A stretch of DNA of 51,766 nucleotides from Candidatus Aenigmatarchaeota archaeon (lineage in GTDB: Archaea; Aenigmatarchaeota; Aenigmatarchaeia; Aenigmatarchaeales; Aenigmatarchaeaceae), in the NCBI GenBank assembly GCA_046760145.1, contig JBHIDO010000003.1, positions 1 through 51,766 of the forward strand. Direction: 5' to 3'. A program made the translations under genes and the position numbers. The notes below the pieces were generated by a model, which was not told the DNA's origin, made no database searches, and saw only the letters and a list, made by a program, of their open reading frames with translations. Positions 1-51,766 of this stretch are shown here, piece after piece; the stretch's first letter is position 1; each line of letters opens with the position of its first letter.

Positions 1-79
1 CTATAGCTCCAGAAAGAGGATTAAAGATAATAAATTTCTTATCTACTTTTAATAATATATTATATTTACTAACATACAT
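1..79 (-). CDS. N-terminal fragment of a probable radical SAM/SPASM peptide maturase (runs off window)
   Basis: Manual translation MYVSKYNILLKVDKKFIIFNPLSGAI, preceded by GTGAT RBS; resembles the MxxSKYN...FNxLSGA start of RRE-bearing rSAM/SPASM proteins; only 26 codons visible. Confidence 0.5.
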   Translation of the reverse strand, partial: MYVSKYNILLKVDKKFIIFNPLSGAI

Positions 80-116
80 TCTATCACTAGAAAAAAATTT
101 AAAGGGGGCTGCAGCA

Positions 117-236
117 TTATGGCCATATGTGTAAGCAGCAACACAAGAAACCCATTTGATTTATAGGATAATCATTTAATTTATATGTATTTGATAGATC
201 TTCTGTTATGCTCTTCATTTCATATTTTACAGTCAT
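117..236 (-). CDS. 39-aa peptide with CCC near the C-terminus, candidate RiPP precursor
   Basis: MTVKYEMKSITEDLSNTYKLNDYPINQMGFLCCCLHIWP*, strong GGGAGGT RBS upstream; below ORF-track cutoff. Confidence 0.6.
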   Translation of the reverse strand: MTVKYEMKSITEDLSNTYKLNDYPINQMGFLCCCLHIWP

Positions 237-400
237 ATTATTTACCTCCCTTATTATCAAATGAAATTTTTTATTAATTTATATAGAATTTCAAAGCAAA
301 TACAATTCTTACTGTATTTAGTAGTAATTTCAAATTTTATTCTATTCGTTTTTTGTCGTTTATCAATACTACTAATTTAAATATAATTTAAAATAAAAAT

Positions 401-1036
401 TTGATGATGATAGTATCAGATTTTGACCAAACTTTAAGAGGTGGAAATAGTTGCATTGAAATTTTACCTCCTGATAAAAAACCAGAAGGTGTAAGATTAC
501 ATAATCAACTTATTTTAGAGTGCAATTCTTTAGTTCAAGAATATGATGATATTAATAAATTAATAGAGGCAATTGACCAAACACATTATAAATATATGAA
601 GCAAGGTGCAAGATTACTAGAAGGTGAAAATATAGCAATATTTTCTAAGAAATGTTCACCACTTCATAGAAATTTTTCTAAAATAATTTCTGAAGCAAGA
701 AAAAACAATGGAATAAAGATTTTAACATGCTCAGATTGGAGAATAGCAGATAAATTTGCAAGAAATTATATTGATTGTGAATATGAAATTTTAGGAAGTG
801 AACTTGGATCTAAAGATAGAAAATTTGATGGAACAATAAAAAGATTTTTTGGAGCAAAAGCTAAAATGGATAGTTATGAGGAAGGAGATGTTTATGGTGA
901 TGATATAACTAACATTGGACTATTTTATAAGGCTTATATAAAAGGATTTGATATTTATCTTATTAAAACAGAAATAAAGCAAAATTCTATTTTGAATGCA
1001 ACTAGAAAATTCAAAATTCCTGTAAAATATTTATAA
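401..1036 (+). CDS. HAD-superfamily hydrolase (phosphoserine phosphatase-like)
   Basis: N-terminal DFDQT (DxDxT) motif and C-terminal YGDD motif. Confidence 0.6.
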   Translation: MMMIVSDFDQTLRGGNSCIEILPPDKKPEGVRLHNQLILECNSLVQEYDDINKLIEAIDQTHYKYMKQGARLLEGENIAIFSKKCSPLHRNFSKIISEARKNNGIKILTCSDWRIADKFARNYIDCEYEILGSELGSKDRKFDGTIKRFFGAKAKMDSYEEGDVYGDDITNIGLFYKAYIKGFDIYLIKTEIKQNSILNATRKFKIPVKYL

Positions 1037-1058
1037 TAAAGAGATTCAATTAACTTCT

Positions 1059-1496
1059 ATGAAATTAGATAATATAATTAAATTAAGAAAATATTTTAAT
1101 CAATATGTTATGGCAACAGCCATAATCAAAAGAAATAAAAAGTATCTTTTGCTTCAAAGAAGTAAACATAATCTAACTAATAAATATAAATGGCAATTTC
1201 CAGAAGGTGGGGTTGAATTCGGAGAAAAACCAATCAAAACCTTGGAGCGTGAATTAAAAGAAGAAATTAATTTAAAATTGCTAAATGCAAAGTTTTTAGA
1301 TTGTACTTCTACCAAATTAAGGTATTTACATCAAGATGTTTATCATATAATAAGAATTATTTTTCTTTGTAATGTGAAAGGGAAAATAAAGTTATCAAAA
1401 GAACATAAGGCTTATAAATGGTTTACAAAACAAGAAATAAAGTTCTTACCTTTAATTAAAGGATTAACATTTAATAGCATCAAACATTTACTTTGA
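1059..1496 (+). CDS. NUDIX hydrolase
   Basis: Nudix box GGVEFGEKPIKTLERELKEEINL. Confidence 0.9.
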   Translation: MKLDNIIKLRKYFNQYVMATAIIKRNKKYLLLQRSKHNLTNKYKWQFPEGGVEFGEKPIKTLERELKEEINLKLLNAKFLDCTSTKLRYLHQDVYHIIRIIFLCNVKGKIKLSKEHKAYKWFTKQEIKFLPLIKGLTFNSIKHLL

Positions 1497-2111
1497 ATAG
1501 GCCTCTGCTATTATCGTATAACATGTCACATATCCAAGAAATGATCCTATTGCAGGACCTATAAGTGGTATGAAAGATAAGATAGCAATAATTATAAATG
1601 AATATAACATTGCAACAAACCAAGCTACAAAATATCTTCCTGTAAATGCTTTTTTAGTTAAAAAATTTAATTCAAATGCTGATTCAAAATTATCTTTTTC
1701 TGCATATCTAACCACAGCAAGTGGAACAATATAAATTGTTATTAAAAATACAATAGCAGTTAATACCACTCCAATACCTGCTGTGGATAACATTAATAAT
1801 ATATCAATTGCAGTCTGGGTTCCTGTTAAACCAGCAAATAAACTTGTTCCAATTGTTAAGAAAAATAAAACAATTGTTGGAATGAAATAAAGTATTGTTA
1901 TAATGAATGCTATCAAACCTTTTATAAATAAATCTCCCCAGTCTTTCCATTTTGGTAATTTAAAGTCCCTTCTCATTGCTGTTCTTGCACAAACTAATAA
2001 ATAGCCAGTTCCTATTGTAAAATTTACAACAGGAATTATCATAACAATTACTCCTATGATAAAGGTTTTTAAATCTTGAAATGGTCTTTTGATCGCATCT
2101 CCGTATCTCAT
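1488..2111 (-). CDS. DUF4013-type membrane protein
   Basis: GY...LPKWKDWGDLFIKG motif, multiple TM segments. Confidence 0.75.
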   Translation of the reverse strand: MRYGDAIKRPFQDLKTFIIGVIVMIIPVVNFTIGTGYLLVCARTAMRRDFKLPKWKDWGDLFIKGLIAFIITILYFIPTIVLFFLTIGTSLFAGLTGTQTAIDILLMLSTAGIGVVLTAIVFLITIYIVPLAVVRYAEKDNFESAFELNFLTKKAFTGRYFVAWFVAMLYSFIIIAILSFIPLIGPAIGSFLGYVTCYTIIAEAYSK

Positions 2112-2920
2112 CTTCTTCTCTTCCTTCTAACTTTTCTAATTTTTCTTTTCTTAATTTTTCTCTTTTTAATTACTCTTCGTTTATTAATGTAGAATGCGGT
2201 AAAGGCAATTCCTCCTATTGGAGATACAAGGAACAAATTCAAAAAAAATCCTATGATAGGAATAAAATTCACAATAATAGAAAATATTCCTATTATTATC
2301 ACTAAAAGCAAGAATTGTAAGTAATTTGTTTTAACAACGTTAACACTTTTCTTTATAGATGGAACTGCTTTCAGATTATCAATCACAATTGCCTGGTTTG
2401 TTAATGCAAATAATAATAAAATTAGAACAGCTATTATTATACCAGTCATTGTCAATGCTACTGATGTTACACCTGTTGTCAATGTTAAAGTACCACCTGA
2501 AGCTGTTAATGCAAACAATGGAGTTAATGCTAAACCCAAAATTATCATTGAAATTACACCAACAAGAATATTTGCACCAAGAATTGTCCAAAATTTTTGT
2601 TTAACAATTCTAAACATTGTATTTATCTTTGCTTTTCTTTTCAAAGCATCTGCATAAATTCCAATTAAACCTGCTCCTAACAACATGCCCAATATGATTC
2701 CTATTGCAATTATAACAAACGATGCAAATAGAAGTGCTGGATTTTGTGCTAGCATAGCACTAACACTAACTCCCATATATAATGGGACTATTCCAATTAA
2801 TATCAATAAAACCGAAGCAACTAATAAGATAACCAATGCTCCTATTATTGTCCAGAAATTTTTTTTGTATGCATTCCATGATTTTTCTATAAGCTCAACA
2901 ACCATAATTTTATTTAACAT
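2108..2920 (-). CDS. Polytopic membrane protein with Arg/Lys-rich C-terminal tail
   Basis: About 6 hydrophobic segments; tail KRRVIKKRKIKKRKIRKVRRKRRR. Confidence 0.7.
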   Translation of the reverse strand: MLNKIMVVELIEKSWNAYKKNFWTIIGALVILLVASVLLILIGIVPLYMGVSVSAMLAQNPALLFASFVIIAIGIILGMLLGAGLIGIYADALKRKAKINTMFRIVKQKFWTILGANILVGVISMIILGLALTPLFALTASGGTLTLTTGVTSVALTMTGIIIAVLILLLFALTNQAIVIDNLKAVPSIKKSVNVVKTNYLQFLLLVIIIGIFSIIVNFIPIIGFFLNLFLVSPIGGIAFTAFYINKRRVIKKRKIKKRKIRKVRRKRRR

Positions 2921-2938
2921 AACTGCTTTATAAAGTTT

Positions 2939-3100
2939 TTATAATGGAAATGCATAGAATAAAATTAATTCAAAAATTATTAAAGAAACACAAATTAGTG
3001 CAACATGTTCTGGTTTTAGTTTGATTAAGGATTTTTCTTCCTCATAATATCTTACCAAACCTGCCATTCCACTTGGAGCTTGAATTCTTTTCTCTGCCAT
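2939..3100 (-). CDS. secG: Preprotein translocase subunit Sec61beta
   Basis: Manual translation MAEKRIQAPSGMAGLVRYYEEEKSLIKLKPEHVALICVSLIIFELILFYAFPL; AGLVRYY...IKLKPEHV plus one TM helix. Confidence 0.9.
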   Translation of the reverse strand: MAEKRIQAPSGMAGLVRYYEEEKSLIKLKPEHVALICVSLIIFELILFYAFPL

Positions 3101-3117
3101 AATTATCACGATTTAGC

Positions 3118-3393
3118 GGTGTGCTGGGTTAGCCCGTCTTCTGTGAGCAGATCATTGCCCTTGGCAAATCATCTACCTGCATAATGGCATCTGTCTTTGC
3201 AACCTACCCGCTACTCCTTCATCATTGTAGCCTACTTGGTCTTGCACCTTGCTAGCTTGTTCAATTGAAATCATATTTTTAGGGATTTAATTGAACTGCC
3301 TTACCTTCTCAGGTAAGTCCTTTCGGACAGCAAATTTGATGGTGGACGGAGCTTCCTCACCGCAATGCAGCGACAGCCATCTCCCAGCTCACC
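3118..3393 (-). ncRNA. rnpB: RNase P RNA
   Basis: P1 GGUGAGCUGGG/CCCAGCACACC; CR-I GAGGAAGCUCCGUC pairs with CR-V ACAGAAGACGGGCUA (P4); GGUGCAAGACCAAGUAGGC segment. Confidence 0.88.
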
Positions 3394-3429
3394 TTTTTAG
3401 AATATATTTTTAAAGTTTAAAAAGATTAG

Positions 3430-3699
3430 TTATAATTTAATTTCCTCTCTTTCCAATACTTCATAACCTAATTCATTATCTGCTGGTATTCTTAATTCTT
3501 TATATGCTGTATTACATTTTCTACCACCATATGCTTTAGAAACCTTTAATAATGTTTCTATATCAGGAAAGCAAAAGGTTTTTGTACCTGTTAATATTCC
3601 AGAACCATTATTAGTTTCAACCCTACGAGTTTCAAAATAAGAAGATTTTAAAGCATAAGCTTCTCCTTCTGTAATTCTTTCAGTTAATATTGCGACCAT
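3430..3699 (-). CDS. Hypothetical protein (89 aa)
   Basis: ORF with GTGAT RBS and TTTAAA box upstream; no recognised motif. Confidence 0.6.
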   Translation of the reverse strand: MVAILTERITEGEAYALKSSYFETRRVETNNGSGILTGTKTFCFPDIETLLKVSKAYGGRKCNTAYKELRIPADNELGYEVLEREEIKL

Positions 3700-3766
3700 A
3701 CAATCACTTCTAAAAGAAATAACATTTAAGATATTTAAAAGTTCCTTTTTTACTCTAAGAAAAGAG

Positions 3767-3798
3767 TGAACCAGCAGAGGTATTTGAGAGGTCTAAAC
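3767..3798 (-). other. 3' strand of pre-23S processing stem (BHB)
   Basis: GUUUAGACCUC-UCAA-AUA-CCUCUGCUGGUUCA is complementary to 8698-8730, with a 4-bp UUGA/UCAA helix and two 3-nt bulges. Confidence 0.85.
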
Positions 3799-4007
3799 AA
3801 AAAGGCGTTGGGAACAGCGAGCTGAATATGTCGCCGAAGCTTCATACTTACACTCCTGTCCCATTAAACGGATCGTCTATCCGTGCCAGTTACCTATTTT
3901 TCCCGGCAGCTTCGAGCTTAGATGCCTTCAGCTCTTATCTGCTATGGCGTAGCTGCCCGGCAGTGCATTAACAACCGGTCAACCAGTGGCCACGAGTGGG
4001 CGTTCCT

Positions 4008-4228
4008 TTTACGTGCACCCACCACTTGAAAAATTTCATCTTATTTAAAGGGTTTATTTCCCTTAAAAATTTCTTAACATTTTTTTCTGTAAAAACAATT
4101 AGTACTATTCTTAATCTTAATTTTAAATCGTATACATGTCCATCTGCTAAAGCACCCTTTAAATAAGCTAAATCTCCTTCCATATTTCGATTATTGTTTT
4201 TGAAATTTAAATTTGTGATGAAGTGCAT
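4008..4228 (-). mobile_element. BHB intron (221 nt) in the sarcin-ricin loop, with LAGLIDADG remnant
   Basis: UACG-AA^A-UGCAC...GUGCA-CGUA-AA^A; ligation gives AGUACGAAAGGAAC; internal AYLKGALADGHV remnant. Confidence 0.9.
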
Positions 4229-4292
4229 TTCGTACTTGCCCATTCTTCGAGTCAGGTAACAACACCCTCAGAAGATATAAACCGTACTGTCT

Positions 4293-4447
4293 TTGTCGTC
4301 AAGAGTAAGAGGAATTAATGGCTCATTAGCTACCCATAATCTAATCATAGCCTGTATCGTATTTGGTAATCTATTTTCATAGCTAGCTAATGCTAATGCT
4401 CAATAGATCATCTTGAGATACGAAAAAGACCCCTCTTGCTACTTGAT
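4293..4447 (-). mobile_element. BHB intron (155 nt) in helix 93 loop, about E. coli 2597/2598
   Basis: GUCG-UG^A-UCAAG...CUUGA-CGAC-AA^A; ligation restores GUCGUGAGACAG. Confidence 0.9.
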
Positions 4448-4467
4448 CACGACGTACTGAACCCAGC

Positions 4468-4679
4468 TTCCGCAGGAGTCAATAAGATATCTAACTTTCT
4501 TTTCTTAGCAGGATGTGGAAGTTTATATCTTGAAAAAATTTCAATATTTGTTGATTATTATGGTATTTTCATTTTTTGAAAGATGCCCATCACTTCCAAT
4601 AATTCCTGCCAAAGTGGAAAGTTTCATAAGTAATAATATGTTCAATCCTACTTATTTATTAAATCTTACTGAACCCCTT
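4468..4679 (-). mobile_element. BHB intron (212 nt), about E. coli 2577/2578, with LAGLIDADG remnant
   Basis: Long terminal stem AGGGGUUCAGUAAGAU/AUCUUAUUGACUCCU with imperfect central helix; ligation gives GGACGUUAGCUGGG; internal MKLSTLAGIIGSDGHLS* remnant. Confidence 0.85.
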
Positions 4680-5315
4680 TAACGTCCCCCTTTAATCAGT
4701 GAACACCTGCACCCTTGGCCGCTACTGCACGGCCAGGAGGGGGGGAGCCGACAGCGGAGAAGCAACGCGCGGGGTCGATATGGGCTCTCGCCCGCCACGA
4801 CTCCATTATCCCCGGGGTAGCTTTTCTGAAGTCACAAAAATCCACCAAGGAAAGTTTGCGTTTCGCTAGCCCACGCTTTCGCGTCTGGATTTCTTGCATT
4901 GCAAAATCCAGTCAGGCTGACTTTTGCGCTTACACTCTAAGTCTGATTTCTGACCAGACAGAGTCAACCTTTGGGCACTCTTGATCTCCTGTCAAGAGTG
5001 TACCGCCCCAGCCGAGCTGCCTACCAATCGGTGTCCCTCTTTCGGGGTTAGTCATACAATCATAGAAAGTCAGTGTTACATTGGCGCTTATCTAACACCC
5101 GAAAGTGTTAGAATAACAGCTCCTGACTACGCTATGTAACTATAACCATACAACAGCGACAGGCTGCAGCAGAGCTCCACGGGGTCTTCTCTTCCCACTG
5201 AGGGTCTCTGGCCTATTCACCAGAAAAGCAGGTTCGCCAAGCTCCAGCTCGGGACAGCAGGAAAGTCGTTAAGCCATTCATGCGGGTCGTCAATTAAACG
5301 ACAAGGGATTACGCT

Positions 5316-6061
5316 CAATCTGTTACTTTTATGACCTTCTGTTTCTAGAAGGCGGGATTGCATTTCTACAAACCTCCTCATGTCTCCATGAGGTTCGGAC
5401 TATATCTTCATCACTTTTATGATGTCTGGCGTATAGTCTCTGAGGATCCCGCTTTCTTTATTTCATCTATTATTTGATTTAATTTGTATCGCCTTTGTTT
5501 CCCTTCAAGGTTCATCTTAAAGACCTTTTCAACCATATGCATGAATTTTCTTTTGTCTGAATGGTCCTTTCTTTCTAATGCATTAACTATTTCTTTAAAT
5601 ATTTCAAAGTCTTTTTGTTTTGCAATTAATTTGTATTTTTCAAAGAAGGGAATTATTTTTTCTTTTAGTTGTCTTCTGTTATCAACTATGAACAGAAGAA
5701 TATTTTTTTGTCCGGGTTTCTCAATTATTCTTCCGCAATGAAGTTCTTTTTTGAAAAGTTCAAGAACTTCTCGGCTGTTTTTATGTTGTGTTACTTGAAA
5801 TAATGGATCAAGCACCCAACCAAATCTAGTACCTTTTTGTTTTTTTGTGGAAATACTAAAACAACCTTCTGCATCTGAGAAACCTACCAGGTAATGGTTT
5901 AGGTATTGCTTCTTGCTCAGAAGCTTCTTATCCATCATATTTTATCACCTCTTGCGGTTTCCTGCTGGTTGTCCATATATCATCAAGATTTTTCCTTACT
6001 TAGGACTTGAAGCTTTAGGATATTCCAGCATACAGCCAGATTTTACTAAGGCAACATATTC
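5316..6061 (-). mobile_element. Group I intron (746 nt) after U1931 (E. coli numbering)
   Basis: Inserted in CUUAAGGU^AGCG; exon ends in U and intron ends in G; core elements AUGCUGGAA (P), AACCAGCAGG (Q), UCAGAGACUAUA (R), AAGAUAUAGUCC (S). Confidence 0.92.
5417..5938 (-). CDS. Single-motif LAGLIDADG homing endonuclease encoded by the group I intron
   Basis: YLVGFSDAEGCF motif, FQVTQH; GAGGTGA RBS; 3' end runs into the intron R element. Confidence 0.93.
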   Translation of the reverse strand: MMDKKLLSKKQYLNHYLVGFSDAEGCFSISTKKQKGTRFGWVLDPLFQVTQHKNSREVLELFKKELHCGRIIEKPGQKNILLFIVDNRRQLKEKIIPFFEKYKLIAKQKDFEIFKEIVNALERKDHSDKRKFMHMVEKVFKMNLEGKQRRYKLNQIIDEIKKAGSSETIRQTS

Positions 6062-6193
6062 ACCTTAAGACGGTCAGAGTTACCGCCGCCGTTTACGAGG
6101 GCTTGAGCCGGTTGAAACCAGCTTTCACACACTCGCACTGGGCAGGCCTCACCGAGTATACAAAGGATTTCTCCCTAGCACTCGGCTACGTTT

Positions 6194-6633
6194 TTTAACC
6201 AGAAAGAATTAAGCTCTATGATAAAATCTTTTTCCTTCTTCATCAAACATAAACATATAAGGAGTACCTGTTGGTGATTTTTCTCTAAATCTATCGAGAA
6301 GTTCTTTATGGTCCAGGGTTTCTATACTACCCTTATCAACAACATAATTTCCACTATTTGGATCTATCAATATAGTACAAGGAAATTCTTTAATTTCTGG
6401 TAATATCTTTTCAAGATGTCTTTTTGCTCTAGCTCCTTTTAATTCTGATGTCTCAAAATAATCGAAAGACATTTCTTCCAATCTGTATATTGAAGCTTCT
6501 GGGTTGATAGCTATTAATTCATTTATCTCTTCTGGATCACTTGTAATAGTGATAACTTCATCATCTTTAGCTAACATGTATTTTACCATAAACAGAATTC
6601 CTCATAAAACCTTAAATACTTAACTCCTTCTGT
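6194..6633 (-). mobile_element. BHB intron (440 nt), about E. coli 1784/1785, carrying an intact ORF
   Basis: UAAC-AA^A-CAGAAGGAGUUAA...UUAAUUCUUUCUG-GUUA-AA^A; ligation restores GACUGUUUAACAAAAAC. Confidence 0.9.
6209..6589 (-). CDS. Intron-encoded hypothetical protein (126 aa), no homing-endonuclease motif
   Basis: ORF fills the intron loop; C-half ILIDPNSGNYVV...REKSP...PYMF loosely recalls DUF5678-like domains. Confidence 0.7.
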   Translation of the reverse strand: MVKYMLAKDDEVITITSDPEEINELIAINPEASIYRLEEMSFDYFETSELKGARAKRHLEKILPEIKEFPCTILIDPNSGNYVVDKGSIETLDHKELLDRFREKSPTGTPYMFMFDEEGKRFYHRA

Positions 6634-6717
6634 TTGTTAAACAGTCGCCTTCCTCTTGTCACTGCGACCTATGTATCTCTACATAGGCAACCCTTCTACC
6701 AAAGGTACGGGTCTAAT

Positions 6718-6937
6718 TTCGACTGGACGGAGAAAGTTCAAATGTTTTTCAACAAAAATTTTTGCAAATCGCCTACAGAATCAAATTTATTTATCCAATT
6801 TGATTTAGAAGTAAGTTTGCCACAAAAAATAATAAGTTCTACAATGTCATTTTTTCTATAAAATCCTTGCTTCCTTTTCTTTGAACCACTCTTTAGGGGC
6901 TTGAATCGAGACTTACTAGACGAACTTCTACATCCAT
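6718..6937 (-). mobile_element. BHB intron (220 nt), about E. coli 1677/1678
   Basis: CGGC-AA^A-UGGAUG...CGUCCA-GUCG-AA^A; ligation restores UUCGGCAAAUUAG; loop holds AT-rich decayed coding-like sequence. Confidence 0.88.
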
Positions 6938-8697
6938 TTGCCGAATTCCCTAAGCTGGTATAACTTGACACACCATTGCCTTCTCAGCAAGGGGCACCTG
7001 TATCGGTTCTGGGTATGATCACAAACAATCCTTTCTGATTGCATTTTCATGGCCTCTGGGAATTTGCTGAACTCCCCTATACAGAGAAGCTATTCATACC
7101 TTTATCCGGTTCTCTCTTTGACAGAACTTCCCGGATTTAAGTATTTAACTTACGTCAGCATATCTCCAAAGGGTCTGCAATCAGACTTGCGTTGCCGCAC
7201 GTATGTTTGTGGTACAGGAATATTAACCTGTTTCCCTTTCCCCAGATTCAGTTAAGGTCTGGGTTAGGATCAACTAACTCCCGGTTGATAGACATTGCCG
7301 GGAAACCCTTGCCCTTTAGGCGGAGAGGATTCCAACCTCTCTTTGATGCTACTACTGGCAGGATTTTCAATTCTGCATGGTCCATGCTTGCTTACGCAGG
7401 CACTTCTACCCACACAGAACGCCTTCCTACGCTATATCTTTCGATATCTAAGGTATCGGTAACCAACTTACTCCCGTCCATCTTCAGCGCATCAGTCCTC
7501 GACAGGTCCGCTGTTACGCGTTGTTTAACGGATGGCTGCCTCTAAGCCAACCGCCCTGCTGTTTTAGGGCTGACACTACTTTTGTGACTTAGTTGGTATT
7601 TAGGGACCTTAACCTTAGGCTGGGTTGTTCCCCTTTCGGACACTAAGCTTACCCCAGTGCCCTCACTCCTACCTTCTAAGATACTGACAGATTATTAGTT
7701 TGACAAGAAAGCCGGGAATTTCTTCCCTTAACTTCCTAATCAGTGCTTTACCCCATCAGTTATCTCTGGTAAGGCTGTGCTAAGACACATTTCGGAAGGA
7801 ACCAGCTATCAGCGCTCTCGATTGGCTTTTCACCCCTAATCCCAAGTCACCCGAACGATTTGCAGCTCAGTATCGGTATCGGACCTCCACGCAGCTTTCG
7901 CTACGCTTCATCCTGCTAAGGATTAGATCGAGCGCTTTCTGGTCTTGTTCATGTGACTACTCCCTCTTTCAAAGGACGCCCCTCAAATTTGCGGGCTTGT
8001 CGCTTTCGCTACGGATTCGTTTTTAAAAACTTAACCTCGCCACAGAAACAAACTCCCTGCCCCGTGTTTCCAAACGGACTCCATAACCCTGTAAGCTCTC
8101 CCTAGTACACATCACTTGCGTGATTTTCCTTCAGGAAAGCACCTTTCAGGCCATGGATGACTATTACCATTTGGTTTCAGGATCTTTTCATCTTCTGTGA
8201 AGAATACTTTTCAGCTTTCTGTCACCATACTTCTTCACTATCGGACTTTTGAGATATTTAGGGTTACGAGTTGGTGCCTCGCATATTCCTGCTCCATATC
8301 CAAGGAACAGTAATCTTTTCCTGAAATCAACTTTCTGGTCTTCCTCTACTCGACTATCACGATCTATGGTGTATCTTTCCAGATAACTTCGAGTCAACCA
8401 GCGAAGTTGTGCTCAGGTTCCACATATTACTTGTATTTCTACAAGCATTCGGTTTGCCCTGTTCTGCTTTTAGTCGCCCTTATTCACAGAATCGCGTTTG
8501 CTTTCTTTTCCTCCGCTTACTAAGATGCTTCAATCCAGCGGGTTCCCTATCCTTTCGGATTGCTAGCCGAAGCTAGCACGAAGTCGCATTCAATGATCTT
8601 GGGTTCAAAGGCTACTTGTGCCTACCCCAAGCTTTTCCTAACTTGCTAGGATCTTCTTCGGTCTCAAAAGCCAAGCCATCCACCAAATGGTTTACCT

Positions 8698-8730
8698 GCT
8701 TAGACCTTTTCTCAACCTCTGCTGGTTTCA
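8698..8730 (-). other. 5' strand of pre-23S processing stem (BHB)
   Basis: UGAAACCAGCAGAGG-UUGA-GAA-AAGGUCUAAGC pairs with 3767-3798. Confidence 0.85.
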
Positions 8731-9028
8731 TAAACATGAAGTTCAATTGACCATCTTGTTATCATTTAATCAAAAGGTGTTCGGATTTCTCATTACTTCA
8801 TTTCAACCCTTCCACTACAATGTTAATTGTAATGTGCACGAATTTGCTGTCATAACTCAATTTGTTTTAATTCATCCAGCAATCATACTTGATAGTATGA
8901 TTTCAACGGTGAAAAAGAAAAAGCATCATCTAGTCGCCTATTCAGCAAGGTTCCAATGAAATTAAAAATCTGACATGTTCTCACCAAGTAAAAATTAATT
9001 GTTCTTCAAAACTATTTAAAGATTTCTA

Positions 9029-10240
9029 TTAAATGAATTTTAAAATTTCTTCTATAAAATCTCTAATATCTATTAAAGGTCCTAATTTGCAACTTTCTTC
9101 ATCAAACCTTTCTATTTTGTTTGGACTAATTCCCTTTGTATAAATAGTAAATGGGAATTTTCCTTTAACATGCATACCTGTTTTTGTAGAAGTAATGTGA
9201 TCTGATGTTACAACTAATAAAGTTTTTTCAAAATCTACATATTCTAAAATTCTTCTGAAAACCTCTCTATCTATTTTTTCAATAAAAATTCTCTTTAGAG
9301 CAATTTTTTTATCATGTGCAGCAACATCACAACCCTTTATATGAAGAATTACAATTTGATTTTTATTTAAAATGTCTAATGCTTTCAAGGTTTTTTCTGC
9401 TAAGTTTGTTTTTAAATCACCGGTTGCACCAGAAACATCTAAAACTTCCATTTCCATTGTTCTACAAATCCCCTTTATAACAGGAGCTGCAGCTACACAT
9501 GCCCCCTTTAAACCAAATTTATTCTCAAATGATTTAACATATCTATAAGAACTAGCTCCTCTCAATAAAATATAATTTGCAGGTAATTTTCTAAACTTAT
9601 TTGCAGGATGATTCTCTAAAATCTTATGAGTTTCTTCTTCAAATTTATTTAATGCTGCAGCTGTTTTGACAGAAACAGAATCATAAATAGATGGTTTTAT
9701 TTCTAATACTTCTTTTCCATTTTCCATTGGATCAGAATCTGTTACATTAGGAGAAATATCAACACTACTTACTTCTACAACACCTCTATACCCTAAGGAT
9801 TTATAGAAATTTACTTTAACTCCATTTAAAAAAAATTCTCTTATATTTTTTGACATTTCAAATAAACCAGAATTATCTCTTCCAGCTCTTCTATCAATCA
9901 CAACCAATTCTGGTTTAAATTCTCCGGTTTTAAACTTATCTTCAACTTTATCCTTAACAGTTGCAAAATTTGCTCTTAAATAAACATTTCCATGTATAGG
10001 TTTTAGGTTAATTCCTCTAGCTTCCAAATATCCTCTTCCTGGATAATCTTCTTTAGAATATCCTAATAAAACAAATGTTGACAAACTCGAATCTATATGT
10101 TCTAAGTTATTTTCTATTAAGCCTGCAAAACCATTTTTTGTCAATATATCTAAATTTGGTTTAAATGCTAATTGTAGGCTTGTTTCTTCAGAATCATCTG
10201 CTATTCCACTCAAAATCACAAATAAAATTTTTTTAAGCAT
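9029..10240 (-). CDS. apgM: Archaeal 2,3-BPG-independent phosphoglycerate mutase family
   Basis: PNLD, GRGYLEA, RANFAT, DRRAGR, HIKGCDVAAHD, TSDH motifs. Confidence 0.88.
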   Translation of the reverse strand: MLKKILFVILSGIADDSEETSLQLAFKPNLDILTKNGFAGLIENNLEHIDSSLSTFVLLGYSKEDYPGRGYLEARGINLKPIHGNVYLRANFATVKDKVEDKFKTGEFKPELVVIDRRAGRDNSGLFEMSKNIREFFLNGVKVNFYKSLGYRGVVEVSSVDISPNVTDSDPMENGKEVLEIKPSIYDSVSVKTAAALNKFEEETHKILENHPANKFRKLPANYILLRGASSYRYVKSFENKFGLKGACVAAAPVIKGICRTMEMEVLDVSGATGDLKTNLAEKTLKALDILNKNQIVILHIKGCDVAAHDKKIALKRIFIEKIDREVFRRILEYVDFEKTLLVVTSDHITSTKTGMHVKGKFPFTIYTKGISPNKIERFDEESCKLGPLIDIRDFIEEILKFI

Positions 10241-10291
10241 ATAATAAAGATTTATATATTTAACTTAAAATAATAATATCATATCGTATAG

Positions 10292-10501
10292 GTGGTCGAC
10301 ATATCAAAAAAATTTAAACTAGATAATTACGATTTCTTTTTAATATTAATAGTAATAATATTATTATTTGTAATAGTTTCATCAACATTTGTATCAGAAG
10401 AATCAAATGTTATAACAGAAAATATAGTAAAAGAAATAACCGAAACGCCAACTGGTATTACAGGTATGATAGTAAAAACTAGTGTGAGAGTGGTCCCATG
10501 A
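10292..10501 (+). CDS. Small single-TM protein
   Basis: One TM helix then GITGMIV; stop overlaps the next start (ATGA). Confidence 0.6.
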   Translation: MVDISKKFKLDNYDFFLILIVIILLFVIVSSTFVSEESNVITENIVKEITETPTGITGMIVKTSVRVVP

Positions 10502-11538
10502 GCAAATATACTCCACTTTTGGTTGTGATTGTTGTAATCCTGGTATTATTTTTATTATACCAGAATTTTGAATCTGTTATTACTTCTGTCACAGGACTGT
10601 GGTCAGCATGGAACTGGAGCTGGTCCAATGTTAGTGTTGGAGCGGCTGCACCTGTAGTTGAAGATGTTTTATTAGAAGATGCTCCTAATGATGGTGGGTC
10701 TAATGTTATAGTTCTTTATGGTGGTAGTAACAAAACAGTTTGGTGTAATGCAACTGTTGTTGATGATAATGGTGGTGCTAATTTCAATACAAGTTGGGCA
10801 AATGCGTCAATATTTGATACAGATTATACAAATTATCAGTCATGTAATCAAGAGAGTGAATGGGATAACAACATGTGTTATTTTGTTCCAAATGAGACTT
10901 ATAATGCAAATTGTACATGGGGGGCAAGAAAAAATGATACAGCACACTATCTTAACTGTACATTTGAGATGCGATACAATGCAAATTATACAAATGAAAC
11001 CTCTAATTTGAACTGGATATGTACTATCAATGTGACTGATGCGGATAATTATAATGGTTCTGGTACCAATACATCAAATGTATCTCAATTATTAGCAGTA
11101 GCTGTAGATTCAGTATTAGAATTTGGGAATATGAACGTTGGTGATTATGGTTGTCAAGGTTGTACTGGATGTGACCAAAATCCTGATACTGTTTGTGAAG
11201 ACCTTAATCATACTGTATGGAATTATGGAAACATACAAATGGATTTAGCATTAAATGGAACAGATATGAGCGGAAGTAATTGTGGTGGTGCAGGTTATAT
11301 CGATGTTCAAGAATTACATTATAATTGTACTTCCTATACTAATAGCTGGAGTAAGATGTCGCCATTAACTGAAACTTCAACATCAGTAAATTGTACAGGG
11401 TTTGATTTGTACAAATCTACTACACCTCAAGGACCACCAGCAGATTCGACAAAAAAATTACCATGGAAATTACATGTTCCATCTGTTTCTGGATATTGTG
11501 AAGGTAATATAACATTCAATGCTATTGATGGGAGATAG
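10498..11538 (+). CDS. Secreted Cys-rich beta protein, candidate filament subunit
   Basis: N-terminal hydrophobic signal, many NxS/T sequons; paralogous to the C-terminal domain of 13380-20363. Confidence 0.75.
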   Translation: MSKYTPLLVVIVVILVLFLLYQNFESVITSVTGLWSAWNWSWSNVSVGAAAPVVEDVLLEDAPNDGGSNVIVLYGGSNKTVWCNATVVDDNGGANFNTSWANASIFDTDYTNYQSCNQESEWDNNMCYFVPNETYNANCTWGARKNDTAHYLNCTFEMRYNANYTNETSNLNWICTINVTDADNYNGSGTNTSNVSQLLAVAVDSVLEFGNMNVGDYGCQGCTGCDQNPDTVCEDLNHTVWNYGNIQMDLALNGTDMSGSNCGGAGYIDVQELHYNCTSYTNSWSKMSPLTETSTSVNCTGFDLYKSTTPQGPPADSTKKLPWKLHVPSVSGYCEGNITFNAIDGR

Positions 11539-11602
11539 TAAGTGTGTATTATTATTCTAATTTCTGGTTAAAGCTTTATATACAGAAATTTAAATTTATA
11601 TT

Positions 11603-12823
11603 ATGTTATTTAAGAAAAAAATATTTTTAGTGTCACTAATATTTTCTTTTTTAATAATTTCAAATATTATTTTTGCTCTTGGTATTGGAGCTAGCCCTGC
11701 AAGAATTCATTTCTCAAATATGTTAAGAGGAGGTTATGCAGAAGCAACTTTAGTTATCAGTAATCCTGGTGATCAAGAAATAATGGTCAGAGTTGGAGCA
11801 GAAGGTGAGATTTCTAATTGGATAAGTTTTGACCCATCAGAACCCTTTCCAATAAGTGGAAAATCTGCAAAAACAGTTGTAATAATGGTAGAACCTCCTT
11901 CTGATCAACCAAATGGAATTTATAATGGAACAGTTATAGCTGTTTCATCACCACCTCCAGGCGAAATAGGAGGACTTGCAGGTGCAGTTGCAGTATCTGC
12001 AGTTGGAATAACTTTACAGGCGCAAATTAATGACATTGAAATAAAGGATTATATTGTTGAGAGGGTTAGTGTTGTAAAAGCAGAAGAATGTAAACCAATA
12101 CAAGTTATTGTTTGGATTAGAAACACTGGAAATGTTAGAATAACTCCTACATTTCATATTGATATTTCAGATAAAGAAGAAACAAAAATATTAAAATCAT
12201 TTGACCACATTGGAAAAGAAATCTTGCCAACAAGAACAGAATATATTTCTATAAAAATTCCTCCTGACTTACCACAAATAGAATGTATTCCTGTTGGTGT
12301 TTATAAATTAAGACTTATTGCATATTTAAATAGTGAAGTGAAACATGATCAGAAATATTATCTTGAGATTGTTCCGAGAGGAACTCTGAGTATAAAGGGT
12401 GAATTATTAGAACTAAATGTAAAAGGAAATGCAACAATGGGGGAATTATTAAAAGTAACAGGTAAATTCAAAAACACAGGAGAAGTTCCTGTTGAAGCAA
12501 AATTAAAAATAGAAGATTATTTGGGTGGAACATTATTAGGAGTTAGTGAAAGTGAAACATTAGAAATATTATTTGGTGAAACTTCAGATTTAACTGTTTA
12601 TTTCACACCATGGATGTTTGGTAGACACAACCTACGTGGAACTGTTTTGTTTTCTGGAAAAGTTTCAAATGAAAAAGAAGCATTTGTTGATGTAGCAGCA
12701 AGCTTATTATTCATTATAGGAATTGTAATAGTAATAATAATCATAATAGCAGTAATTTACTTTATAAGAAAAAGAAAGCCAGAGTTATTTAAAAAATTAA
12801 AAAGAAAAAGAGTGAAAAAATGA
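11603..12823 (+). CDS. Signal peptide + Ig-like domains + C-terminal TM anchor (chaperone/DUF916-like)
   Basis: ALGIGASPARI start of mature chain, NTGNV and NTGEV motifs, C-terminal TM and basic tail. Confidence 0.65.
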   Translation: MLFKKKIFLVSLIFSFLIISNIIFALGIGASPARIHFSNMLRGGYAEATLVISNPGDQEIMVRVGAEGEISNWISFDPSEPFPISGKSAKTVVIMVEPPSDQPNGIYNGTVIAVSSPPPGEIGGLAGAVAVSAVGITLQAQINDIEIKDYIVERVSVVKAEECKPIQVIVWIRNTGNVRITPTFHIDISDKEETKILKSFDHIGKEILPTRTEYISIKIPPDLPQIECIPVGVYKLRLIAYLNSEVKHDQKYYLEIVPRGTLSIKGELLELNVKGNATMGELLKVTGKFKNTGEVPVEAKLKIEDYLGGTLLGVSESETLEILFGETSDLTVYFTPWMFGRHNLRGTVLFSGKVSNEKEAFVDVAASLLFIIGIVIVIIIIIAVIYFIRKRKPELFKKLKRKRVKK

Positions 12824-13308
12824 AATATCTTATTTTATTAATTTTATTTTTTCTTTTATTATCATCTACAATTACTTATGCAAGTATTGTAATTGGAATT
12901 TCTCCTGTTAAACAAAATATTTGTGTTGCTCCTGGTGAAACAAAAAATGTCGAATATATCGTTTCTACAAATTCTAGTCAAATAGAAACTCTTTCTGTTT
13001 ATGTATTAAATTTAACTTGGATAAAATCAGATAAAGAAATTGATGTTTTGCCAAAAATAGGAAAAAGGTTAATACTTAGTGTGAGTCCTCCAATAGAATT
13101 ATCAGAAGGTTCTTATGGAACAACAATAATGGTTTGTAAATTTTATCCAGGTATGATAGGGTTAAAAGGCTGTTTAGAGGGAGAATTATTTGTAAATATT
13201 TCAGAAGAATGTAGTTTATACAAAAAATATTATTTGTTAATATTCTTATTAGATTTAATGGCTATATCAATTGCTGTCTTAATGGTAATAAGGATTCTCT
13301 ATTCTTAA
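12820..13308 (+). CDS. Small Ig-like membrane-anchored protein
   Basis: Signal peptide, IGISP motif like the upstream gene, C-terminal TM. Confidence 0.6.
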   Translation: MKYLILLILFFLLLSSTITYASIVIGISPVKQNICVAPGETKNVEYIVSTNSSQIETLSVYVLNLTWIKSDKEIDVLPKIGKRLILSVSPPIELSEGSYGTTIMVCKFYPGMIGLKGCLEGELFVNISEECSLYKKYYLLIFLLDLMAISIAVLMVIRILYS

Positions 13309-13379
13309 AATGGCTTTACTTACCTCATTTATATGGTAGAAATTAGAATTTATATTATAATATTTTTAGGTAGATTTAG

Positions 13380-16300
13380 GTGGCTTTCACAAAAAAGCAG
13401 TGGGAAGAGTGGAAAAGAAAAAATCCAGAAAAATGGGAAGAAAGAAGAAGAAAATTGTCTGAAAGTCATAAAGGAAAGAAGCTTCCAAAAAAACACAGGA
13501 AAAAGATTTCTGAAAAAATGAAAGGAAAGAAAAAGTCAGAAGAACATAGAAAAAAAATTAGTGAGAGTGTTAAAAAAAGAATTCAAGAAAAAAAATTAAA
13601 AGAACGTAAAAAAATTATAAAGAAACCTAAGATAATACATAGAAAAATTAGTTTTCCAGGTAAGTTAAACTATTATTTTATCACTATTATTATAGTAATT
13701 GTTTTATTTTCTGCAATAATTTTATCTGGGACTTTTTATACAGCATTAATTGTTAGCGAATATGCATGGGCTGAGAATTGGGAAAATAAAACAGAAGTAA
13801 TTGCAGATAAATCAATGGAAAAAATGACATTACACATAATCTTTGATGAATATAAACCAAAAGATTGTAAAGAAGGTATTTATGTAACAGATGGGATTCA
13901 AGATATAGATTTTGAGATTGTAAATCCTGTTTATGTAAATAATACATGTATAGAAACTGATATTGTATTTGAAAATTTAATTTATGCACCTTGTCCAGTC
14001 TGTCCACCAACAACATGTGGAGAATGTATTGAATATAATTTGAATAATGAAAAGTATTGGCAACAAGAATGTACAATTAATTATTGCGATGGAACCACAG
14101 ATTATGAATGTGATTCAATAACATCTGTACAAAACTGTGATCCTAACATAACTTGTAAAGAATATAAAGTTATTACAAATGAAACAACTGGTATTCGTTG
14201 GGCAGAATGTGTGGATTTGATTTTAAAAAATGAAAGTCAAACAAATTCTAGTTATGAAAATAGCACTATTACAGGTTCTGCAATTCTAAAGAAGAAAACA
14301 ACAAAAACATATTATATTTATTTTGGTAAAAAACCAAAACTAGAAATAAAATTTGACAGAGACCCTCAATGTCATAAATGTGGTAAACATAAAGCGCCTC
14401 CATTAGCTAATGTTAATATGAGTATTTCTGCTGATTTTAATGGTACCCTACATAGTGCAACATTTGCTGATTATTATCACAAGGATTGGATTGTCATGAA
14501 TGCTAATGGTGGAAATATTGTTCCTTATAATGAAACTTACAACAAAATTGAATGGTATGTTGGTGATATTAAAAATCATGTTGAAAAATGGTATATTATA
14601 AAAAGTCCTAGAAAAGAAACCCCACAACCTCCTATAAAATATTATTTTCGGTCAGATTTAAATAAAATGAAATCAGATTGGTGGTTAATAATAGTTGCAG
14701 ATCAATTTCCAGAGAATGCTTTAGATGAATTATATGAACCATGTCAAGAATTTATAAATCCTTACTGTACGCCAAATAATGTTACCGAAGGCGTTACAAA
14801 AAATATTTCATTTTATTGGTATACAACTGGCCCTGATACATGGAGCTTTACATTTGAATTACAATTTAATGAATCGGCTGATACAGAGGGCTCTAATGAA
14901 GCTGGTAATTCTACTAGTCAAGCTCCTGACCCTATCGAATATGGTGCCAATTGTAATAATGGTTATTACATATCAGTAAAAGATATATACATAGTTTCAT
15001 GTACAGGATGGAATTGTGATGACAACAATGACGGAACGGTATCAATTTATAGTGTTTCTGAAGTTTCAGGAACGGCTAATATTACTTATGAAGTTGAATT
15101 TTGTGAAGATTACGCAAGAGGGAAATATTTTGATTTTGATCAATATGTAATTTCTGCTGGTGGTCCATGGGATGGAATTCCCATTCCAGATTCTTATGTT
15201 GACCAATGGGGAATTAATATTCAACTACCTCCTCAATGGAATAATCAAGGTCAAAGTGATGATGAAATAAATTCTGGAGACGTAAATTATCTTTGGACAA
15301 ATTGGACAGACTCTTCAGATAATTTAGATTGGGCATGGTTATCAACAAATGAAACCACAAATTGGGTAAATTATACTGATATAACAACGAAAACTTATAC
15401 AATTACTGGTTCAGGAGAAGGAAATAACTATGCTTATTATAATAATTCATCAGTATATTCAATACCTGAGAATTCTGTAGGAAATGAATTTGATACAAAT
15501 GAATATAATAACATATCTATTGATGATGGAGAATACGCAAATCATACCGTACAAACAGGACAATATGCTTTCCATCATTTTAATTTTTCTATTAATGAAA
15601 GTGAAGAAACAATAACGGAACTAAAAATACTTTGGAATGGAATATCAGATACTGCAGAACCCAGTGGAAAGACAACACTATGGATATGGGATGGTAGTAG
15701 TTATGGAGATCCACTTGCTTCTGAAAGTTCAGGTCCTAACGAAGTAAGCCTAATGGTGACATTTGATGATGCTGTTAATATATCAAATTATGTTATTGAT
15801 GGAAGAATTAACATAAAGATTTACTCGGCAGCAGAATCAGGTTTTATTGCAACAGATTACATAGAATTAAATGTTTCTTATGGAAAAGATCATACTTCAC
15901 CAAGGGTTTTAAGAACATATACAGAGAAATTAACGAATTTTACTTGGAATAATACATCTATATCATCAGGAAAAATATGTTGGAAGATTTATGCTAATGA
16001 TTCTACTGATCCTGAAAATGTTACTAATCAAATGTGCTTTGATGTAACCGTAGCAAACACCCCACCAACATGGTCTAACAATCAATCTTATACACCTTCT
16101 ACATATGATCCAAACACATTATCTGAATTTAATGTAACATGGCAAGATTCTGAAACAGATGTTGATACAGTATTTATAGAAGGAAATTGGTCTACTTGTC
16201 AAAACAACTGTACCATGGATAATCTGACATACGGAGGATCAATATATAACTATTCAGAAGTTTTGCCAGCTGGTTTCTATTATTGGAAATCCTATGCTAA

Positions 16301-19300
16301 TGATACACAAGGAGCATGGAATGTATCTGACGTATGGAACTTTACTATTCAGAAAGGTAGTACTGAAACTTATCTTTATCTTAATGATTCTAGAGATAAC
16401 ATAACTGTAAATGAAACTGCAACAGTTAATTTCACGGTTTATACCAATGTTTCTGGAAGATCGGTTGAATTATGGACAAATTATTCTGATGGAAATTGGA
16501 AATTATGGGACTCTTCTAATGAACCATTAATGAATTATACTAAAATGAATGAAGTTGGTTTCTTCAAGTTTACAGGTAATTTTTCAGGTGATCAGAATTA
16601 TACAGGTTCAACCGAAACATTTTATGTGACTGTTCAAGAACTTTATTGTACTGGCTCTGATCCTTACGATGGATCAGATGATTGGACAATTACTGGTGAA
16701 ACTATTTGTGAAAATGAAGACTTTTCATTAAATGGTAATTTAACTGTCAATTCTGGAGGAACTTTAAGATTTATCAATACTACTTTACACGTTAACGGAT
16801 CTAGTGATGGAGAGTACAATATTTTTGTAGACGGTTCTATGTTTATTAACAAAAGCTCTAACATAACTAATGGTGATACAGCAACAGCAGAATTTAGATT
16901 TGAAATTAATTCTGGTGCAACTGCATTTCAGATGAATGATTCTTATTTAAGTGAAGCTGGGTGGCACGCTGATTATCCGGGTTTATCTGTAACAAATGTT
17001 AATGAAATTATCATTAAAAATAATACAATTAATAATGTATATTACGGCTTAAACATAACTTCTTCAAATAACATCGATATTTTGGATAATGATATTGATT
17101 CAGGTTGGACAGGAATATATGTTAATACAAATAATAGTAATATTTCAGGTAATGAAATTTTTAGTACAAATTATAGAGGAATTGATATGAGATCTTCAGA
17201 TAATAATACTGTCTCATATAATGATGTAGATGCTGGTAATGCCTACGGATTATATATGGGTGGTTCAGATAACAATACTTTTCTATACAATAATTTTACT
17301 AGCGATTCTACTGGATTTTACATGTATTCATCAGAAAATAATAATATATCAAATAACAACATAATTAATAACAATGTGAATGGTATTGGTTTTTATTTAG
17401 CAAATAATAACACTTTTTTAAACAATGAAATTACTGGAAATAATAAATATGGAGTTGCTATTGATTTTTGGAGTAGTAATAATACATTTAAAAATAATAC
17501 TATTGAAGGAAATTCTGAAGGAGTTTACATACTACAATATTCAAATAATTCTTTATTTATTAACAATACAATTAAAACAACCGGAAGTACCACATATGCT
17601 TTCTTTAGTGAAAATTCAACTGGTACAGAAGTCTATAATTCAACTCTTATAAGTGTTAATAATCTTAGGGACGTTAATTTGAGTGAAACTGGAAATTTGA
17701 CTTTTGTAAATGTTGATTTTAATAAAAGTGCAACAAATTTCGAACCAGGATCAACAGCTGAATTATTTGTGAAATGGTATGTCATAGCTAATGTTACTGA
17801 TACGTCCAACAATCCAATACAAGATGCAAATGTAACAGCTTATAATGTTTCTGATATAGATGTGTGGTGGAACTACACGAATGCAACTGGTTTCACAAAC
17901 TGGACAATTATTCAAGAATATTGGCAAAATGCAACTAATAAATATTTTCAAACAAATTATACCTTCAATGCTACGAAATCTGGTTATGTTGAAGGAAGTG
18001 AAGAAGTTAATGTAACTGAGAACGTACAAGTTAACATAACATTAAGTATAATTGGATGTGATCCTCCAGCATCTGGAAATTGGAATATAACAGAAGCTGA
18101 TAATATAGTATGTGAAGATAAAATAATATACCTCGATGGAAATTTGACTATTTATGGAAATTTGACTTTCTTAAAAAATGTAACATTAAAACTGAATTTA
18201 ACACATAATGGACATGAAAACATAACAGTTTTCAATAATGGTAATTTCACAATAAGAAGTCAATCTAACATAACAAGTAATGATACAAGTTATCGTTTCC
18301 CATTTATAGTTAAATCTGGATCTAAATTTGAAATGAAAGATTCTGAATTACATAAATGTGGTTTTAGCGATGCTAGCCCATATCTGAAAACTGGATTAGT
18401 AATTCGGACAAATAATACAGAGATTATAAATAATACATTTTCATTTAATTACTGGGCTATTCAATTGTCAGGTAGTACATGTTGTCACGAAATAGAAAAT
18501 AATACATTTTACAATAATACATACGCTGTAATTTTAATAAGTAGTTTTGGAATGAATAATTTTAGCATAGTTAATAATACAGTTTATAATCATACAAAAT
18601 ATGGTATTAGTATTTGGCAAACATATATGGCATCTCCAGAATATCCTATTAAATCATTTATAAACATTACTAACAATACTGTCTATTATACAGAAGGAAA
18701 TACAGGATATGGTATAAGTGTATGGGGATTGGCAAATAATTCTGTAAAATATAATAAAATATACAATAATACAGACGGCATTTATCTTTACATTGCTGAT
18801 AACAATACTGTATCTGACAATAATATATCACACTCAAGATATGGTATTCAATTACATTTTGCTGATTTTAACAACGTCAATAATAATACAGTATATAACC
18901 AAACTTATGGGATTTATCTCTATGTTACTAATAGTAATAACACGATTGAAGATAATGAAATATTTAATAACAAAGAAGGAATATACGGTTATGAATATGA
19001 AAATTATAATAATACTTTAAAAAATAATACAATTTATAATAATGATTATGGGATATATCTAAAAAAAGATAACGAGGGTAACATAATCGAAAAGAATGTA
19101 ATTTATAATAATGATGATGGTATAATATTTTATATCAATAGTAATAATACAATAACAGATGATAATAACATATCATTTAATTCCAGATATGGTGTAGTAA
19201 GCGTAGAGTCTTATTTAAAAATAAATGTAACTGAAGTGGAAAATAATACAAATGGTAAAGTTCTATTTGCTTGGTCAAGTCGTGTTCATGCAATAAATGC

Positions 19301-20363
19301 AACAGGTCATGATTTACAAGGTGCTTATGTTTATGTAAGAAATGTCTCGGGTATTGTTGCATCTTATAACTATTCCGAATATTATGATTTGATACCGTAT
19401 TTTATAACAGATGGTAGTGGTTGGACAAGTTATAAAAGATTCTTAGTATATCAAAATAGAACAAATAATGATTCTACAACAACAAACTTCAATGATCATA
19501 CTTTCTTTGCAAACAAAACAGGTGTAGGTAGTGGAAAGAATATAACAACAATGAACGAATCAAAAAATATTGTAATAAATGTAACTGAACATTTACCTTC
19601 TGTTAGTAATGTTTTTGTTGATGATGATGAATTACCACTTAATAACATAACTTTAATTGGAGGTTATCAAGAAGTTGTCACTTGTAACGGAACAGTTAAC
19701 GATGAAGAGGGTTATTGGGATATAGATCAAGCCTGGGCCCAGTTTTTTGATGACGATTATTCATGGGATGATTCTGATGATAATAACATGCATTATACAA
19801 ACAATAGTTGTGATTTATTTGAGGGAAGTGGGGAAAGTATCTATGCTGAATGTAAATTTTATGTGTGGTATAATGCTAATGTCTCAACAAGGTGGAATTG
19901 TAATTTAACAGTAAATGACTCCTTTAATGAAATAGGATGGTATAATGATACAAACCATATAGATGAATTGTTGGCAATAGCTGTAAATGAAACAACACAA
20001 TTTGGATCAATGAGTCCTGGTGAAACTAGTAGTGAAGATGTAAATAATACTGTTACAAATTATGGTAATATAAAAATAGATTTGAAATTAAACGGGTCTG
20101 ATATGATTTGTAGTGTAAGTGGACAAATTCAAACAGAAAAAGAACGTTATAACTGTACACATTACAATCAAAATTATAACAATATGGCAGAATTAACTGA
20201 AACTTCAACATCAGCTTATTGTACAGGATTTGATTTAAACAAAACCACAACACCAACTGGTACACCTGAAACATCAAATAAAAGTTTACCTTGGAAAATA
20301 CAAATTCCTAGCGTTAGTGGAGTTTGTAATGGAACTGTTTGGTATATTGCTATAGCTGGTTGA
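13380..20363 (+). CDS. Giant (2327 aa) surface glycoprotein/adhesin with parallel beta-helix (NosD/CASH-like) repeats
   Basis: NUMOD3-like basic N-tail, TM at about aa 98-120, two Asn-rich GIYL...NNTI..N.I repeat blocks, C-terminal domain shared with 10498-11538. Confidence 0.85.
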   Translation: MAFTKKQWEEWKRKNPEKWEERRRKLSESHKGKKLPKKHRKKISEKMKGKKKSEEHRKKISESVKKRIQEKKLKERKKIIKKPKIIHRKISFPGKLNYYFITIIIVIVLFSAIILSGTFYTALIVSEYAWAENWENKTEVIADKSMEKMTLHIIFDEYKPKDCKEGIYVTDGIQDIDFEIVNPVYVNNTCIETDIVFENLIYAPCPVCPPTTCGECIEYNLNNEKYWQQECTINYCDGTTDYECDSITSVQNCDPNITCKEYKVITNETTGIRWAECVDLILKNESQTNSSYENSTITGSAILKKKTTKTYYIYFGKKPKLEIKFDRDPQCHKCGKHKAPPLANVNMSISADFNGTLHSATFADYYHKDWIVMNANGGNIVPYNETYNKIEWYVGDIKNHVEKWYIIKSPRKETPQPPIKYYFRSDLNKMKSDWWLIIVADQFPENALDELYEPCQEFINPYCTPNNVTEGVTKNISFYWYTTGPDTWSFTFELQFNESADTEGSNEAGNSTSQAPDPIEYGANCNNGYYISVKDIYIVSCTGWNCDDNNDGTVSIYSVSEVSGTANITYEVEFCEDYARGKYFDFDQYVISAGGPWDGIPIPDSYVDQWGINIQLPPQWNNQGQSDDEINSGDVNYLWTNWTDSSDNLDWAWLSTNETTNWVNYTDITTKTYTITGSGEGNNYAYYNNSSVYSIPENSVGNEFDTNEYNNISIDDGEYANHTVQTGQYAFHHFNFSINESEETITELKILWNGISDTAEPSGKTTLWIWDGSSYGDPLASESSGPNEVSLMVTFDDAVNISNYVIDGRINIKIYSAAESGFIATDYIELNVSYGKDHTSPRVLRTYTEKLTNFTWNNTSISSGKICWKIYANDSTDPENVTNQMCFDVTVANTPPTWSNNQSYTPSTYDPNTLSEFNVTWQDSETDVDTVFIEGNWSTCQNNCTMDNLTYGGSIYNYSEVLPAGFYYWKSYANDTQGAWNVSDVWNFTIQKGSTETYLYLNDSRDNITVNETATVNFTVYTNVSGRSVELWTNYSDGNWKLWDSSNEPLMNYTKMNEVGFFKFTGNFSGDQNYTGSTETFYVTVQELYCTGSDPYDGSDDWTITGETICENEDFSLNGNLTVNSGGTLRFINTTLHVNGSSDGEYNIFVDGSMFINKSSNITNGDTATAEFRFEINSGATAFQMNDSYLSEAGWHADYPGLSVTNVNEIIIKNNTINNVYYGLNITSSNNIDILDNDIDSGWTGIYVNTNNSNISGNEIFSTNYRGIDMRSSDNNTVSYNDVDAGNAYGLYMGGSDNNTFLYNNFTSDSTGFYMYSSENNNISNNNIINNNVNGIGFYLANNNTFLNNEITGNNKYGVAIDFWSSNNTFKNNTIEGNSEGVYILQYSNNSLFINNTIKTTGSTTYAFFSENSTGTEVYNSTLISVNNLRDVNLSETGNLTFVNVDFNKSATNFEPGSTAELFVKWYVIANVTDTSNNPIQDANVTAYNVSDIDVWWNYTNATGFTNWTIIQEYWQNATNKYFQTNYTFNATKSGYVEGSEEVNVTENVQVNITLSIIGCDPPASGNWNITEADNIVCEDKIIYLDGNLTIYGNLTFLKNVTLKLNLTHNGHENITVFNNGNFTIRSQSNITSNDTSYRFPFIVKSGSKFEMKDSELHKCGFSDASPYLKTGLVIRTNNTEIINNTFSFNYWAIQLSGSTCCHEIENNTFYNNTYAVILISSFGMNNFSIVNNTVYNHTKYGISIWQTYMASPEYPIKSFINITNNTVYYTEGNTGYGISVWGLANNSVKYNKIYNNTDGIYLYIADNNTVSDNNISHSRYGIQLHFADFNNVNNNTVYNQTYGIYLYVTNSNNTIEDNEIFNNKEGIYGYEYENYNNTLKNNTIYNNDYGIYLKKDNEGNIIEKNVIYNNDDGIIFYINSNNTITDDNNISFNSRYGVVSVESYLKINVTEVENNTNGKVLFAWSSRVHAINATGHDLQGAYVYVRNVSGIVASYNYSEYYDLIPYFITDGSGWTSYKRFLVYQNRTNNDSTTTNFNDHTFFANKTGVGSGKNITTMNESKNIVINVTEHLPSVSNVFVDDDELPLNNITLIGGYQEVVTCNGTVNDEEGYWDIDQAWAQFFDDDYSWDDSDDNNMHYTNNSCDLFEGSGESIYAECKFYVWYNANVSTRWNCNLTVNDSFNEIGWYNDTNHIDELLAIAVNETTQFGSMSPGETSSEDVNNTVTNYGNIKIDLKLNGSDMICSVSGQIQTEKERYNCTHYNQNYNNMAELTETSTSAYCTGFDLNKTTTPTGTPETSNKSLPWKIQIPSVSGVCNGTVWYIAIAG

Positions 20364-20364
20364 T

Positions 20365-21630
20365 ATGAAAAAAATAATATTTCCGTTTGTTTTATTTATT
20401 TTATTCTTCATCGTGATTGTTTATGCACAAGAAACAGTAATTTCAAGGGTTACTATAGAATGTTATAATACGAGTTTGTTATTAACAACTAACAAAAATA
20501 CTTATACACCACCAGAAACAGCAAATATGACAGTTTATATTCATCATAATAGTAGTTTTCCTTTAAATGCAACTTTAATAATAGATTTGGTGGATTCTAT
20601 AGGCAATACAGTTAAAACGATGGTAAATGATGATATTTACACAGCAGCTTATAGTTGGTATAATTATTCTTATTATAATGACTTCGAGGGTGTTTTACCA
20701 GGAGATTATATAATGCGATCAAGACTTTTTTATTTTCAAGAAGAAGATAATCAAATAATAGATTGTTCAGGTAATAAAATTGAATATAATAAATCAATAA
20801 CCATAATATCAATACCACCTGGCGTAGTTGTACCTGGTTTTCCTCCACTAGAAATAGAAAATGTAACACCTAGTTTAGATGTGAGTTGTCCACCAAGAGT
20901 AGAACTAGAGGAGCCTATGGGCGTTAACTATAATATAAACAACCCAACAGAGAAAATACAACAAACCGTATTATACACAATTCTATCAAAAGAGAATATA
21001 GCTTATAAATCTGTTAAAAAAATTGTTACATTAAACCCTAAATCTTCTTATTCATGGACCGAAAATATGGGACTTGCAACATGTAGTTTGCCACAAGGAT
21101 TATACAATGTTATAGTTGTTTGGAAAAAGATTGATGGTAGACAAATAAAAGTTGAAAGTTTATTATGTTTTGAAATTCCAGAATGTAAAAAAGTAAAAAT
21201 AATAAATGTAACTCATCAATATTTTTATATAAATGAAACTGTTATTTTAGGTGTAAGGGTTAAAAACTTAGGAAATGTCAATGTATCTAATTTGTTATTA
21301 GATATTTCTATTGAGAGTTTTCTGGCAAAGGTTCATCAGGAAAAGTTTCTAATTAATTTTTTGTTACCTGACCAAACTTATACAGTTTACTTATTTAAGG
21401 AATTAAAACCTGGACCATACGTTGTAAATGTGGGATTAATTGAAAAGTCTGAGATAATAGATTCTAAAAAAGTTTCATTTATAATACCACCAAGAATAGA
21501 AATAATTGATTTAATCTTAATTATTATTATATTATTACTTGTAGCTTATGTAATAAGAAGATACATAAAAAGGTATTTGATGGAAAGGAGAAGAAAAAGA
21601 GTAATAAAATTAATAAAAAGAAGAAAATAA
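20365..21630 (+). CDS. Signal peptide + Ig/CARDB-like domains + C-terminal TM anchor
   Basis: TNKNTYTP, VKNLGNV motifs; C-terminal TM and basic tail. Confidence 0.65.
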   Translation: MKKIIFPFVLFILFFIVIVYAQETVISRVTIECYNTSLLLTTNKNTYTPPETANMTVYIHHNSSFPLNATLIIDLVDSIGNTVKTMVNDDIYTAAYSWYNYSYYNDFEGVLPGDYIMRSRLFYFQEEDNQIIDCSGNKIEYNKSITIISIPPGVVVPGFPPLEIENVTPSLDVSCPPRVELEEPMGVNYNINNPTEKIQQTVLYTILSKENIAYKSVKKIVTLNPKSSYSWTENMGLATCSLPQGLYNVIVVWKKIDGRQIKVESLLCFEIPECKKVKIINVTHQYFYINETVILGVRVKNLGNVNVSNLLLDISIESFLAKVHQEKFLINFLLPDQTYTVYLFKELKPGPYVVNVGLIEKSEIIDSKKVSFIIPPRIEIIDLILIIIILLLVAYVIRRYIKRYLMERRRKRVIKLIKRRK

Positions 21631-21996
21631 TCATAAAATTGATCCTACCTCTTCGATAGGACAAATTTGACTTCCTGTTATTTGATTACAAGCTAATTTC
21701 AGATTAGAGCAATCTAATATTTGTTTTTTACTTTGAAATTCGCACATATTTTTAATATACCACTCAATCTGAACAAGACTAATATCAGAAGATGTATCAC
21801 AATCATACTGTGCCCAATATTGGCAATTCTCTATCATCACATCTTTAAAAGAAGCACACTTATATCTTGGTCTCGTAACTTCACATTCTCCTTTAGGTAA
21901 GTAAATGGGTATAGTAACCAAAATCACAAAAATTATTAAAATTATTATTGCTATCTTGTCCATTTTTGTTAATTTAGGTATTTTTAATTTTTCCAT
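21631..21996 (-). CDS. Small Cys-rich single-TM protein
   Basis: N-terminal TM followed by 8 Cys. Confidence 0.65.
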   Translation of the reverse strand: MEKLKIPKLTKMDKIAIIILIIFVILVTIPIYLPKGECEVTRPRYKCASFKDVMIENCQYWAQYDCDTSSDISLVQIEWYIKNMCEFQSKKQILDCSNLKLACNQITGSQICPIEEVGSIL

Positions 21997-22075
21997 GATA
22001 TCACTTGTAATTCCATTTATTTAATGTTTTCCTTAAAGCATAAATTGATTATCTATAAAAAACAAATAAATTTAT

Positions 22076-22699
22076 ATGAATAATGAGGATTTGGTTGAAT
22101 TACTTAAATTAAAGGATCATTTAAAATCTAAAAAATTAGAGAAAGTTATTCTAGAAACTCCAAGAGAATATTTTGTTCCAGAAAAAATGAAAAACTTTGC
22201 TTATCAGGATATACCATTACCAATTGGATATGGTCAAACTATTTCACAACCATCTACTGTTATAGTTATGACAGAAGCACTAGATGTTAAAAAAAATCAT
22301 AAAATTTTAGAAATAGGAGCTGGTTCTGGTTGGCAAGCAGCAATTCTATCAAAATTATGCAAAAAAGTTTATACAGTAGATATAATTCCAGAATTAGTAG
22401 AAATTGCAAAAATAAATCTAAAAAAAGTTGGAATAAAGAATGTTGTCATAATTAAAGGAGATGGTTCTTTAGGACTTAAAAAATATGCTCCTTATGATAG
22501 AATTATTGTTACATGTGCTTGTCCTAATGTTCCTAAACCTTTATTAGACCAATTAAAAATGAATGGTAAAATGATAATCCCTGTGGGTAATTATTATATG
22601 CAAGAAATGTTTATAATAAAAAGGGGTAAGAAAATTGAAAGAAAATCCCTAGGAGTATTTGCATTTGTTCCATTAAGGGGAAAATATGGTTTTAAATAG
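22076..22699 (+). CDS. pcm: Protein-L-isoaspartate O-methyltransferase
   Basis: GQTISQP, LEIGAGSGW, APYDRI, FVPLRG. Confidence 0.95.
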   Translation: MNNEDLVELLKLKDHLKSKKLEKVILETPREYFVPEKMKNFAYQDIPLPIGYGQTISQPSTVIVMTEALDVKKNHKILEIGAGSGWQAAILSKLCKKVYTVDIIPELVEIAKINLKKVGIKNVVIIKGDGSLGLKKYAPYDRIIVTCACPNVPKPLLDQLKMNGKMIIPVGNYYMQEMFIIKRGKKIERKSLGVFAFVPLRGKYGFK

Positions 22700-22745
22700 T
22701 TAATTAATAATATTTATTATTAGGAAAAATAATGGAGGGTCCTAA

Positions 22746-23192
22746 ATGGCTGTTAAAAAAATTGAATTAGGAACAGTTGAAGCAAATCTTAGAAATGTAT
22801 CATCTTCTGCAGAAACAATAAGAAGATTACAAGAAGAGATAGAAACATTATCAAGAGAATATGAAAGAGAAAGAATAAGATATAGAACAGGAGAAATAGC
22901 TAAAGATGTTTTTGAAAGTTTGACAAGAGCCCATAAAAAAAGAATGGAGACAATAAACAGAAAAATTGCAGCACTAATCGTAACATCTACAAACTCATTA
23001 AATAGATTATCAACACTAGTAGCAGATCATATGCCAGCAAGAAGAACTGCAAGAAGAAGAGTAAGGAGAAGAGTAACTAGAAGAAGACGAACAACTAGGA
23101 GAAAAACTGCAAGACGAAGGACAACAAGACGAAGAACTAGAAAAAGACGAACAACTAGAAGAAGAACAAGAAGACGAAGAAGACGAAGATAA
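22746..23192 (+). CDS. Coiled-coil protein with protamine-like Arg/Thr tail
   Basis: About 95-aa helical region then about 50 aa of RRRTT-type repeats; GGAGG RBS. Confidence 0.75.
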   Translation: MAVKKIELGTVEANLRNVSSSAETIRRLQEEIETLSREYERERIRYRTGEIAKDVFESLTRAHKKRMETINRKIAALIVTSTNSLNRLSTLVADHMPARRTARRRVRRRVTRRRRTTRRKTARRRTTRRRTRKRRTTRRRTRRRRRRR

Positions 23193-23229
23193 AAATTTAG
23201 TAACTTAGAATAAATTAGAAGTCATGATG

Positions 23230-24237
23230 CTATTTTAGCCAGCTTCCCAAAGAAGTTTGCTCTTTTTTTAGATTTTTTAAAACTTTTTCAATTCTATCTT
23301 GAGAAAAATCATATTCATCAACTAATAATTTTAAAATTTTTTCTGATTTTATATTTTTAAACTTTAATTCAACTTCCTTTGTAGGAGGTTTCAAATAAAA
23401 ATTATAAATTTTCTCTGGAGAAGTTTTAGAATTCCATTCAATTTTTTTAAAAATATTTTTTAAATTTTTCTCTTTTTTAACTAGTTCCAAAGATTTTTTT
23501 GGCCCCAATCCCTTTATCCCAGGATTATAATCTGTCCCAATTAATATTCCTATTATTATTAACTGATTTCTGTTTATTTTCAATTTCTTTAAAACATCTT
23601 TTAATTCAATTATCTCTGGATTAATATCAATGTAAACATTCTTTCCAGGTAATTTCCTTTTTCCTGTTATTGATAAATTTCTAATTAATCTTGATGATCC
23701 AAATAATAATGAGTCAAAATCTTGAGAAGCTGTTGCAAAAACCTTTTTCTTTTTGCATAAAAAAGCACATTGCGCTTCTCCTTCAGAAGGAGCTTGTATA
23801 GCTGGTAAACCCATATATTTTAGCAATTCTTTTGAATTTTCAACCATATCTTCTGTTAATCTTGATGCTTGTTGTGCTGATTTTCTTATCTCTTCCAAGT
23901 CTCCTTTTTTTAATGCTTTTTTCCACTTTTTCTTAGCTTGTTTTCTAATTTCGATCCTCTCAGAAATAACAAACTTAAAATCAGGTGGTTTTCCATCAAA
24001 AACATAAATTGGTTTTATTCCAGCTTCCATTAGTTTCGCTGTTCTATAAAATATTCCTGAGAGATGTGATGTGACCCTACCTTTAGAATCCATTAAAGGT
24101 TCGCCGGTTTGCCTGTCTCTTATTATTGATAAGAATTGATAAATCCAGTTGTAAGCATCAATTGCAATTTTCTTTCCTGAAAGATTTTTTAATCCAATTT
24201 CTTTTCTCGGTAAAATTTCTTTAAATTGAACTCCCAT
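23230..24237 (-). CDS. fen: Flap endonuclease 1
   Basis: MGV start, IDAYN, TSHLSG, APSEGEAQ, GTDYN, PIP box QTSLGSWL. Confidence 0.97.
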   Translation of the reverse strand: MGVQFKEILPRKEIGLKNLSGKKIAIDAYNWIYQFLSIIRDRQTGEPLMDSKGRVTSHLSGIFYRTAKLMEAGIKPIYVFDGKPPDFKFVISERIEIRKQAKKKWKKALKKGDLEEIRKSAQQASRLTEDMVENSKELLKYMGLPAIQAPSEGEAQCAFLCKKKKVFATASQDFDSLLFGSSRLIRNLSITGKRKLPGKNVYIDINPEIIELKDVLKKLKINRNQLIIIGILIGTDYNPGIKGLGPKKSLELVKKEKNLKNIFKKIEWNSKTSPEKIYNFYLKPPTKEVELKFKNIKSEKILKLLVDEYDFSQDRIEKVLKNLKKEQTSLGSWLK

Positions 24238-24242
24238 AAGAA

Positions 24243-25772
24243 TTAATTTGAAGTACTAATATAAAAATCATCTTTTAATTTTCTTCCTGTTTTATTTTCC
24301 CACTCTTTAATTGGTAAAGAAAATTTTTCTTGAATATTATCTCTATACCATTGTGGAATCACATTAAATGCGCAAAATGGAACAATTGTCCCATCTGGCT
24401 GGGCATAATGTATACAACATCTCTTTACTCTTTCGATATCATAATTATATAGGTCCATAAAGTGCATCATTCCAATGAATAAACTTTTACGATGCAATTT
24501 TCCTAATGCATTATAATTTCTTTTTCTGAAAATATTAGTTAATAAGTTTGTTAAGTTTAATCCATTTGGTTGTTTTTCCTTATCAATAAAACTTCCAATT
24601 TTTGACAAAATTTTTAGAGAAGTCAAAACCTTAGATTTTCCAGATTTAATTTCTTCTGTTTTTTCTTTTAAATATTCTAACAATCCTTCTATATCAAAAA
24701 ATCTAGGTAATGGGATAATTTTACCATTATCAAAAAAAATGTAAGTTGCCATCCCACATGCAAAATGAGTAGACAAAGCGTATTCTGGTTTTCCAGAAAG
24801 AGTTTCAATAAATTTAGTTAATGGCATAACAGTTGGAACAGGATAAAAATCTTCTTTTCTAATTTCACCATTTGTTTGTTCTTCTATTTTTTTAATTACA
24901 TCTGGAATTGTTATCCTATATTTTTTCAGATCTGCTTTTGTAATTCTTCCCACCAAAGAAACTGGTTGATAATTAACACTTCTCACGATATCAATATTTT
25001 CTATTCCAAATTTTAATATGTCTCCAACTTCATGGTCATTAACATTATTAATAATAGTAGGAACTAAAACAATACCTAATCCAGCTTTTCTACAATTTTC
25101 TAATGCTTTGGGCATCTCCCAGTGATTTTTTGGATTAGTTCTTTCTGTTACACCGTCAAAACTCATGTAAACTGTATTAGAACCAGCTTCTCTAACTTGT
25201 CTTGCAAATTCAGGATCATTAGCCAATCTTATTCCATTGGTATTTAATTGAACGTGATCATAACCTTCTTCTCTTGCAATTTTTATAATTTCAATTATAT
25301 CGCTTCTAATTGCAGGTTCACCTCCGGTTAACTGAACCGCGTTACAAGGAACTGGTTTTTCTTGTCTCATCTTTCTTAGCATCATTCTAATTTGTTCTAA
25401 AGAAGGTTCGTAAACATAACCCATTTTCTTTGCATAAAAGAAACAATACCAACATTGTAAATCACAACGATTTGTCACGACAATATTTCCCAAAGCAGTA
25501 TGAGACTTATGGACATTACATAATCCACAATTTTTTGGACATTCTTTAAATTGGGTGTTTGGATTAGAAACTCCTTTTCCATCATAAGCAAATTTTTCAG
25601 CCTTTTTATACATCTCATAATCTCCCCAATATAAATCTATAATTTCATCATGTTCTTTACATTCTTTTTTAATCCAAACTTTATTATCTTCTTCAAAAAT
25701 GATAGCCTTTAGAAATTCTAAACATTCGGGACATAATGAAAGAGTTTCTTTTAAAACGTTCATATTAATCAT
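24243..25772 (-). CDS. tes: Radical SAM tetraether lipid synthase (Tes/MJ0619 family)
   Basis: SLCPEC...KECKEH N-domain, CPKNCGLC..H, TNRCDLQCWYCF, RCCIHY...IVPFCAFN. Confidence 0.85.
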   Translation of the reverse strand: MINMNVLKETLSLCPECLEFLKAIIFEEDNKVWIKKECKEHDEIIDLYWGDYEMYKKAEKFAYDGKGVSNPNTQFKECPKNCGLCNVHKSHTALGNIVVTNRCDLQCWYCFFYAKKMGYVYEPSLEQIRMMLRKMRQEKPVPCNAVQLTGGEPAIRSDIIEIIKIAREEGYDHVQLNTNGIRLANDPEFARQVREAGSNTVYMSFDGVTERTNPKNHWEMPKALENCRKAGLGIVLVPTIINNVNDHEVGDILKFGIENIDIVRSVNYQPVSLVGRITKADLKKYRITIPDVIKKIEEQTNGEIRKEDFYPVPTVMPLTKFIETLSGKPEYALSTHFACGMATYIFFDNGKIIPLPRFFDIEGLLEYLKEKTEEIKSGKSKVLTSLKILSKIGSFIDKEKQPNGLNLTNLLTNIFRKRNYNALGKLHRKSLFIGMMHFMDLYNYDIERVKRCCIHYAQPDGTIVPFCAFNVIPQWYRDNIQEKFSLPIKEWENKTGRKLKDDFYISTSN

Positions 25773-25829
25773 TTGAAACTTTTTAAAAGTTGTAAAAGTT
25801 TATATATTAATGAATATATAAATTTTTCT

Positions 25830-26276
25830 ATGAAAGAGATAGAAAGGGAGATATACTCAACCTTTTCAAATATAGCTTCAAGTATAGGTTATTCTGAGAT
25901 TCATGGAAGAATAATAGCAACCTTGTTAGTAAAGGGAAAGAAGTTACCTTTACAAGAATTAGCTAAAGAAACTGGTTATTCAACTTCGACCATTTCTTTA
26001 AGCCTTGATTTATTAGAAGTTTTAGGAATGATTAAAAAAATTAAAAAGGCTGGTGATAGAAAATTATATGTAGAAATTCAAGGAGATCTACTAGAAGGAT
26101 TAAAAAAGGCATTTTTGATAAGAATTCAGAAAAGTGTTGATGATACTTTAGAACAATTTAAAAAATATAAAAAGGTAAAAGATAAGAATGTAATTAATAC
26201 TCTAAATATATTAGAAAAAGAGGTTAAAAGAATAAATAAATATATTAATCTCTTATCAAAATTAAAACTACCGTGA
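25830..26276 (+). CDS. GbsR/MarR-type HTH regulator
   Basis: LAKETGYSTSTISLSL HTH and GDRKLY; start reassigned to the ATG at 25830. Confidence 0.8.
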   Translation: MKEIEREIYSTFSNIASSIGYSEIHGRIIATLLVKGKKLPLQELAKETGYSTSTISLSLDLLEVLGMIKKIKKAGDRKLYVEIQGDLLEGLKKAFLIRIQKSVDDTLEQFKKYKKVKDKNVINTLNILEKEVKRINKYINLLSKLKLP

Positions 26277-26280
26277 TGTT

Positions 26281-26412
26281 ATGAAAATGGGACTTTGTCA
26301 AGCTTGTGGAAAAGTAGCTACGCAAACCTGTAAAGTTTGTGGTGCTACGGTTTGTATCCAATGTATGGATAATATGGGCTGCAAAATTTGTCATGGAAGG
26401 AAAAAAATTTAA
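26281..26412 (+). CDS. Small zinc-finger protein (43 aa)
   Basis: Manual translation MKMGLCQACGKVATQTCKVCGATVCIQCMDNMGCKICHGRKKI, four CxxC pairs. Confidence 0.75.
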   Translation: MKMGLCQACGKVATQTCKVCGATVCIQCMDNMGCKICHGRKKI

Positions 26413-26414
26413 TC

Positions 26415-26744
26415 CTATTCTGCAGCTTCTTCTCTAACTTCTTCAGTTTCCTTTGGAGCTTCTTTAGCTGCTGGAGTTTCCTCTACAGCTTTGGTTGGTT
26501 CTTCTGGAACTGTTTCCATTATACCTTGTAAAGCTCCTATTAATCCATTCATAATTTCCTTATCAGCTGGAAATCCCAATGCGTTCTTGAATCTTTTTTG
26601 ACCATTTGGCGTAATGAATCCTTTAGAAATTGAAATGAATTCATTTTCACCTTGTTCAGTCTTAGCTACCTTTCTAGCTACTTCCAAGAACTTATTATTT
26701 CCAAACTTGATTTCTTTTATGTCCAATGTCTCGAATTCTACCAT
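26415..26744 (-). CDS. Hypothetical protein, possibly PC4/PUR-like nucleic-acid-binding fold with acidic tail
   Basis: Beta-rich core FISISKGF...KRFK; GGAGGT RBS. Confidence 0.55.
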   Translation of the reverse strand: MVEFETLDIKEIKFGNNKFLEVARKVAKTEQGENEFISISKGFITPNGQKRFKNALGFPADKEIMNGLIGALQGIMETVPEEPTKAVEETPAAKEAPKETEEVREEAAE

Positions 26745-26798
26745 GTCTTAACCTCCATTGTTTTGTAAAGTAAGAATATTGCCTTAAGTATTTAAAGG

Positions 26799-27677
26799 TT
26801 ATGTACTTACGCTTGGATTGTATGTTTCAACAGTTGTATAATAACATGGCGGATTAAGTGATCTCTCAGATTCCCAAATTCTTTTTATAGCAAGCTTTCT
26901 TTCTGATTCCTTACCTTCAATTAAAATAGATTCTGGGAAACCGTTAGTTCTATTTAGTTGTTCATAAATATTTACGACTTGTATTACACTAGAAATTAAT
27001 TTTGCAAAATCAACATCATTATTGCCTGTAGTATAAGGTGTAGAATTAAACCACAATTCTGTAATAGGTTCTTCTAATTCATCAACAGGAATTTGTGTTT
27101 GTCTAGGTATAAAAAGAGCATCAGAAATAATAGCATCATACTTTCTAACAAAATCTTGGAAATTTGATGATTCCAACCAAACTGATTCACTTCTTGTCCC
27201 GTTGTTATCAGCGTAAGACATATGAGTCTTAAAGGGCACCTTAAATAGCATATGAGTTGGAACTCCAGTTGTTTTAACAGGATAAAGTGCTTTTACAGAA
27301 GGTACACTTAAAGCATTTTTAATAAAATCGTTATACTGACTTTCTATACGATCCCCAGCATCTAGTTCTTTAGAAAGTTTTTCTGGGTCTTCTCCACTCT
27401 GAATTTTACTAACAACTTCTTTTAATTCATTTTCTGTAAAAAGACGTCTGTACCCAATGCCTGATCTCTTAAGACCAGCTATGAATTGCCCAGTTAACAT
27501 ATACATATTAGGTGGAAGATCTGAATCAGCGTCAACTTTTCTTTTAACTGGAGTTGCATACATTCTATAAGATGGTAAATCTACAACTTGTTCTCCTATA
27601 TCTTGTTTTTCTTGATAAGACTTTGCTAAAGGGTCTTCAAAACTAACCTTAGTAATAGTCATCATTTCTTGTCCCAT
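26799..27677 (-). CDS. Hypothetical protein (292 aa)
   Basis: Long ORF, no recognised motif. Confidence 0.65.
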   Translation of the reverse strand: MGQEMMTITKVSFEDPLAKSYQEKQDIGEQVVDLPSYRMYATPVKRKVDADSDLPPNMYMLTGQFIAGLKRSGIGYRRLFTENELKEVVSKIQSGEDPEKLSKELDAGDRIESQYNDFIKNALSVPSVKALYPVKTTGVPTHMLFKVPFKTHMSYADNNGTRSESVWLESSNFQDFVRKYDAIISDALFIPRQTQIPVDELEEPITELWFNSTPYTTGNNDVDFAKLISSVIQVVNIYEQLNRTNGFPESILIEGKESERKLAIKRIWESERSLNPPCYYTTVETYNPSVST

Positions 27678-27716
27678 AATAATTATTACCTAGAAGTAGT
27701 ATATAAATCTATCGTT

Positions 27717-27968
27717 TTATACAAGTGTTACAGACTCAACCTCTACCTCAGCTATCCCATCTATAGTCTTGATCTTAGCCTCTAATTCTTCTGTCCCACC
27801 AGTATCAGGAGTAATGACCAATATTTTTAGAGCTTTTAAACCAAAGGCAATTGGCTCTATCTTAGAATCCTGGATCTTAACCAATTTAGCTATTTCTTCT
27901 TTTATGTTTTCCAGATTAGTTTCTGGAGAATCAGGCATTATTTTTAATGTGATTGCTACGTCTCCCAT
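27717..27968 (-). CDS. ef1b: Translation elongation factor aEF-1beta
   Basis: LKIMPDSPE and EPIAFGLKAL motifs. Confidence 0.95.
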   Translation of the reverse strand: MGDVAITLKIMPDSPETNLENIKEEIAKLVKIQDSKIEPIAFGLKALKILVITPDTGGTEELEAKIKTIDGIAEVEVESVTLV

Positions 27969-28136
27969 TTAATCCCGACTTTTAGCAATTTCTTCTGCTA
28001 TCCTTTTTGGAAGTTTCTCTAGATTCTCTAGGTTCTTTAACTTTTCATCAATGCTTCTAAGATATTTTACCTGTTTACCAAACTCTGTAGTTAATCCTGC
28101 TTGAATTTCATATTTTTTATCTTTTTTCTTTTCCAT
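27969..28136 (-). CDS. Small hypothetical protein
   Basis: MEKKKDKKYEIQ...; start trimmed because the upstream part overlaps the zinc-ribbon gene. Confidence 0.55.
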   Translation of the reverse strand: MEKKKDKKYEIQAGLTTEFGKQVKYLRSIDEKLKNLENLEKLPKRIAEEIAKSRD

Positions 28137-28140
28137 TTCA

Positions 28141-28305
28141 TCACGGTCCCTCAAATCCGCATTTCTCACAAACATATTTATTAGAAAGTTTCTTACATTT
28201 TCTACATCTTATTATAACAGTTTCTCCACATTCTGGACAATCAAATTTAACAAAATCCTCTTGTCCTGTTACATTTATTCCACATGTAGAGCATATTAAT
28301 TTCAT
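28141..28305 (-). CDS. Zinc-ribbon protein (DUF1610/HVO_2753 family)
   Basis: Manual translation MKLICSTCG...FDCPECGE...RCRKCKK...YVCEKCGFEGP; usual neighbour of aEF-1beta. Confidence 0.9.
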   Translation of the reverse strand: MKLICSTCGINVTGQEDFVKFDCPECGETVIIRCRKCKKLSNKYVCEKCGFEGP

Positions 28306-28339
28306 TTTAATCATTTAAAGGATAATAATATTTAAATAT

Positions 28340-28413
28340 GCCCTCATGGTGCAACCTGGATAGCATATAAGGTCGCGAACCTTAAGATCTGAGTTCAAAT
28401 CTCAGTGGGGGCA
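28340..28413 (+). tRNA. tRNA-Arg(GCG), atypical C33
   Basis: Acceptor GCCCUCA/UGGGGGC, A20 in CCUGGAU, anticodon arm UAAGG-UCGCGAA-CCUUA, T loop UUCAAAU. Confidence 0.8.
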
Positions 28414-28561
28414 TCCCCACTTATTTCTAATCCCTTCAAACAGGGTTAATTCCTTCTTATGAACTGTTTTCCATCGAAATATATATCGTCAATTATCGGC
28501 TTAGTCCCACTCTCAAAGATTATATTCTGAATATTTAAGTTTATTCTGCCATATTTTAATT

Positions 28562-29170
28562 ATGAAAAAAGCTCTGTTATTAATCTCATTAATTGCTGTT
28601 GTTTTAGTTTCTATGTGTGCTCAAAATCCTACAGGACAATTCTTCAGAACTGCAAATGTAAATTTGATATACGAAAGTTATGATAAAATTGTGGATTTAT
28701 CTACAATGTCTCAAAATATTAATAAAGAAATTATAGACATGGATAAGAACTTATTTAAAGTATGGAATGAAAAAGAACCTTTCAATACGACAAATCTGAA
28801 ATTATTATTAGATGAAGAAGAAAAGAAAGCAAAAGAACTTCAAGAAATAATTTATGAAGAAAGTGATGTAATATCAAACTTTTCCGGTTCTACTACTTTG
28901 TTAACTGGTGATGCAAAGAAATATGCTGATGAAATCATTTATAATGTAAGGGAGTCTCAAAAATATTCGGAAAATGCGGTAAGTGATTTATTAAATGCAA
29001 TACGTTATAGAAAACTTTATTTAGATTCTTATGATAAAGGTCTTCCAGATAAATCATTAATAGAGAAATCTGATAGTTCAATAAAATCTTATGATGATAA
29101 TATATTAAAACAAAGAGAATTTATGAGTAAAGCAAGTGATGCAAGTGCAAGGATGTTTGCTATTTTGTGA
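28562..29170 (+). CDS. Helical lipoprotein/secreted protein
   Basis: Lipobox-like LVSMC, coiled-coil body. Confidence 0.65.
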   Translation: MKKALLLISLIAVVLVSMCAQNPTGQFFRTANVNLIYESYDKIVDLSTMSQNINKEIIDMDKNLFKVWNEKEPFNTTNLKLLLDEEEKKAKELQEIIYEESDVISNFSGSTTLLTGDAKKYADEIIYNVRESQKYSENAVSDLLNAIRYRKLYLDSYDKGLPDKSLIEKSDSSIKSYDDNILKQREFMSKASDASARMFAIL

Positions 29171-29187
29171 TTAAATGAAAAAATAAT

Positions 29188-29478
29188 TTATTTCTTATAA
29201 TCATATCCTTTTTTAACCCAGTCTACCCATTCTTTTTTAAATTTGCGAAGTTTCATAAATGCATCAATAATTATGATAGCTATTAATATACTTATCACAA
29301 AAATGAGAATATCACGAATCAGGGGATAATCTTTGAGAAGAGCTGTTTGTATTAATACGAGAACTATTATAACACTTGTAAGCATGATATTTGTTTCTAT
29401 TTGAAGAGCATCTTTTACTACTTCATATGGTTTTGGAGCTCGTGATAAATCTTTCTTTCTTCTTTTATTAGATTTCAT
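29188..29478 (-). CDS. Two-TM hypothetical protein
   Basis: Two hydrophobic segments. Confidence 0.55.
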   Translation of the reverse strand: MKSNKRRKKDLSRAPKPYEVVKDALQIETNIMLTSVIIVLVLIQTALLKDYPLIRDILIFVISILIAIIIIDAFMKLRKFKKEWVDWVKKGYDYKK

Positions 29479-29479
29479 G

Positions 29480-30157
29480 TCAACCCAAACTTCTATCTTT
29501 AAGTCCTATGTCAAATCTCTCACATTCAAAATAACCTCTACCAGAACAACTTGCACATTCTTCTAATAATTCTTCATCAACCAAACGACTTTCGACATTG
29601 ATATTACCGATATCAATATCTCTCTTTAAGACTCTTTCTACATTTTCTGTATTCTCTAATTTTATGTAAATTGGGTTGTCAATTATCTTTGTTGTATCAA
29701 ATCCTTTTATTTCGAATTTATCATTTGAAAGCCATTCACCCAATTTTTTAGGATAAACTTCTCCAAGTCTATGAAATACTCGTATGCGTATCCTTGCTGT
29801 TGTTCCAAAACTATCATTTGTTACACTTACATTGTTAATTCTTAGTTTATATGATTCGCCTTCTTTTTCTAAATTATAACTTGGTGAGACTCTTGGTTTT
29901 GATTTTAAATATCCATCTGAACAATTACCACATTTTCTTTTACCGCTTCCCTTACATCTAGAACATAACATAAAATTAGAAAAATCCTTTGCGAATGTTA
30001 TAGCAAAAATTCCTAACATAATCCAAAAACCTATACTAATTCCAGTAGTTGCAACAGCTAAAGCTAATGCTGTCATTATTGCAATTCTTAAATCATCAAT
30101 CGATACCATAATTCTATAATATTGCTTAGTATTTTTAAGCCTATTTAATTTTATCAT
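29480..30157 (-). CDS. Membrane protein with DnaJ-type CxxCxGxG zinc-finger repeats
   Basis: CSRCKGSG, CGNCSDG, CASCSGRG after an N-terminal TM hairpin. Confidence 0.65.
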   Translation of the reverse strand: MIKLNRLKNTKQYYRIMVSIDDLRIAIMTALALAVATTGISIGFWIMLGIFAITFAKDFSNFMLCSRCKGSGKRKCGNCSDGYLKSKPRVSPSYNLEKEGESYKLRINNVSVTNDSFGTTARIRIRVFHRLGEVYPKKLGEWLSNDKFEIKGFDTTKIIDNPIYIKLENTENVERVLKRDIDIGNINVESRLVDEELLEECASCSGRGYFECERFDIGLKDRSLG

Positions 30158-30214
30158 TTAATGATTTTAGGGGTTTCAATTAAGCTTTTAAGTTTCTTAA
30201 AAAAATTATAACAT

Positions 30215-30484
30215 ATGAAAAAAAGGAGAGATAATAAAGAGCCTAAATGGAGTATTATGGGTGCATCAGAAATAAAACTTACAAAAAAACAATGGGAATG
30301 GCTTGAGAAAAAGTTTGGAGAAAAAGATGAGCCATTTAAGAAAAAAGGAAAGAAGTGGAAGAGACTTAATAAAAAAGAAGAAGCACAATTAAGAAAAGAA
30401 TTAGATATTATAAAGGAAAGATTAAAGAAGCTAATTAAAAAAGAAGAAGATAAAAAAGCTATTGATGATTTTTTCAGAATTTAA
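30215..30484 (+). CDS. Basic hypothetical protein
   Basis: Lys-rich 89-aa ORF. Confidence 0.5.
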   Translation: MKKRRDNKEPKWSIMGASEIKLTKKQWEWLEKKFGEKDEPFKKKGKKWKRLNKKEEAQLRKELDIIKERLKKLIKKEEDKKAIDDFFRI

Positions 30485-30639
30485 GATACCAATTTTTTTA
30501 TTGAATATGATTTCTGAATTGTTTTTTAATTTCTTAAAAAAACTTTATATAATAAGAAAAAGAGATTAGAAATAAATGAGTTTGCTCAGTGGAGGCATCA
30601 ATCATTAACCTTATATATAGAACCCATTAAACTGATTCC

Positions 30640-31179
30640 ATGGTTGATATATTGGTGGAGTTTATATTTTCATTCTGGATATTATTTCCAGCTTATGCAG
30701 CAAATGTTTTTCCTCCATTAGCTAAAGGAAAACATCCTATTGATTTTGGTAAAAAACTAAATAAACATAGGATTTTAGGTAATGGAAAAACATTCGAAGG
30801 ATTTGCTTTGGGTTTATTTTCAGGATTTTTAGTAGGAGCATTGGAAAGTTACTTGTATCCTAGTTTTAATATATATTCAATGCAATTTGGATTTGAACTT
30901 CCTTTTATGAGTCTGTCTGTTGGTTTTATGATAGCTTTGGGAGCATTGGTTGGAGATTTAATAGGAAGTTTTATTAAAAGAAGATTAGGAATGAAAAGAG
31001 GCGAAAATGCCTTTTTGTTGGATCAACTAGATTTTGTAATATTTGCTATATTATTTGCCTATATGTTTACTCAAATAAGTATCTGGATGATACTAATTAT
31101 GTTAATAATTACTCCTATTATTCATAGGTTATCATGCATGATAGGATATAAACTAAGAATAAAGAGGGAACCATGGTGA
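30640..31179 (+). CDS. carS: CDP-archaeol synthase
   Basis: PAYAAN, PIDFG, LGNGKTFEG, GDLIGSFIKRR, LDQLDF, KREPW. Confidence 0.93.
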   Translation: MVDILVEFIFSFWILFPAYAANVFPPLAKGKHPIDFGKKLNKHRILGNGKTFEGFALGLFSGFLVGALESYLYPSFNIYSMQFGFELPFMSLSVGFMIALGALVGDLIGSFIKRRLGMKRGENAFLLDQLDFVIFAILFAYMFTQISIWMILIMLIITPIIHRLSCMIGYKLRIKREPW

Positions 31180-31742
31180 AAATAGATTTTACAAGGGTAT
31201 TATCCGCAGCATTAGCCTCTTCAGCTATGGCTATTTACGTAACCTTTATATTTTCATTGTTTTCAGAAATAAGCAAAGTAGAAGCAATATACAGTATTAT
31301 AATAGGAATTGTATTCTTATTGGTAATGCCATTTCTACCATTATATTATTATAAGGAATATGGCTACACAGATTGGGATGTTACAGATAGAAAAAAGAGA
31401 CCAAAATTATATGGTTTCAAGATTTTAGGTGGTTTTATTGCTACAATTTTATTTTATTTAATAAATAATATGTTGATGTTTAAATATTCTTTGATTTTTT
31501 CTATTGTAATGATATTTTTGTTGTTAATAAATTATTACTCAAAGATTAGTTTACATTCAGCTGGAGTAACCATGGGAACATTATCTCTTTATCTTGTTTA
31601 TGGTGGCTATTCAATAATATCTTTGATTCTAATACCAGTTGTATGTTTAATAAGATTAAAAATGAAAGCACATAGTATAATCCAATTAATAGCAGGAATT
31701 TTAGTTTCTGGAATAATAACATTTATAATCTATAGCATCTAA
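31173..31742 (+). CDS. Membrane protein, PAP2-like
   Basis: KISLH and R....H...Q...G motifs within TM helices. Confidence 0.6.
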   Translation: MVKIDFTRVLSAALASSAMAIYVTFIFSLFSEISKVEAIYSIIIGIVFLLVMPFLPLYYYKEYGYTDWDVTDRKKRPKLYGFKILGGFIATILFYLINNMLMFKYSLIFSIVMIFLLLINYYSKISLHSAGVTMGTLSLYLVYGGYSIISLILIPVVCLIRLKMKAHSIIQLIAGILVSGIITFIIYSI

Positions 31743-31750
31743 GTAAATGC

Positions 31751-32221
31751 ATGACCATAATATCCTTTATATATGAATTTGGACTTTTAGGATTATTTTT
31801 AATTACAATGTTTTCTGCGACAATAGTTCCTTTCCCACCAGAGCCAGCAATCTTTCTATCAACAAGTATTTATGACCCTATTTTGGTATTTATTATTGCC
31901 CTAATTGGAGGGATTTGTGGTGCAACAATTAATTATTACATTGGTCTGAAAGGGATTCATAGTTTTCTAGTGAAGCGTTCTCCTAAAAAAGAGAAAAAAG
32001 CTCAGAAATGGTTTAATAAATGGGGTCAATGGATTATTATGCTTGTTCCATTTATTCCGTTTTTAGGAGATCCGCTAACATTAGTTGCTGGAACTTTAAG
32101 TATGAACCTAAAGAAATTCTATATCTTTTACTTGATAGGAATATCAATAAAATTAACAATTCTTATTTATTCAGGAGAAATTTTATTCAATTATTTAGCA
32201 TCTATGGGAATAATTTTTTAA
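31751..32221 (+). CDS. DedA/YqaA (VTT domain) membrane protein
   Basis: SATIVPFPPE, GATINYYIG, PFLGDPL. Confidence 0.85.
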   Translation: MTIISFIYEFGLLGLFLITMFSATIVPFPPEPAIFLSTSIYDPILVFIIALIGGICGATINYYIGLKGIHSFLVKRSPKKEKKAQKWFNKWGQWIIMLVPFIPFLGDPLTLVAGTLSMNLKKFYIFYLIGISIKLTILIYSGEILFNYLASMGIIF

Positions 32222-32754
32222 AATATTTTTTGTTTATAATACATTCTAATAACAATTAATATAGAAATTAATGATAAAATTGTTGTTATTAATGCTAAAA
32301 TATATATCATATCAAGATAATTTTCAGGACCTATTAAAATAAAAAATAAGATAATTACAATAACTATCATTTGAGAAGCTGCTTTAGATTTTCCCCATAT
32401 GTTTGCATCAATTATTTTCCCATAAGATGCTGCAAAACTTCTTATTCCTGATATTATGAATTCTCTAGAAATAATAATAATAGTCATCCATGCAGGAACC
32501 AAACCTAATTCTGTAAAAACAATAAATAAGGCTCCAACAAGTATTTTATCAGCAATAGGATCCATATAATTTCCAAACTTTGTTTTCAGCTTTCTTTTTT
32601 TAGCTATTATTCCATCTAATATGTCAGTTATTACTGCTATAATAAATAATACCAATGCAAAAAGTCTCGTATAAAAATTATCTATATACAGAAAAAATAA
32701 GATAAATGGAATTAAAATTATCCTTAATAATGTTAGTTTATTAGGTAAATTCAT
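32218..32754 (-). CDS. pgsA: CDP-alcohol phosphatidyltransferase, bacterial PgsA-like
   Basis: MNLPNKLTLLR; D..DG..A......FG..MDPIADK signature. Confidence 0.88.
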   Translation of the reverse strand: MNLPNKLTLLRIILIPFILFFLYIDNFYTRLFALVLFIIAVITDILDGIIAKKRKLKTKFGNYMDPIADKILVGALFIVFTELGLVPAWMTIIIISREFIISGIRSFAASYGKIIDANIWGKSKAASQMIVIVIILFFILIGPENYLDMIYILALITTILSLISILIVIRMYYKQKIF

Positions 32755-32809
32755 TGTATCTTAATTCGAAAAATTCAAATATAAATATCTTTCCTTTAAT
32801 ACTCTAAGC

Positions 32810-33973
32810 ATGATTAAGAGATTATCAATCTTAGGATCAACTGGTTCAGTGGGTGATCAAGTTTTAGAAGTAATTGATCAAAATCCAGATAAATATAAAA
32901 TTGATGTTTTATCTTGTTATGGACGTAATCTAGAAAAATTCAAAGAACAAATAGAAAAATACGAACCAGAAATGGTTCATGTTTATAATGAAGGTGCTTC
33001 TAAAGAATTAAAAACAATGTTAAGAAAGAATCATATTGGAATAGAAGTTCTTTCTGGAGAAGAAGGACTAATAGAAGCTGCTATTTATCCTAGCGCTGAT
33101 GGTGTTATTACAAGTTTAACTGGATCAATAGGAATAAAACCTACTTATGAAGCAATTAAAAATAATAAAACAATTTATCTTGCAAATAAAGAAAGTCTAG
33201 TTGTTGCTGGAGAAATTATAACAAAAGAATCTGATAAAAGAGGTGTAGATATTATTCCTTTAGATGATGAACCAGCTGGAATTTATCAAATATTAGGCGG
33301 AAGAAGTAAAGAATATACAAGTAATGTGGAAAAAATTTTATTGAGTTGCTCTGGTGGACCATTTAGAGGAAAAACAAAAAAAGAATTAAAAGATGTTACA
33401 GTTGAAGAAGCTCTTAATCATCCAAAGTTTAGAATGGGTCCTAAAATATCCATGGAATCAGCTTTATTATTAAACAAAGCACATGAAGTGATTTCAATAT
33501 ATTATTTATTTGAATTAGATAGTCCGGAAAAAATTGAAACATTTGTACATCCAGAAGCAATAATCCATGCAGGTGTACGATACATAGATGGAACTGAACA
33601 ATATAGTGCTTGGTTACCATCAACAAAATATGCAATAGCATGGGCATTAAGTCCTGAAAGATTTGAAAATGATTTTGAAAGAGTAGATTTATTTAAAGAA
33701 AAAAAATTAACATTTGAAAAACCAGATTTAGAAATCTTCCCTTGCTTACAATATGGTTATGAATCATTAAAAATTGGAGGAAGCATGCCTGCAGCATTTT
33801 ACTATGCAGGTGATATTGCAACTGATTTATTTTTGGATGGGAAAGTAAAATTCCTAGGTATACCAAAAATAATTAAGAAAATACTTGATAATTATAAACC
33901 AATTGAAAAACCTACTTTAGATTATTTGTTAAATCTTGAAAATAAAATCAAAGATATTTATAAGAAGCTATAA
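32810..33973 (+). CDS. dxr: DXP reductoisomerase homolog with divergent active site
   Basis: ILGSTGSVG, LANKESLV, SGGPFR, HPxxxMGPKIS, FPCL motifs. Confidence 0.8.
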   Translation: MIKRLSILGSTGSVGDQVLEVIDQNPDKYKIDVLSCYGRNLEKFKEQIEKYEPEMVHVYNEGASKELKTMLRKNHIGIEVLSGEEGLIEAAIYPSADGVITSLTGSIGIKPTYEAIKNNKTIYLANKESLVVAGEIITKESDKRGVDIIPLDDEPAGIYQILGGRSKEYTSNVEKILLSCSGGPFRGKTKKELKDVTVEEALNHPKFRMGPKISMESALLLNKAHEVISIYYLFELDSPEKIETFVHPEAIIHAGVRYIDGTEQYSAWLPSTKYAIAWALSPERFENDFERVDLFKEKKLTFEKPDLEIFPCLQYGYESLKIGGSMPAAFYYAGDIATDLFLDGKVKFLGIPKIIKKILDNYKPIEKPTLDYLLNLENKIKDIYKKL

Positions 33974-33981
33974 TTTATTTT

Positions 33982-34314
33982 ATGAAACAAGCCATAATTG
34001 TAAGAACTGACCTTAGAATGGGTAAAGGTAAAATAGCCTCACAAGTTGCTCATGCATCTATTGCTTCTTTTTTAAAATCAAGATATAAAAAAAGATGGAT
34101 AGATGAAGGTATGAAGAAAATAATTCTTAAGGTTTCTAGTTTAAGAGAATTAAAGAGTTTACATAAACAAGCTAAAAAAGAAAAATTACCATGTGAATTA
34201 ATAAGAGATATGGGATTAACTCAAATTAAACCTGGTTCTATAACTTGTTTAGGGATTGGGCCTGCAAGTGATAAAAAAATTGACAAAATTACTAGTAAAT
34301 TAAGGTTGTTATAA
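33982..34314 (+). CDS. pth2: Peptidyl-tRNA hydrolase 2
   Basis: KQAIIVRTDLRMGKGKIASQVAHA, D.G.TQI..G..T.LGIGP. Confidence 0.95.
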   Translation: MKQAIIVRTDLRMGKGKIASQVAHASIASFLKSRYKKRWIDEGMKKIILKVSSLRELKSLHKQAKKEKLPCELIRDMGLTQIKPGSITCLGIGPASDKKIDKITSKLRLL

Positions 34315-35090
34315 TGGATTGGTTTGCTGAAAAATTCCTAAACCCTTTGTGTCATTATTACACTTTAGAAGCAACTTTAGTTTATGGAATAATATTAATT
34401 GCAATTGCATATGGAACATATAAATTGCTTAAATATCTAAAAATTAAAGTTGATAAAAAATTCTTTATAGCAATTTTGCCTTTCATAATATATGGTGGTT
34501 GGACCCGTGCCTTAAGAGATCATAACTTAGGAATATATACAGGAAAATTATTTTGCTCACCACCAATTTATTTTTTCATATTTACAATAACACTATTTTC
34601 TTTATTATTTGGATTATTTCTTCAAAAGAAATTTAAAATACAATATCATAAAACCATGTTAGTGATAGGAGCTTTGTTTTTAAGTTATAATTTAACATTA
34701 ACTTCTATAACAAATTTATTTTCATTTGGCTTCATTCTTATTTTAACTGGAATATGGGCTGCAATATTTTTTGGAATTCATTATATCAAACCTAAATTAC
34801 TTTCGTTAGAAAATTCAGGAATAATAACCTCTCATTTATTTGATGCAAGTTCTACTTTTACTGCATTAACATTTTTTGGATATTATGAACAACATGTATT
34901 ACCAAGCTTTTTAATTGATATGTTTGGCCCTTGGATAATGTTCCCATTGAAAATAATAGTTGTTTGGGTTGTTTTGTATGTTATAGATAAATCAAAAGAA
35001 GATCAATTCTTTAAGAATTATTTGAAAATAATAATATTAATTCTAGGTTTAGCATTAGGAATTAGAGACTTCTTAACAATTAGTTTATAA
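34314..35090 (+). CDS. DUF63 family membrane protein
   Basis: RALRD, HLFDASST, YYEQHV motifs. Confidence 0.8.
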   Translation: MDWFAEKFLNPLCHYYTLEATLVYGIILIAIAYGTYKLLKYLKIKVDKKFFIAILPFIIYGGWTRALRDHNLGIYTGKLFCSPPIYFFIFTITLFSLLFGLFLQKKFKIQYHKTMLVIGALFLSYNLTLTSITNLFSFGFILILTGIWAAIFFGIHYIKPKLLSLENSGIITSHLFDASSTFTALTFFGYYEQHVLPSFLIDMFGPWIMFPLKIIVVWVVLYVIDKSKEDQFFKNYLKIIILILGLALGIRDFLTISL

Positions 35091-36314
35091 TTACCAAGTT
35101 CTTTTCATGTTAAATAACTCTTGAAAAATAGATTTCATAAATATCAAAACTAAGAAACTACTATAAATTGTCATTAAAGGATATAATAATAATTTTTTCT
35201 TTGAGTCATTGGTTAATTTTATTGAAATTATCATATTAATAATTCCTAAAGAAGTTAAAAATAATGTGAATAAAAAAACTAAAGTGAAATAATCAAAATT
35301 TAATGATAATATGTTCATTAGCCAAATTTTTAATTTTAATAAGATTTCTGGAAGAGAAAAATAAATAAATTCTTGAATAATTTTAAATATTACAACTCCA
35401 AAAACAAATAATTGTAATAACATACCTAATATTTCAAGGGACCAAACAAAGGTTACAGCTCCAAATTTTGTTGAAAACATGTCTAAATGTTTTCTTAACA
35501 CTTGTAACCCTCCTCTATACCACCTTGTTCTTTGCCTGATAAATGATGATAAATTACTAGGAGCTCTTATCCATCCTAGTGCATATTTATCACATTTAAC
35601 TTTGTAGCCTGCCTTATGAATTTTTAATGTCATATCATAGTCTTCTATTAAAGTATCATCATCAAAACCACCAACCTTTATCAGAACTTCTTTTTTATAA
35701 GCTGCTACAGCTCCTGGAACAACCAATATAGAATCTAACATTTCTTGTTGTTTTCTAACTAATGCAAATCCTAAATATTCTAAAGACTGTATCTTTTCAA
35801 GCAAAAAATTTGGAATATCTTTCCATGAAAAAGTATTCTTTGATTTATATATTCCTGCTACAGCTCCAACTCTTTCATCTTTAAAGTGTTGAGATAATAA
35901 TTTTAAAGCATTTGATTCTAATTCAGTGTCTGCGTCTAATGTTACAATTATTTCACCTTTTGCTTTAGAAAGACCTTTATTTAGTGCAAAAACTTTTCCC
36001 TTATTTGGTTTATATTTTATTAACTTTACAGGAAATTTTTTAACAATTTCAGAAGTCTTATCTGTTGAACCATCATCAACAACAATTACTTCCATCTTTT
36101 TCTTAGGATAATTAGACTTGAAAATAGAATTTAAAGTGTTTTTTATGTTTTTTTCTTCATTGTATGCTGCTATTATTACACTTAAAAAAGGAAAGTAATT
36201 TTTAAATTCAGGTTTTTTGTTTATTTTCTTTCTAAAAATTATATATAGTGTCAACCAAAAAATTGCAACTGCTAAAATTATAATTGCTATAGGTAAAATA
36301 AAATTGTAAATCAT
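35091..36314 (-). CDS. GT2 glycosyltransferase (processive type)
   Basis: AYNEE, DDGSTD, DAD, ED and QRTRW motifs. Confidence 0.92.
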   Translation of the reverse strand: MIYNFILPIAIIILAVAIFWLTLYIIFRKKINKKPEFKNYFPFLSVIIAAYNEEKNIKNTLNSIFKSNYPKKKMEVIVVDDGSTDKTSEIVKKFPVKLIKYKPNKGKVFALNKGLSKAKGEIIVTLDADTELESNALKLLSQHFKDERVGAVAGIYKSKNTFSWKDIPNFLLEKIQSLEYLGFALVRKQQEMLDSILVVPGAVAAYKKEVLIKVGGFDDDTLIEDYDMTLKIHKAGYKVKCDKYALGWIRAPSNLSSFIRQRTRWYRGGLQVLRKHLDMFSTKFGAVTFVWSLEILGMLLQLFVFGVVIFKIIQEFIYFSLPEILLKLKIWLMNILSLNFDYFTLVFLFTLFLTSLGIINMIISIKLTNDSKKKLLLYPLMTIYSSFLVLIFMKSIFQELFNMKRTW

Positions 36315-36350
36315 TTTATCACTAAAAATATATTTTTCCTACCATATAAG

Positions 36351-36899
36351 TTATTCCATCAAAGTTAATAACAATTTATCAGCAGCTAAATCTAAGTCAG
36401 TATATTTTCTATCTATTTCTTCAAAACTTAAACCTTCTACTGTTATTACATAATCTTTAACTGTAATAGCAGTTTGATTTGCATGAGAAGGGCCTAATAA
36501 TAATATAATAGGTATGTGTCTAACTGAAACATTATAAGGTTCTTCTGTATTGTTAATAGAGTAAGAACTTACTGGTTTAGCTTTTCTAAAATAATACTTA
36601 TTTATAATTGTCAATTTATATGCTAATTCATATGATGTTACATAATAAAAAGGATTTTCTGATTCATTTGAAATATATGCAATTCCTATTTTTCTAACAT
36701 ATTGATCTAGTAAAACATCTTTTAAAGCTTGTTCATTTGGATAAACAGGAATTTTTTTAGCTTCATTTAAATTAGAACGAAAATGAAGGGTAACATTAGC
36801 AAATTTAACCGTGTAAGGATTTATCATAACATAATTAGTAGTGCTTGCAATACAACCACTAATCACTACTACTAATAACATTGTTAATAATTTTTTCAT
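36351..36899 (-). CDS. Hypothetical lipoprotein
   Basis: Lipobox ISGC. Confidence 0.7.
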   Translation of the reverse strand: MKKLLTMLLVVVISGCIASTTNYVMINPYTVKFANVTLHFRSNLNEAKKIPVYPNEQALKDVLLDQYVRKIGIAYISNESENPFYYVTSYELAYKLTIINKYYFRKAKPVSSYSINNTEEPYNVSVRHIPIILLLGPSHANQTAITVKDYVITVEGLSFEEIDRKYTDLDLAADKLLLTLME

Positions 36900-36914
36900 A
36901 TACTTACCTCTGGT

Positions 36915-36944
36915 TTTATAAAATAAAAGAAAAAAAGGGGGAAC
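36915..36944 (-). terminator. U-rich terminator after the S-layer gene
   Basis: UUCCCCCUUUUUUUCUUUUAUUUU shortly after the stop codon. Confidence 0.5.
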
Positions 36945-36967
36945 TGAATTACTGGGTTTTGGGTGTT

Positions 36968-39286
36968 TTAGACTGCTGTTACACCTGCAGCTGAGAATGA
37001 TGTTACTTCTACTGCAGATCCAGTCTTGTCAGACAAACCTGTTTCTGTTTGAACGATTCTAGCTGCTAAATCTGTATCTTCAGCTCTTGTTCCAGCAATA
37101 ACCAATGCTGTGTACCCATCAGCGAATGCACCAGAGATTAGTTGTATTCTTCCAAAGTTTCTTGCTGGCCAAGTGTCACATGTGTATGGGAACTTACCAT
37201 CAGTTGCTAAACTTGCTACAAGAGTGTTGACACATGGTCCACCAACTAGGATCAAATCGTTTGAGGTTTTGTCTGTGTCGGTTATTTCTGAGTCCAACTT
37301 TACAATGTCTGATGTGACTTTCAAGACTTGTTCAGATGTTCCAGTTGTTGCGGCTCCTGTAATCTTACCAAAGTAGACCTTAGCTTTCAAGTCTTTTGAA
37401 GGTATTTTGAAGACTACTTTGTCTGAACCTGCATTTGACTCAGGATCTTGTAACAAAATTCCTGAATCATCTACTATTTCTTGAGCCTTTTTACCAGCTC
37501 CTTGACTTCCAGTACCTTCTGTTGTCACATTGACATCATTGACTTGTGCTGTTCCTTCGGTTCCTAGAGCAAAGGTTGGACCTTCTTCCGATGTCCACGA
37601 AGACTTGTTCTTGAAGTCCATGACAATTGTCAATGAGCTCTTACCAGCTTTTATTTGATCTGCTATAGGAGTTTGAGCTCCAATAGACACATTTAGCCAG
37701 TAACTTTGTTCACCTACACTTCCATAGTTCAACTCGAATCCATAGGTTACGTTATCGGTTGCAAGAAGTGAACCTATGTACTTGCTTGCATACTCTCCTG
37801 AGGTAGATTTGTTAATAGCAACAAATGTTCCGTTTACTATGATCTTCTGTTTTGAAGAGTCATAGAAACCTATCATTACTGGATGTGCTGTTTCAGTACC
37901 AGAGGTGAAAGATTTGTTAAAGAGTATGTAAGCTTTGTCAAACCAATTACCAGCTGGTGTTCCAATTGATCCAGTTACATCTGATGTAATTTCAAATCCA
38001 GTTAATTCAGAGAATGGTTGGGTGTCATCACTATAGTTATATGCTGAAATTGTGGAATCTAGTGGCTTGACTGTTATTGTTGCGAATTTGTTTGTATTCC
38101 AACCCAAGAATCCAAGTTCACCATAGTCGTTTGGTAGGGATACCTTTTCTCCAGCTATTAGATATTGAGTTGCTGATGGTTTATAAATAACTTCTATTGC
38201 GCTGTTAGCACCCATATAACCATCTGAACAACCTGAAGCTGAAAATTGTATACCCCATTCTGTTTCACCTGGGAACCTGTCACTTGCTGTTCCAGTAGAT
38301 GTCACATCTGCTGTGGCATCATAATTTTTTTCAGTTGTTCCGGTCGGACCTACAACTAAATCTACTCCAACAACTGTACCATCAGTTAATGCTCTTACTG
38401 AGGTTACCTTGACTGTTAGACCAGTTGCACTTGAATCTTTGCTATTATTCTGGTCTATAATCATGGTATCCACAGTGTTTCCATCAGCGTCTTTAATAAC
38501 TATCTTTGCCCAAGCTGCATTACTACCTTGAGTTGCATAGACTGAATATGTTTCATATGTAACTGGTGTTGTAGCGTCTGCAGTTCCAATAGACCCACTT
38601 AGAGCCTTAATTTGTGATGAGCTAATACCTACTATTACGAATTTCTTACCCAATAATTCGATGTTGATAGGATATGTGTATTCTGGACTTGTTAGTGTTC
38701 CGGTGGTTCCTGCAGATGTTGCACTTGACAAGTTAATGGCTTTTTCAAATACATATCTATATTTTATGTATTTGCTTGAAGAAATTTGTAATTTCTCTGT
38801 ACCATTAACTCCTGACAATGTCAAGGAATGTCTCATTAAAGGTCTTGAAATGTCTACTTCTTCTCTATAATCATAGTCAGCAGACTTCCAAGAAATCACA
38901 CCATCTTTCAATCCAGTATAGTGGAATGTTTTCAAAACACCATTTGCTGGCATATCATTAGATAGTGCATTACCACCACTAGATGTTCCAATTCCAACTG
39001 TATCTTTCAAAACCCCATCAACAGCTTCTCCTGTCACTTCAACAGCAGTTGTTGTCTTAGCTTCTGATGCTAAAGCAACAGCTACACCAACTGCTCCTGC
39101 TACATCTGCTGTTTTAGCAGTTGCTCCAACAACGAATATTGGGAAGCTCACAGTAGAGTCTGTAACACTTACTAGATCACTGATGCTGTTTATTGCTGTG
39201 ACTGAACTTGCTAATGCTGGTCCAGCTATTGCTAAACCTGTCATAAGAGCTGTTCCAGTTATAGCAGCTATCTTTTTAAACTGCAT
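36968..39286 (-). CDS. S-layer protein (Methanococcales/Thermococcales-type N- and C-domains)
   Basis: KKIAAI signal, VVGATAKTADV, LILVGGPCVN, IAG...DT..AA; distinct codon usage. Confidence 0.88.
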   Translation of the reverse strand: MQFKKIAAITGTALMTGLAIAGPALASSVTAINSISDLVSVTDSTVSFPIFVVGATAKTADVAGAVGVAVALASEAKTTTAVEVTGEAVDGVLKDTVGIGTSSGGNALSNDMPANGVLKTFHYTGLKDGVISWKSADYDYREEVDISRPLMRHSLTLSGVNGTEKLQISSSKYIKYRYVFEKAINLSSATSAGTTGTLTSPEYTYPINIELLGKKFVIVGISSSQIKALSGSIGTADATTPVTYETYSVYATQGSNAAWAKIVIKDADGNTVDTMIIDQNNSKDSSATGLTVKVTSVRALTDGTVVGVDLVVGPTGTTEKNYDATADVTSTGTASDRFPGETEWGIQFSASGCSDGYMGANSAIEVIYKPSATQYLIAGEKVSLPNDYGELGFLGWNTNKFATITVKPLDSTISAYNYSDDTQPFSELTGFEITSDVTGSIGTPAGNWFDKAYILFNKSFTSGTETAHPVMIGFYDSSKQKIIVNGTFVAINKSTSGEYASKYIGSLLATDNVTYGFELNYGSVGEQSYWLNVSIGAQTPIADQIKAGKSSLTIVMDFKNKSSWTSEEGPTFALGTEGTAQVNDVNVTTEGTGSQGAGKKAQEIVDDSGILLQDPESNAGSDKVVFKIPSKDLKAKVYFGKITGAATTGTSEQVLKVTSDIVKLDSEITDTDKTSNDLILVGGPCVNTLVASLATDGKFPYTCDTWPARNFGRIQLISGAFADGYTALVIAGTRAEDTDLAARIVQTETGLSDKTGSAVEVTSFSAAGVTAV

Positions 39287-39415
39287 CTTTATCCTCCATT
39301 TGTTCAGGATTTACCTGTTATGCGCGGTGAGTGCGCTCTTTGGCGCCAAAAATGCGCTTACGCGCCAAAAAGATTATTATTTCTAGAGGCGCCTGCTTAG
39401 ATATATATTTATAAG
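39287..39415 (-). promoter_or_regulatory. S-layer promoter and structured 5' UTR
   Basis: TTATAAATATA box at about 39402-39413, GC-rich hairpin UUUGGCGC...GCGCCAAA, GGAGG RBS. Confidence 0.55.
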
Positions 39416-39529
39416 GTAGAATATAAAACTTTATAGAAACAGTTTATTAAGTAAACTATTATTGTTTCTGAATATCTTATTAATAGAAAATAAATATTTT
39501 TAAGGCTTCTAATTGTTTCTAAAGGTCTT

Positions 39530-40411
39530 TTACTTCTTTTTTTCAAAATTACTCACCAAATGTACCTTATTTGTTCTACCAAGCCTTTCAAGCCTAACAA
39601 GCCCTCTTTCTTCTAAAGATTTTAATACTTTTGATACCTTTGCCTTAGAATAATTACTTTCCTTAACAATCATCTTCTGTTTCACACCGCTTCCGTGCTT
39701 CATAATAGCTTTAAAGATTTTTCTTTCATCTTCTTTTAATACTGGTAAGACTACTTGGACTCCTCTTTTTCTTCTCCATAAGAAAATTACTATTCCAACT
39801 AGAATTACTAAGGCTGGAATAATGTAAATTAGCTGAGATTCAATGATTATTCCTGATTCATAATATATTACAGGTGAAAATGTATCACCTTTGGTCATAT
39901 TTTTTAAATTCCAGAATACAAAAATTCTCCTACCGTCAGTTGTCGTATCCCATCCACTTGGTGATGTGCTGTTTTTAACTAGGATCATACCCTCTGGTAG
40001 TATAATCTCATACCATAAACTCTTTACATTCATTGGCATATACAAATCCTGCATAAACTTGTATTTATCATCAGTTTTTTCAATTAATCCAGTATAATCA
40101 TATTGAACTGTAACACTCCTCTTATCTTCTGTGATACCATATATACCACAAATAATATCTGCTCCATATGTTCTTGTTTCTAGTTTACAATCTCCATTAA
40201 AATCAGTAGTATAAGAAAAATTACTTATTGACGAAGCAAATATTGGAATTGCAAACCTATTTGTATTTGGATATTCAAATTCTATAGTCATAACAGAATG
40301 AATACCAAAATCAGTTATTCTATTTTCTAGACCTAGATAATTGATATTTTCTGCTAAAGCAATGTTAGATATAAAAACTAAGAATATTATTGAAAATAAA
40401 ATTTTTTTCAT
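39530..40411 (-). CDS. Membrane-anchored protein with extracellular domain and C-terminal winged HTH
   Basis: Signal peptide, TM, then SKAKVSKVLKSLEERGLV...GRTN. Confidence 0.8.
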   Translation of the reverse strand: MKKILFSIIFLVFISNIALAENINYLGLENRITDFGIHSVMTIEFEYPNTNRFAIPIFASSISNFSYTTDFNGDCKLETRTYGADIICGIYGITEDKRSVTVQYDYTGLIEKTDDKYKFMQDLYMPMNVKSLWYEIILPEGMILVKNSTSPSGWDTTTDGRRIFVFWNLKNMTKGDTFSPVIYYESGIIIESQLIYIIPALVILVGIVIFLWRRKRGVQVVLPVLKEDERKIFKAIMKHGSGVKQKMIVKESNYSKAKVSKVLKSLEERGLVRLERLGRTNKVHLVSNFEKKK

Positions 40412-40415
40412 TCTA

Positions 40416-40856
40416 TCACTTTTTTTCTTTAATAAATACTATTCCACCTGCACCAGCTGCTGCAAATTGATGCATAACCTGTGCAATACTATTTAATATT
40501 GATTGTGCTTCGCCAGCTTCTACTTTTAATTCTTTAGGCTCAAAAATTTCAATTGCAGAAGGACCATATTCTGTAACAATCTGAACTAAATTATCTAATC
40601 TTTTTGATATTAATTCAATTTCACATGTTAATGAATATGCTGTTTCTATATCTTTGAAAGGTGGATTTTCAACTTTATCAATCTTTCCGAATTCTTTTTT
40701 ATATAATTTAATCCTTTCATCGTTTTCAAGTTTATTCATAAGGCTTTCTAATGAATTTCTAGTTACTTCTTCATTTACAGCCAAAACTTCAAACATCATC
40801 CATGTTCTTATCCATCCTTGATTTACCTTTTCATCTGCTTCTTGTTTTGATATCAT
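40416..40856 (-). CDS. Conserved hypothetical protein
   Basis: FEVLA and YGPSAIEI.EP motifs, ferredoxin-like pattern. Confidence 0.65.
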   Translation of the reverse strand: MISKQEADEKVNQGWIRTWMMFEVLAVNEEVTRNSLESLMNKLENDERIKLYKKEFGKIDKVENPPFKDIETAYSLTCEIELISKRLDNLVQIVTEYGPSAIEIFEPKELKVEAGEAQSILNSIAQVMHQFAAAGAGGIVFIKEKK

Positions 40857-40899
40857 ACTGAATTATTGAATCTTCAAAGGTTTTAAGTTTATTGTTTTG

Positions 40900-41927
40900 T
40901 TAGGTTTTAACTATCCATTCTTTACCAAATATAGGAATTTCTTTTCCACACTTTTCACATTTTAATGATAATTTTGAAACACTTATTCCAAATCTTTCAA
41001 TAACCCTTGTATTACATTCAGGGCAATAAGTATTTTCATATTTATGACCAGGGACATTTCCTAAGTAAACATAATTCATTCCATTTTCTTTAGCTATTTT
41101 AACTGCTTGCTCTAAAGTTTGAACAGGAGTTGGTTTTACATTTAGTAATTTATAATGAGGATAAAATCTTGAGAAATGTAATGGAGTATCTGGACCTAAA
41201 TTGTTTTTTATCCATTCTACCAGATTTTTAATTTGTTCTTTCTTATCATTATATCCAGGTATTATCAAATTTGTAATTTCTATCCATACCTTTTGTTTCT
41301 TATATTCTTTTAATGCTTGTTTTATTGGGTCTTCATTAGGAATCGAACATAATTTTTGATAAAATTTAATATCACCTTTCATATCAACATTTATTGCATC
41401 CAAATATTTTGCAATTTTTCTAATTGGTTCAATATTTGTGAAACCATTAGAAACCCAAACATTATACAATCCTTGCTTTTTTGCTAATTTCATTATATCA
41501 TAAGCATATTCATAAAAAATTGTTGGTTCAGTATATGTATAAGCAATCCCAGGAGAATTATGCTTATTATTAAATTCTATAATTTCTTTTGGAGACATTT
41601 TTTCACCGAAAATTTCTTTTGGATGAGAAATTTCCCAATTCTGACAAAAAATACATTTTAAATTACAACCAACTGTACATATTGACAAACAATTTGTTCT
41701 TGGTGCAAAATGAAATAATGGTTTTTTCGAGCTTCTATAGCTTATTGCTATAAAAGTTTCTCAATAGGATCTACTGCCATAGATGCGATTTTCCCATAAA
41801 CTAACGAATACAATTTTCCATTTCTGTTTTCCCTTACTCCGCATACCCCTCTATTATCTGAAGCAATTTTACAATTCCTAGGACATAAATTGCACTCAAT
41901 ACCTCCATTCAATTTCTTAAAAAACAT
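40900..41927 (-). CDS. amrS: AmmeMemoRadiSam system radical SAM enzyme (PflA-like), two exons: 41927-41758 and 41725-40900 (331 aa spliced)
   Basis: Exon 1 CNLCPRNC...GVCGVR...YGK...VDPIE; exon 2 KPLFHF...GCNLKCIFCQN, AYTYTEP, PLHFSRFYP, TYCPEC. Confidence 0.9.
41726..41757 (-). other. 32-nt BHB intron in mRNA
   Basis: UGAG-AA^A-CUUUUAUAGC-AAUAA-GCUAUAGAAG-CUCG-AA^A; contains an in-frame TAG; excision restores frame and DPIEKKP. Confidence 0.88.
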
Positions 41928-41941
41928 CGCCTCTTTGATTT

Positions 41942-43513
41942 TTAAACACCTCCTTTTTTTCTATATCTTACCAATATGTTATTCAAAAGGAAAAATCCTG
42001 TTGTTATTGGAAAAATAAAACTATTATTAATTCTTATTTCTTTTTTATAAATAATCTTACACCAATTAAGTTTAATCTTTAATAATTTATCTATTTTGTT
42101 ATCTTTAAGAACAGTGTTAAGTTTAATTAAAGTTTCGTAAGAAAAGTTTCCACTCTTCTCCATTGAATATATATTACTTAAACCAGTATCAGAAGCAAGT
42201 TGTTTAGCAGGAATATTCAATTTTTTTCTTAAATTTCGCAAATAACTTCCTACATTTGGAATTATTCTTCTTTCTGTAAAATTCATTTTTTTCAACTTTA
42301 ACATCTCTTCATTTTTCTTACGATGTTTCAAACATTTTATATTTTTAATTAACCTACCAATGTTACCTCTAGATACAGATAAAATCCATGTGTTATCTTT
42401 TTTAGATTTTCTAATTGATGAAGATACACCTATTCTTAGTAAAGCTGATGAAAGACCTAAAATAAACTTGAAACTGTTTGATGTAATAGTTATACTATAA
42501 TTTGTAGCACTTACATTACCTTCACCGTCAATTACACCTCGTAGTGCATTTAACATTATCTTATTTTTACTTAACAAAGCTAATTGTGGAAATTCAACAA
42601 TTTTTGATTTGTTTCCTTTAGGTACACCCAAAAATCTATGATAAAAATATGCTAAGAAACCAGGTAAATTTATTCTTGTTCCATTTTGTTGATATCCATG
42701 AACATTGAAGTACATATCCTTTAATACATTAGTATAATTTTTGTCTGAAAATTCAAGTATAGCTTGCTTTTCATTTTTTACTATGTGCCCCTCTGCGACC
42801 ATAACAGCATTAAGATAAGCTAAATCATCATTATATTCAAAGGGAATTTTCGCAAATTTTTTAGCGCTTTTTTCATTTTTCAATCCTTTAGAATAATTAA
42901 ATATTTTATAGATTTTATTTTCGTCAAGATATTTCTTTATAAATTTTTTGAGATAACCATAGCTTATACTATCTTTAGAAGAAGGATTTCTTCTGACCAA
43001 CCAATATTCAACTTCTAGCTCTTTTGCAATATCTTTTAACAAAATATCTCTTTTTTTAAGTATTTTATTTAATTCTCTCAAATACCATTTTTTAACACCA
43101 ACGACGTATAAAAAGTCATCAAAATACCACGGATCAAATGTTATATTCTTTGAGGTGGTTTTGAATATCCTGGGTGTGGCTACAAAATCATTAACTTCCA
43201 AATCACTTACTTTTTTACATAATATGTCTGCATTTATTGTTGTTACAAGCTCAAAATTTTCCGGGACAATTATAAAGAAACCATTCTTTAATTTCAAAAA
43301 TACAAATTTTTTACACTTTTTATTTTTTATAGAAGAAACCGTAGTGCAATTAATTTTATTAGTAAAAGATATTAATTTATCACCTTTCTTTAATTCAAGT
43401 ATATCTTTTAAATAACCATTTGATAGTTGAACTAATTGAATACTATCACTTATTCTTTTTATATTCTCAATATCAATTAACCGACCATTTTTATTTTGTA
43501 TTATAGACCCCAT
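41942..43513 (-). CDS. Free-standing intein-derived protein: degenerate Hint + double LAGLIDADG + HTH
   Basis: LAYLNAVMVAEG and LRGVIDGEG motifs; Hint-like ends (LKKGD; LEVNDFVATPR; FLLNNILV) lacking Cys1, TxxH and terminal HN; no exteins. Confidence 0.8.
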   Translation of the reverse strand: MGSIIQNKNGRLIDIENIKRISDSIQLVQLSNGYLKDILELKKGDKLISFTNKINCTTVSSIKNKKCKKFVFLKLKNGFFIIVPENFELVTTINADILCKKVSDLEVNDFVATPRIFKTTSKNITFDPWYFDDFLYVVGVKKWYLRELNKILKKRDILLKDIAKELEVEYWLVRRNPSSKDSISYGYLKKFIKKYLDENKIYKIFNYSKGLKNEKSAKKFAKIPFEYNDDLAYLNAVMVAEGHIVKNEKQAILEFSDKNYTNVLKDMYFNVHGYQQNGTRINLPGFLAYFYHRFLGVPKGNKSKIVEFPQLALLSKNKIMLNALRGVIDGEGNVSATNYSITITSNSFKFILGLSSALLRIGVSSSIRKSKKDNTWILSVSRGNIGRLIKNIKCLKHRKKNEEMLKLKKMNFTERRIIPNVGSYLRNLRKKLNIPAKQLASDTGLSNIYSMEKSGNFSYETLIKLNTVLKDNKIDKLLKIKLNWCKIIYKKEIRINNSFIFPITTGFFLLNNILVRYRKKGGV

Positions 43514-43582
43514 AGAGAATAATATTATATTTTCATTTATAAATATATTTATTATTAAGTAAAATAATAAGATTTAAATAAT

Positions 43583-43653
43583 GCCCCAGTAGCTTAGTGG
43601 TAAAGCAATCACCTCGTAAGTGATTGACACCGGTTCGATTCCGGTCTGGGGCT
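43583..43653 (+). tRNA. tRNA-Thr(CGU)
   Basis: GCCCCAG/CUGGGGC acceptor; AUCAC-CUCGUAA-GUGAU anticodon arm. Confidence 0.92.
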
Positions 43654-43696
43654 CAAATTTAATAAGTTTAAATTTGTATCATTCATAGGTGAAATA

Positions 43697-43993
43697 ATGG
43701 AATGGATAACATTTATTAAAAAAGAAAATGTGAGAAAAGCAGAAGAAATTCTGAAAAAAGATGACATAGCCAGCAGACAAAGTATTTTAATAAAAGATGC
43801 AAGAGCTTTGGGAATAGAAGAAGATGGTAGTTTCTTTAAAATTGATGGGAATGAAGAAGGGGTTGAAAGATGTAAAGAATTAATAAAAGAATTTGTTGAA
43901 GAAATTTCTGAAGAAAAATTAAATAAAGCTAAGGAAGAAATTAAAAAAGAGGAAGAAACTGCTGCTGAAGGAATGGGTGGAATCTTCGGCTAA
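43697..43993 (+). CDS. Conserved hypothetical protein
   Basis: AGGTGA RBS; C-terminal AAEGMGGIFG. Confidence 0.7.
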   Translation: MEWITFIKKENVRKAEEILKKDDIASRQSILIKDARALGIEEDGSFFKIDGNEEGVERCKELIKEFVEEISEEKLNKAKEEIKKEEETAAEGMGGIFG

Positions 43994-43997
43994 TTAG

Positions 43998-44070
43998 TGC
44001 GCTGACGGGGATTTGAACCCCGGTTTTCAGCTTGGGAAGCTGATGTCCTACCAGGCTAGACTACCAGCGC
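43998..44070 (-). tRNA. tRNA-Gly(CCC)
   Basis: GCGCUGG/UCAGCGC acceptor; UCAGC-UUCCCAA-GCUGA anticodon arm. Confidence 0.92.
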
Positions 44071-44800
44071 ATTTATTAGGATTGCTTGGTTTTATCTGTT
44101 TTATAAGACTTTTAGCATGTTTACCATGAAGACTTAACGTATGTAAATTTGCTCTTCCATTTTTCTTTAATTCAAAATATTTTGGTTGTAGATTACAATT
44201 GTTTACAATTATCTTATTAACTTGTCTTATTAAATTATCAGAAACTGCAGCAAATGAAATTCTTCTTTTGGGTGCATAAAAATTCCCATCTGTATCAATT
44301 AAACCTCTTAGAAAGCCTATGTTAAATTCCTTGTTATTAAGATCTAATTTTTTAAGTTTAATTGTATAAGCTTTTTTACCTTCCCAATCTAGATATTTCT
44401 TTAAAAGTAGGTAAATTTTTTTCGAATCGTAAGAAAATACTACACAAGATATCCTATTTTCATATTTTACATGAAAAATTTGTGGTTTTTTATTAAACCA
44501 GATATGTAATTTTCTTTTCAGGTATTCTACATAATCACTTTCGTAATAACCTGTGTATATTCTAGTTGTATAATGGTAATTCTTATCTTTTCTAAAGTAA
44601 CCATCTCCGGAAAATATTCCTAAAAATTCTCCAAGCTCGTTTTCATTTTTAAAGTTTAATTTAATTTCTTTGAACCTTTTTCCTTTGATTTTTTTATAAT
44701 GATGATAAATTGTTGATTTTGCAAAACCTGTTTGTTTACTTATGTTATTAATAGATACTCCTCGTTGTATAAGTTCGATAACTTCTTTCGTTACTTTCAT
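44048..44800 (-). CDS. Free-standing HTH + double-motif LAGLIDADG endonuclease
   Basis: EFLGIFSGDG and GFLRGLIDTDG; N-terminal HTH; last codons read into tRNA-Gly. Confidence 0.88.
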   Translation of the reverse strand: MKVTKEVIELIQRGVSINNISKQTGFAKSTIYHHYKKIKGKRFKEIKLNFKNENELGEFLGIFSGDGYFRKDKNYHYTTRIYTGYYESDYVEYLKRKLHIWFNKKPQIFHVKYENRISCVVFSYDSKKIYLLLKKYLDWEGKKAYTIKLKKLDLNNKEFNIGFLRGLIDTDGNFYAPKRRISFAAVSDNLIRQVNKIIVNNCNLQPKYFELKKNGRANLHTLSLHGKHAKSLIKQIKPSNPNKCAGSLAW

Positions 44801-44837
44801 TAGAATATTAAACAGTATAAACTATTTAAATATTAGT

Positions 44838-44865
44838 GCGGGTTCGATTCCCGCCAGGCGCACCA
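44838..44865 (+). pseudogene. Orphan tRNA 3' fragment (T arm + acceptor strand + CCA)
   Basis: GCGGG-TTCGATT-CCCGC-CAGGCGC-A-CCA with no 5' half upstream. Confidence 0.75.
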
Positions 44866-44897
44866 ATTTATATTTTAATTTTTAATTATTCTTCTAG

Positions 44898-44975
44898 GGG
44901 CCTGTGGTCTAATCTGGTTATGACATCCGCTTGACGTGCGGGAGGTTCCCGGTTCAAATCCGGGCAGGCCCACCA
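44898..44975 (+). tRNA. tRNA-Val(GAC)
   Basis: GGGCCUG/CAGGCCC acceptor; UCCGC-UUGACGU-GCGGG arm; encoded CCA. Confidence 0.92.
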
Positions 44976-44984
44976 TGTGATTTT

Positions 44985-45503
44985 ATGGGAAGGCATAAAT
45001 GGCTTCAAATGAGTTTACCTTATTCTCTATTATCTAGGTTTTTAGATGAATGTGTAAATAATCCTAAAAATGAAGTTGGTGCAGTTTTATATGGAAATAT
45101 CGAAGTAGAGGAAAGTATTTTTAGTGAATATCTTAAATTGTATGTTTCAGATTCAAAAATAGTTAAAGGGGATGCCCAAGGCATAAGTATAGAACCTATA
45201 AAAGATTTATTTACAGAAAGTACAGTTGGTTTTTTGCATTCTCACTTAACTGATTTTAGATTTCTTACGCCTAAAGATGAAGAAATTGGAAAAAAATATG
45301 GATTTAAAGCAAATGGGATTACATTTTTTGATTCAAAAGATAATATTGCTTATACATCATTTTGGTATCCTGGTTTTTCATATCCATTTGAAGTAAGTTT
45401 ATTAGGTTATAAATGGGGGAATATGGAAATTATATCTACATATCCAGAACAATTAGTTAGAATGAAAAGAGAAAATGAGAAATGGAAACGTTTAACATTG
45501 TGA
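44985..45503 (+). CDS. JAB/MPN-like metalloprotease domain protein
   Basis: NEVGAVLYG and VGFLHSH...TPKD resemble the JAMM motif; start moved out of tRNA-Val. Confidence 0.55.
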   Translation: MGRHKWLQMSLPYSLLSRFLDECVNNPKNEVGAVLYGNIEVEESIFSEYLKLYVSDSKIVKGDAQGISIEPIKDLFTESTVGFLHSHLTDFRFLTPKDEEIGKKYGFKANGITFFDSKDNIAYTSFWYPGFSYPFEVSLLGYKWGNMEIISTYPEQLVRMKRENEKWKRLTL

Positions 45504-45508
45504 TTTTA

Positions 45509-46255
45509 ATGAAAAAAATTAGTTTAAAGAAAAGTTGGGAAAAAATATCTGAGATTTATCAAAAAGAATTCTATTATAATGTCTGGCCGAAAATGGATGC
45601 TGATGAAATTATGTTACTAAAAAACATTAAAAATAAAAGGATTTTGGATATAGGATGCGGTGGTGGTCAAGAATCCATCATACTTGCAAAAAAAGGTGCA
45701 ATTGTTACTGGCATTGATTTTTCAAAAAAACAAATAGAATTTGCAAAAAAATTAGCAAAAAAAGAAAAAGTTAAAGTAAATTTCTTAATTAAGAATATAG
45801 AAAGATTAGACATGTTTCCAAAAAATAGCTTTGATATTGTCTACTCAAGCTATGCATTACAATATATAGAAAATTTAAAAAGGGTTTTCAAAGAAGTTTA
45901 TAAAATACTAAAGCCGAAAGGTATCTTTATATTAGCACTTGACCATCCTATTTTTTTATCTGGAAATTGGATGAAATATAAAGGAAAAAAATGTTTTCTA
46001 ATAGGAAATTATTTTAAAAGAGGTAAAAGATATTGGAAATGGGAATTTAAAGGAGGAAAAATAAAAGTCCCCTTCTATTGTTTTCATAGAACTATACAAG
46101 ATTTTTTTGATTTATTTTTAAATAATGGTTTTGTTATAGAAAATTTTATAGAGCCTGAAGTTGTTAAAAAATCTAAAAAAGAAGTTGAACCTTACACGTA
46201 TAAAAAAATGAAAAAAATACCATATAAAATTATTTTCAAAGCTGTGAAAAAATGA
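45509..46255 (+). CDS. Class I SAM-dependent methyltransferase
   Basis: ILDIGCGGG, GIDFS, FDIV, LKPKG. Confidence 0.9.
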   Translation: MKKISLKKSWEKISEIYQKEFYYNVWPKMDADEIMLLKNIKNKRILDIGCGGGQESIILAKKGAIVTGIDFSKKQIEFAKKLAKKEKVKVNFLIKNIERLDMFPKNSFDIVYSSYALQYIENLKRVFKEVYKILKPKGIFILALDHPIFLSGNWMKYKGKKCFLIGNYFKRGKRYWKWEFKGGKIKVPFYCFHRTIQDFFDLFLNNGFVIENFIEPEVVKKSKKEVEPYTYKKMKKIPYKIIFKAVKK

Positions 46256-47505
46256 AAATATTTTCAGATTTGCATATACATTCGCATTATTCAAGAGCAA
46301 CTTCTAATCAAATGAATTTAGAGCAAATTGAAAAATATGGAAAAATAAAAGGATTAAATTTAATTGGAACAGGAGACTTCACACACCCTTTGTGGTTTGA
46401 AGAATTAAAAAGAAATTTAAGAGAATTTGAAAACTCTAACTTGTTTCGATACAAAGATATTTTCTTTATGTTAACAGCAGAAGTCTCTAATATTTATCAA
46501 CAAGATGGAAAAATAAGAAAAATTCATAATGTAATTCTTGCACCAAATTTTGAAGTTGCAGAACAAATAACAGAATGGTTAAAAACAAAAGGAAGGGTTG
46601 ATTATGATGGGAGACCAATATTTGGATTTCCTGTTCCAGAACTTATTGAAAATTTAATACAAATATCTAAAGATATAATGATAATTCCTGCACATGCGTG
46701 GACCCCTTGGTTCTCAATATTCGGAAGTAAATCAGGATTTGATTCTGTTAAAGAATGTTTTCAAGATCAAACAAAACATATTTATGCATTAGAAACTGGT
46801 TTATCTTCTGATCCTGCAATGAATTGGAGATTATCTTCTTTAGATAAATTTGCATTAATTTCAAATTCTGATTCACATTCCCCTTGGCCTTGGAGATTAG
46901 GAAGAGAAGCAAATGTTTTTGATACAAAAATGAATTACAAAGAAATAATAAATGCAATAAAACAAAAAGATAATAAAAAATTTCTATTCACAATAGAAGT
47001 TGATCCTTCATATGGAAAATATCATTGGGACGGGCATAGAAATTGTAATGTTTTTTTAGAACCAAAGGAATCTTTGAAATACCATGATATTTGTCCTGTT
47101 TGTAAAAGAACATTAACAATTGGTGTTTTGCATAGAGTTGAAGAATTATCTGATCGAGAAGAAAATTTTGTCCCTAAAAATGCAATTCCCTTTAAAAAAT
47201 TAATTCCGTTATCAGAATTAATTGCAACTGTTTATAATACAGGTGTTTATACAAAAAAAGTCTGGGAAATATATAATAAGTTAATAAAGGAATTTGGATC
47301 AGAATTAAACATTTTATTAGAAACAGAAAAGGAAAAGATAAAATTAATAGTTGGTGAAAAAATTGCAGAAATAATAATAAAAAATAGAAAAGGAAAACTA
47401 AAAATCCAACCAGGCTATGATGGGATTTATGGGAAATTAATTCTAAATGGGAAAATTTCTAGAAAACTGCCTCAAAAAAGATTAAGCAGTTTCCTATCTC
47501 CCTAA
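46252..47505 (+). CDS. Endonuclease Q family (PHP domain + Zn finger)
   Basis: DLHIHSHYSRATS, GTGDFTHP, PAHAWTPW, ETGLSSD, SNSDSHS, GKYH, PGYDGIYG. Confidence 0.92.
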   Translation: MKIFSDLHIHSHYSRATSNQMNLEQIEKYGKIKGLNLIGTGDFTHPLWFEELKRNLREFENSNLFRYKDIFFMLTAEVSNIYQQDGKIRKIHNVILAPNFEVAEQITEWLKTKGRVDYDGRPIFGFPVPELIENLIQISKDIMIIPAHAWTPWFSIFGSKSGFDSVKECFQDQTKHIYALETGLSSDPAMNWRLSSLDKFALISNSDSHSPWPWRLGREANVFDTKMNYKEIINAIKQKDNKKFLFTIEVDPSYGKYHWDGHRNCNVFLEPKESLKYHDICPVCKRTLTIGVLHRVEELSDREENFVPKNAIPFKKLIPLSELIATVYNTGVYTKKVWEIYNKLIKEFGSELNILLETEKEKIKLIVGEKIAEIIIKNRKGKLKIQPGYDGIYGKLILNGKISRKLPQKRLSSFLSP

Positions 47506-48423
47506 AGCTGTTACACTAATTGTACTATCTTTGTAATAACCGTAAGAAACTGTTATGTCTGCTGAATATCCCTTTACAGTTGCTGGTGGTGTTAAGGTTA
47601 CATCACAAACTAATGTTGTATCTCTTCCACCTACCATTTCCTGATCTCCTGTACAACCTGTTACTATTAAATCGTTTGATTCAACATCAACGTTTACCCA
47701 ATTCAAATCATCAATTGTTAATCCAAGATATGGTGTTTCATAATCTATTGCACCTCTATCATAGATTGTTCCACCACCAATGTTACTTAATTTTATACTC
47801 ATTGTGAACGTATCTTCACCTTCTATCAAAACAGGTGGATCTGGTGACACACTGACTTCAATTGAAATTGTTCCTTGTGTTGGTGTAAATGTTGATTTCT
47901 TTATTTCTTTTCCAGATGTTCTTGCTGCCTCATATTCTGATTCTGAATAGACCCATACTGTTCCTCTTGCAGTTGTTTTATATTCATAATAAATTCTTCC
48001 TATAAAATCATCTGTTCTTGACTGACCTTGTGGAAGAATTGGTGCATTTAGTCTCCAAGAAAATCTCTTTCTATCTGCTGGAATATCTCTTGCTGGATCA
48101 GCTGGATCCATATCTTTGTTAAAATACTTATATAATGTTTCATCCTCACTTGTAGCATTCCAACTAAACCCTGTTGTATCATCTAAATTCAAATTTGAAC
48201 CGATTAGATAAACTAAAGATGTTTCATTTTCAGTTTTATATCCACCCTGATTCTCAACCTCCATTGTTATTCTCACTGATCTTCCTGAATAAACTTCAGA
48301 TTGATCTGCAGCAAATTCTATTATTTCTAATCCCTTTCCTTCTACTGGTGTGGGAGCTTCTTCTCCACCAATACATCCTAATACCAAAACAATTGCTACT
48401 AATGTAATTAAAATATATTTCAT
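47494..48423 (-). CDS. Lipoprotein, paralog array member
   Basis: Lipobox VLGC; two beta-sandwich halves. Confidence 0.7.
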   Translation of the reverse strand: MKYILITLVAIVLVLGCIGGEEAPTPVEGKGLEIIEFAADQSEVYSGRSVRITMEVENQGGYKTENETSLVYLIGSNLNLDDTTGFSWNATSEDETLYKYFNKDMDPADPARDIPADRKRFSWRLNAPILPQGQSRTDDFIGRIYYEYKTTARGTVWVYSESEYEAARTSGKEIKKSTFTPTQGTISIEVSVSPDPPVLIEGEDTFTMSIKLSNIGGGTIYDRGAIDYETPYLGLTIDDLNWVNVDVESNDLIVTGCTGDQEMVGGRDTTLVCDVTLTPPATVKGYSADITVSYGYYKDSTISVTALGR

Positions 48424-49577
48424 TTAGGTTTCACCTTTACAGTTATAGAATTATCAAGCATATATTTATAATTAGCAGTTAAGGTTATGGACTGAATATC
48501 AATTGGTTGGGAAGCTTTAACTTTTAAATTACAGGTTGATCTTGAAGCCCTGTTATTGAAAAATTTAAGATCTTTCTTCAAATACATTGTATTTCCTATT
48601 CTCTCATAATCACTACAAGTAATATATTCTATGTTGCTAGGAATTGTAAAGTAAACAGGCCTTAAAGAAACATACGAATTTTTTTTATTTAATCTAGGAT
48701 TACCACCTTGTAGGAGAGTTAATTTTGCATATTTAACATAAGTCTTTTTTCCAAAATCATTATAGTAATTGTGAGAAATTGCACCTGCATACCATGGTGA
48801 ATTATAAGTTTTTATTAATTTATCATTTTGACCATAAAATTGAATCTTATAACTTCCATAGGAAGACTCCTCTATATACCAAGAAATATTAGTAATCTCA
48901 TAACCAATAAATATGTTATATGATGATTCTGGTGAACCTTCTTTTATAACTTTCCAATCATTTAGTTTTTTGTATGACTCTAATTTTTCAATATACCCAT
49001 TCTCTTCATTTGTATAATCTATGTACATGTAAAAACTATCTTCATCTAAAAATGGATGTGGTTCTGAAAATGATAAAGAAATTTTAACCGGACTATCAGT
49101 TGAATCAGTTTGAACAATAATATCTTGTAAAGTTCCTGCACTCTCTCTTTGATAATATTCTGATTCTTGCAAAACTGCTATTCCTTTAGACAAAGAAAAT
49201 TTTGTTTCAAATTCTGTTCTAAATCTTATTTCACAATCTCTTTCAAACTCCATTGTTCCAGTCAACCATTTCCAATGCCATCTTTCTGTTCTGTTTGCTT
49301 TAATTTCATCAAATGATTTTGAATTATTTCCTGAAAAAACACATTGATCATAAACGTTTAAATTAAAATTTTTCAAATCATAACCTTGTTTGTTATTTAT
49401 TTCGAATAATATGTCAAGATTTCTTCCAGACTTAACTACAGAAGGAATTGCTTCAACTTTTAAATATAAATCAGGGTTTGTTGTTTCTTCAAAAATAACA
49501 GAAGACTCATAAACATCTGTTTCTACACATAACGAAATTATTATTATTCCTATTATTAAAAACAGTAAATATCGCAT
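48420..49577 (-). CDS. Lipoprotein, paralog array member with internal insert
   Basis: ISLC lipobox; shares FEIxN...YDxC, CxIRF, CxL, TANYxY pattern with 49607-50560. Confidence 0.7.
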   Translation of the reverse strand: MRYLLFLIIGIIIISLCVETDVYESSVIFEETTNPDLYLKVEAIPSVVKSGRNLDILFEINNKQGYDLKNFNLNVYDQCVFSGNNSKSFDEIKANRTERWHWKWLTGTMEFERDCEIRFRTEFETKFSLSKGIAVLQESEYYQRESAGTLQDIIVQTDSTDSPVKISLSFSEPHPFLDEDSFYMYIDYTNEENGYIEKLESYKKLNDWKVIKEGSPESSYNIFIGYEITNISWYIEESSYGSYKIQFYGQNDKLIKTYNSPWYAGAISHNYYNDFGKKTYVKYAKLTLLQGGNPRLNKKNSYVSLRPVYFTIPSNIEYITCSDYERIGNTMYLKKDLKFFNNRASRSTCNLKVKASQPIDIQSITLTANYKYMLDNSITVKVKPK

Positions 49578-49606
49578 AAAGAATATTATTAGTTAAATAA
49601 ATAAAT

Positions 49607-50560
49607 CTATACTCCAAGGGTTGGTTCTACTTTAATTTCATTTTCCTGATTTAAATCATAAGTATATGAAATATTGGCAGTTAAGAAGTATGTTTTTTCA
49701 ACAACAACATTATCAACACTAGGAGTTATGAATGAACACCTAATTTGAGGAGTTTTCTTTTTAATCATTGGAATTTCTTTATTATTAAAGTAAAGACCAC
49801 TATCTTCATCATATCTAAATTTGTCGCACTTAGAAACTACAAAATCACTAGGTATACTAAAACTAAGTGCATCTTTTGGTATATTTCCATATATTCCTGA
49901 ACCTTTATCTTCTACTGTTATGTAAATAGGTAATGTATAATTTTTCTCTGAATAATTACTTGCTCTAATTGGCATTGAAGATCCAAAATCAAAATATATT
50001 TTTAAAGGTCCTCTGCCAATAGTTTGAGTTGGTGTAAATGTTGGTGTTTCACCTGTTCTTTGTAATCTTTTCAATTCTTCAGGAGAAATAACATCAACAT
50101 CAATCTGAGAATATGTTGTAAAATCATAACTAACCTTATATCTAATCGGACATTTTACACTTAAGTAGACCATTTGATCATTTGAAGGTGCTTGGAATTC
50201 CCATTCAATAAATTCTGTTTGTCCAGGGTAAAGTGTTCCAATATCCTCTGTATAAGTTGTTTCTCCTTCTTCTAAAAATCGAGGTTCACATAAACCATAA
50301 TCATACAGTTGAATTTTTACATTTTCAACTTCTTTTAAATCATCTTGATTCTTTACTTCAAAAGAAATTGAAAATTGATCTTCTGCATCAATAGGTGGTG
50401 TTGGTATAATATTCGTATTTTGGATCACAATTATATCAGGAGGTAATTCAGTTGTTTCTGGTCCTTCGCCTCCAATCAAACCCTGAAATAAATCTGAGTC
50501 AACACAACCAGATATAAATATCACTGCTAGAATTCCTGCAAGTACAAATTTTTTCATCAA
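49607..50560 (-). CDS. Lipoprotein, paralog array member
   Basis: ISGC lipobox; same motif series. Confidence 0.7.
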   Translation of the reverse strand: MMKKFVLAGILAVIFISGCVDSDLFQGLIGGEGPETTELPPDIIVIQNTNIIPTPPIDAEDQFSISFEVKNQDDLKEVENVKIQLYDYGLCEPRFLEEGETTYTEDIGTLYPGQTEFIEWEFQAPSNDQMVYLSVKCPIRYKVSYDFTTYSQIDVDVISPEELKRLQRTGETPTFTPTQTIGRGPLKIYFDFGSSMPIRASNYSEKNYTLPIYITVEDKGSGIYGNIPKDALSFSIPSDFVVSKCDKFRYDEDSGLYFNNKEIPMIKKKTPQIRCSFITPSVDNVVVEKTYFLTANISYTYDLNQENEIKVEPTLGV

Positions 50561-50595
50561 AATCTCCTAATTTTATTATATCTTTTAAATATAAA

Positions 50596-51765
50596 TTAAC
50601 TTGGTCTTCCCCATACTATCTCAATGGTCTTTGATTTTGAATCCTCATAAGTATAAGTTGCTGTTCCAACTATTGTTATGGTTTTCCTATCAATGTTACC
50701 GATTTGAGGTTTTATTAAAAATGAGACTCTTTTAAATGGCTCATCATCACTACTTTTAACTACACCCCTATGCTCACACGTTATGTTGTAATAATTTTCA
50801 AATGTTCCCGTTTCAACTTCTTCAACAGAGCAATCCTCATCAAATGTTTCGCTCAAAATATCATCTTCGGTAAATGTTTGTTCAAATGCAACTGATGGAA
50901 TATAAATAGAATATTTTATATCTGAAATTTCTCCTTTACCTTGGTTATAAATAGAAGCTACAATTAATGACTCTTCTCCATTTTTCAGTGGTTGTTTCTG
51001 TGTCCATATAGTTGCTTTAGCAGGACCTCCTGAATATCTAGATTCAAATGATTTTCTTTCTAATTGTCTATTTTGCAATAAAGTATCATATAAACTTTCA
51101 TTTAATATTTCAATATTATTTCCAGTTGAAACATTAACATTATAACTAAAGTTATATTCCGCATTTATCTTTACAAATTCTCCTCCGTGTTTGTAAGCAT
51201 CACCAGTTTCACATTCTTTCTCATTACCTTCATTGTCAATACATTTCTGTAATTCTTCTCCCCATTCATTCTTACTAAATTTAAATGAAATTGTCTTTAT
51301 TTCATCTGGATAAATTCCACCTTGCCACTCACATGATGCTTTCTCAGTATTTTCACCATGTTTTATTCCGTTTGCACCACAAGTTATTTTTCCTATTATT
51401 CCAACTGTTTCTGGCTCTGTTCCTGTTTTTGCTTCTACGGGTAACCATGTTCCATATACATAAATCCATAAATTAGCTGCATCAAACTCTCCTTTATTTT
51501 CTAATTCTATATAACCTAACAAAGGAATATCAGGATCTAATTTATCTGAGAATAAATCAAATGTAGTAACCTCTATAGATTTTACAGAACCTCCTGTCTG
51601 AACTCTAGATGCTCTTGCTTGAGCTGCTTCTGTCTGTCTCCTATAATATTCGGCCGGATTTGTTAGTAATAACCAAGCATCTCCTAGCCCTGATGTTGCT
51701 TGACCAACTACATCTGTTATAGGAGAAATGGTTGTTTCAGCAAAATTTTGAACAGCTGGCCACCA
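50596..51765 (-). CDS. Surface protein of the same family, 5'-truncated by window edge
   Basis: Frame open to the window end (WWPAVQNFAE...); GP...IYNQGKG...YTY pattern shared with neighbours. Confidence 0.65.
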   Translation of the reverse strand, partial: WWPAVQNFAETTISPITDVVGQATSGLGDAWLLLTNPAEYYRRQTEAAQARASRVQTGGSVKSIEVTTFDLFSDKLDPDIPLLGYIELENKGEFDAANLWIYVYGTWLPVEAKTGTEPETVGIIGKITCGANGIKHGENTEKASCEWQGGIYPDEIKTISFKFSKNEWGEELQKCIDNEGNEKECETGDAYKHGGEFVKINAEYNFSYNVNVSTGNNIEILNESLYDTLLQNRQLERKSFESRYSGGPAKATIWTQKQPLKNGEESLIVASIYNQGKGEISDIKYSIYIPSVAFEQTFTEDDILSETFDEDCSVEEVETGTFENYYNITCEHRGVVKSSDDEPFKRVSFLIKPQIGNIDRKTITIVGTATYTYEDSKSKTIEIVWGRPS

Positions 51766-51766
51766 T

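Follow-up and report, generated by a model that had tools for sequence, protein, structure and literature searches.

A probable BHB intron in the pre-mRNA of an archaeal AmmeMemoRadiSam-system radical SAM enzyme

Can a gene that is interrupted by a stop codon within its first sixty codons still provide a complete enzyme? The question is raised by a radical SAM gene of the AmmeMemoRadiSam system, which lies on the minus strand of the window, i.e., the whole analysed stretch of 51,766 nucleotides. The window belongs to a metagenome assembly of 30 contigs that is 65% complete, and the host lineage, by best match only (68% to an Aenigmatarchaeota MAG), is probably DPANN. The open reading frames of the gene are listed as 59 aa (41927..41748) and 262 aa (41688..40900). 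The reading ...GAT CCT ATT GAG AAA CTT TTA TAG... carries the frame of exon 1 to a stop at 41750-41748, which agrees with the earlier description of the gene as broken by a 32-nt insert with an in-frame stop. An unspliced message would terminate after 59 codons. The answer proposed here, with a probability of roughly 0.85 as judged from the nucleotide sequence, is that 41757..41726 (minus strand) constitutes a bulge-helix-bulge (BHB) intron of the radical SAM pre-mRNA. This was also the central claim of the earlier note, and it is upheld by a family profile that is colinear across the junction, by 23S rRNA introns of the same layout, by the presence of an EndA gene, by intact exons, and by inserts in relatives.

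The predicted mini-intron (41726..41757, 32 nt) comprises the third base of the 5' bulge, the hairpin, one helix strand, and bases 1 and 2 of the 3' bulge. Exon 1 (41758..41927) starts with ATG at 41927-41925 and ends with bases 1 and 2 of a split Lys codon; exon 2 (40900..41725) begins with the third base of that codon and closes with a stop at 40902-40900. The 5' strand of the central helix, UGAG (41760..41763, within exon 1), pairs with CUCG (41728..41731, within the intron) through U-G, G-C, A-U, and G-C, giving the 4 bp that a BHB requires. The 5' bulge AAA (41757..41759) is unpaired in the minimum-energy fold, and the 3' bulge AAA (41725..41727) is followed by an A-run and an outer helix of 1 bp. 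The inner helix h' (41732..41756) is a 10-bp hairpin with one U-G pair, whose arms (41756-41747 and 41741-41732) enclose a 5-nt loop read from the sequence as AAUAA (41746-41742). Under the rule taken from passages of PMC2738675, by which cleavage falls between residues two and three of the bulge, the predicted cuts lie between 41758 and 41757 and between 41726 and 41725.

The unconstrained fold of the region consists of a 5-bp helix UUGAG/CUCGA, an AAA bulge, and the 10-bp hairpin (z = -2.76; 3 of 200 shuffles were equally good). The minimum-energy fold thus favours a 5-bp helix, which displaces the 3' bulge by one base. The 5' AAA is closed by the central helix and the 10-bp h', and the 3' AAA has just a 1-bp outer helix. 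Because the latter lacks a closing outer helix, the motif is a relaxed HBh' and not a full hBHBh'; the relaxed form matches the description given in passages of PMC5829648. The fold claimed earlier stands in its UGAG/CUCG helix of 4 bp, its AAA bulges, and its 10-bp hairpin, and has to be qualified at the 3' bulge. The chance expectation was taken from 400,000 random windows of 24-38 nt from the source genome. A 4-bp helix at the places defined by the cuts occurred in 2.5% of them, the same helix plus an inner or outer helix of at least 3 bp in 0.30%, and the helix plus either 7 bp or more of inner helix or 4 bp or more of outer helix in 0.064%; the A-run permits four equivalent cut pairs, so these percentages rise at most fourfold.

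Excision of 41757..41726, with the second A of each AAA as the cut point, yields a frame of 331 aa with a single terminal stop. The product spliced in silico contains ...VDPIEKKPLFHFAP... with the family motif DPIEKKPLFHF. The assertion that the endonuclease rule restores both frame and motif is therefore borne out, and the family profile runs colinearly through the junction. Positions 9-58 of TIGR04337 fall on exon 1 (E 9.8e-13, 47.7 bits) and positions 60-330 on exon 2, which alone exceeds the curated cut-off (268.4 against 220 bits); the split codon supplies position 59, and positions 58, 59, and 60 are contiguous after splicing. Exon 2 also matches Pfam Radical_SAM (77.8 bits) and carries the radical SAM cluster motif CxxxCxxC as CNLKCIFC. 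No gap arises when the spliced frame is aligned to the full-length orthologs of relatives (24 of 24); KKP stands at the junction in every one of them, and DPIEKKP is found in 19. Columns conserved in at least 90% of 96 orthologs (n = 73) are retained in 71 cases, including 14 of 14 in exon 1; fewer are retained by 40 of the 96 orthologs themselves. Relaxed selection on exon 2, a sign named in the earlier note, was looked for, and no decay was seen, 56 of its 58 conserved columns being kept. The partner B of the system (Memo-like, AmmeMemoSam_B) is intact on contig C4 (277 bits).

Introns of the same layout are found in the rRNA of this genome. The 23S gene on the contig contains at least six inserts, and four of them, all on the minus strand, were fitted to a strict BHB. 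Intron A (220 nt, 6718..6937), recognized as an insert against the 23S of relatives, has a 4-bp helix with AAA/AAA bulges. Intron B (440 nt, 6194..6633) combines a 4-bp helix and AAA/AAA bulges with an inner helix of at least 12 bp and an outer one of 4 bp, and intron E (221 nt, 4008..4228) shows a 4-bp helix, AAA/AAA bulges, and an inner helix of 7 bp. Intron D2 (155 nt, 4293..4447) has the 4-bp helix GUCG/CGAC and the bulges UGA/AAA. Its junction is not given by relative L033, because L033 also has an insert there; the predicted junction would reproduce a conserved 23S stretch. All four strict introns thus share a 4-bp helix and the 3' bulge AAA, and three of the four also the 5' bulge AAA. 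For inserts C (about 6061..5316) and D1 (about 4672..4470), no strict BHB reproducing the junctions of relatives was found. A LAGLIDADG-like remnant is carried by insert D1. Five rRNA BHB introns of matching geometry had been counted previously; the shared layout holds, and the count becomes four strict BHB introns among at least six inserts. In tRNA genes, ARAGORN predicted introns in 17 of 35, and the six tRNA introns whose outer helix reaches at least 5 bp have 3' bulges AUA (three), AAA (two), and AAG (one).

A candidate enzyme for cutting such a motif is encoded in the genome. Both PF01974 (93.8 bits) and PF02778 (58.9 bits) match a single 172-aa ORF on contig C6 (14536-15054, minus strand), the only EndA unit found in the 65%-complete assembly. 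Its closest solved structures are 1a79 and 3iey. Compared with 1a79 of M. jannaschii, the protein has a Lys-rich insert of seven residues, a DPANN-type loop, which aligns to the loop of chain 3iey_A (presumably N. equitans EndA) with a gap of one residue and to ARMAN-2 4fz2 with a gap of two. In passages of PMC5829648, 'L3' loops of DPANN alpha4-type enzymes are linked to more disrupted tRNA genes. RtcB (PF01139) had no match in the 65%-complete assembly. Among relatives, 35 of 40 carry it, and so do 15 of 15 high-quality genomes. Of the machinery named earlier, EndA and RtcB, the first gene is therefore present, and the second was not found in the incomplete assembly.

From these elements, and by analogy with archaeal BHB splicing, a pathway can be proposed. 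In the transcript, UGAG of the exon would pair with CUCG of the insert, leaving AAA after each strand, and the 10-bp hairpin would stack on the helix. EndA, as a single unit of 172 aa, would cut between bases two and three of each bulge, and its Lys-rich loop would be of the kind typically found in DPANN enzymes with a tolerance for relaxed motifs. The exons may then be joined, and the 32-nt intron circularised, by an RtcB-type ligase, and the joined message would encode the complete enzyme of 331 aa.

The insert is present in four DNA runs and absent from all other orthologs examined. In each of four DNA runs, one contig covers the gene, insert included, with 0 differences; these contigs (6.4-8.4 kb, word depth 8.8-34) were separately assembled, and since the runs belong to one study, possibly the source of the assembly, their support is not fully independent. 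The insert as a feature of the DNA, questioned at the outset, is thus carried unchanged in four runs. Contigs of the runs that bridge the conserved anchors with 32 fewer letters match over just 20-28 nt per side and are read as intron-less homologs of other organisms. Within the genome, the insert is single-copy, the next-best blastn-short match being 12 nt. None of the 183 orthologs examined contains it: the counts are 0 of 24 for relatives, 0 of 79 for metagenome loci, with 1 more that is truncated, and 0 of 80 for genome loci. The nearest ortholog is only 68% identical. A family-level TIGR04337 search returned the same 21 genomes and no further case. Stops within the matches of L176 and L202 were checked and are terminal stops read through by the match; those within the matches of G024, G005, and G021 were taken as such, and this reading was based on stop-free alignments for L002, L003, and L022. 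The comparison of orthologs suggested earlier therefore gave no homologous intron among the 183, and compensatory changes were seen only among the analogous inserts of relatives. The intron appears to be a recent, lineage-specific gain. As to the possible coupling of the enzyme's expression to splicing capacity raised in the earlier note, a conserved role in regulation is not suggested by an intron that all 183 other orthologs examined lack; it is probably tolerated and not regulatory.

Comparable inserts in relatives were surveyed in five families (the radical SAM gene, RtcB, FEN-1, cbf5, and RadA) and identified by homology alone, not by structure. In G006, the CxxxCxxC motif of the radical SAM gene is interrupted by a 24-nt insert that contains TAA. 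RtcB inserts measure 30 nt in G011, 32 nt in G040, and 31 nt in both G001 and G039, and cbf5 inserts at the catalytic Asp codon measure 38 nt in G040 and 30 nt in G037. The RtcB inserts of G029 and G034 (33 nt) gave no strict BHB at cuts yielding HWG[FY]GFPIGG, and RtcB of G017, an ambiguous case, is left out of the tally. Eight of the ten inserts defined by homology, the 32-nt one of the radical SAM gene included, fit the cut rule and restore conserved peptides. Pairs of inserts at the same site show double compensatory changes, in two inner-helix pairs at RtcB site 1, in two central-helix pairs at RtcB site 2, and in two central-helix pairs in cbf5. FEN-1 was interrupted in 0 of 41 genomes and RadA had 0 small inserts among the 39 genomes with a match, so the mini-introns are sporadic and not general. 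The predicted sites lie in DPIEKKP and CxxxCxxC of the radical SAM gene, in two motifs from the catalytic core of RtcB, and at the codon for the catalytic Asp of cbf5, and this placement in the most conserved active-site motifs resembles that of inteins. It is tentatively suggested, at slightly less than even odds, that BHB mini-introns of 24-38 nt are scattered, and possibly mobile, among active-site motifs of protein genes in this probably Aenigmatarchaeota-like DPANN order and are routinely spliced. The intron of the radical SAM gene would be one member of this scattered population.

The source genome was also scanned for further split genes with the same motif, as had been proposed. A compact scan for hairpins of 4 bp or more with loops of 3-12, which misses imperfect hairpins and longer bodies, returned 7,746 sites, of which 62 fuse reading frames under the correct cut rule, versus 65-87 under eight wrong rules; the idea of other such genes thus found no backing, there being no genome-wide enrichment. 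The radical SAM insert is the sole frame-fusing match with a 10-bp hairpin. Hairpins of at least 10 bp occur in 49 of the 7,746 BHB-like sites, so that the shape alone is not rare in a genome of 29% GC. Ten other frame-fusing matches have hairpins of at least 6 bp, and at least four of them look, by their peptide ends, like neighbouring genes, presumably RpoH/RpoB, S19e/PDCD5-like, PheS/PheT, and an unknown gene with MetRS. Two other scans were discarded. A loose one (inner helix of at least 3 bp, intron of 12-150 nt) was too permissive, with 222,712 sites and 7,326 frame fusions, and a long-range search for helix-AAA...helix-AAA did not discriminate, with 1,171 matches versus 1,027 for TTT/TTT.

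The abundance of BHB-like shapes in this AT-rich genome, with 7,746 compact ones, bears on the possibility that the gene is a pseudogene, disabled by a recent hairpin-forming insertion of 32 nt whose BHB-like shape would be coincidental or irrelevant. A recent disabling insertion would look identical in the DNA, only the source genome carries the insert among the orthologs examined, the flanking 4-nt direct repeat GAAA can be read as a target duplication, and partner A of the system (AMMECR1, AmmeMemoSam_A) was not found in the incomplete assembly. However, only 0.06-0.3% of windows are expected to show this geometry precisely where the cuts fall, and the exons remain open over 331 codons despite frequent stops in the genome, with 71 of 73 conserved columns kept. 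The insert has no second copy in the genome and hence does not represent a mobile repeat. Of ten comparable inserts, eight obey the same rule, with compensatory changes, and a transcript of such shape would be a substrate of EndA regardless. A disabled gene is therefore considered improbable.

The same protein would result if the ribosome left the message at the AAA codon (Lys) that precedes the hairpin and landed on the AAA after CUCG. Translational bypass is known from phage T4 gene 60, which likewise has a hairpin-forming coding gap between identical codons. Here, too, matched AAA codons flank a stable hairpin, the stop lies three codons past the take-off site, and the product would be identical to the spliced protein. 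Bypass acts at the ribosome and not on the RNA, and it leaves the inserts of relatives and the rRNA introns unexplained. The insert of G006 lacks a matching pair of codons for take-off and landing (TTT before, GAA last, TGC after), yet it fits a BHB, and rRNA introns, in which translation is not involved, show this shape too. To our knowledge, there is no archaeal precedent, and bypass is regarded as very unlikely. Equally little credit can be given to separate synthesis of polypeptides of 59 aa and about 262 aa that then assemble. Split genes occur in Nanoarchaeum, and two ORFs are called here, but the second begins at TTG, 12 codons past the start of exon 2, and these first 12 codons (KPLFHFAPRTNC) are conserved, in frame, and come before any start codon; moreover, the break falls inside the most conserved motif, and the first ORF closes with two non-family residues (LL) before its stop. 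A programmed -1 frameshift or read-through, adding 11 residues, is extremely improbable: the exon-2 frame is open back to 41760, but no slippery heptamer is present at GAG AAA C, and the addition would fall in the DPIEKKP motif, which is gap-free in 24 of 24 orthologs. An assembly artefact, conceivable in a metagenome assembly of 30 contigs, is given a negligible chance in view of the agreement of the four separately assembled runs across the gene, albeit from one study that is possibly the source. A BHB intron in the pre-mRNA thus remains the favoured explanation.

Several known systems can be compared with this intron. A crenarchaeal cbf5 pre-mRNA intron was reportedly described by Watanabe in 2002. 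Passages of Yokobori 2009 (PMC2738675) describe such an intron as cut by EndA between the second and third bulge residue, and its motif as often relaxed and in need of an enzyme of broad specificity; in these passages, cbf5 agrees with its earlier citation as the archaeal mRNA precedent. Like the intron proposed here, the crenarchaeal one is short, BHB-like, and located within the coding sequence, in a catalytic motif. It differs in gene and lineage and is common to whole orders, whereas the radical SAM intron is confined to one genome and known here from sequence alone. The cbf5 inserts of relatives occupy the same codon position as the crenarchaeal intron. The BHB introns of archaeal rRNA and tRNA share the 4-bp helix and the 3-nt bulges, as in the four 23S introns, and presumably the same enzymes; unlike them, the radical SAM intron has a minimal hairpin body, no ORF, and no outer helix. 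As its host RNA is a message, the reading frame depends on the length of 32 nt (2 mod 3) and on exactly where the cuts fall. In eukaryotes, IRE1 and RtcB splice the XBP1/HAC1 mRNA, the XBP1 intron being 26 nt. These introns are likewise small, frame-changing, and defined by structure, and they are removed by a protein endonuclease together with an RtcB-type ligase and need no spliceosome, but the endonuclease is IRE1, twin stem-loops are recognized, and splicing is regulated by stress. The role of RtcB is named in PMC8718801. For Haloferax volcanii HVO_1309, a BHB intron located in the 5' UTR was reported (Schwarz 2020, PMC7714728). There, the mRNA is likewise a substrate of the splicing endonuclease, but the leader intron leaves the frame uninterrupted.

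Beside HVO_1309, crenarchaeal cbf5 was the only other archaeal mRNA case of a BHB reported as of 2020, according to passages of PMC7714728, and a literature search found no later report of a BHB intron in an archaeal coding sequence. The radical SAM intron very probably adds a second gene family, in a distant lineage, to a known kind of mRNA intron, and the RtcB and cbf5 inserts of relatives would be its companions. If this is true, the policing of reading frames is a more general capacity of the tRNA-splicing machinery, and an explanation would be at hand for a class of DPANN gene calls that appear 'truncated' or 'frameshifted' and deflate completeness and metabolic reconstructions. The introns would also offer a tractable system for understanding how protein-dependent introns enter coding genes, the substrates being hairpins of 24-38 nt and the endonuclease a single protein of 172 aa. 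Should the wider suggestion about mini-introns hold, mRNA splicing by the tRNA machinery would be routine in this archaeal order, and the RtcB ligase would have to splice its own message.

The gene for the AmmeMemoRadiSam radical SAM enzyme is interrupted by a 32-nt insert at 41757..41726 (-), as the earlier note had described. A minus-strand ORF from 41927 (MFFKK...AVDPIEKLL) runs into a TAG stop at 41750-41748, and a second minus-strand frame is open from 41760 and ends at 40900. In a profile search, positions 9-58 of TIGR04337, the model of this enzyme, correspond to exon 1 (41927..41760) and positions 60-330 to the frame from 41724 (268.4 bits, cut-off 220 bits), which also matches Radical_SAM of Pfam. 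The insert interrupts a Lys codon, and this codon accounts for the sole model position missed. Removal of the 32 nt in silico restores, as claimed, a single frame of 331 aa with one terminal stop (...VDPIEKKPLFHFAP...). This product is ungapped across the junction against all 24 full-length orthologs from 40 related genomes, where the junction reads KKP in 24/24 and DPIEKKP in 19/24. Of the partners in the AmmeMemoRadiSam system, B is encoded intact at another place in the genome, and a search for A in the 65%-complete assembly found none.

This archaeal assembly comprises 552 kb in 30 contigs at about 29% GC, and the contig with the insert (C3), which the window covers entirely, encodes RNase P RNA as well as archaeal 23S rRNA. 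The insert is supported at the DNA level by a 6.4-8.4-kb contig identical across the gene in each of four runs, all from one hydrothermal vent metagenome study and possibly the source of the assembly itself. No second copy of the 32 nt occurs in the genome. The contig also holds ORFs for Dxr (1-deoxy-D-xylulose-5-phosphate reductoisomerase; 352 bits, above the cut-off) and the tetraether lipid synthase Tes (758 bits, in a DPANN-sized genome), listed in this order with the pair 32810-33973 (+) and 24243-25772 (-). Dxr is an enzyme of the MEP pathway and unusual for an archaeon. An ORF of 2,327 aa lies at 13380-20363 (+), and its neighbours (10498-11538, 11603-12823, and 20365-21630) gave no NCBIfam matches. 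A free-standing 523-aa ORF, 41942-43513 (-), ends 15 nt upstream of the start codon of the interrupted gene. Its domains are LAGLIDADG_3, WhiA-type LAGLIDADG, and, with a score under the Pfam cut-off, intein splicing (Hint); it is similar to the intein portions of RpoA'', IF-2, and VatA, but no host protein surrounds it.

At the RNA level, the insert region reads UGAG, AAA, a 10-bp hairpin with a 5-nt loop, CUCG, and AAA, where the UGAG/CUCG pairing includes one U-G. This is the layout of the archaeal bulge-helix-bulge (BHB) motif in tRNA orientation, with the first helix strand in the 5' exon and its partner at the end of the intron. A cut between the second and third bulge residue, the rule stated for cbf5 introns in the accessible text of PMC2738675, takes out exactly 32 nt; the product is the same for every symmetric cut within the bulges, both of which are AAA. 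A weakness lies at the 3' side, where the AAA continues as an A-tract and only 1 bp of outer helix forms; this corresponds to the relaxed HBh' form described in the available part of PMC5829648. Folded without constraints, the region again forms the helix and the hairpin, with AAA bulged out on the 5' side (z = -2.76; 3 of 200 shuffles fold equally well). BHB-like shapes abound in the AT-rich genome: 7,746 compact ones occur, 49 of them with a hairpin of at least 10 bp. When 400,000 random windows of 24-38 nt were required to show the geometry at fixed cut places, 2.5% had the 4-bp helix, 0.30% this helix plus an inner or outer helix of at least 3 bp, and 0.064% either 7 bp or more of inner helix or 4 bp or more of outer helix. 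Coincidental geometry is unlikely, with the four equivalent cut pairs of the A-run allowed for. In a genome-wide frame-fusion scan, the correct cut rule showed no enrichment over wrong cut rules.

The insert shares its layout, a 4-bp helix with 3-nt bulges, with introns in the 23S rRNA gene of the same genome. Comparison with the 23S of relatives extends this gene to about 8731..3787 (-), which adds some 800 nt to the Rfam hit (4591-8708), and reveals at least six inserts. Five rRNA BHB introns had been proposed; four fit strictly (4-bp helix, 3-nt bulges), namely A (6937..6718, 220 nt), B (6633..6194, 440 nt), D2 (4447..4293, 155 nt), and E (4228..4008, 221 nt), all (-), but C (~6061-5316) and D1 (~4672-4470), the latter encoding a LAGLIDADG-like remnant, gave no strict fit. 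The predicted boundaries of A, B, and E lie within 1-2 nt of the ends of the blocks aligned with the 23S of relatives. The D2 junction rests on a presumed 23S consensus, because one relative (locus L033) also carries an insert at this site. The 3' bulge is AAA in all four strict introns and the 5' bulge in three. ARAGORN predicted introns in 17 of 35 tRNA genes; the six with a well-formed outer helix have AUA, AAA, or AAG as 3' bulge.

The tRNA-splicing endonuclease EndA is encoded by a 172-aa ORF with both EndA domains (G000:C6:14536-15054 (-), equal to L001:1474-1992; G000 is the present genome). Its best solved relative is 1a79, a subunit of the M. jannaschii homotetramer, and no second subunit was found in the 65%-complete assembly. 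Relative to 1a79 it has a 7-residue Lys-rich insert, which aligns with a 1-residue gap to chain 3iey_A, presumably the N. equitans EndA, and with a 2-residue gap to ARMAN-2 4fz2. The accessible part of PMC5829648 names the loop of Nanoarchaea and ARMAN-2 'L3' and reports alpha4-type enzymes with L3 in several DPANN lineages, alongside more disrupted tRNA genes. This incomplete assembly gave no match for the ligase RtcB, a gene that 35 of 40 relatives and all 15 high-quality genomes possess.

Small inserts of the same kind were found in relatives by homology, not by structure. In another genus (G006), the same gene contains 24 extra nt, inserted in frame (L010:1436-1459 (-)), which bring a TAA into the CxxxCxxC iron-sulfur motif; the insert follows the BHB rule (helix CGCU/GGUG, bulges UUU/AAU), and its minimum-energy fold favours an alternative with an 8-bp hairpin. 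Among the 35 relatives having RtcB, six carry inserts of 30-33 nt in it, with stops or frameshifts; these fall at two conserved motifs of the core, and a doubtful seventh case (G017) is kept out of the count. Strict fits were obtained for L217:727-756 (G011), L220:647-678 (G040), L222 623-653 on the reverse strand (G001), and L223:669-699 (G039), and none for L218 ~650-685 (G029) and L221 ~678-713 (G034). In cbf5, inserts of 38 nt (L224:586-623, G040) and 30 nt (L225:480-509, G037) fit the motif, with a 4-bp outer helix and bulges AGA/AAA. They lie at GGTLD|P, and the predicted cut separates the first letter of the catalytic Asp codon from the second, exactly where the accessible text of PMC2738675 places the crenarchaeal cbf5 intron. 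Counting the present insert, 8 of 10 have the 4-bp helix and 3-nt bulges exactly at the cuts restoring the conserved peptide. The 3' bulge is AAA or AAU in seven of the eight, and the eighth, not listed under those triplets, is no exception in kind. Same-site pairs show double compensatory changes: in two inner-helix pairs at RtcB site 1; in two central-helix pairs at site 2, where the intron strand tracks exon codon differences; and in two central-helix pairs in cbf5, tracking synonymous Thr-Leu codon differences. The phenomenon appears sporadic, since FEN-1 (41 genomes) and RadA (39 genomes with a match) have no small inserts. Like inteins and homing introns, the mini-introns seen all occupy those motifs of the host protein that are best conserved and important for catalysis; they may have been gained site-specifically, or may have persisted only in places where an imprecise loss would kill. 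Putative inteins are suggested by open frames around RtcB in G031:C25 (977 aa) and G038:C5 (1010 aa) and around RadA in G025:C12 (814 aa).

The homology-defined junction, the geometry, the 23S introns, and the inserts of relatives together support the proposal that the 32 nt are a putative BHB intron of a protein-coding mRNA, with a probability of about 0.85. Against this count the relaxed 3' site, the unassembled RtcB, the scan without enrichment, and the restriction of the insert to this genome. Orthologs had been proposed as a check on presence and on compensatory stem changes; the insert occurs at this site in none of the relatives' orthologs (0/24), metagenome loci (0/79, plus one locus ending short), or genome loci (0/80), and compensatory changes were seen only at other sites, in relatives. 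The nearest ortholog, from an Aenigmatarchaeota MAG, is 68% identical, and the probable lineage is read from this hit. The intron would be a young gain, because no other ortholog has an insert there. The same uniqueness would suit a recent dead insertion, which is nevertheless improbable: among 73 columns at least 90% conserved in 96 orthologs, the spliced protein keeps 71 (14/14 in exon 1 and 56/58 in exon 2, where relaxed selection had been the concern), an ordinary value below which 40 of the 96 orthologs score. Translational bypass between two AAA codons would yield the identical protein, but leaves the G006 insert and the rRNA introns unexplained and deserves very little credence. A split gene is just as hard to credit, since exon 2 opens with 12 codons for residues conserved in the family, and no start codon precedes them.

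The novelty lies in the host gene and the lineage, the mechanism of BHB introns being known already. The accessible part of PMC7714728 (2020) gives cbf5 as the only mRNA BHB intron reported besides its own 5'-UTR case, and searches of the openly accessible literature, among it a circRNA paper of 2025 and a review of 2026, turned up none for DPANN or for any other coding gene. The wider pattern is possibly new as well, above all RtcB with introns that its own product must ligate, so that the enzyme would be required for the splicing of its own mRNA.

Follow-up and report, generated by a model that had tools for sequence, protein, structure and literature searches.

The locus considered here raises the question of what an intein-like gene that stands outside any host protein is doing directly upstream of amrS, and whether it has any connection with a 32-nt insert that interrupts the amrS reading frame a short distance away. 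The window, by which we mean the whole analysed stretch of 51,766 nucleotides (contig JBHIDO010000003.1 of a Candidatus Aenigmatarchaeota archaeon), belongs to a small vent archaeon of DPANN type, and the locus within it comprises:

43583..43654, (+) strand: tRNA-Thr(CGT), conserved in relatives as the gene next upstream of amrS; here the ORF sits between this tRNA and amrS.
41942..43513, (-) strand: ORF of 523 aa, assigned by its reading frame, Pfam, alignment to inteins, an AF2 model and Foldseek as an extein-less, splicing-dead intein (Hint, two LAGLIDADG motifs and a helix-turn-helix) forming a gene of its own.
41947..41953, (-) strand: GGAGGTG within the final codons of the ORF, 19 nt ahead of the amrS ATG.
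41758..41927, (-) strand: amrS exon 1, aa 1-56, ending ...AVDPIEK.
41726..41757, (-) strand: 32-nt insert, a candidate BHB-type (HBh') mini-intron, judged from the in-frame removal product and the fold.
40900..41725, (-) strand: amrS exon 2, encoding an AmmeMemoRadiSam radical SAM enzyme (TIGR04337, 1.4e-74; Radical_SAM, 1.2e-21).

To judge from its alignment and its modelled structure, the ORF represents an entire intein turned stand-alone gene, without exteins and without splicing residues. Its parts are arranged as follows:

43109..43513, (-) strand: Hint N-terminal lobe, about aa 1-135 (beta strands 4-114), lacking the Cys1 column and with P84-x-x-F87 in place of TxxH.
42785..42823, (-) strand: LAGLIDADG motif 1, aa 231-243, acidic residue E241 (E or D in 12/12 family members).
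42608-42610, (-) strand: block-D lysine K302 (Lys in 12/12 family members).
42515..42553, (-) strand: LAGLIDADG motif 2, aa 321-333, acidic residue E331 (E or D in 12/12).
42077..42250, (-) strand: Cro/C1-type helix-turn-helix between the nuclease domain and the Hint C-lobe (model helices 422-479).
41963..42070, (-) strand: Hint C-terminal lobe, aa 482-517, with P502 for the block F Asp and Arg-Tyr for the block G His-Asn.

The termini of the protein coincide with intein boundaries, and it aligns over its whole length with real archaeal inteins (from SRP54/FtsY, aIF2, TopoVI-B and aRF1 hosts), the archaeal SRP54 and aIF2 inteins being the nearest sequence relatives of the ORF family; a 6-aa tail after the Hint C-lobe is peculiar to the window protein. 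There is no space for an N-extein, since the open frame (543 aa) runs just 20 codons further upstream and the tRNA-Thr lies about 70 nt upstream on the other strand. No host protein with N- and C-exteins encloses the sequence, the relatives too begin and stop at intein boundaries, and a search for exteins among 1.84 billion representatives returned no protein longer than 530 aa with an E-value better than 5e-15. The AlphaFold (AF2) model of the 523-aa protein has a pLDDT of 93.8 and a pTM of 0.92, and its Foldseek matches to intein structures span the whole protein at a TM of ~0.5-0.7, the best being the TliVMA intein (7qss, 1.3e-19), PI-TkoII (2cw7, 4.9e-18) and PI-PfuI (1dq3, 1.1e-14). An earlier note on this DNA had proposed structure prediction as a check on the Hint fold; that fold is indeed recovered in the model and by Foldseek, with the Pfam Intein_splicing match (3.8e-5, 24 bits) lying under its 35.8-bit cut-off. 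Pfam also reports LAGLIDADG_3 (1.8e-11) and LAGLIDADG_WhiA (1.3e-5, 25.7 bits), and no match to a zinc finger. The helix-turn-helix named in the same note holds up through the model helices and an HTH_3 match of 8.9e-8 in family member P0013, while in the window protein itself the Pfam matches are weak (HTH_19, 0.016; HTH_3, 0.032); SRP54 inteins carry HTH_3 at the equivalent position.

Alignment with real inteins places the start of the protein 3 residues past the Cys1 column, so that the nucleophile is missing; a Ser at residue 3 falls outside that column. The TxxH of block B has become PxxF, with P84 and F87 invariant across the family, the Asp of block F is replaced by P502, and the His-Asn of block G has given way to R/K followed by C, S, Y or G, where the chains of the relatives stop. 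Every block that a functional intein needs for splicing is thus replaced or absent, and with Cys1, TxxH, the block F Asp and the terminal His-Asn all gone the protein cannot splice, in agreement with the earlier description of Hint-like ends lacking exteins and splicing residues. The residues of the nuclease are kept. Both acids already recognised in that description, E241 in VAEG and E331 in DGEG, are retained as E or D together with the block-D lysine K302 in all 12 family members, which are 28-55% identical to the window protein. The protein therefore has the two motifs, acidic residues and block-D lysine of a two-motif LAGLIDADG enzyme, and on this conservation its nuclease active site appears intact.

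The family to which the ORF belongs is patchy. Orthologues occur in 2 of 371 genomes of the phylum, the 60 relatives contain no match better than E 5e-15, and the viral contigs searched contain none. Every member looked at is full-length and intact at 42-55% identity, a divergence about equal to that of amrS itself (49-59% identity), and no decayed copies were seen among the family members, though some would be expected from a homing cycle. The ORF tree collapses into a five-way polytomy and is as such uninformative on joint versus separate inheritance with amrS. Coupling of the ORF to the intron-bearing gene, as previously claimed, is confirmed in that amrS lies immediately downstream in all four listed loci, with spacings ranging between 13 nt of overlap and 14 nt of separation; beyond the ORF, the neighbouring gene is different in every one of them. 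This genomic context comes from the four listed loci and does not extend to P0002-P0005, P0007-P0009, P0011 and P0013. Long-term intactness and translational coupling to amrS are also compatible with a host function. With respect to translation, the GGAGGTG described earlier is present in the last codons of the ORF, but its role as the ribosome-binding site of amrS is doubtful because a 19-nt spacing is far for such a site; a GAGG lies nearer, 2 nt before the ATG at 41927.

Relatives of the window archaeon show the empty site. The conserved order in family f1 is p98, tRNA-Thr, amrS, p146, p293, and in 8 of the 12 loci examined the gap between p98 and amrS measures 158-406 nt and lacks any ORF reaching 70 aa; the gap in the window measures 1770 nt and contains the ORF. 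A tblastn search of 1.5-kb flanks with nine family members as queries (E up to 10) found no ORF remnants upstream of amrS in 29 ORF-less loci apart from the gene at L043, which is a different, 208-aa LAGLIDADG gene in the flank of an ORF-less amrS. Upstream of the ORF, no amrS 5' fragments were left behind at three loci, there being no room for them in spacers of 69, 188 and 56 nt. The amrS gene that came to lie beside the ORF is, on sequence comparison, evidently a foreign allele set among native neighbours. The adjoining p146 shows 60-69% identity to its f1 relatives and the window amrS only 51-55%, below all 45 f1-f1 pairs (minimum 56%). In the amrS tree the window is sister to the ORF-linked allele of locus L019 (support 97/83), and a 100/97 split parts it from 11 of the 12 f1 rows. 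We note that the amrS tree conflicts with taxonomy elsewhere as well: the f1 genome G005 falls in the “wrong” half and two genomes have two copies, so exchange or paralogy of amrS also occurs without the ORF. Among the 60 relatives without the ORF, amrS was found in 36 and not found in 24.

If the protein is a nuclease, the next question is what it might cut, and the probable target is the DNA coding for DPIEKKP, about 185 nt from the ORF. This is the most conserved 7-residue window of AmrS, present in about 103 of the 118 nearest database homologues and exactly in 25 of 29 ORF-less alleles. The suggestion that it is the target site fares well in this comparison, in that the motif is altered in 4/4 ORF-linked alleles against 4/29 ORF-less ones. 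The ORF-linked alleles L019, L020 and L021 carry three different substitutions (DPLTKKP, EPLEKKP and DSISKKP), which are derived, as their nearest database neighbours mostly carry the consensus; the window allele has DPIEKKP free of substitutions but split by the 32-nt insert, whose insertion point thus falls within this motif, changed in every ORF-linked allele. By a Fisher test that ignores relatedness, the exact uninterrupted motif differs between ORF-linked (0/4) and ORF-less (25/29) alleles at p = 0.0017. The ORF-linked alleles have a second cluster of unusual substitutions in GKLYSLVY, ~15 codons upstream of DPIEKKP. This cluster falls outside a 22-bp site and counts against the homing reading proposed below.

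The insert itself is a candidate BHB intron, a reading that draws on its predicted fold and on the frame restored by its removal. It lies 185 nt from the ORF stop, matching the distance given in the earlier note. Its removal yields a 331-aa AmrS with DPIEKKPLFHF and no internal stop, up to 79% identical over its full length to the nearest homologue, P0160; the cut points can move by up to 2 nt toward exon 1 or 1 nt toward exon 2 and give the same product. The predicted structure consists of a 4-bp helix, a 3-nt AAA bulge and a 10-bp hairpin (z -3.3; 1 of 200 shuffles equal), and this helix-bulge geometry sets a length of 32 nt, which is exactly the length that restores frame and motif. At the 5' site the arrangement is canonical (4-bp helix, AAA bulge, 10-bp inner helix); at the 3' site AAA follows the helix and the outer helix is essentially missing. 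Cut positions in BHB motifs lie within the bulges, and α4-type EndA enzymes are classically strict for the canonical motif. An EndA gene is present in the genome, and its product of 172 aa is of α4-type size. The insert was recovered in contigs of four runs, and a co-resident contig is 32 letters shorter at this site. We also considered a repeated element; this is ruled out by the 25-nt hairpin core, which occurs once in the genome when up to 3 mismatches are allowed.

We propose, as a reading that we would back about as readily as we would doubt it, that the ORF encodes a free-standing homing endonuclease, similar in kind to WHO of yeasts, that targets amrS, the intron being one among several routes to immunity. 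The nuclease activity, the target site, homing and the splicing of the insert are all matters that we infer. The endonuclease gene, lying just upstream of amrS, would share a transcription unit with it and would spread when its product cuts amrS alleles that lack the ORF, probably in the DNA coding for DPIEKKP. An ORF-bearing donor would then serve as the repair template, such that the ORF and the donor's neighbouring amrS sequence would be copied in. Resident alleles would avoid self-cutting through substitutions in DPIEKKP; in the window, escape may instead have come from a BHB-type intron of 32 nt, which interrupts the site and would be excised from the mRNA by the archaeal splicing endonuclease. 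The intron would be at most one of several escape routes for a resident allele. The picture in full, of a gene-drive-like archaeal system in which an escaped intein nuclease acts against the best-conserved codons of amrS, a neighbouring gene of housekeeping type, and one lineage has recruited a 32-nt BHB intron as immunity, we put forward as speculation that is doubtful as a whole.

Several other explanations bear on the same observations. The intein may have been domesticated and now work for its host, perhaps binding the DNA of the amrS operon as a regulator or acting on it as a site-specific nuclease, much as HO and WhiA are relatives of homing endonucleases that serve their hosts. The ORF-amrS pair is indeed kept with overlapping or closely spaced start and stop in all four listed loci, the members seen are all intact at 42-55% identity, close to the 49-59% of amrS, the protein has an HTH module, and the former splicing positions P84, F87 and P502 show invariant replacements. 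We nevertheless consider domestication unlikely. Relatives lacking the ORF have amrS in 36 of 60 cases, and the ORF occurs in 2 of 371 genomes, so amrS can do without it; the empty site and replaced amrS allele point to a recent horizontal arrival; and the HTH is no new regulatory addition, as it stands at the same position in real SRP54 inteins. The WhiA-like regulator offered in the earlier note as an alternative is weakened further by the acids and Lys retained in 12/12 members, unlike in WhiA, which appears 18th in the fold search and then over the nuclease part only. That the ORF is an inert relic, a dead mobile element hitchhiking with an amrS cassette in ordinary horizontal transfer, would fit the taxonomic discordance that amrS displays even without the ORF. 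Intact ORFs and a conserved active site over ~50% divergence, however, argue for selection on the protein, and hitchhiking would not be expected to enrich ORF-linked alleles for changes at amrS positions that are otherwise invariant, which makes this explanation quite improbable.

The remaining alternatives concern the insert. The earlier note had the nuclease and the intron spreading together, and in its strict form this would be a collaborative homing unit, an obligate pair of nuclease and ORF-less mini-intron with the intron as the immunity device. The insert does split an otherwise consensus DPIEKKP 185 nt from the ORF, and it was found only at an ORF-bearing locus; yet it is present in just one of the four listed ORF-bearing loci, the other three having an intronless amrS, and in none of the 29 ORF-less loci, a difference that is not significant. 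The co-occurrence check on which the claim depended thus fails, nuclease and intron do not move as a single package, and given an ORF family ~50% diverged and an intron unique to one lineage, their association is young and optional. We therefore regard the strict pair as highly improbable and the earlier interpretation as a whole as partly supported. It is somewhat unlikely that the insert is not spliced at all, being either a disabling insertion that has made amrS a pseudogene (maybe a scar of cut-site repair) or a stretch that ribosomes bypass from AAA to AAA. The missing outer helix at the 3' splice site and an EndA of α4 size would suit an unspliced insert, as would the 24 of 60 relatives in which amrS was not found, since amrS may be dispensable; matching AAA codons flanking a hairpin with an in-frame UAG would suit bypassing, a process which is not known in archaea. 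Against these stand exons that are otherwise intact and conserved, giving a joined product of 331 aa up to 79% identical to its nearest homologue, a geometry that predicts the exact 32-nt length restoring frame and motif, and a fold (z -3.3) matched by 1 of 200 shuffles.

Should our preferred reading of a free-standing homing endonuclease prove true, inteins would be able to leave their host proteins and become free-standing homing genes in prokaryotes also. It would likewise offer a natural system for the escape of a target gene, whether by substitution in a near-invariant motif or by an intron, and would make available, in this family, compact LAGLIDADG enzymes whose candidate target is open to direct assay. 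The full gene-drive-like picture, were it true, would for the first time connect a nuclease of intein origin with an intron in archaeal mRNA.

Among known systems, WhiA (3hyi, 8dy9) resembles the window protein in having two LAGLIDADG-type domains followed by an HTH, and Foldseek ranks it 18th and 35th. It possesses neither a Hint domain nor the catalytic acids, whereas the window protein has conserved acids, Hint lobes and an internal HTH. The archaeal intein nucleases TliVMA (7qss), PI-TkoII (2cw7) and PI-PfuI (1dq3) have in common with it the overall fold, the domain order (Hint-N, nuclease, Hint-C) and the catalytic residues, and it differs from them in standing outside any host protein with its splicing residues replaced. 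Phages have free-standing homing endonucleases with trans or collaborative homing, such as T4 mobE with I-TevIII (PMC2790892), and F-CphI (PMC6083498), which likewise have a nuclease gene beside the presumed target gene; the window adds an ORF-less intron at the suspected site. The phage nucleases are HNH and Endo VII-like and the introns self-splicing group I introns, whereas here an intein-derived LAGLIDADG protein is paired, in one of the four listed loci, with a candidate BHB-type intron that would be spliced by protein. The target of F-CphI is reportedly a psbA intron. As for the insert, BHB introns in archaeal protein-coding genes are represented by those in cbf5 of Crenarchaeota, which are also short mRNA introns marked by a helix-bulge motif, and there too a conserved frame is restored once the intron is taken out (PMC2738675). 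The window differs from them in the gene (amrS), in the lineage (DPANN-type) and in having a canonical helix-bulge-helix at the 5' site only; if it is spliced, DPANN-type archaea would gain an example of a BHB intron within a protein-coding gene.

The nearest parallel to the locus as a whole lies in fungi. In a narrow phrase search of the literature, the extein-less intein nucleases retrieved were yeast WHO and HO alone. These are intein-like nucleases of budding yeasts, and WHO adjoins FBA1 and cuts it allele-specifically, resistant alleles differing in the core of the site (Coughlan et al. 2020, PMC7282813). Differences are plain: the window ORF is archaeal rather than fungal and has no detectable close sequence relation to WHO or HO; its chain ends at the intein boundary with an internal Cro-type HTH, and the C-terminal zinc finger described for the yeast proteins is absent; it lies upstream, at the 5' end of its presumed target gene, and WHO downstream; and an RNA intron may be what confers immunity in one lineage. 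Nor were tandem clusters, pseudogenes or leftover gene fragments seen here, whereas FBA1 fragments stand alongside WHO genes. The likeness to WHO and HO lies in several features. Each is an intein-like LAGLIDADG protein without exteins that has lost the C-terminal splicing motif (motif G) and occupies its own gene (PMC7282813); one conserved housekeeping gene stands directly alongside; resident and sensitive alleles differ in the core of the putative site; and the sequence of the adjacent gene is replaced together with the element. If the gene-drive-like picture is true, the ORF beside amrS would be the first equivalent in a prokaryote of the yeast WHO/HO elements.

We note that the 523-aa ORF lying upstream of amrS in the window is, by both its sequence and its predicted structure, an entire intein that stands outside any host protein. 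The features at this locus are as follows.

41942-43513, minus strand: the 523-aa ORF, an extein-less intein-like LAGLIDADG gene
41748-41927: amrS part 1, a 59-aa ORF
40900-41688: amrS part 2, a 262-aa ORF
70 nt upstream of the 523-aa ORF, on the strand opposite to it: tRNA-Thr(CGT)
44048-44800, minus strand: another free-standing LAGLIDADG gene (250 aa; HTH at the N-terminus; LAGLIDADG_3 2e-9)

Pfam matched the protein to LAGLIDADG_3 (1.8e-11) and LAGLIDADG_WhiA (1.3e-5), with a below-threshold match to Intein_splicing (3.8e-5; 24 vs 35.8 bits) and weak matches to HTH_19 and HTH_3, and the only NCBIfam models matched were those of proteins that carry inteins (RpoA'', aIF2, V-ATPase A and DnaB). 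A HMMER scan of 1.84 billion representatives returned 158 hits at E <=0.001, five of them at close or family level (the query itself, P0010 at 46%, P0011 at 42%, the fragment P0012, and P0013 at 28%); the remainder, at E >=5e-15, were LAGLIDADG proteins and inteins within large proteins. Several host-embedded inteins, those of SRP54/FtsY, aIF2, TopoVI-B and aRF1, align with nearly the whole query, and the SRP54 inteins carry HTH_3 at the matching position. An AlphaFold2 model (27-sequence alignment as input; mean pLDDT 93.8, pTM 0.92) was matched first by Foldseek, among PDB entries, to the archaeal intein endonucleases TliVMA (7qss, 1.3e-19), PI-TkoII (2cw7, 4.9e-18) and PI-PfuI (1dq3, 1.1e-14), which bears out the intein fold; I-DmoI and WhiA ranked 17 and lower, over the nuclease part only.

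In a MAFFT alignment of nine family members with 11 intein-type proteins, the family N-terminus falls three residues past the Cys1 column, and the open frame extends only 20 further codons 5' (543 aa in total). The TxxH of block B is replaced by P84-x-x-F87, invariant in the family, the Asp of block F by P502, and the terminal His-Asn by R/K followed by C/S/Y/G, where the relatives' chains end; in the window's protein six more residues follow as a tail. Together with the domain searches and the model, the alignment confirms the earlier note's observation of a splicing-dead, extein-less intein. That note had also seen acidic residues retained in both LAGLIDADG motifs, and this holds in all 12 family members, E or D ending both motifs with the block-D lysine present (E241, E331 and K302 in the window's protein). 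The conservation of these positions disfavours a non-catalytic WhiA-like protein, the alternative offered at that time.

A word-indexed search gave nine orthologues (518-525 aa, 46-55% identity). By genome, orthologues occur in two of the 371 of the phylum, namely the window's own and an Aenigmatarchaeota MAG of the same class and a different family (G304, the source of locus L019). Among the 60 nearest relatives nothing matched the ORF better than E 5e-15, and viral contigs yielded no relative. Genomic context could be followed in at least four loci, and in all four amrS lies directly 3' of the ORF on the same strand, the gene on the far side being different in each; between these loci the ORF is 44-53% and amrS 49-59% identical. 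In the window amrS, which encodes the AmmeMemoRadiSam radical-SAM enzyme (TIGR04337 vs the large exon, 1.4e-74), begins 14 nt 3' of the ORF. The GGAGGTG proposed as its RBS is indeed present within the ORF's final codons (41947-41953), but at 19 nt from the amrS ATG the distance is long for such a role.

ORF-amrS spacing and DPIEKKP motif in the four ORF-linked loci
Window: 14-nt gap; DPIEKKP split by the insert
L019: 1-nt overlap; DPLTKKP
L020: 13-nt overlap; EPLEKKP
L021: 14-nt overlap if amrS starts at the TTG listed, ~1 nt apart with the later ATG; DSISKKP

The L019 amrS (3072-3932) stops at ...HLGNV after 286 aa, without the C-terminal Cys-rich zinc-ribbon part found in other alleles, and an opposite-strand gene starts 14 nt past it.

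Family f1, to which the window belongs, has the gene order p98, tRNA-Thr, amrS, p146, p293. The gap between p98 and amrS, compared in the 12 loci where p98 and the amrS start were both found, is 158-406 nt without an ORF of >=70 aa in eight, and 1770 nt, occupied by the ORF, in the window, so that by gene order the ORF is evidently an insertion in a conserved neighbourhood. The amrS beside it is a foreign allele. Compared with f1 relatives, the window is 60-69% identical in p146 and 51-55% in amrS, below all 45 f1-f1 amrS pairs (56-90%); compared with L019 the pattern is reversed (p146 45%, amrS 59%). A maximum-likelihood AmrS tree of 33 rows (29 of 38 non-own matches and the four ORF-linked alleles) places the window sister to L019 (support 97/83), and a 100/97 split parts it from 11 of the 12 f1 rows. 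We caution that one f1 genome (G005) sits on the window's side of this split, that two genomes hold two amrS copies each, and that the four ORF-linked rows do not make one clade; amrS therefore also moves or duplicates without the ORF.

Other LAGLIDADG genes occur in the same surroundings. In G014, of the window's family, a different 208-aa two-motif gene (L043, 2526-3152, plus strand) fills the same amrS/tRNA-Thr slot on the opposite strand; the G014 amrS has DPIEKKP intact, yet has diverged more than is usual in that family (p146 78% and amrS 64% against L039, for example; tree branch 0.5, its sister's 0.13). Homing endonuclease genes may land repeatedly in the region upstream of amrS. The 250-aa gene of the window resembles the 208-aa gene only weakly; it keeps acidic residues in both motifs and is flanked by tRNA-Val(GAC) (44898-44975, plus strand) and tRNA-Gly(CCC) (43997-44070, minus strand), the latter overlapped by its last 23 nt. 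Elsewhere in the window's genome, a 244-aa open frame contains a weak LAGLIDADG-type match (C6:32395-32553; 40% over residues 286-345, E 7.6e-8). The tRNA-Thr(CGT) beside amrS measures 88-89 nt in L029 and L045 vs 72-75 nt elsewhere, which suggests an intron in these lineages.

The window's amrS is interrupted by a 32-nt insert. Taking it out (41726-41757, or an equivalent placement in the A runs on either side) leaves a 331-aa AmrS that reads DPIEKKPLFHF and has no internal stop. P0160, the database protein closest to this product, is 79% identical to it along its entire length. The RNA is predicted to fold into a short helix that leads through a 3-nt AAA bulge into a 10-bp hairpin (-18 kcal/mol, z -3.3; 1 of 200 shuffles as stable). 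In a canonical bulge-helix-bulge motif the cut in each bulge follows its second nucleotide, and the 4-bp helix UGAG/CUCG would then place the two cuts 32 nt apart, exactly the length needed; since the 3' AAA has no closing outer helix, this would be a relaxed, HBh'-type motif. The predicted fold makes the insert a candidate BHB-type intron. The genome encodes a 172-aa EndA, and the hairpin core is unique in it; alpha4-type EndA enzymes with an extra loop, in DPANN lineages, are reported to go with more disrupted tRNA genes. Contigs of four runs of one hydrothermal vent metagenome study, runs from which the window's DNA may itself derive, each span 41300-43700 whole, with 1-2 differences and no indel, so the insert is not a one-off assembly error. 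At the insert point amrS is uninterrupted in 29/29 ORF-less relatives examined and at the three other ORF-linked loci. In three runs (X1-X3) another contig (2688 nt in X2, depth ~12-15) matches the conserved sequence that flanks the insert on either side, with 78 letters vs the window's 110 at 41647-41758, i.e. 32 fewer, and probably belongs to a related organism in the same samples whose amrS lacks the intron. Two close AmrS homologues called as short proteins, P0173 (280 aa), whose start coincides with the motif (MDNILKKP...), and P0207 (276 aa), in which the motif region is absent, could be further genes interrupted at or near this site.

The proposal that nuclease and intron spread together did not hold, the intron standing beside the ORF in only one of the four loci. 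A distinct expectation, that of a nuclease aimed at the DPIEKKP site, agrees with the allele sequences. Of all 7-residue stretches of AmrS, DPIEKKP is the best conserved (mean column conservation 0.98); it is exact in 25/29 ORF-less alleles and, counted by reading, in ~103 of the 118 nearest database homologues, and in none of the four ORF-linked alleles is it present uninterrupted (Fisher p = 0.0017, or 0.007 with the three intronless alleles only, both ignoring relatedness). In the DNA, the altered bases are the first or second of their codons and lie in the CCN-ATH-GAR segment immediately 5' of where the insert sits. The variants are derived, as the closest sequences to L019, L020 and L021 in the database have mostly the consensus. 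Across the 61 columns >=90% conserved in ORF-less alleles, leaving out the missing C-terminus of L019, 11 of 16 deviations of the ORF-linked alleles lie between columns 73 and 101, a range that includes 13 of the 61. Against this target, the motif also varies in 4/29 ORF-less alleles, and part of the deviation cluster (GKLYSLVY) lies ~45 bp from it.

Taken as a whole, the data fit an intein-derived homing endonuclease gene that stands on its own. The putative nuclease would cleave amrS alleles that lack the ORF, close to the codons for DPIEKKP, repair would copy the ORF in along with the donor's amrS, and resident alleles would be shielded by substitutions or by the intron. Alternatively, the ORF may have been domesticated for a host-serving role, a reading that fits the intactness of every family member seen and the tight coupling of ORF and amrS as a gene pair.

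A phrase search of the literature for extein-less or free-standing inteins returned only the yeast WHO/HO paper and its preprint, and no archaeal free-standing intein LAGLIDADG case was among the matches listed, judged by their titles. The ORF protein differs from the WHO proteins in having no zinc finger, its gene is located upstream of its neighbour amrS, and its loci show no clusters and no leftover gene fragments. The WHO proteins are extein-less and intein-like, are without motif G, have genes beside FBA1, and cut FBA1 allele-specifically, resistant alleles differing at 3/7 core bases (PMC7282813). We regard this yeast family as a close precedent for the ORF.
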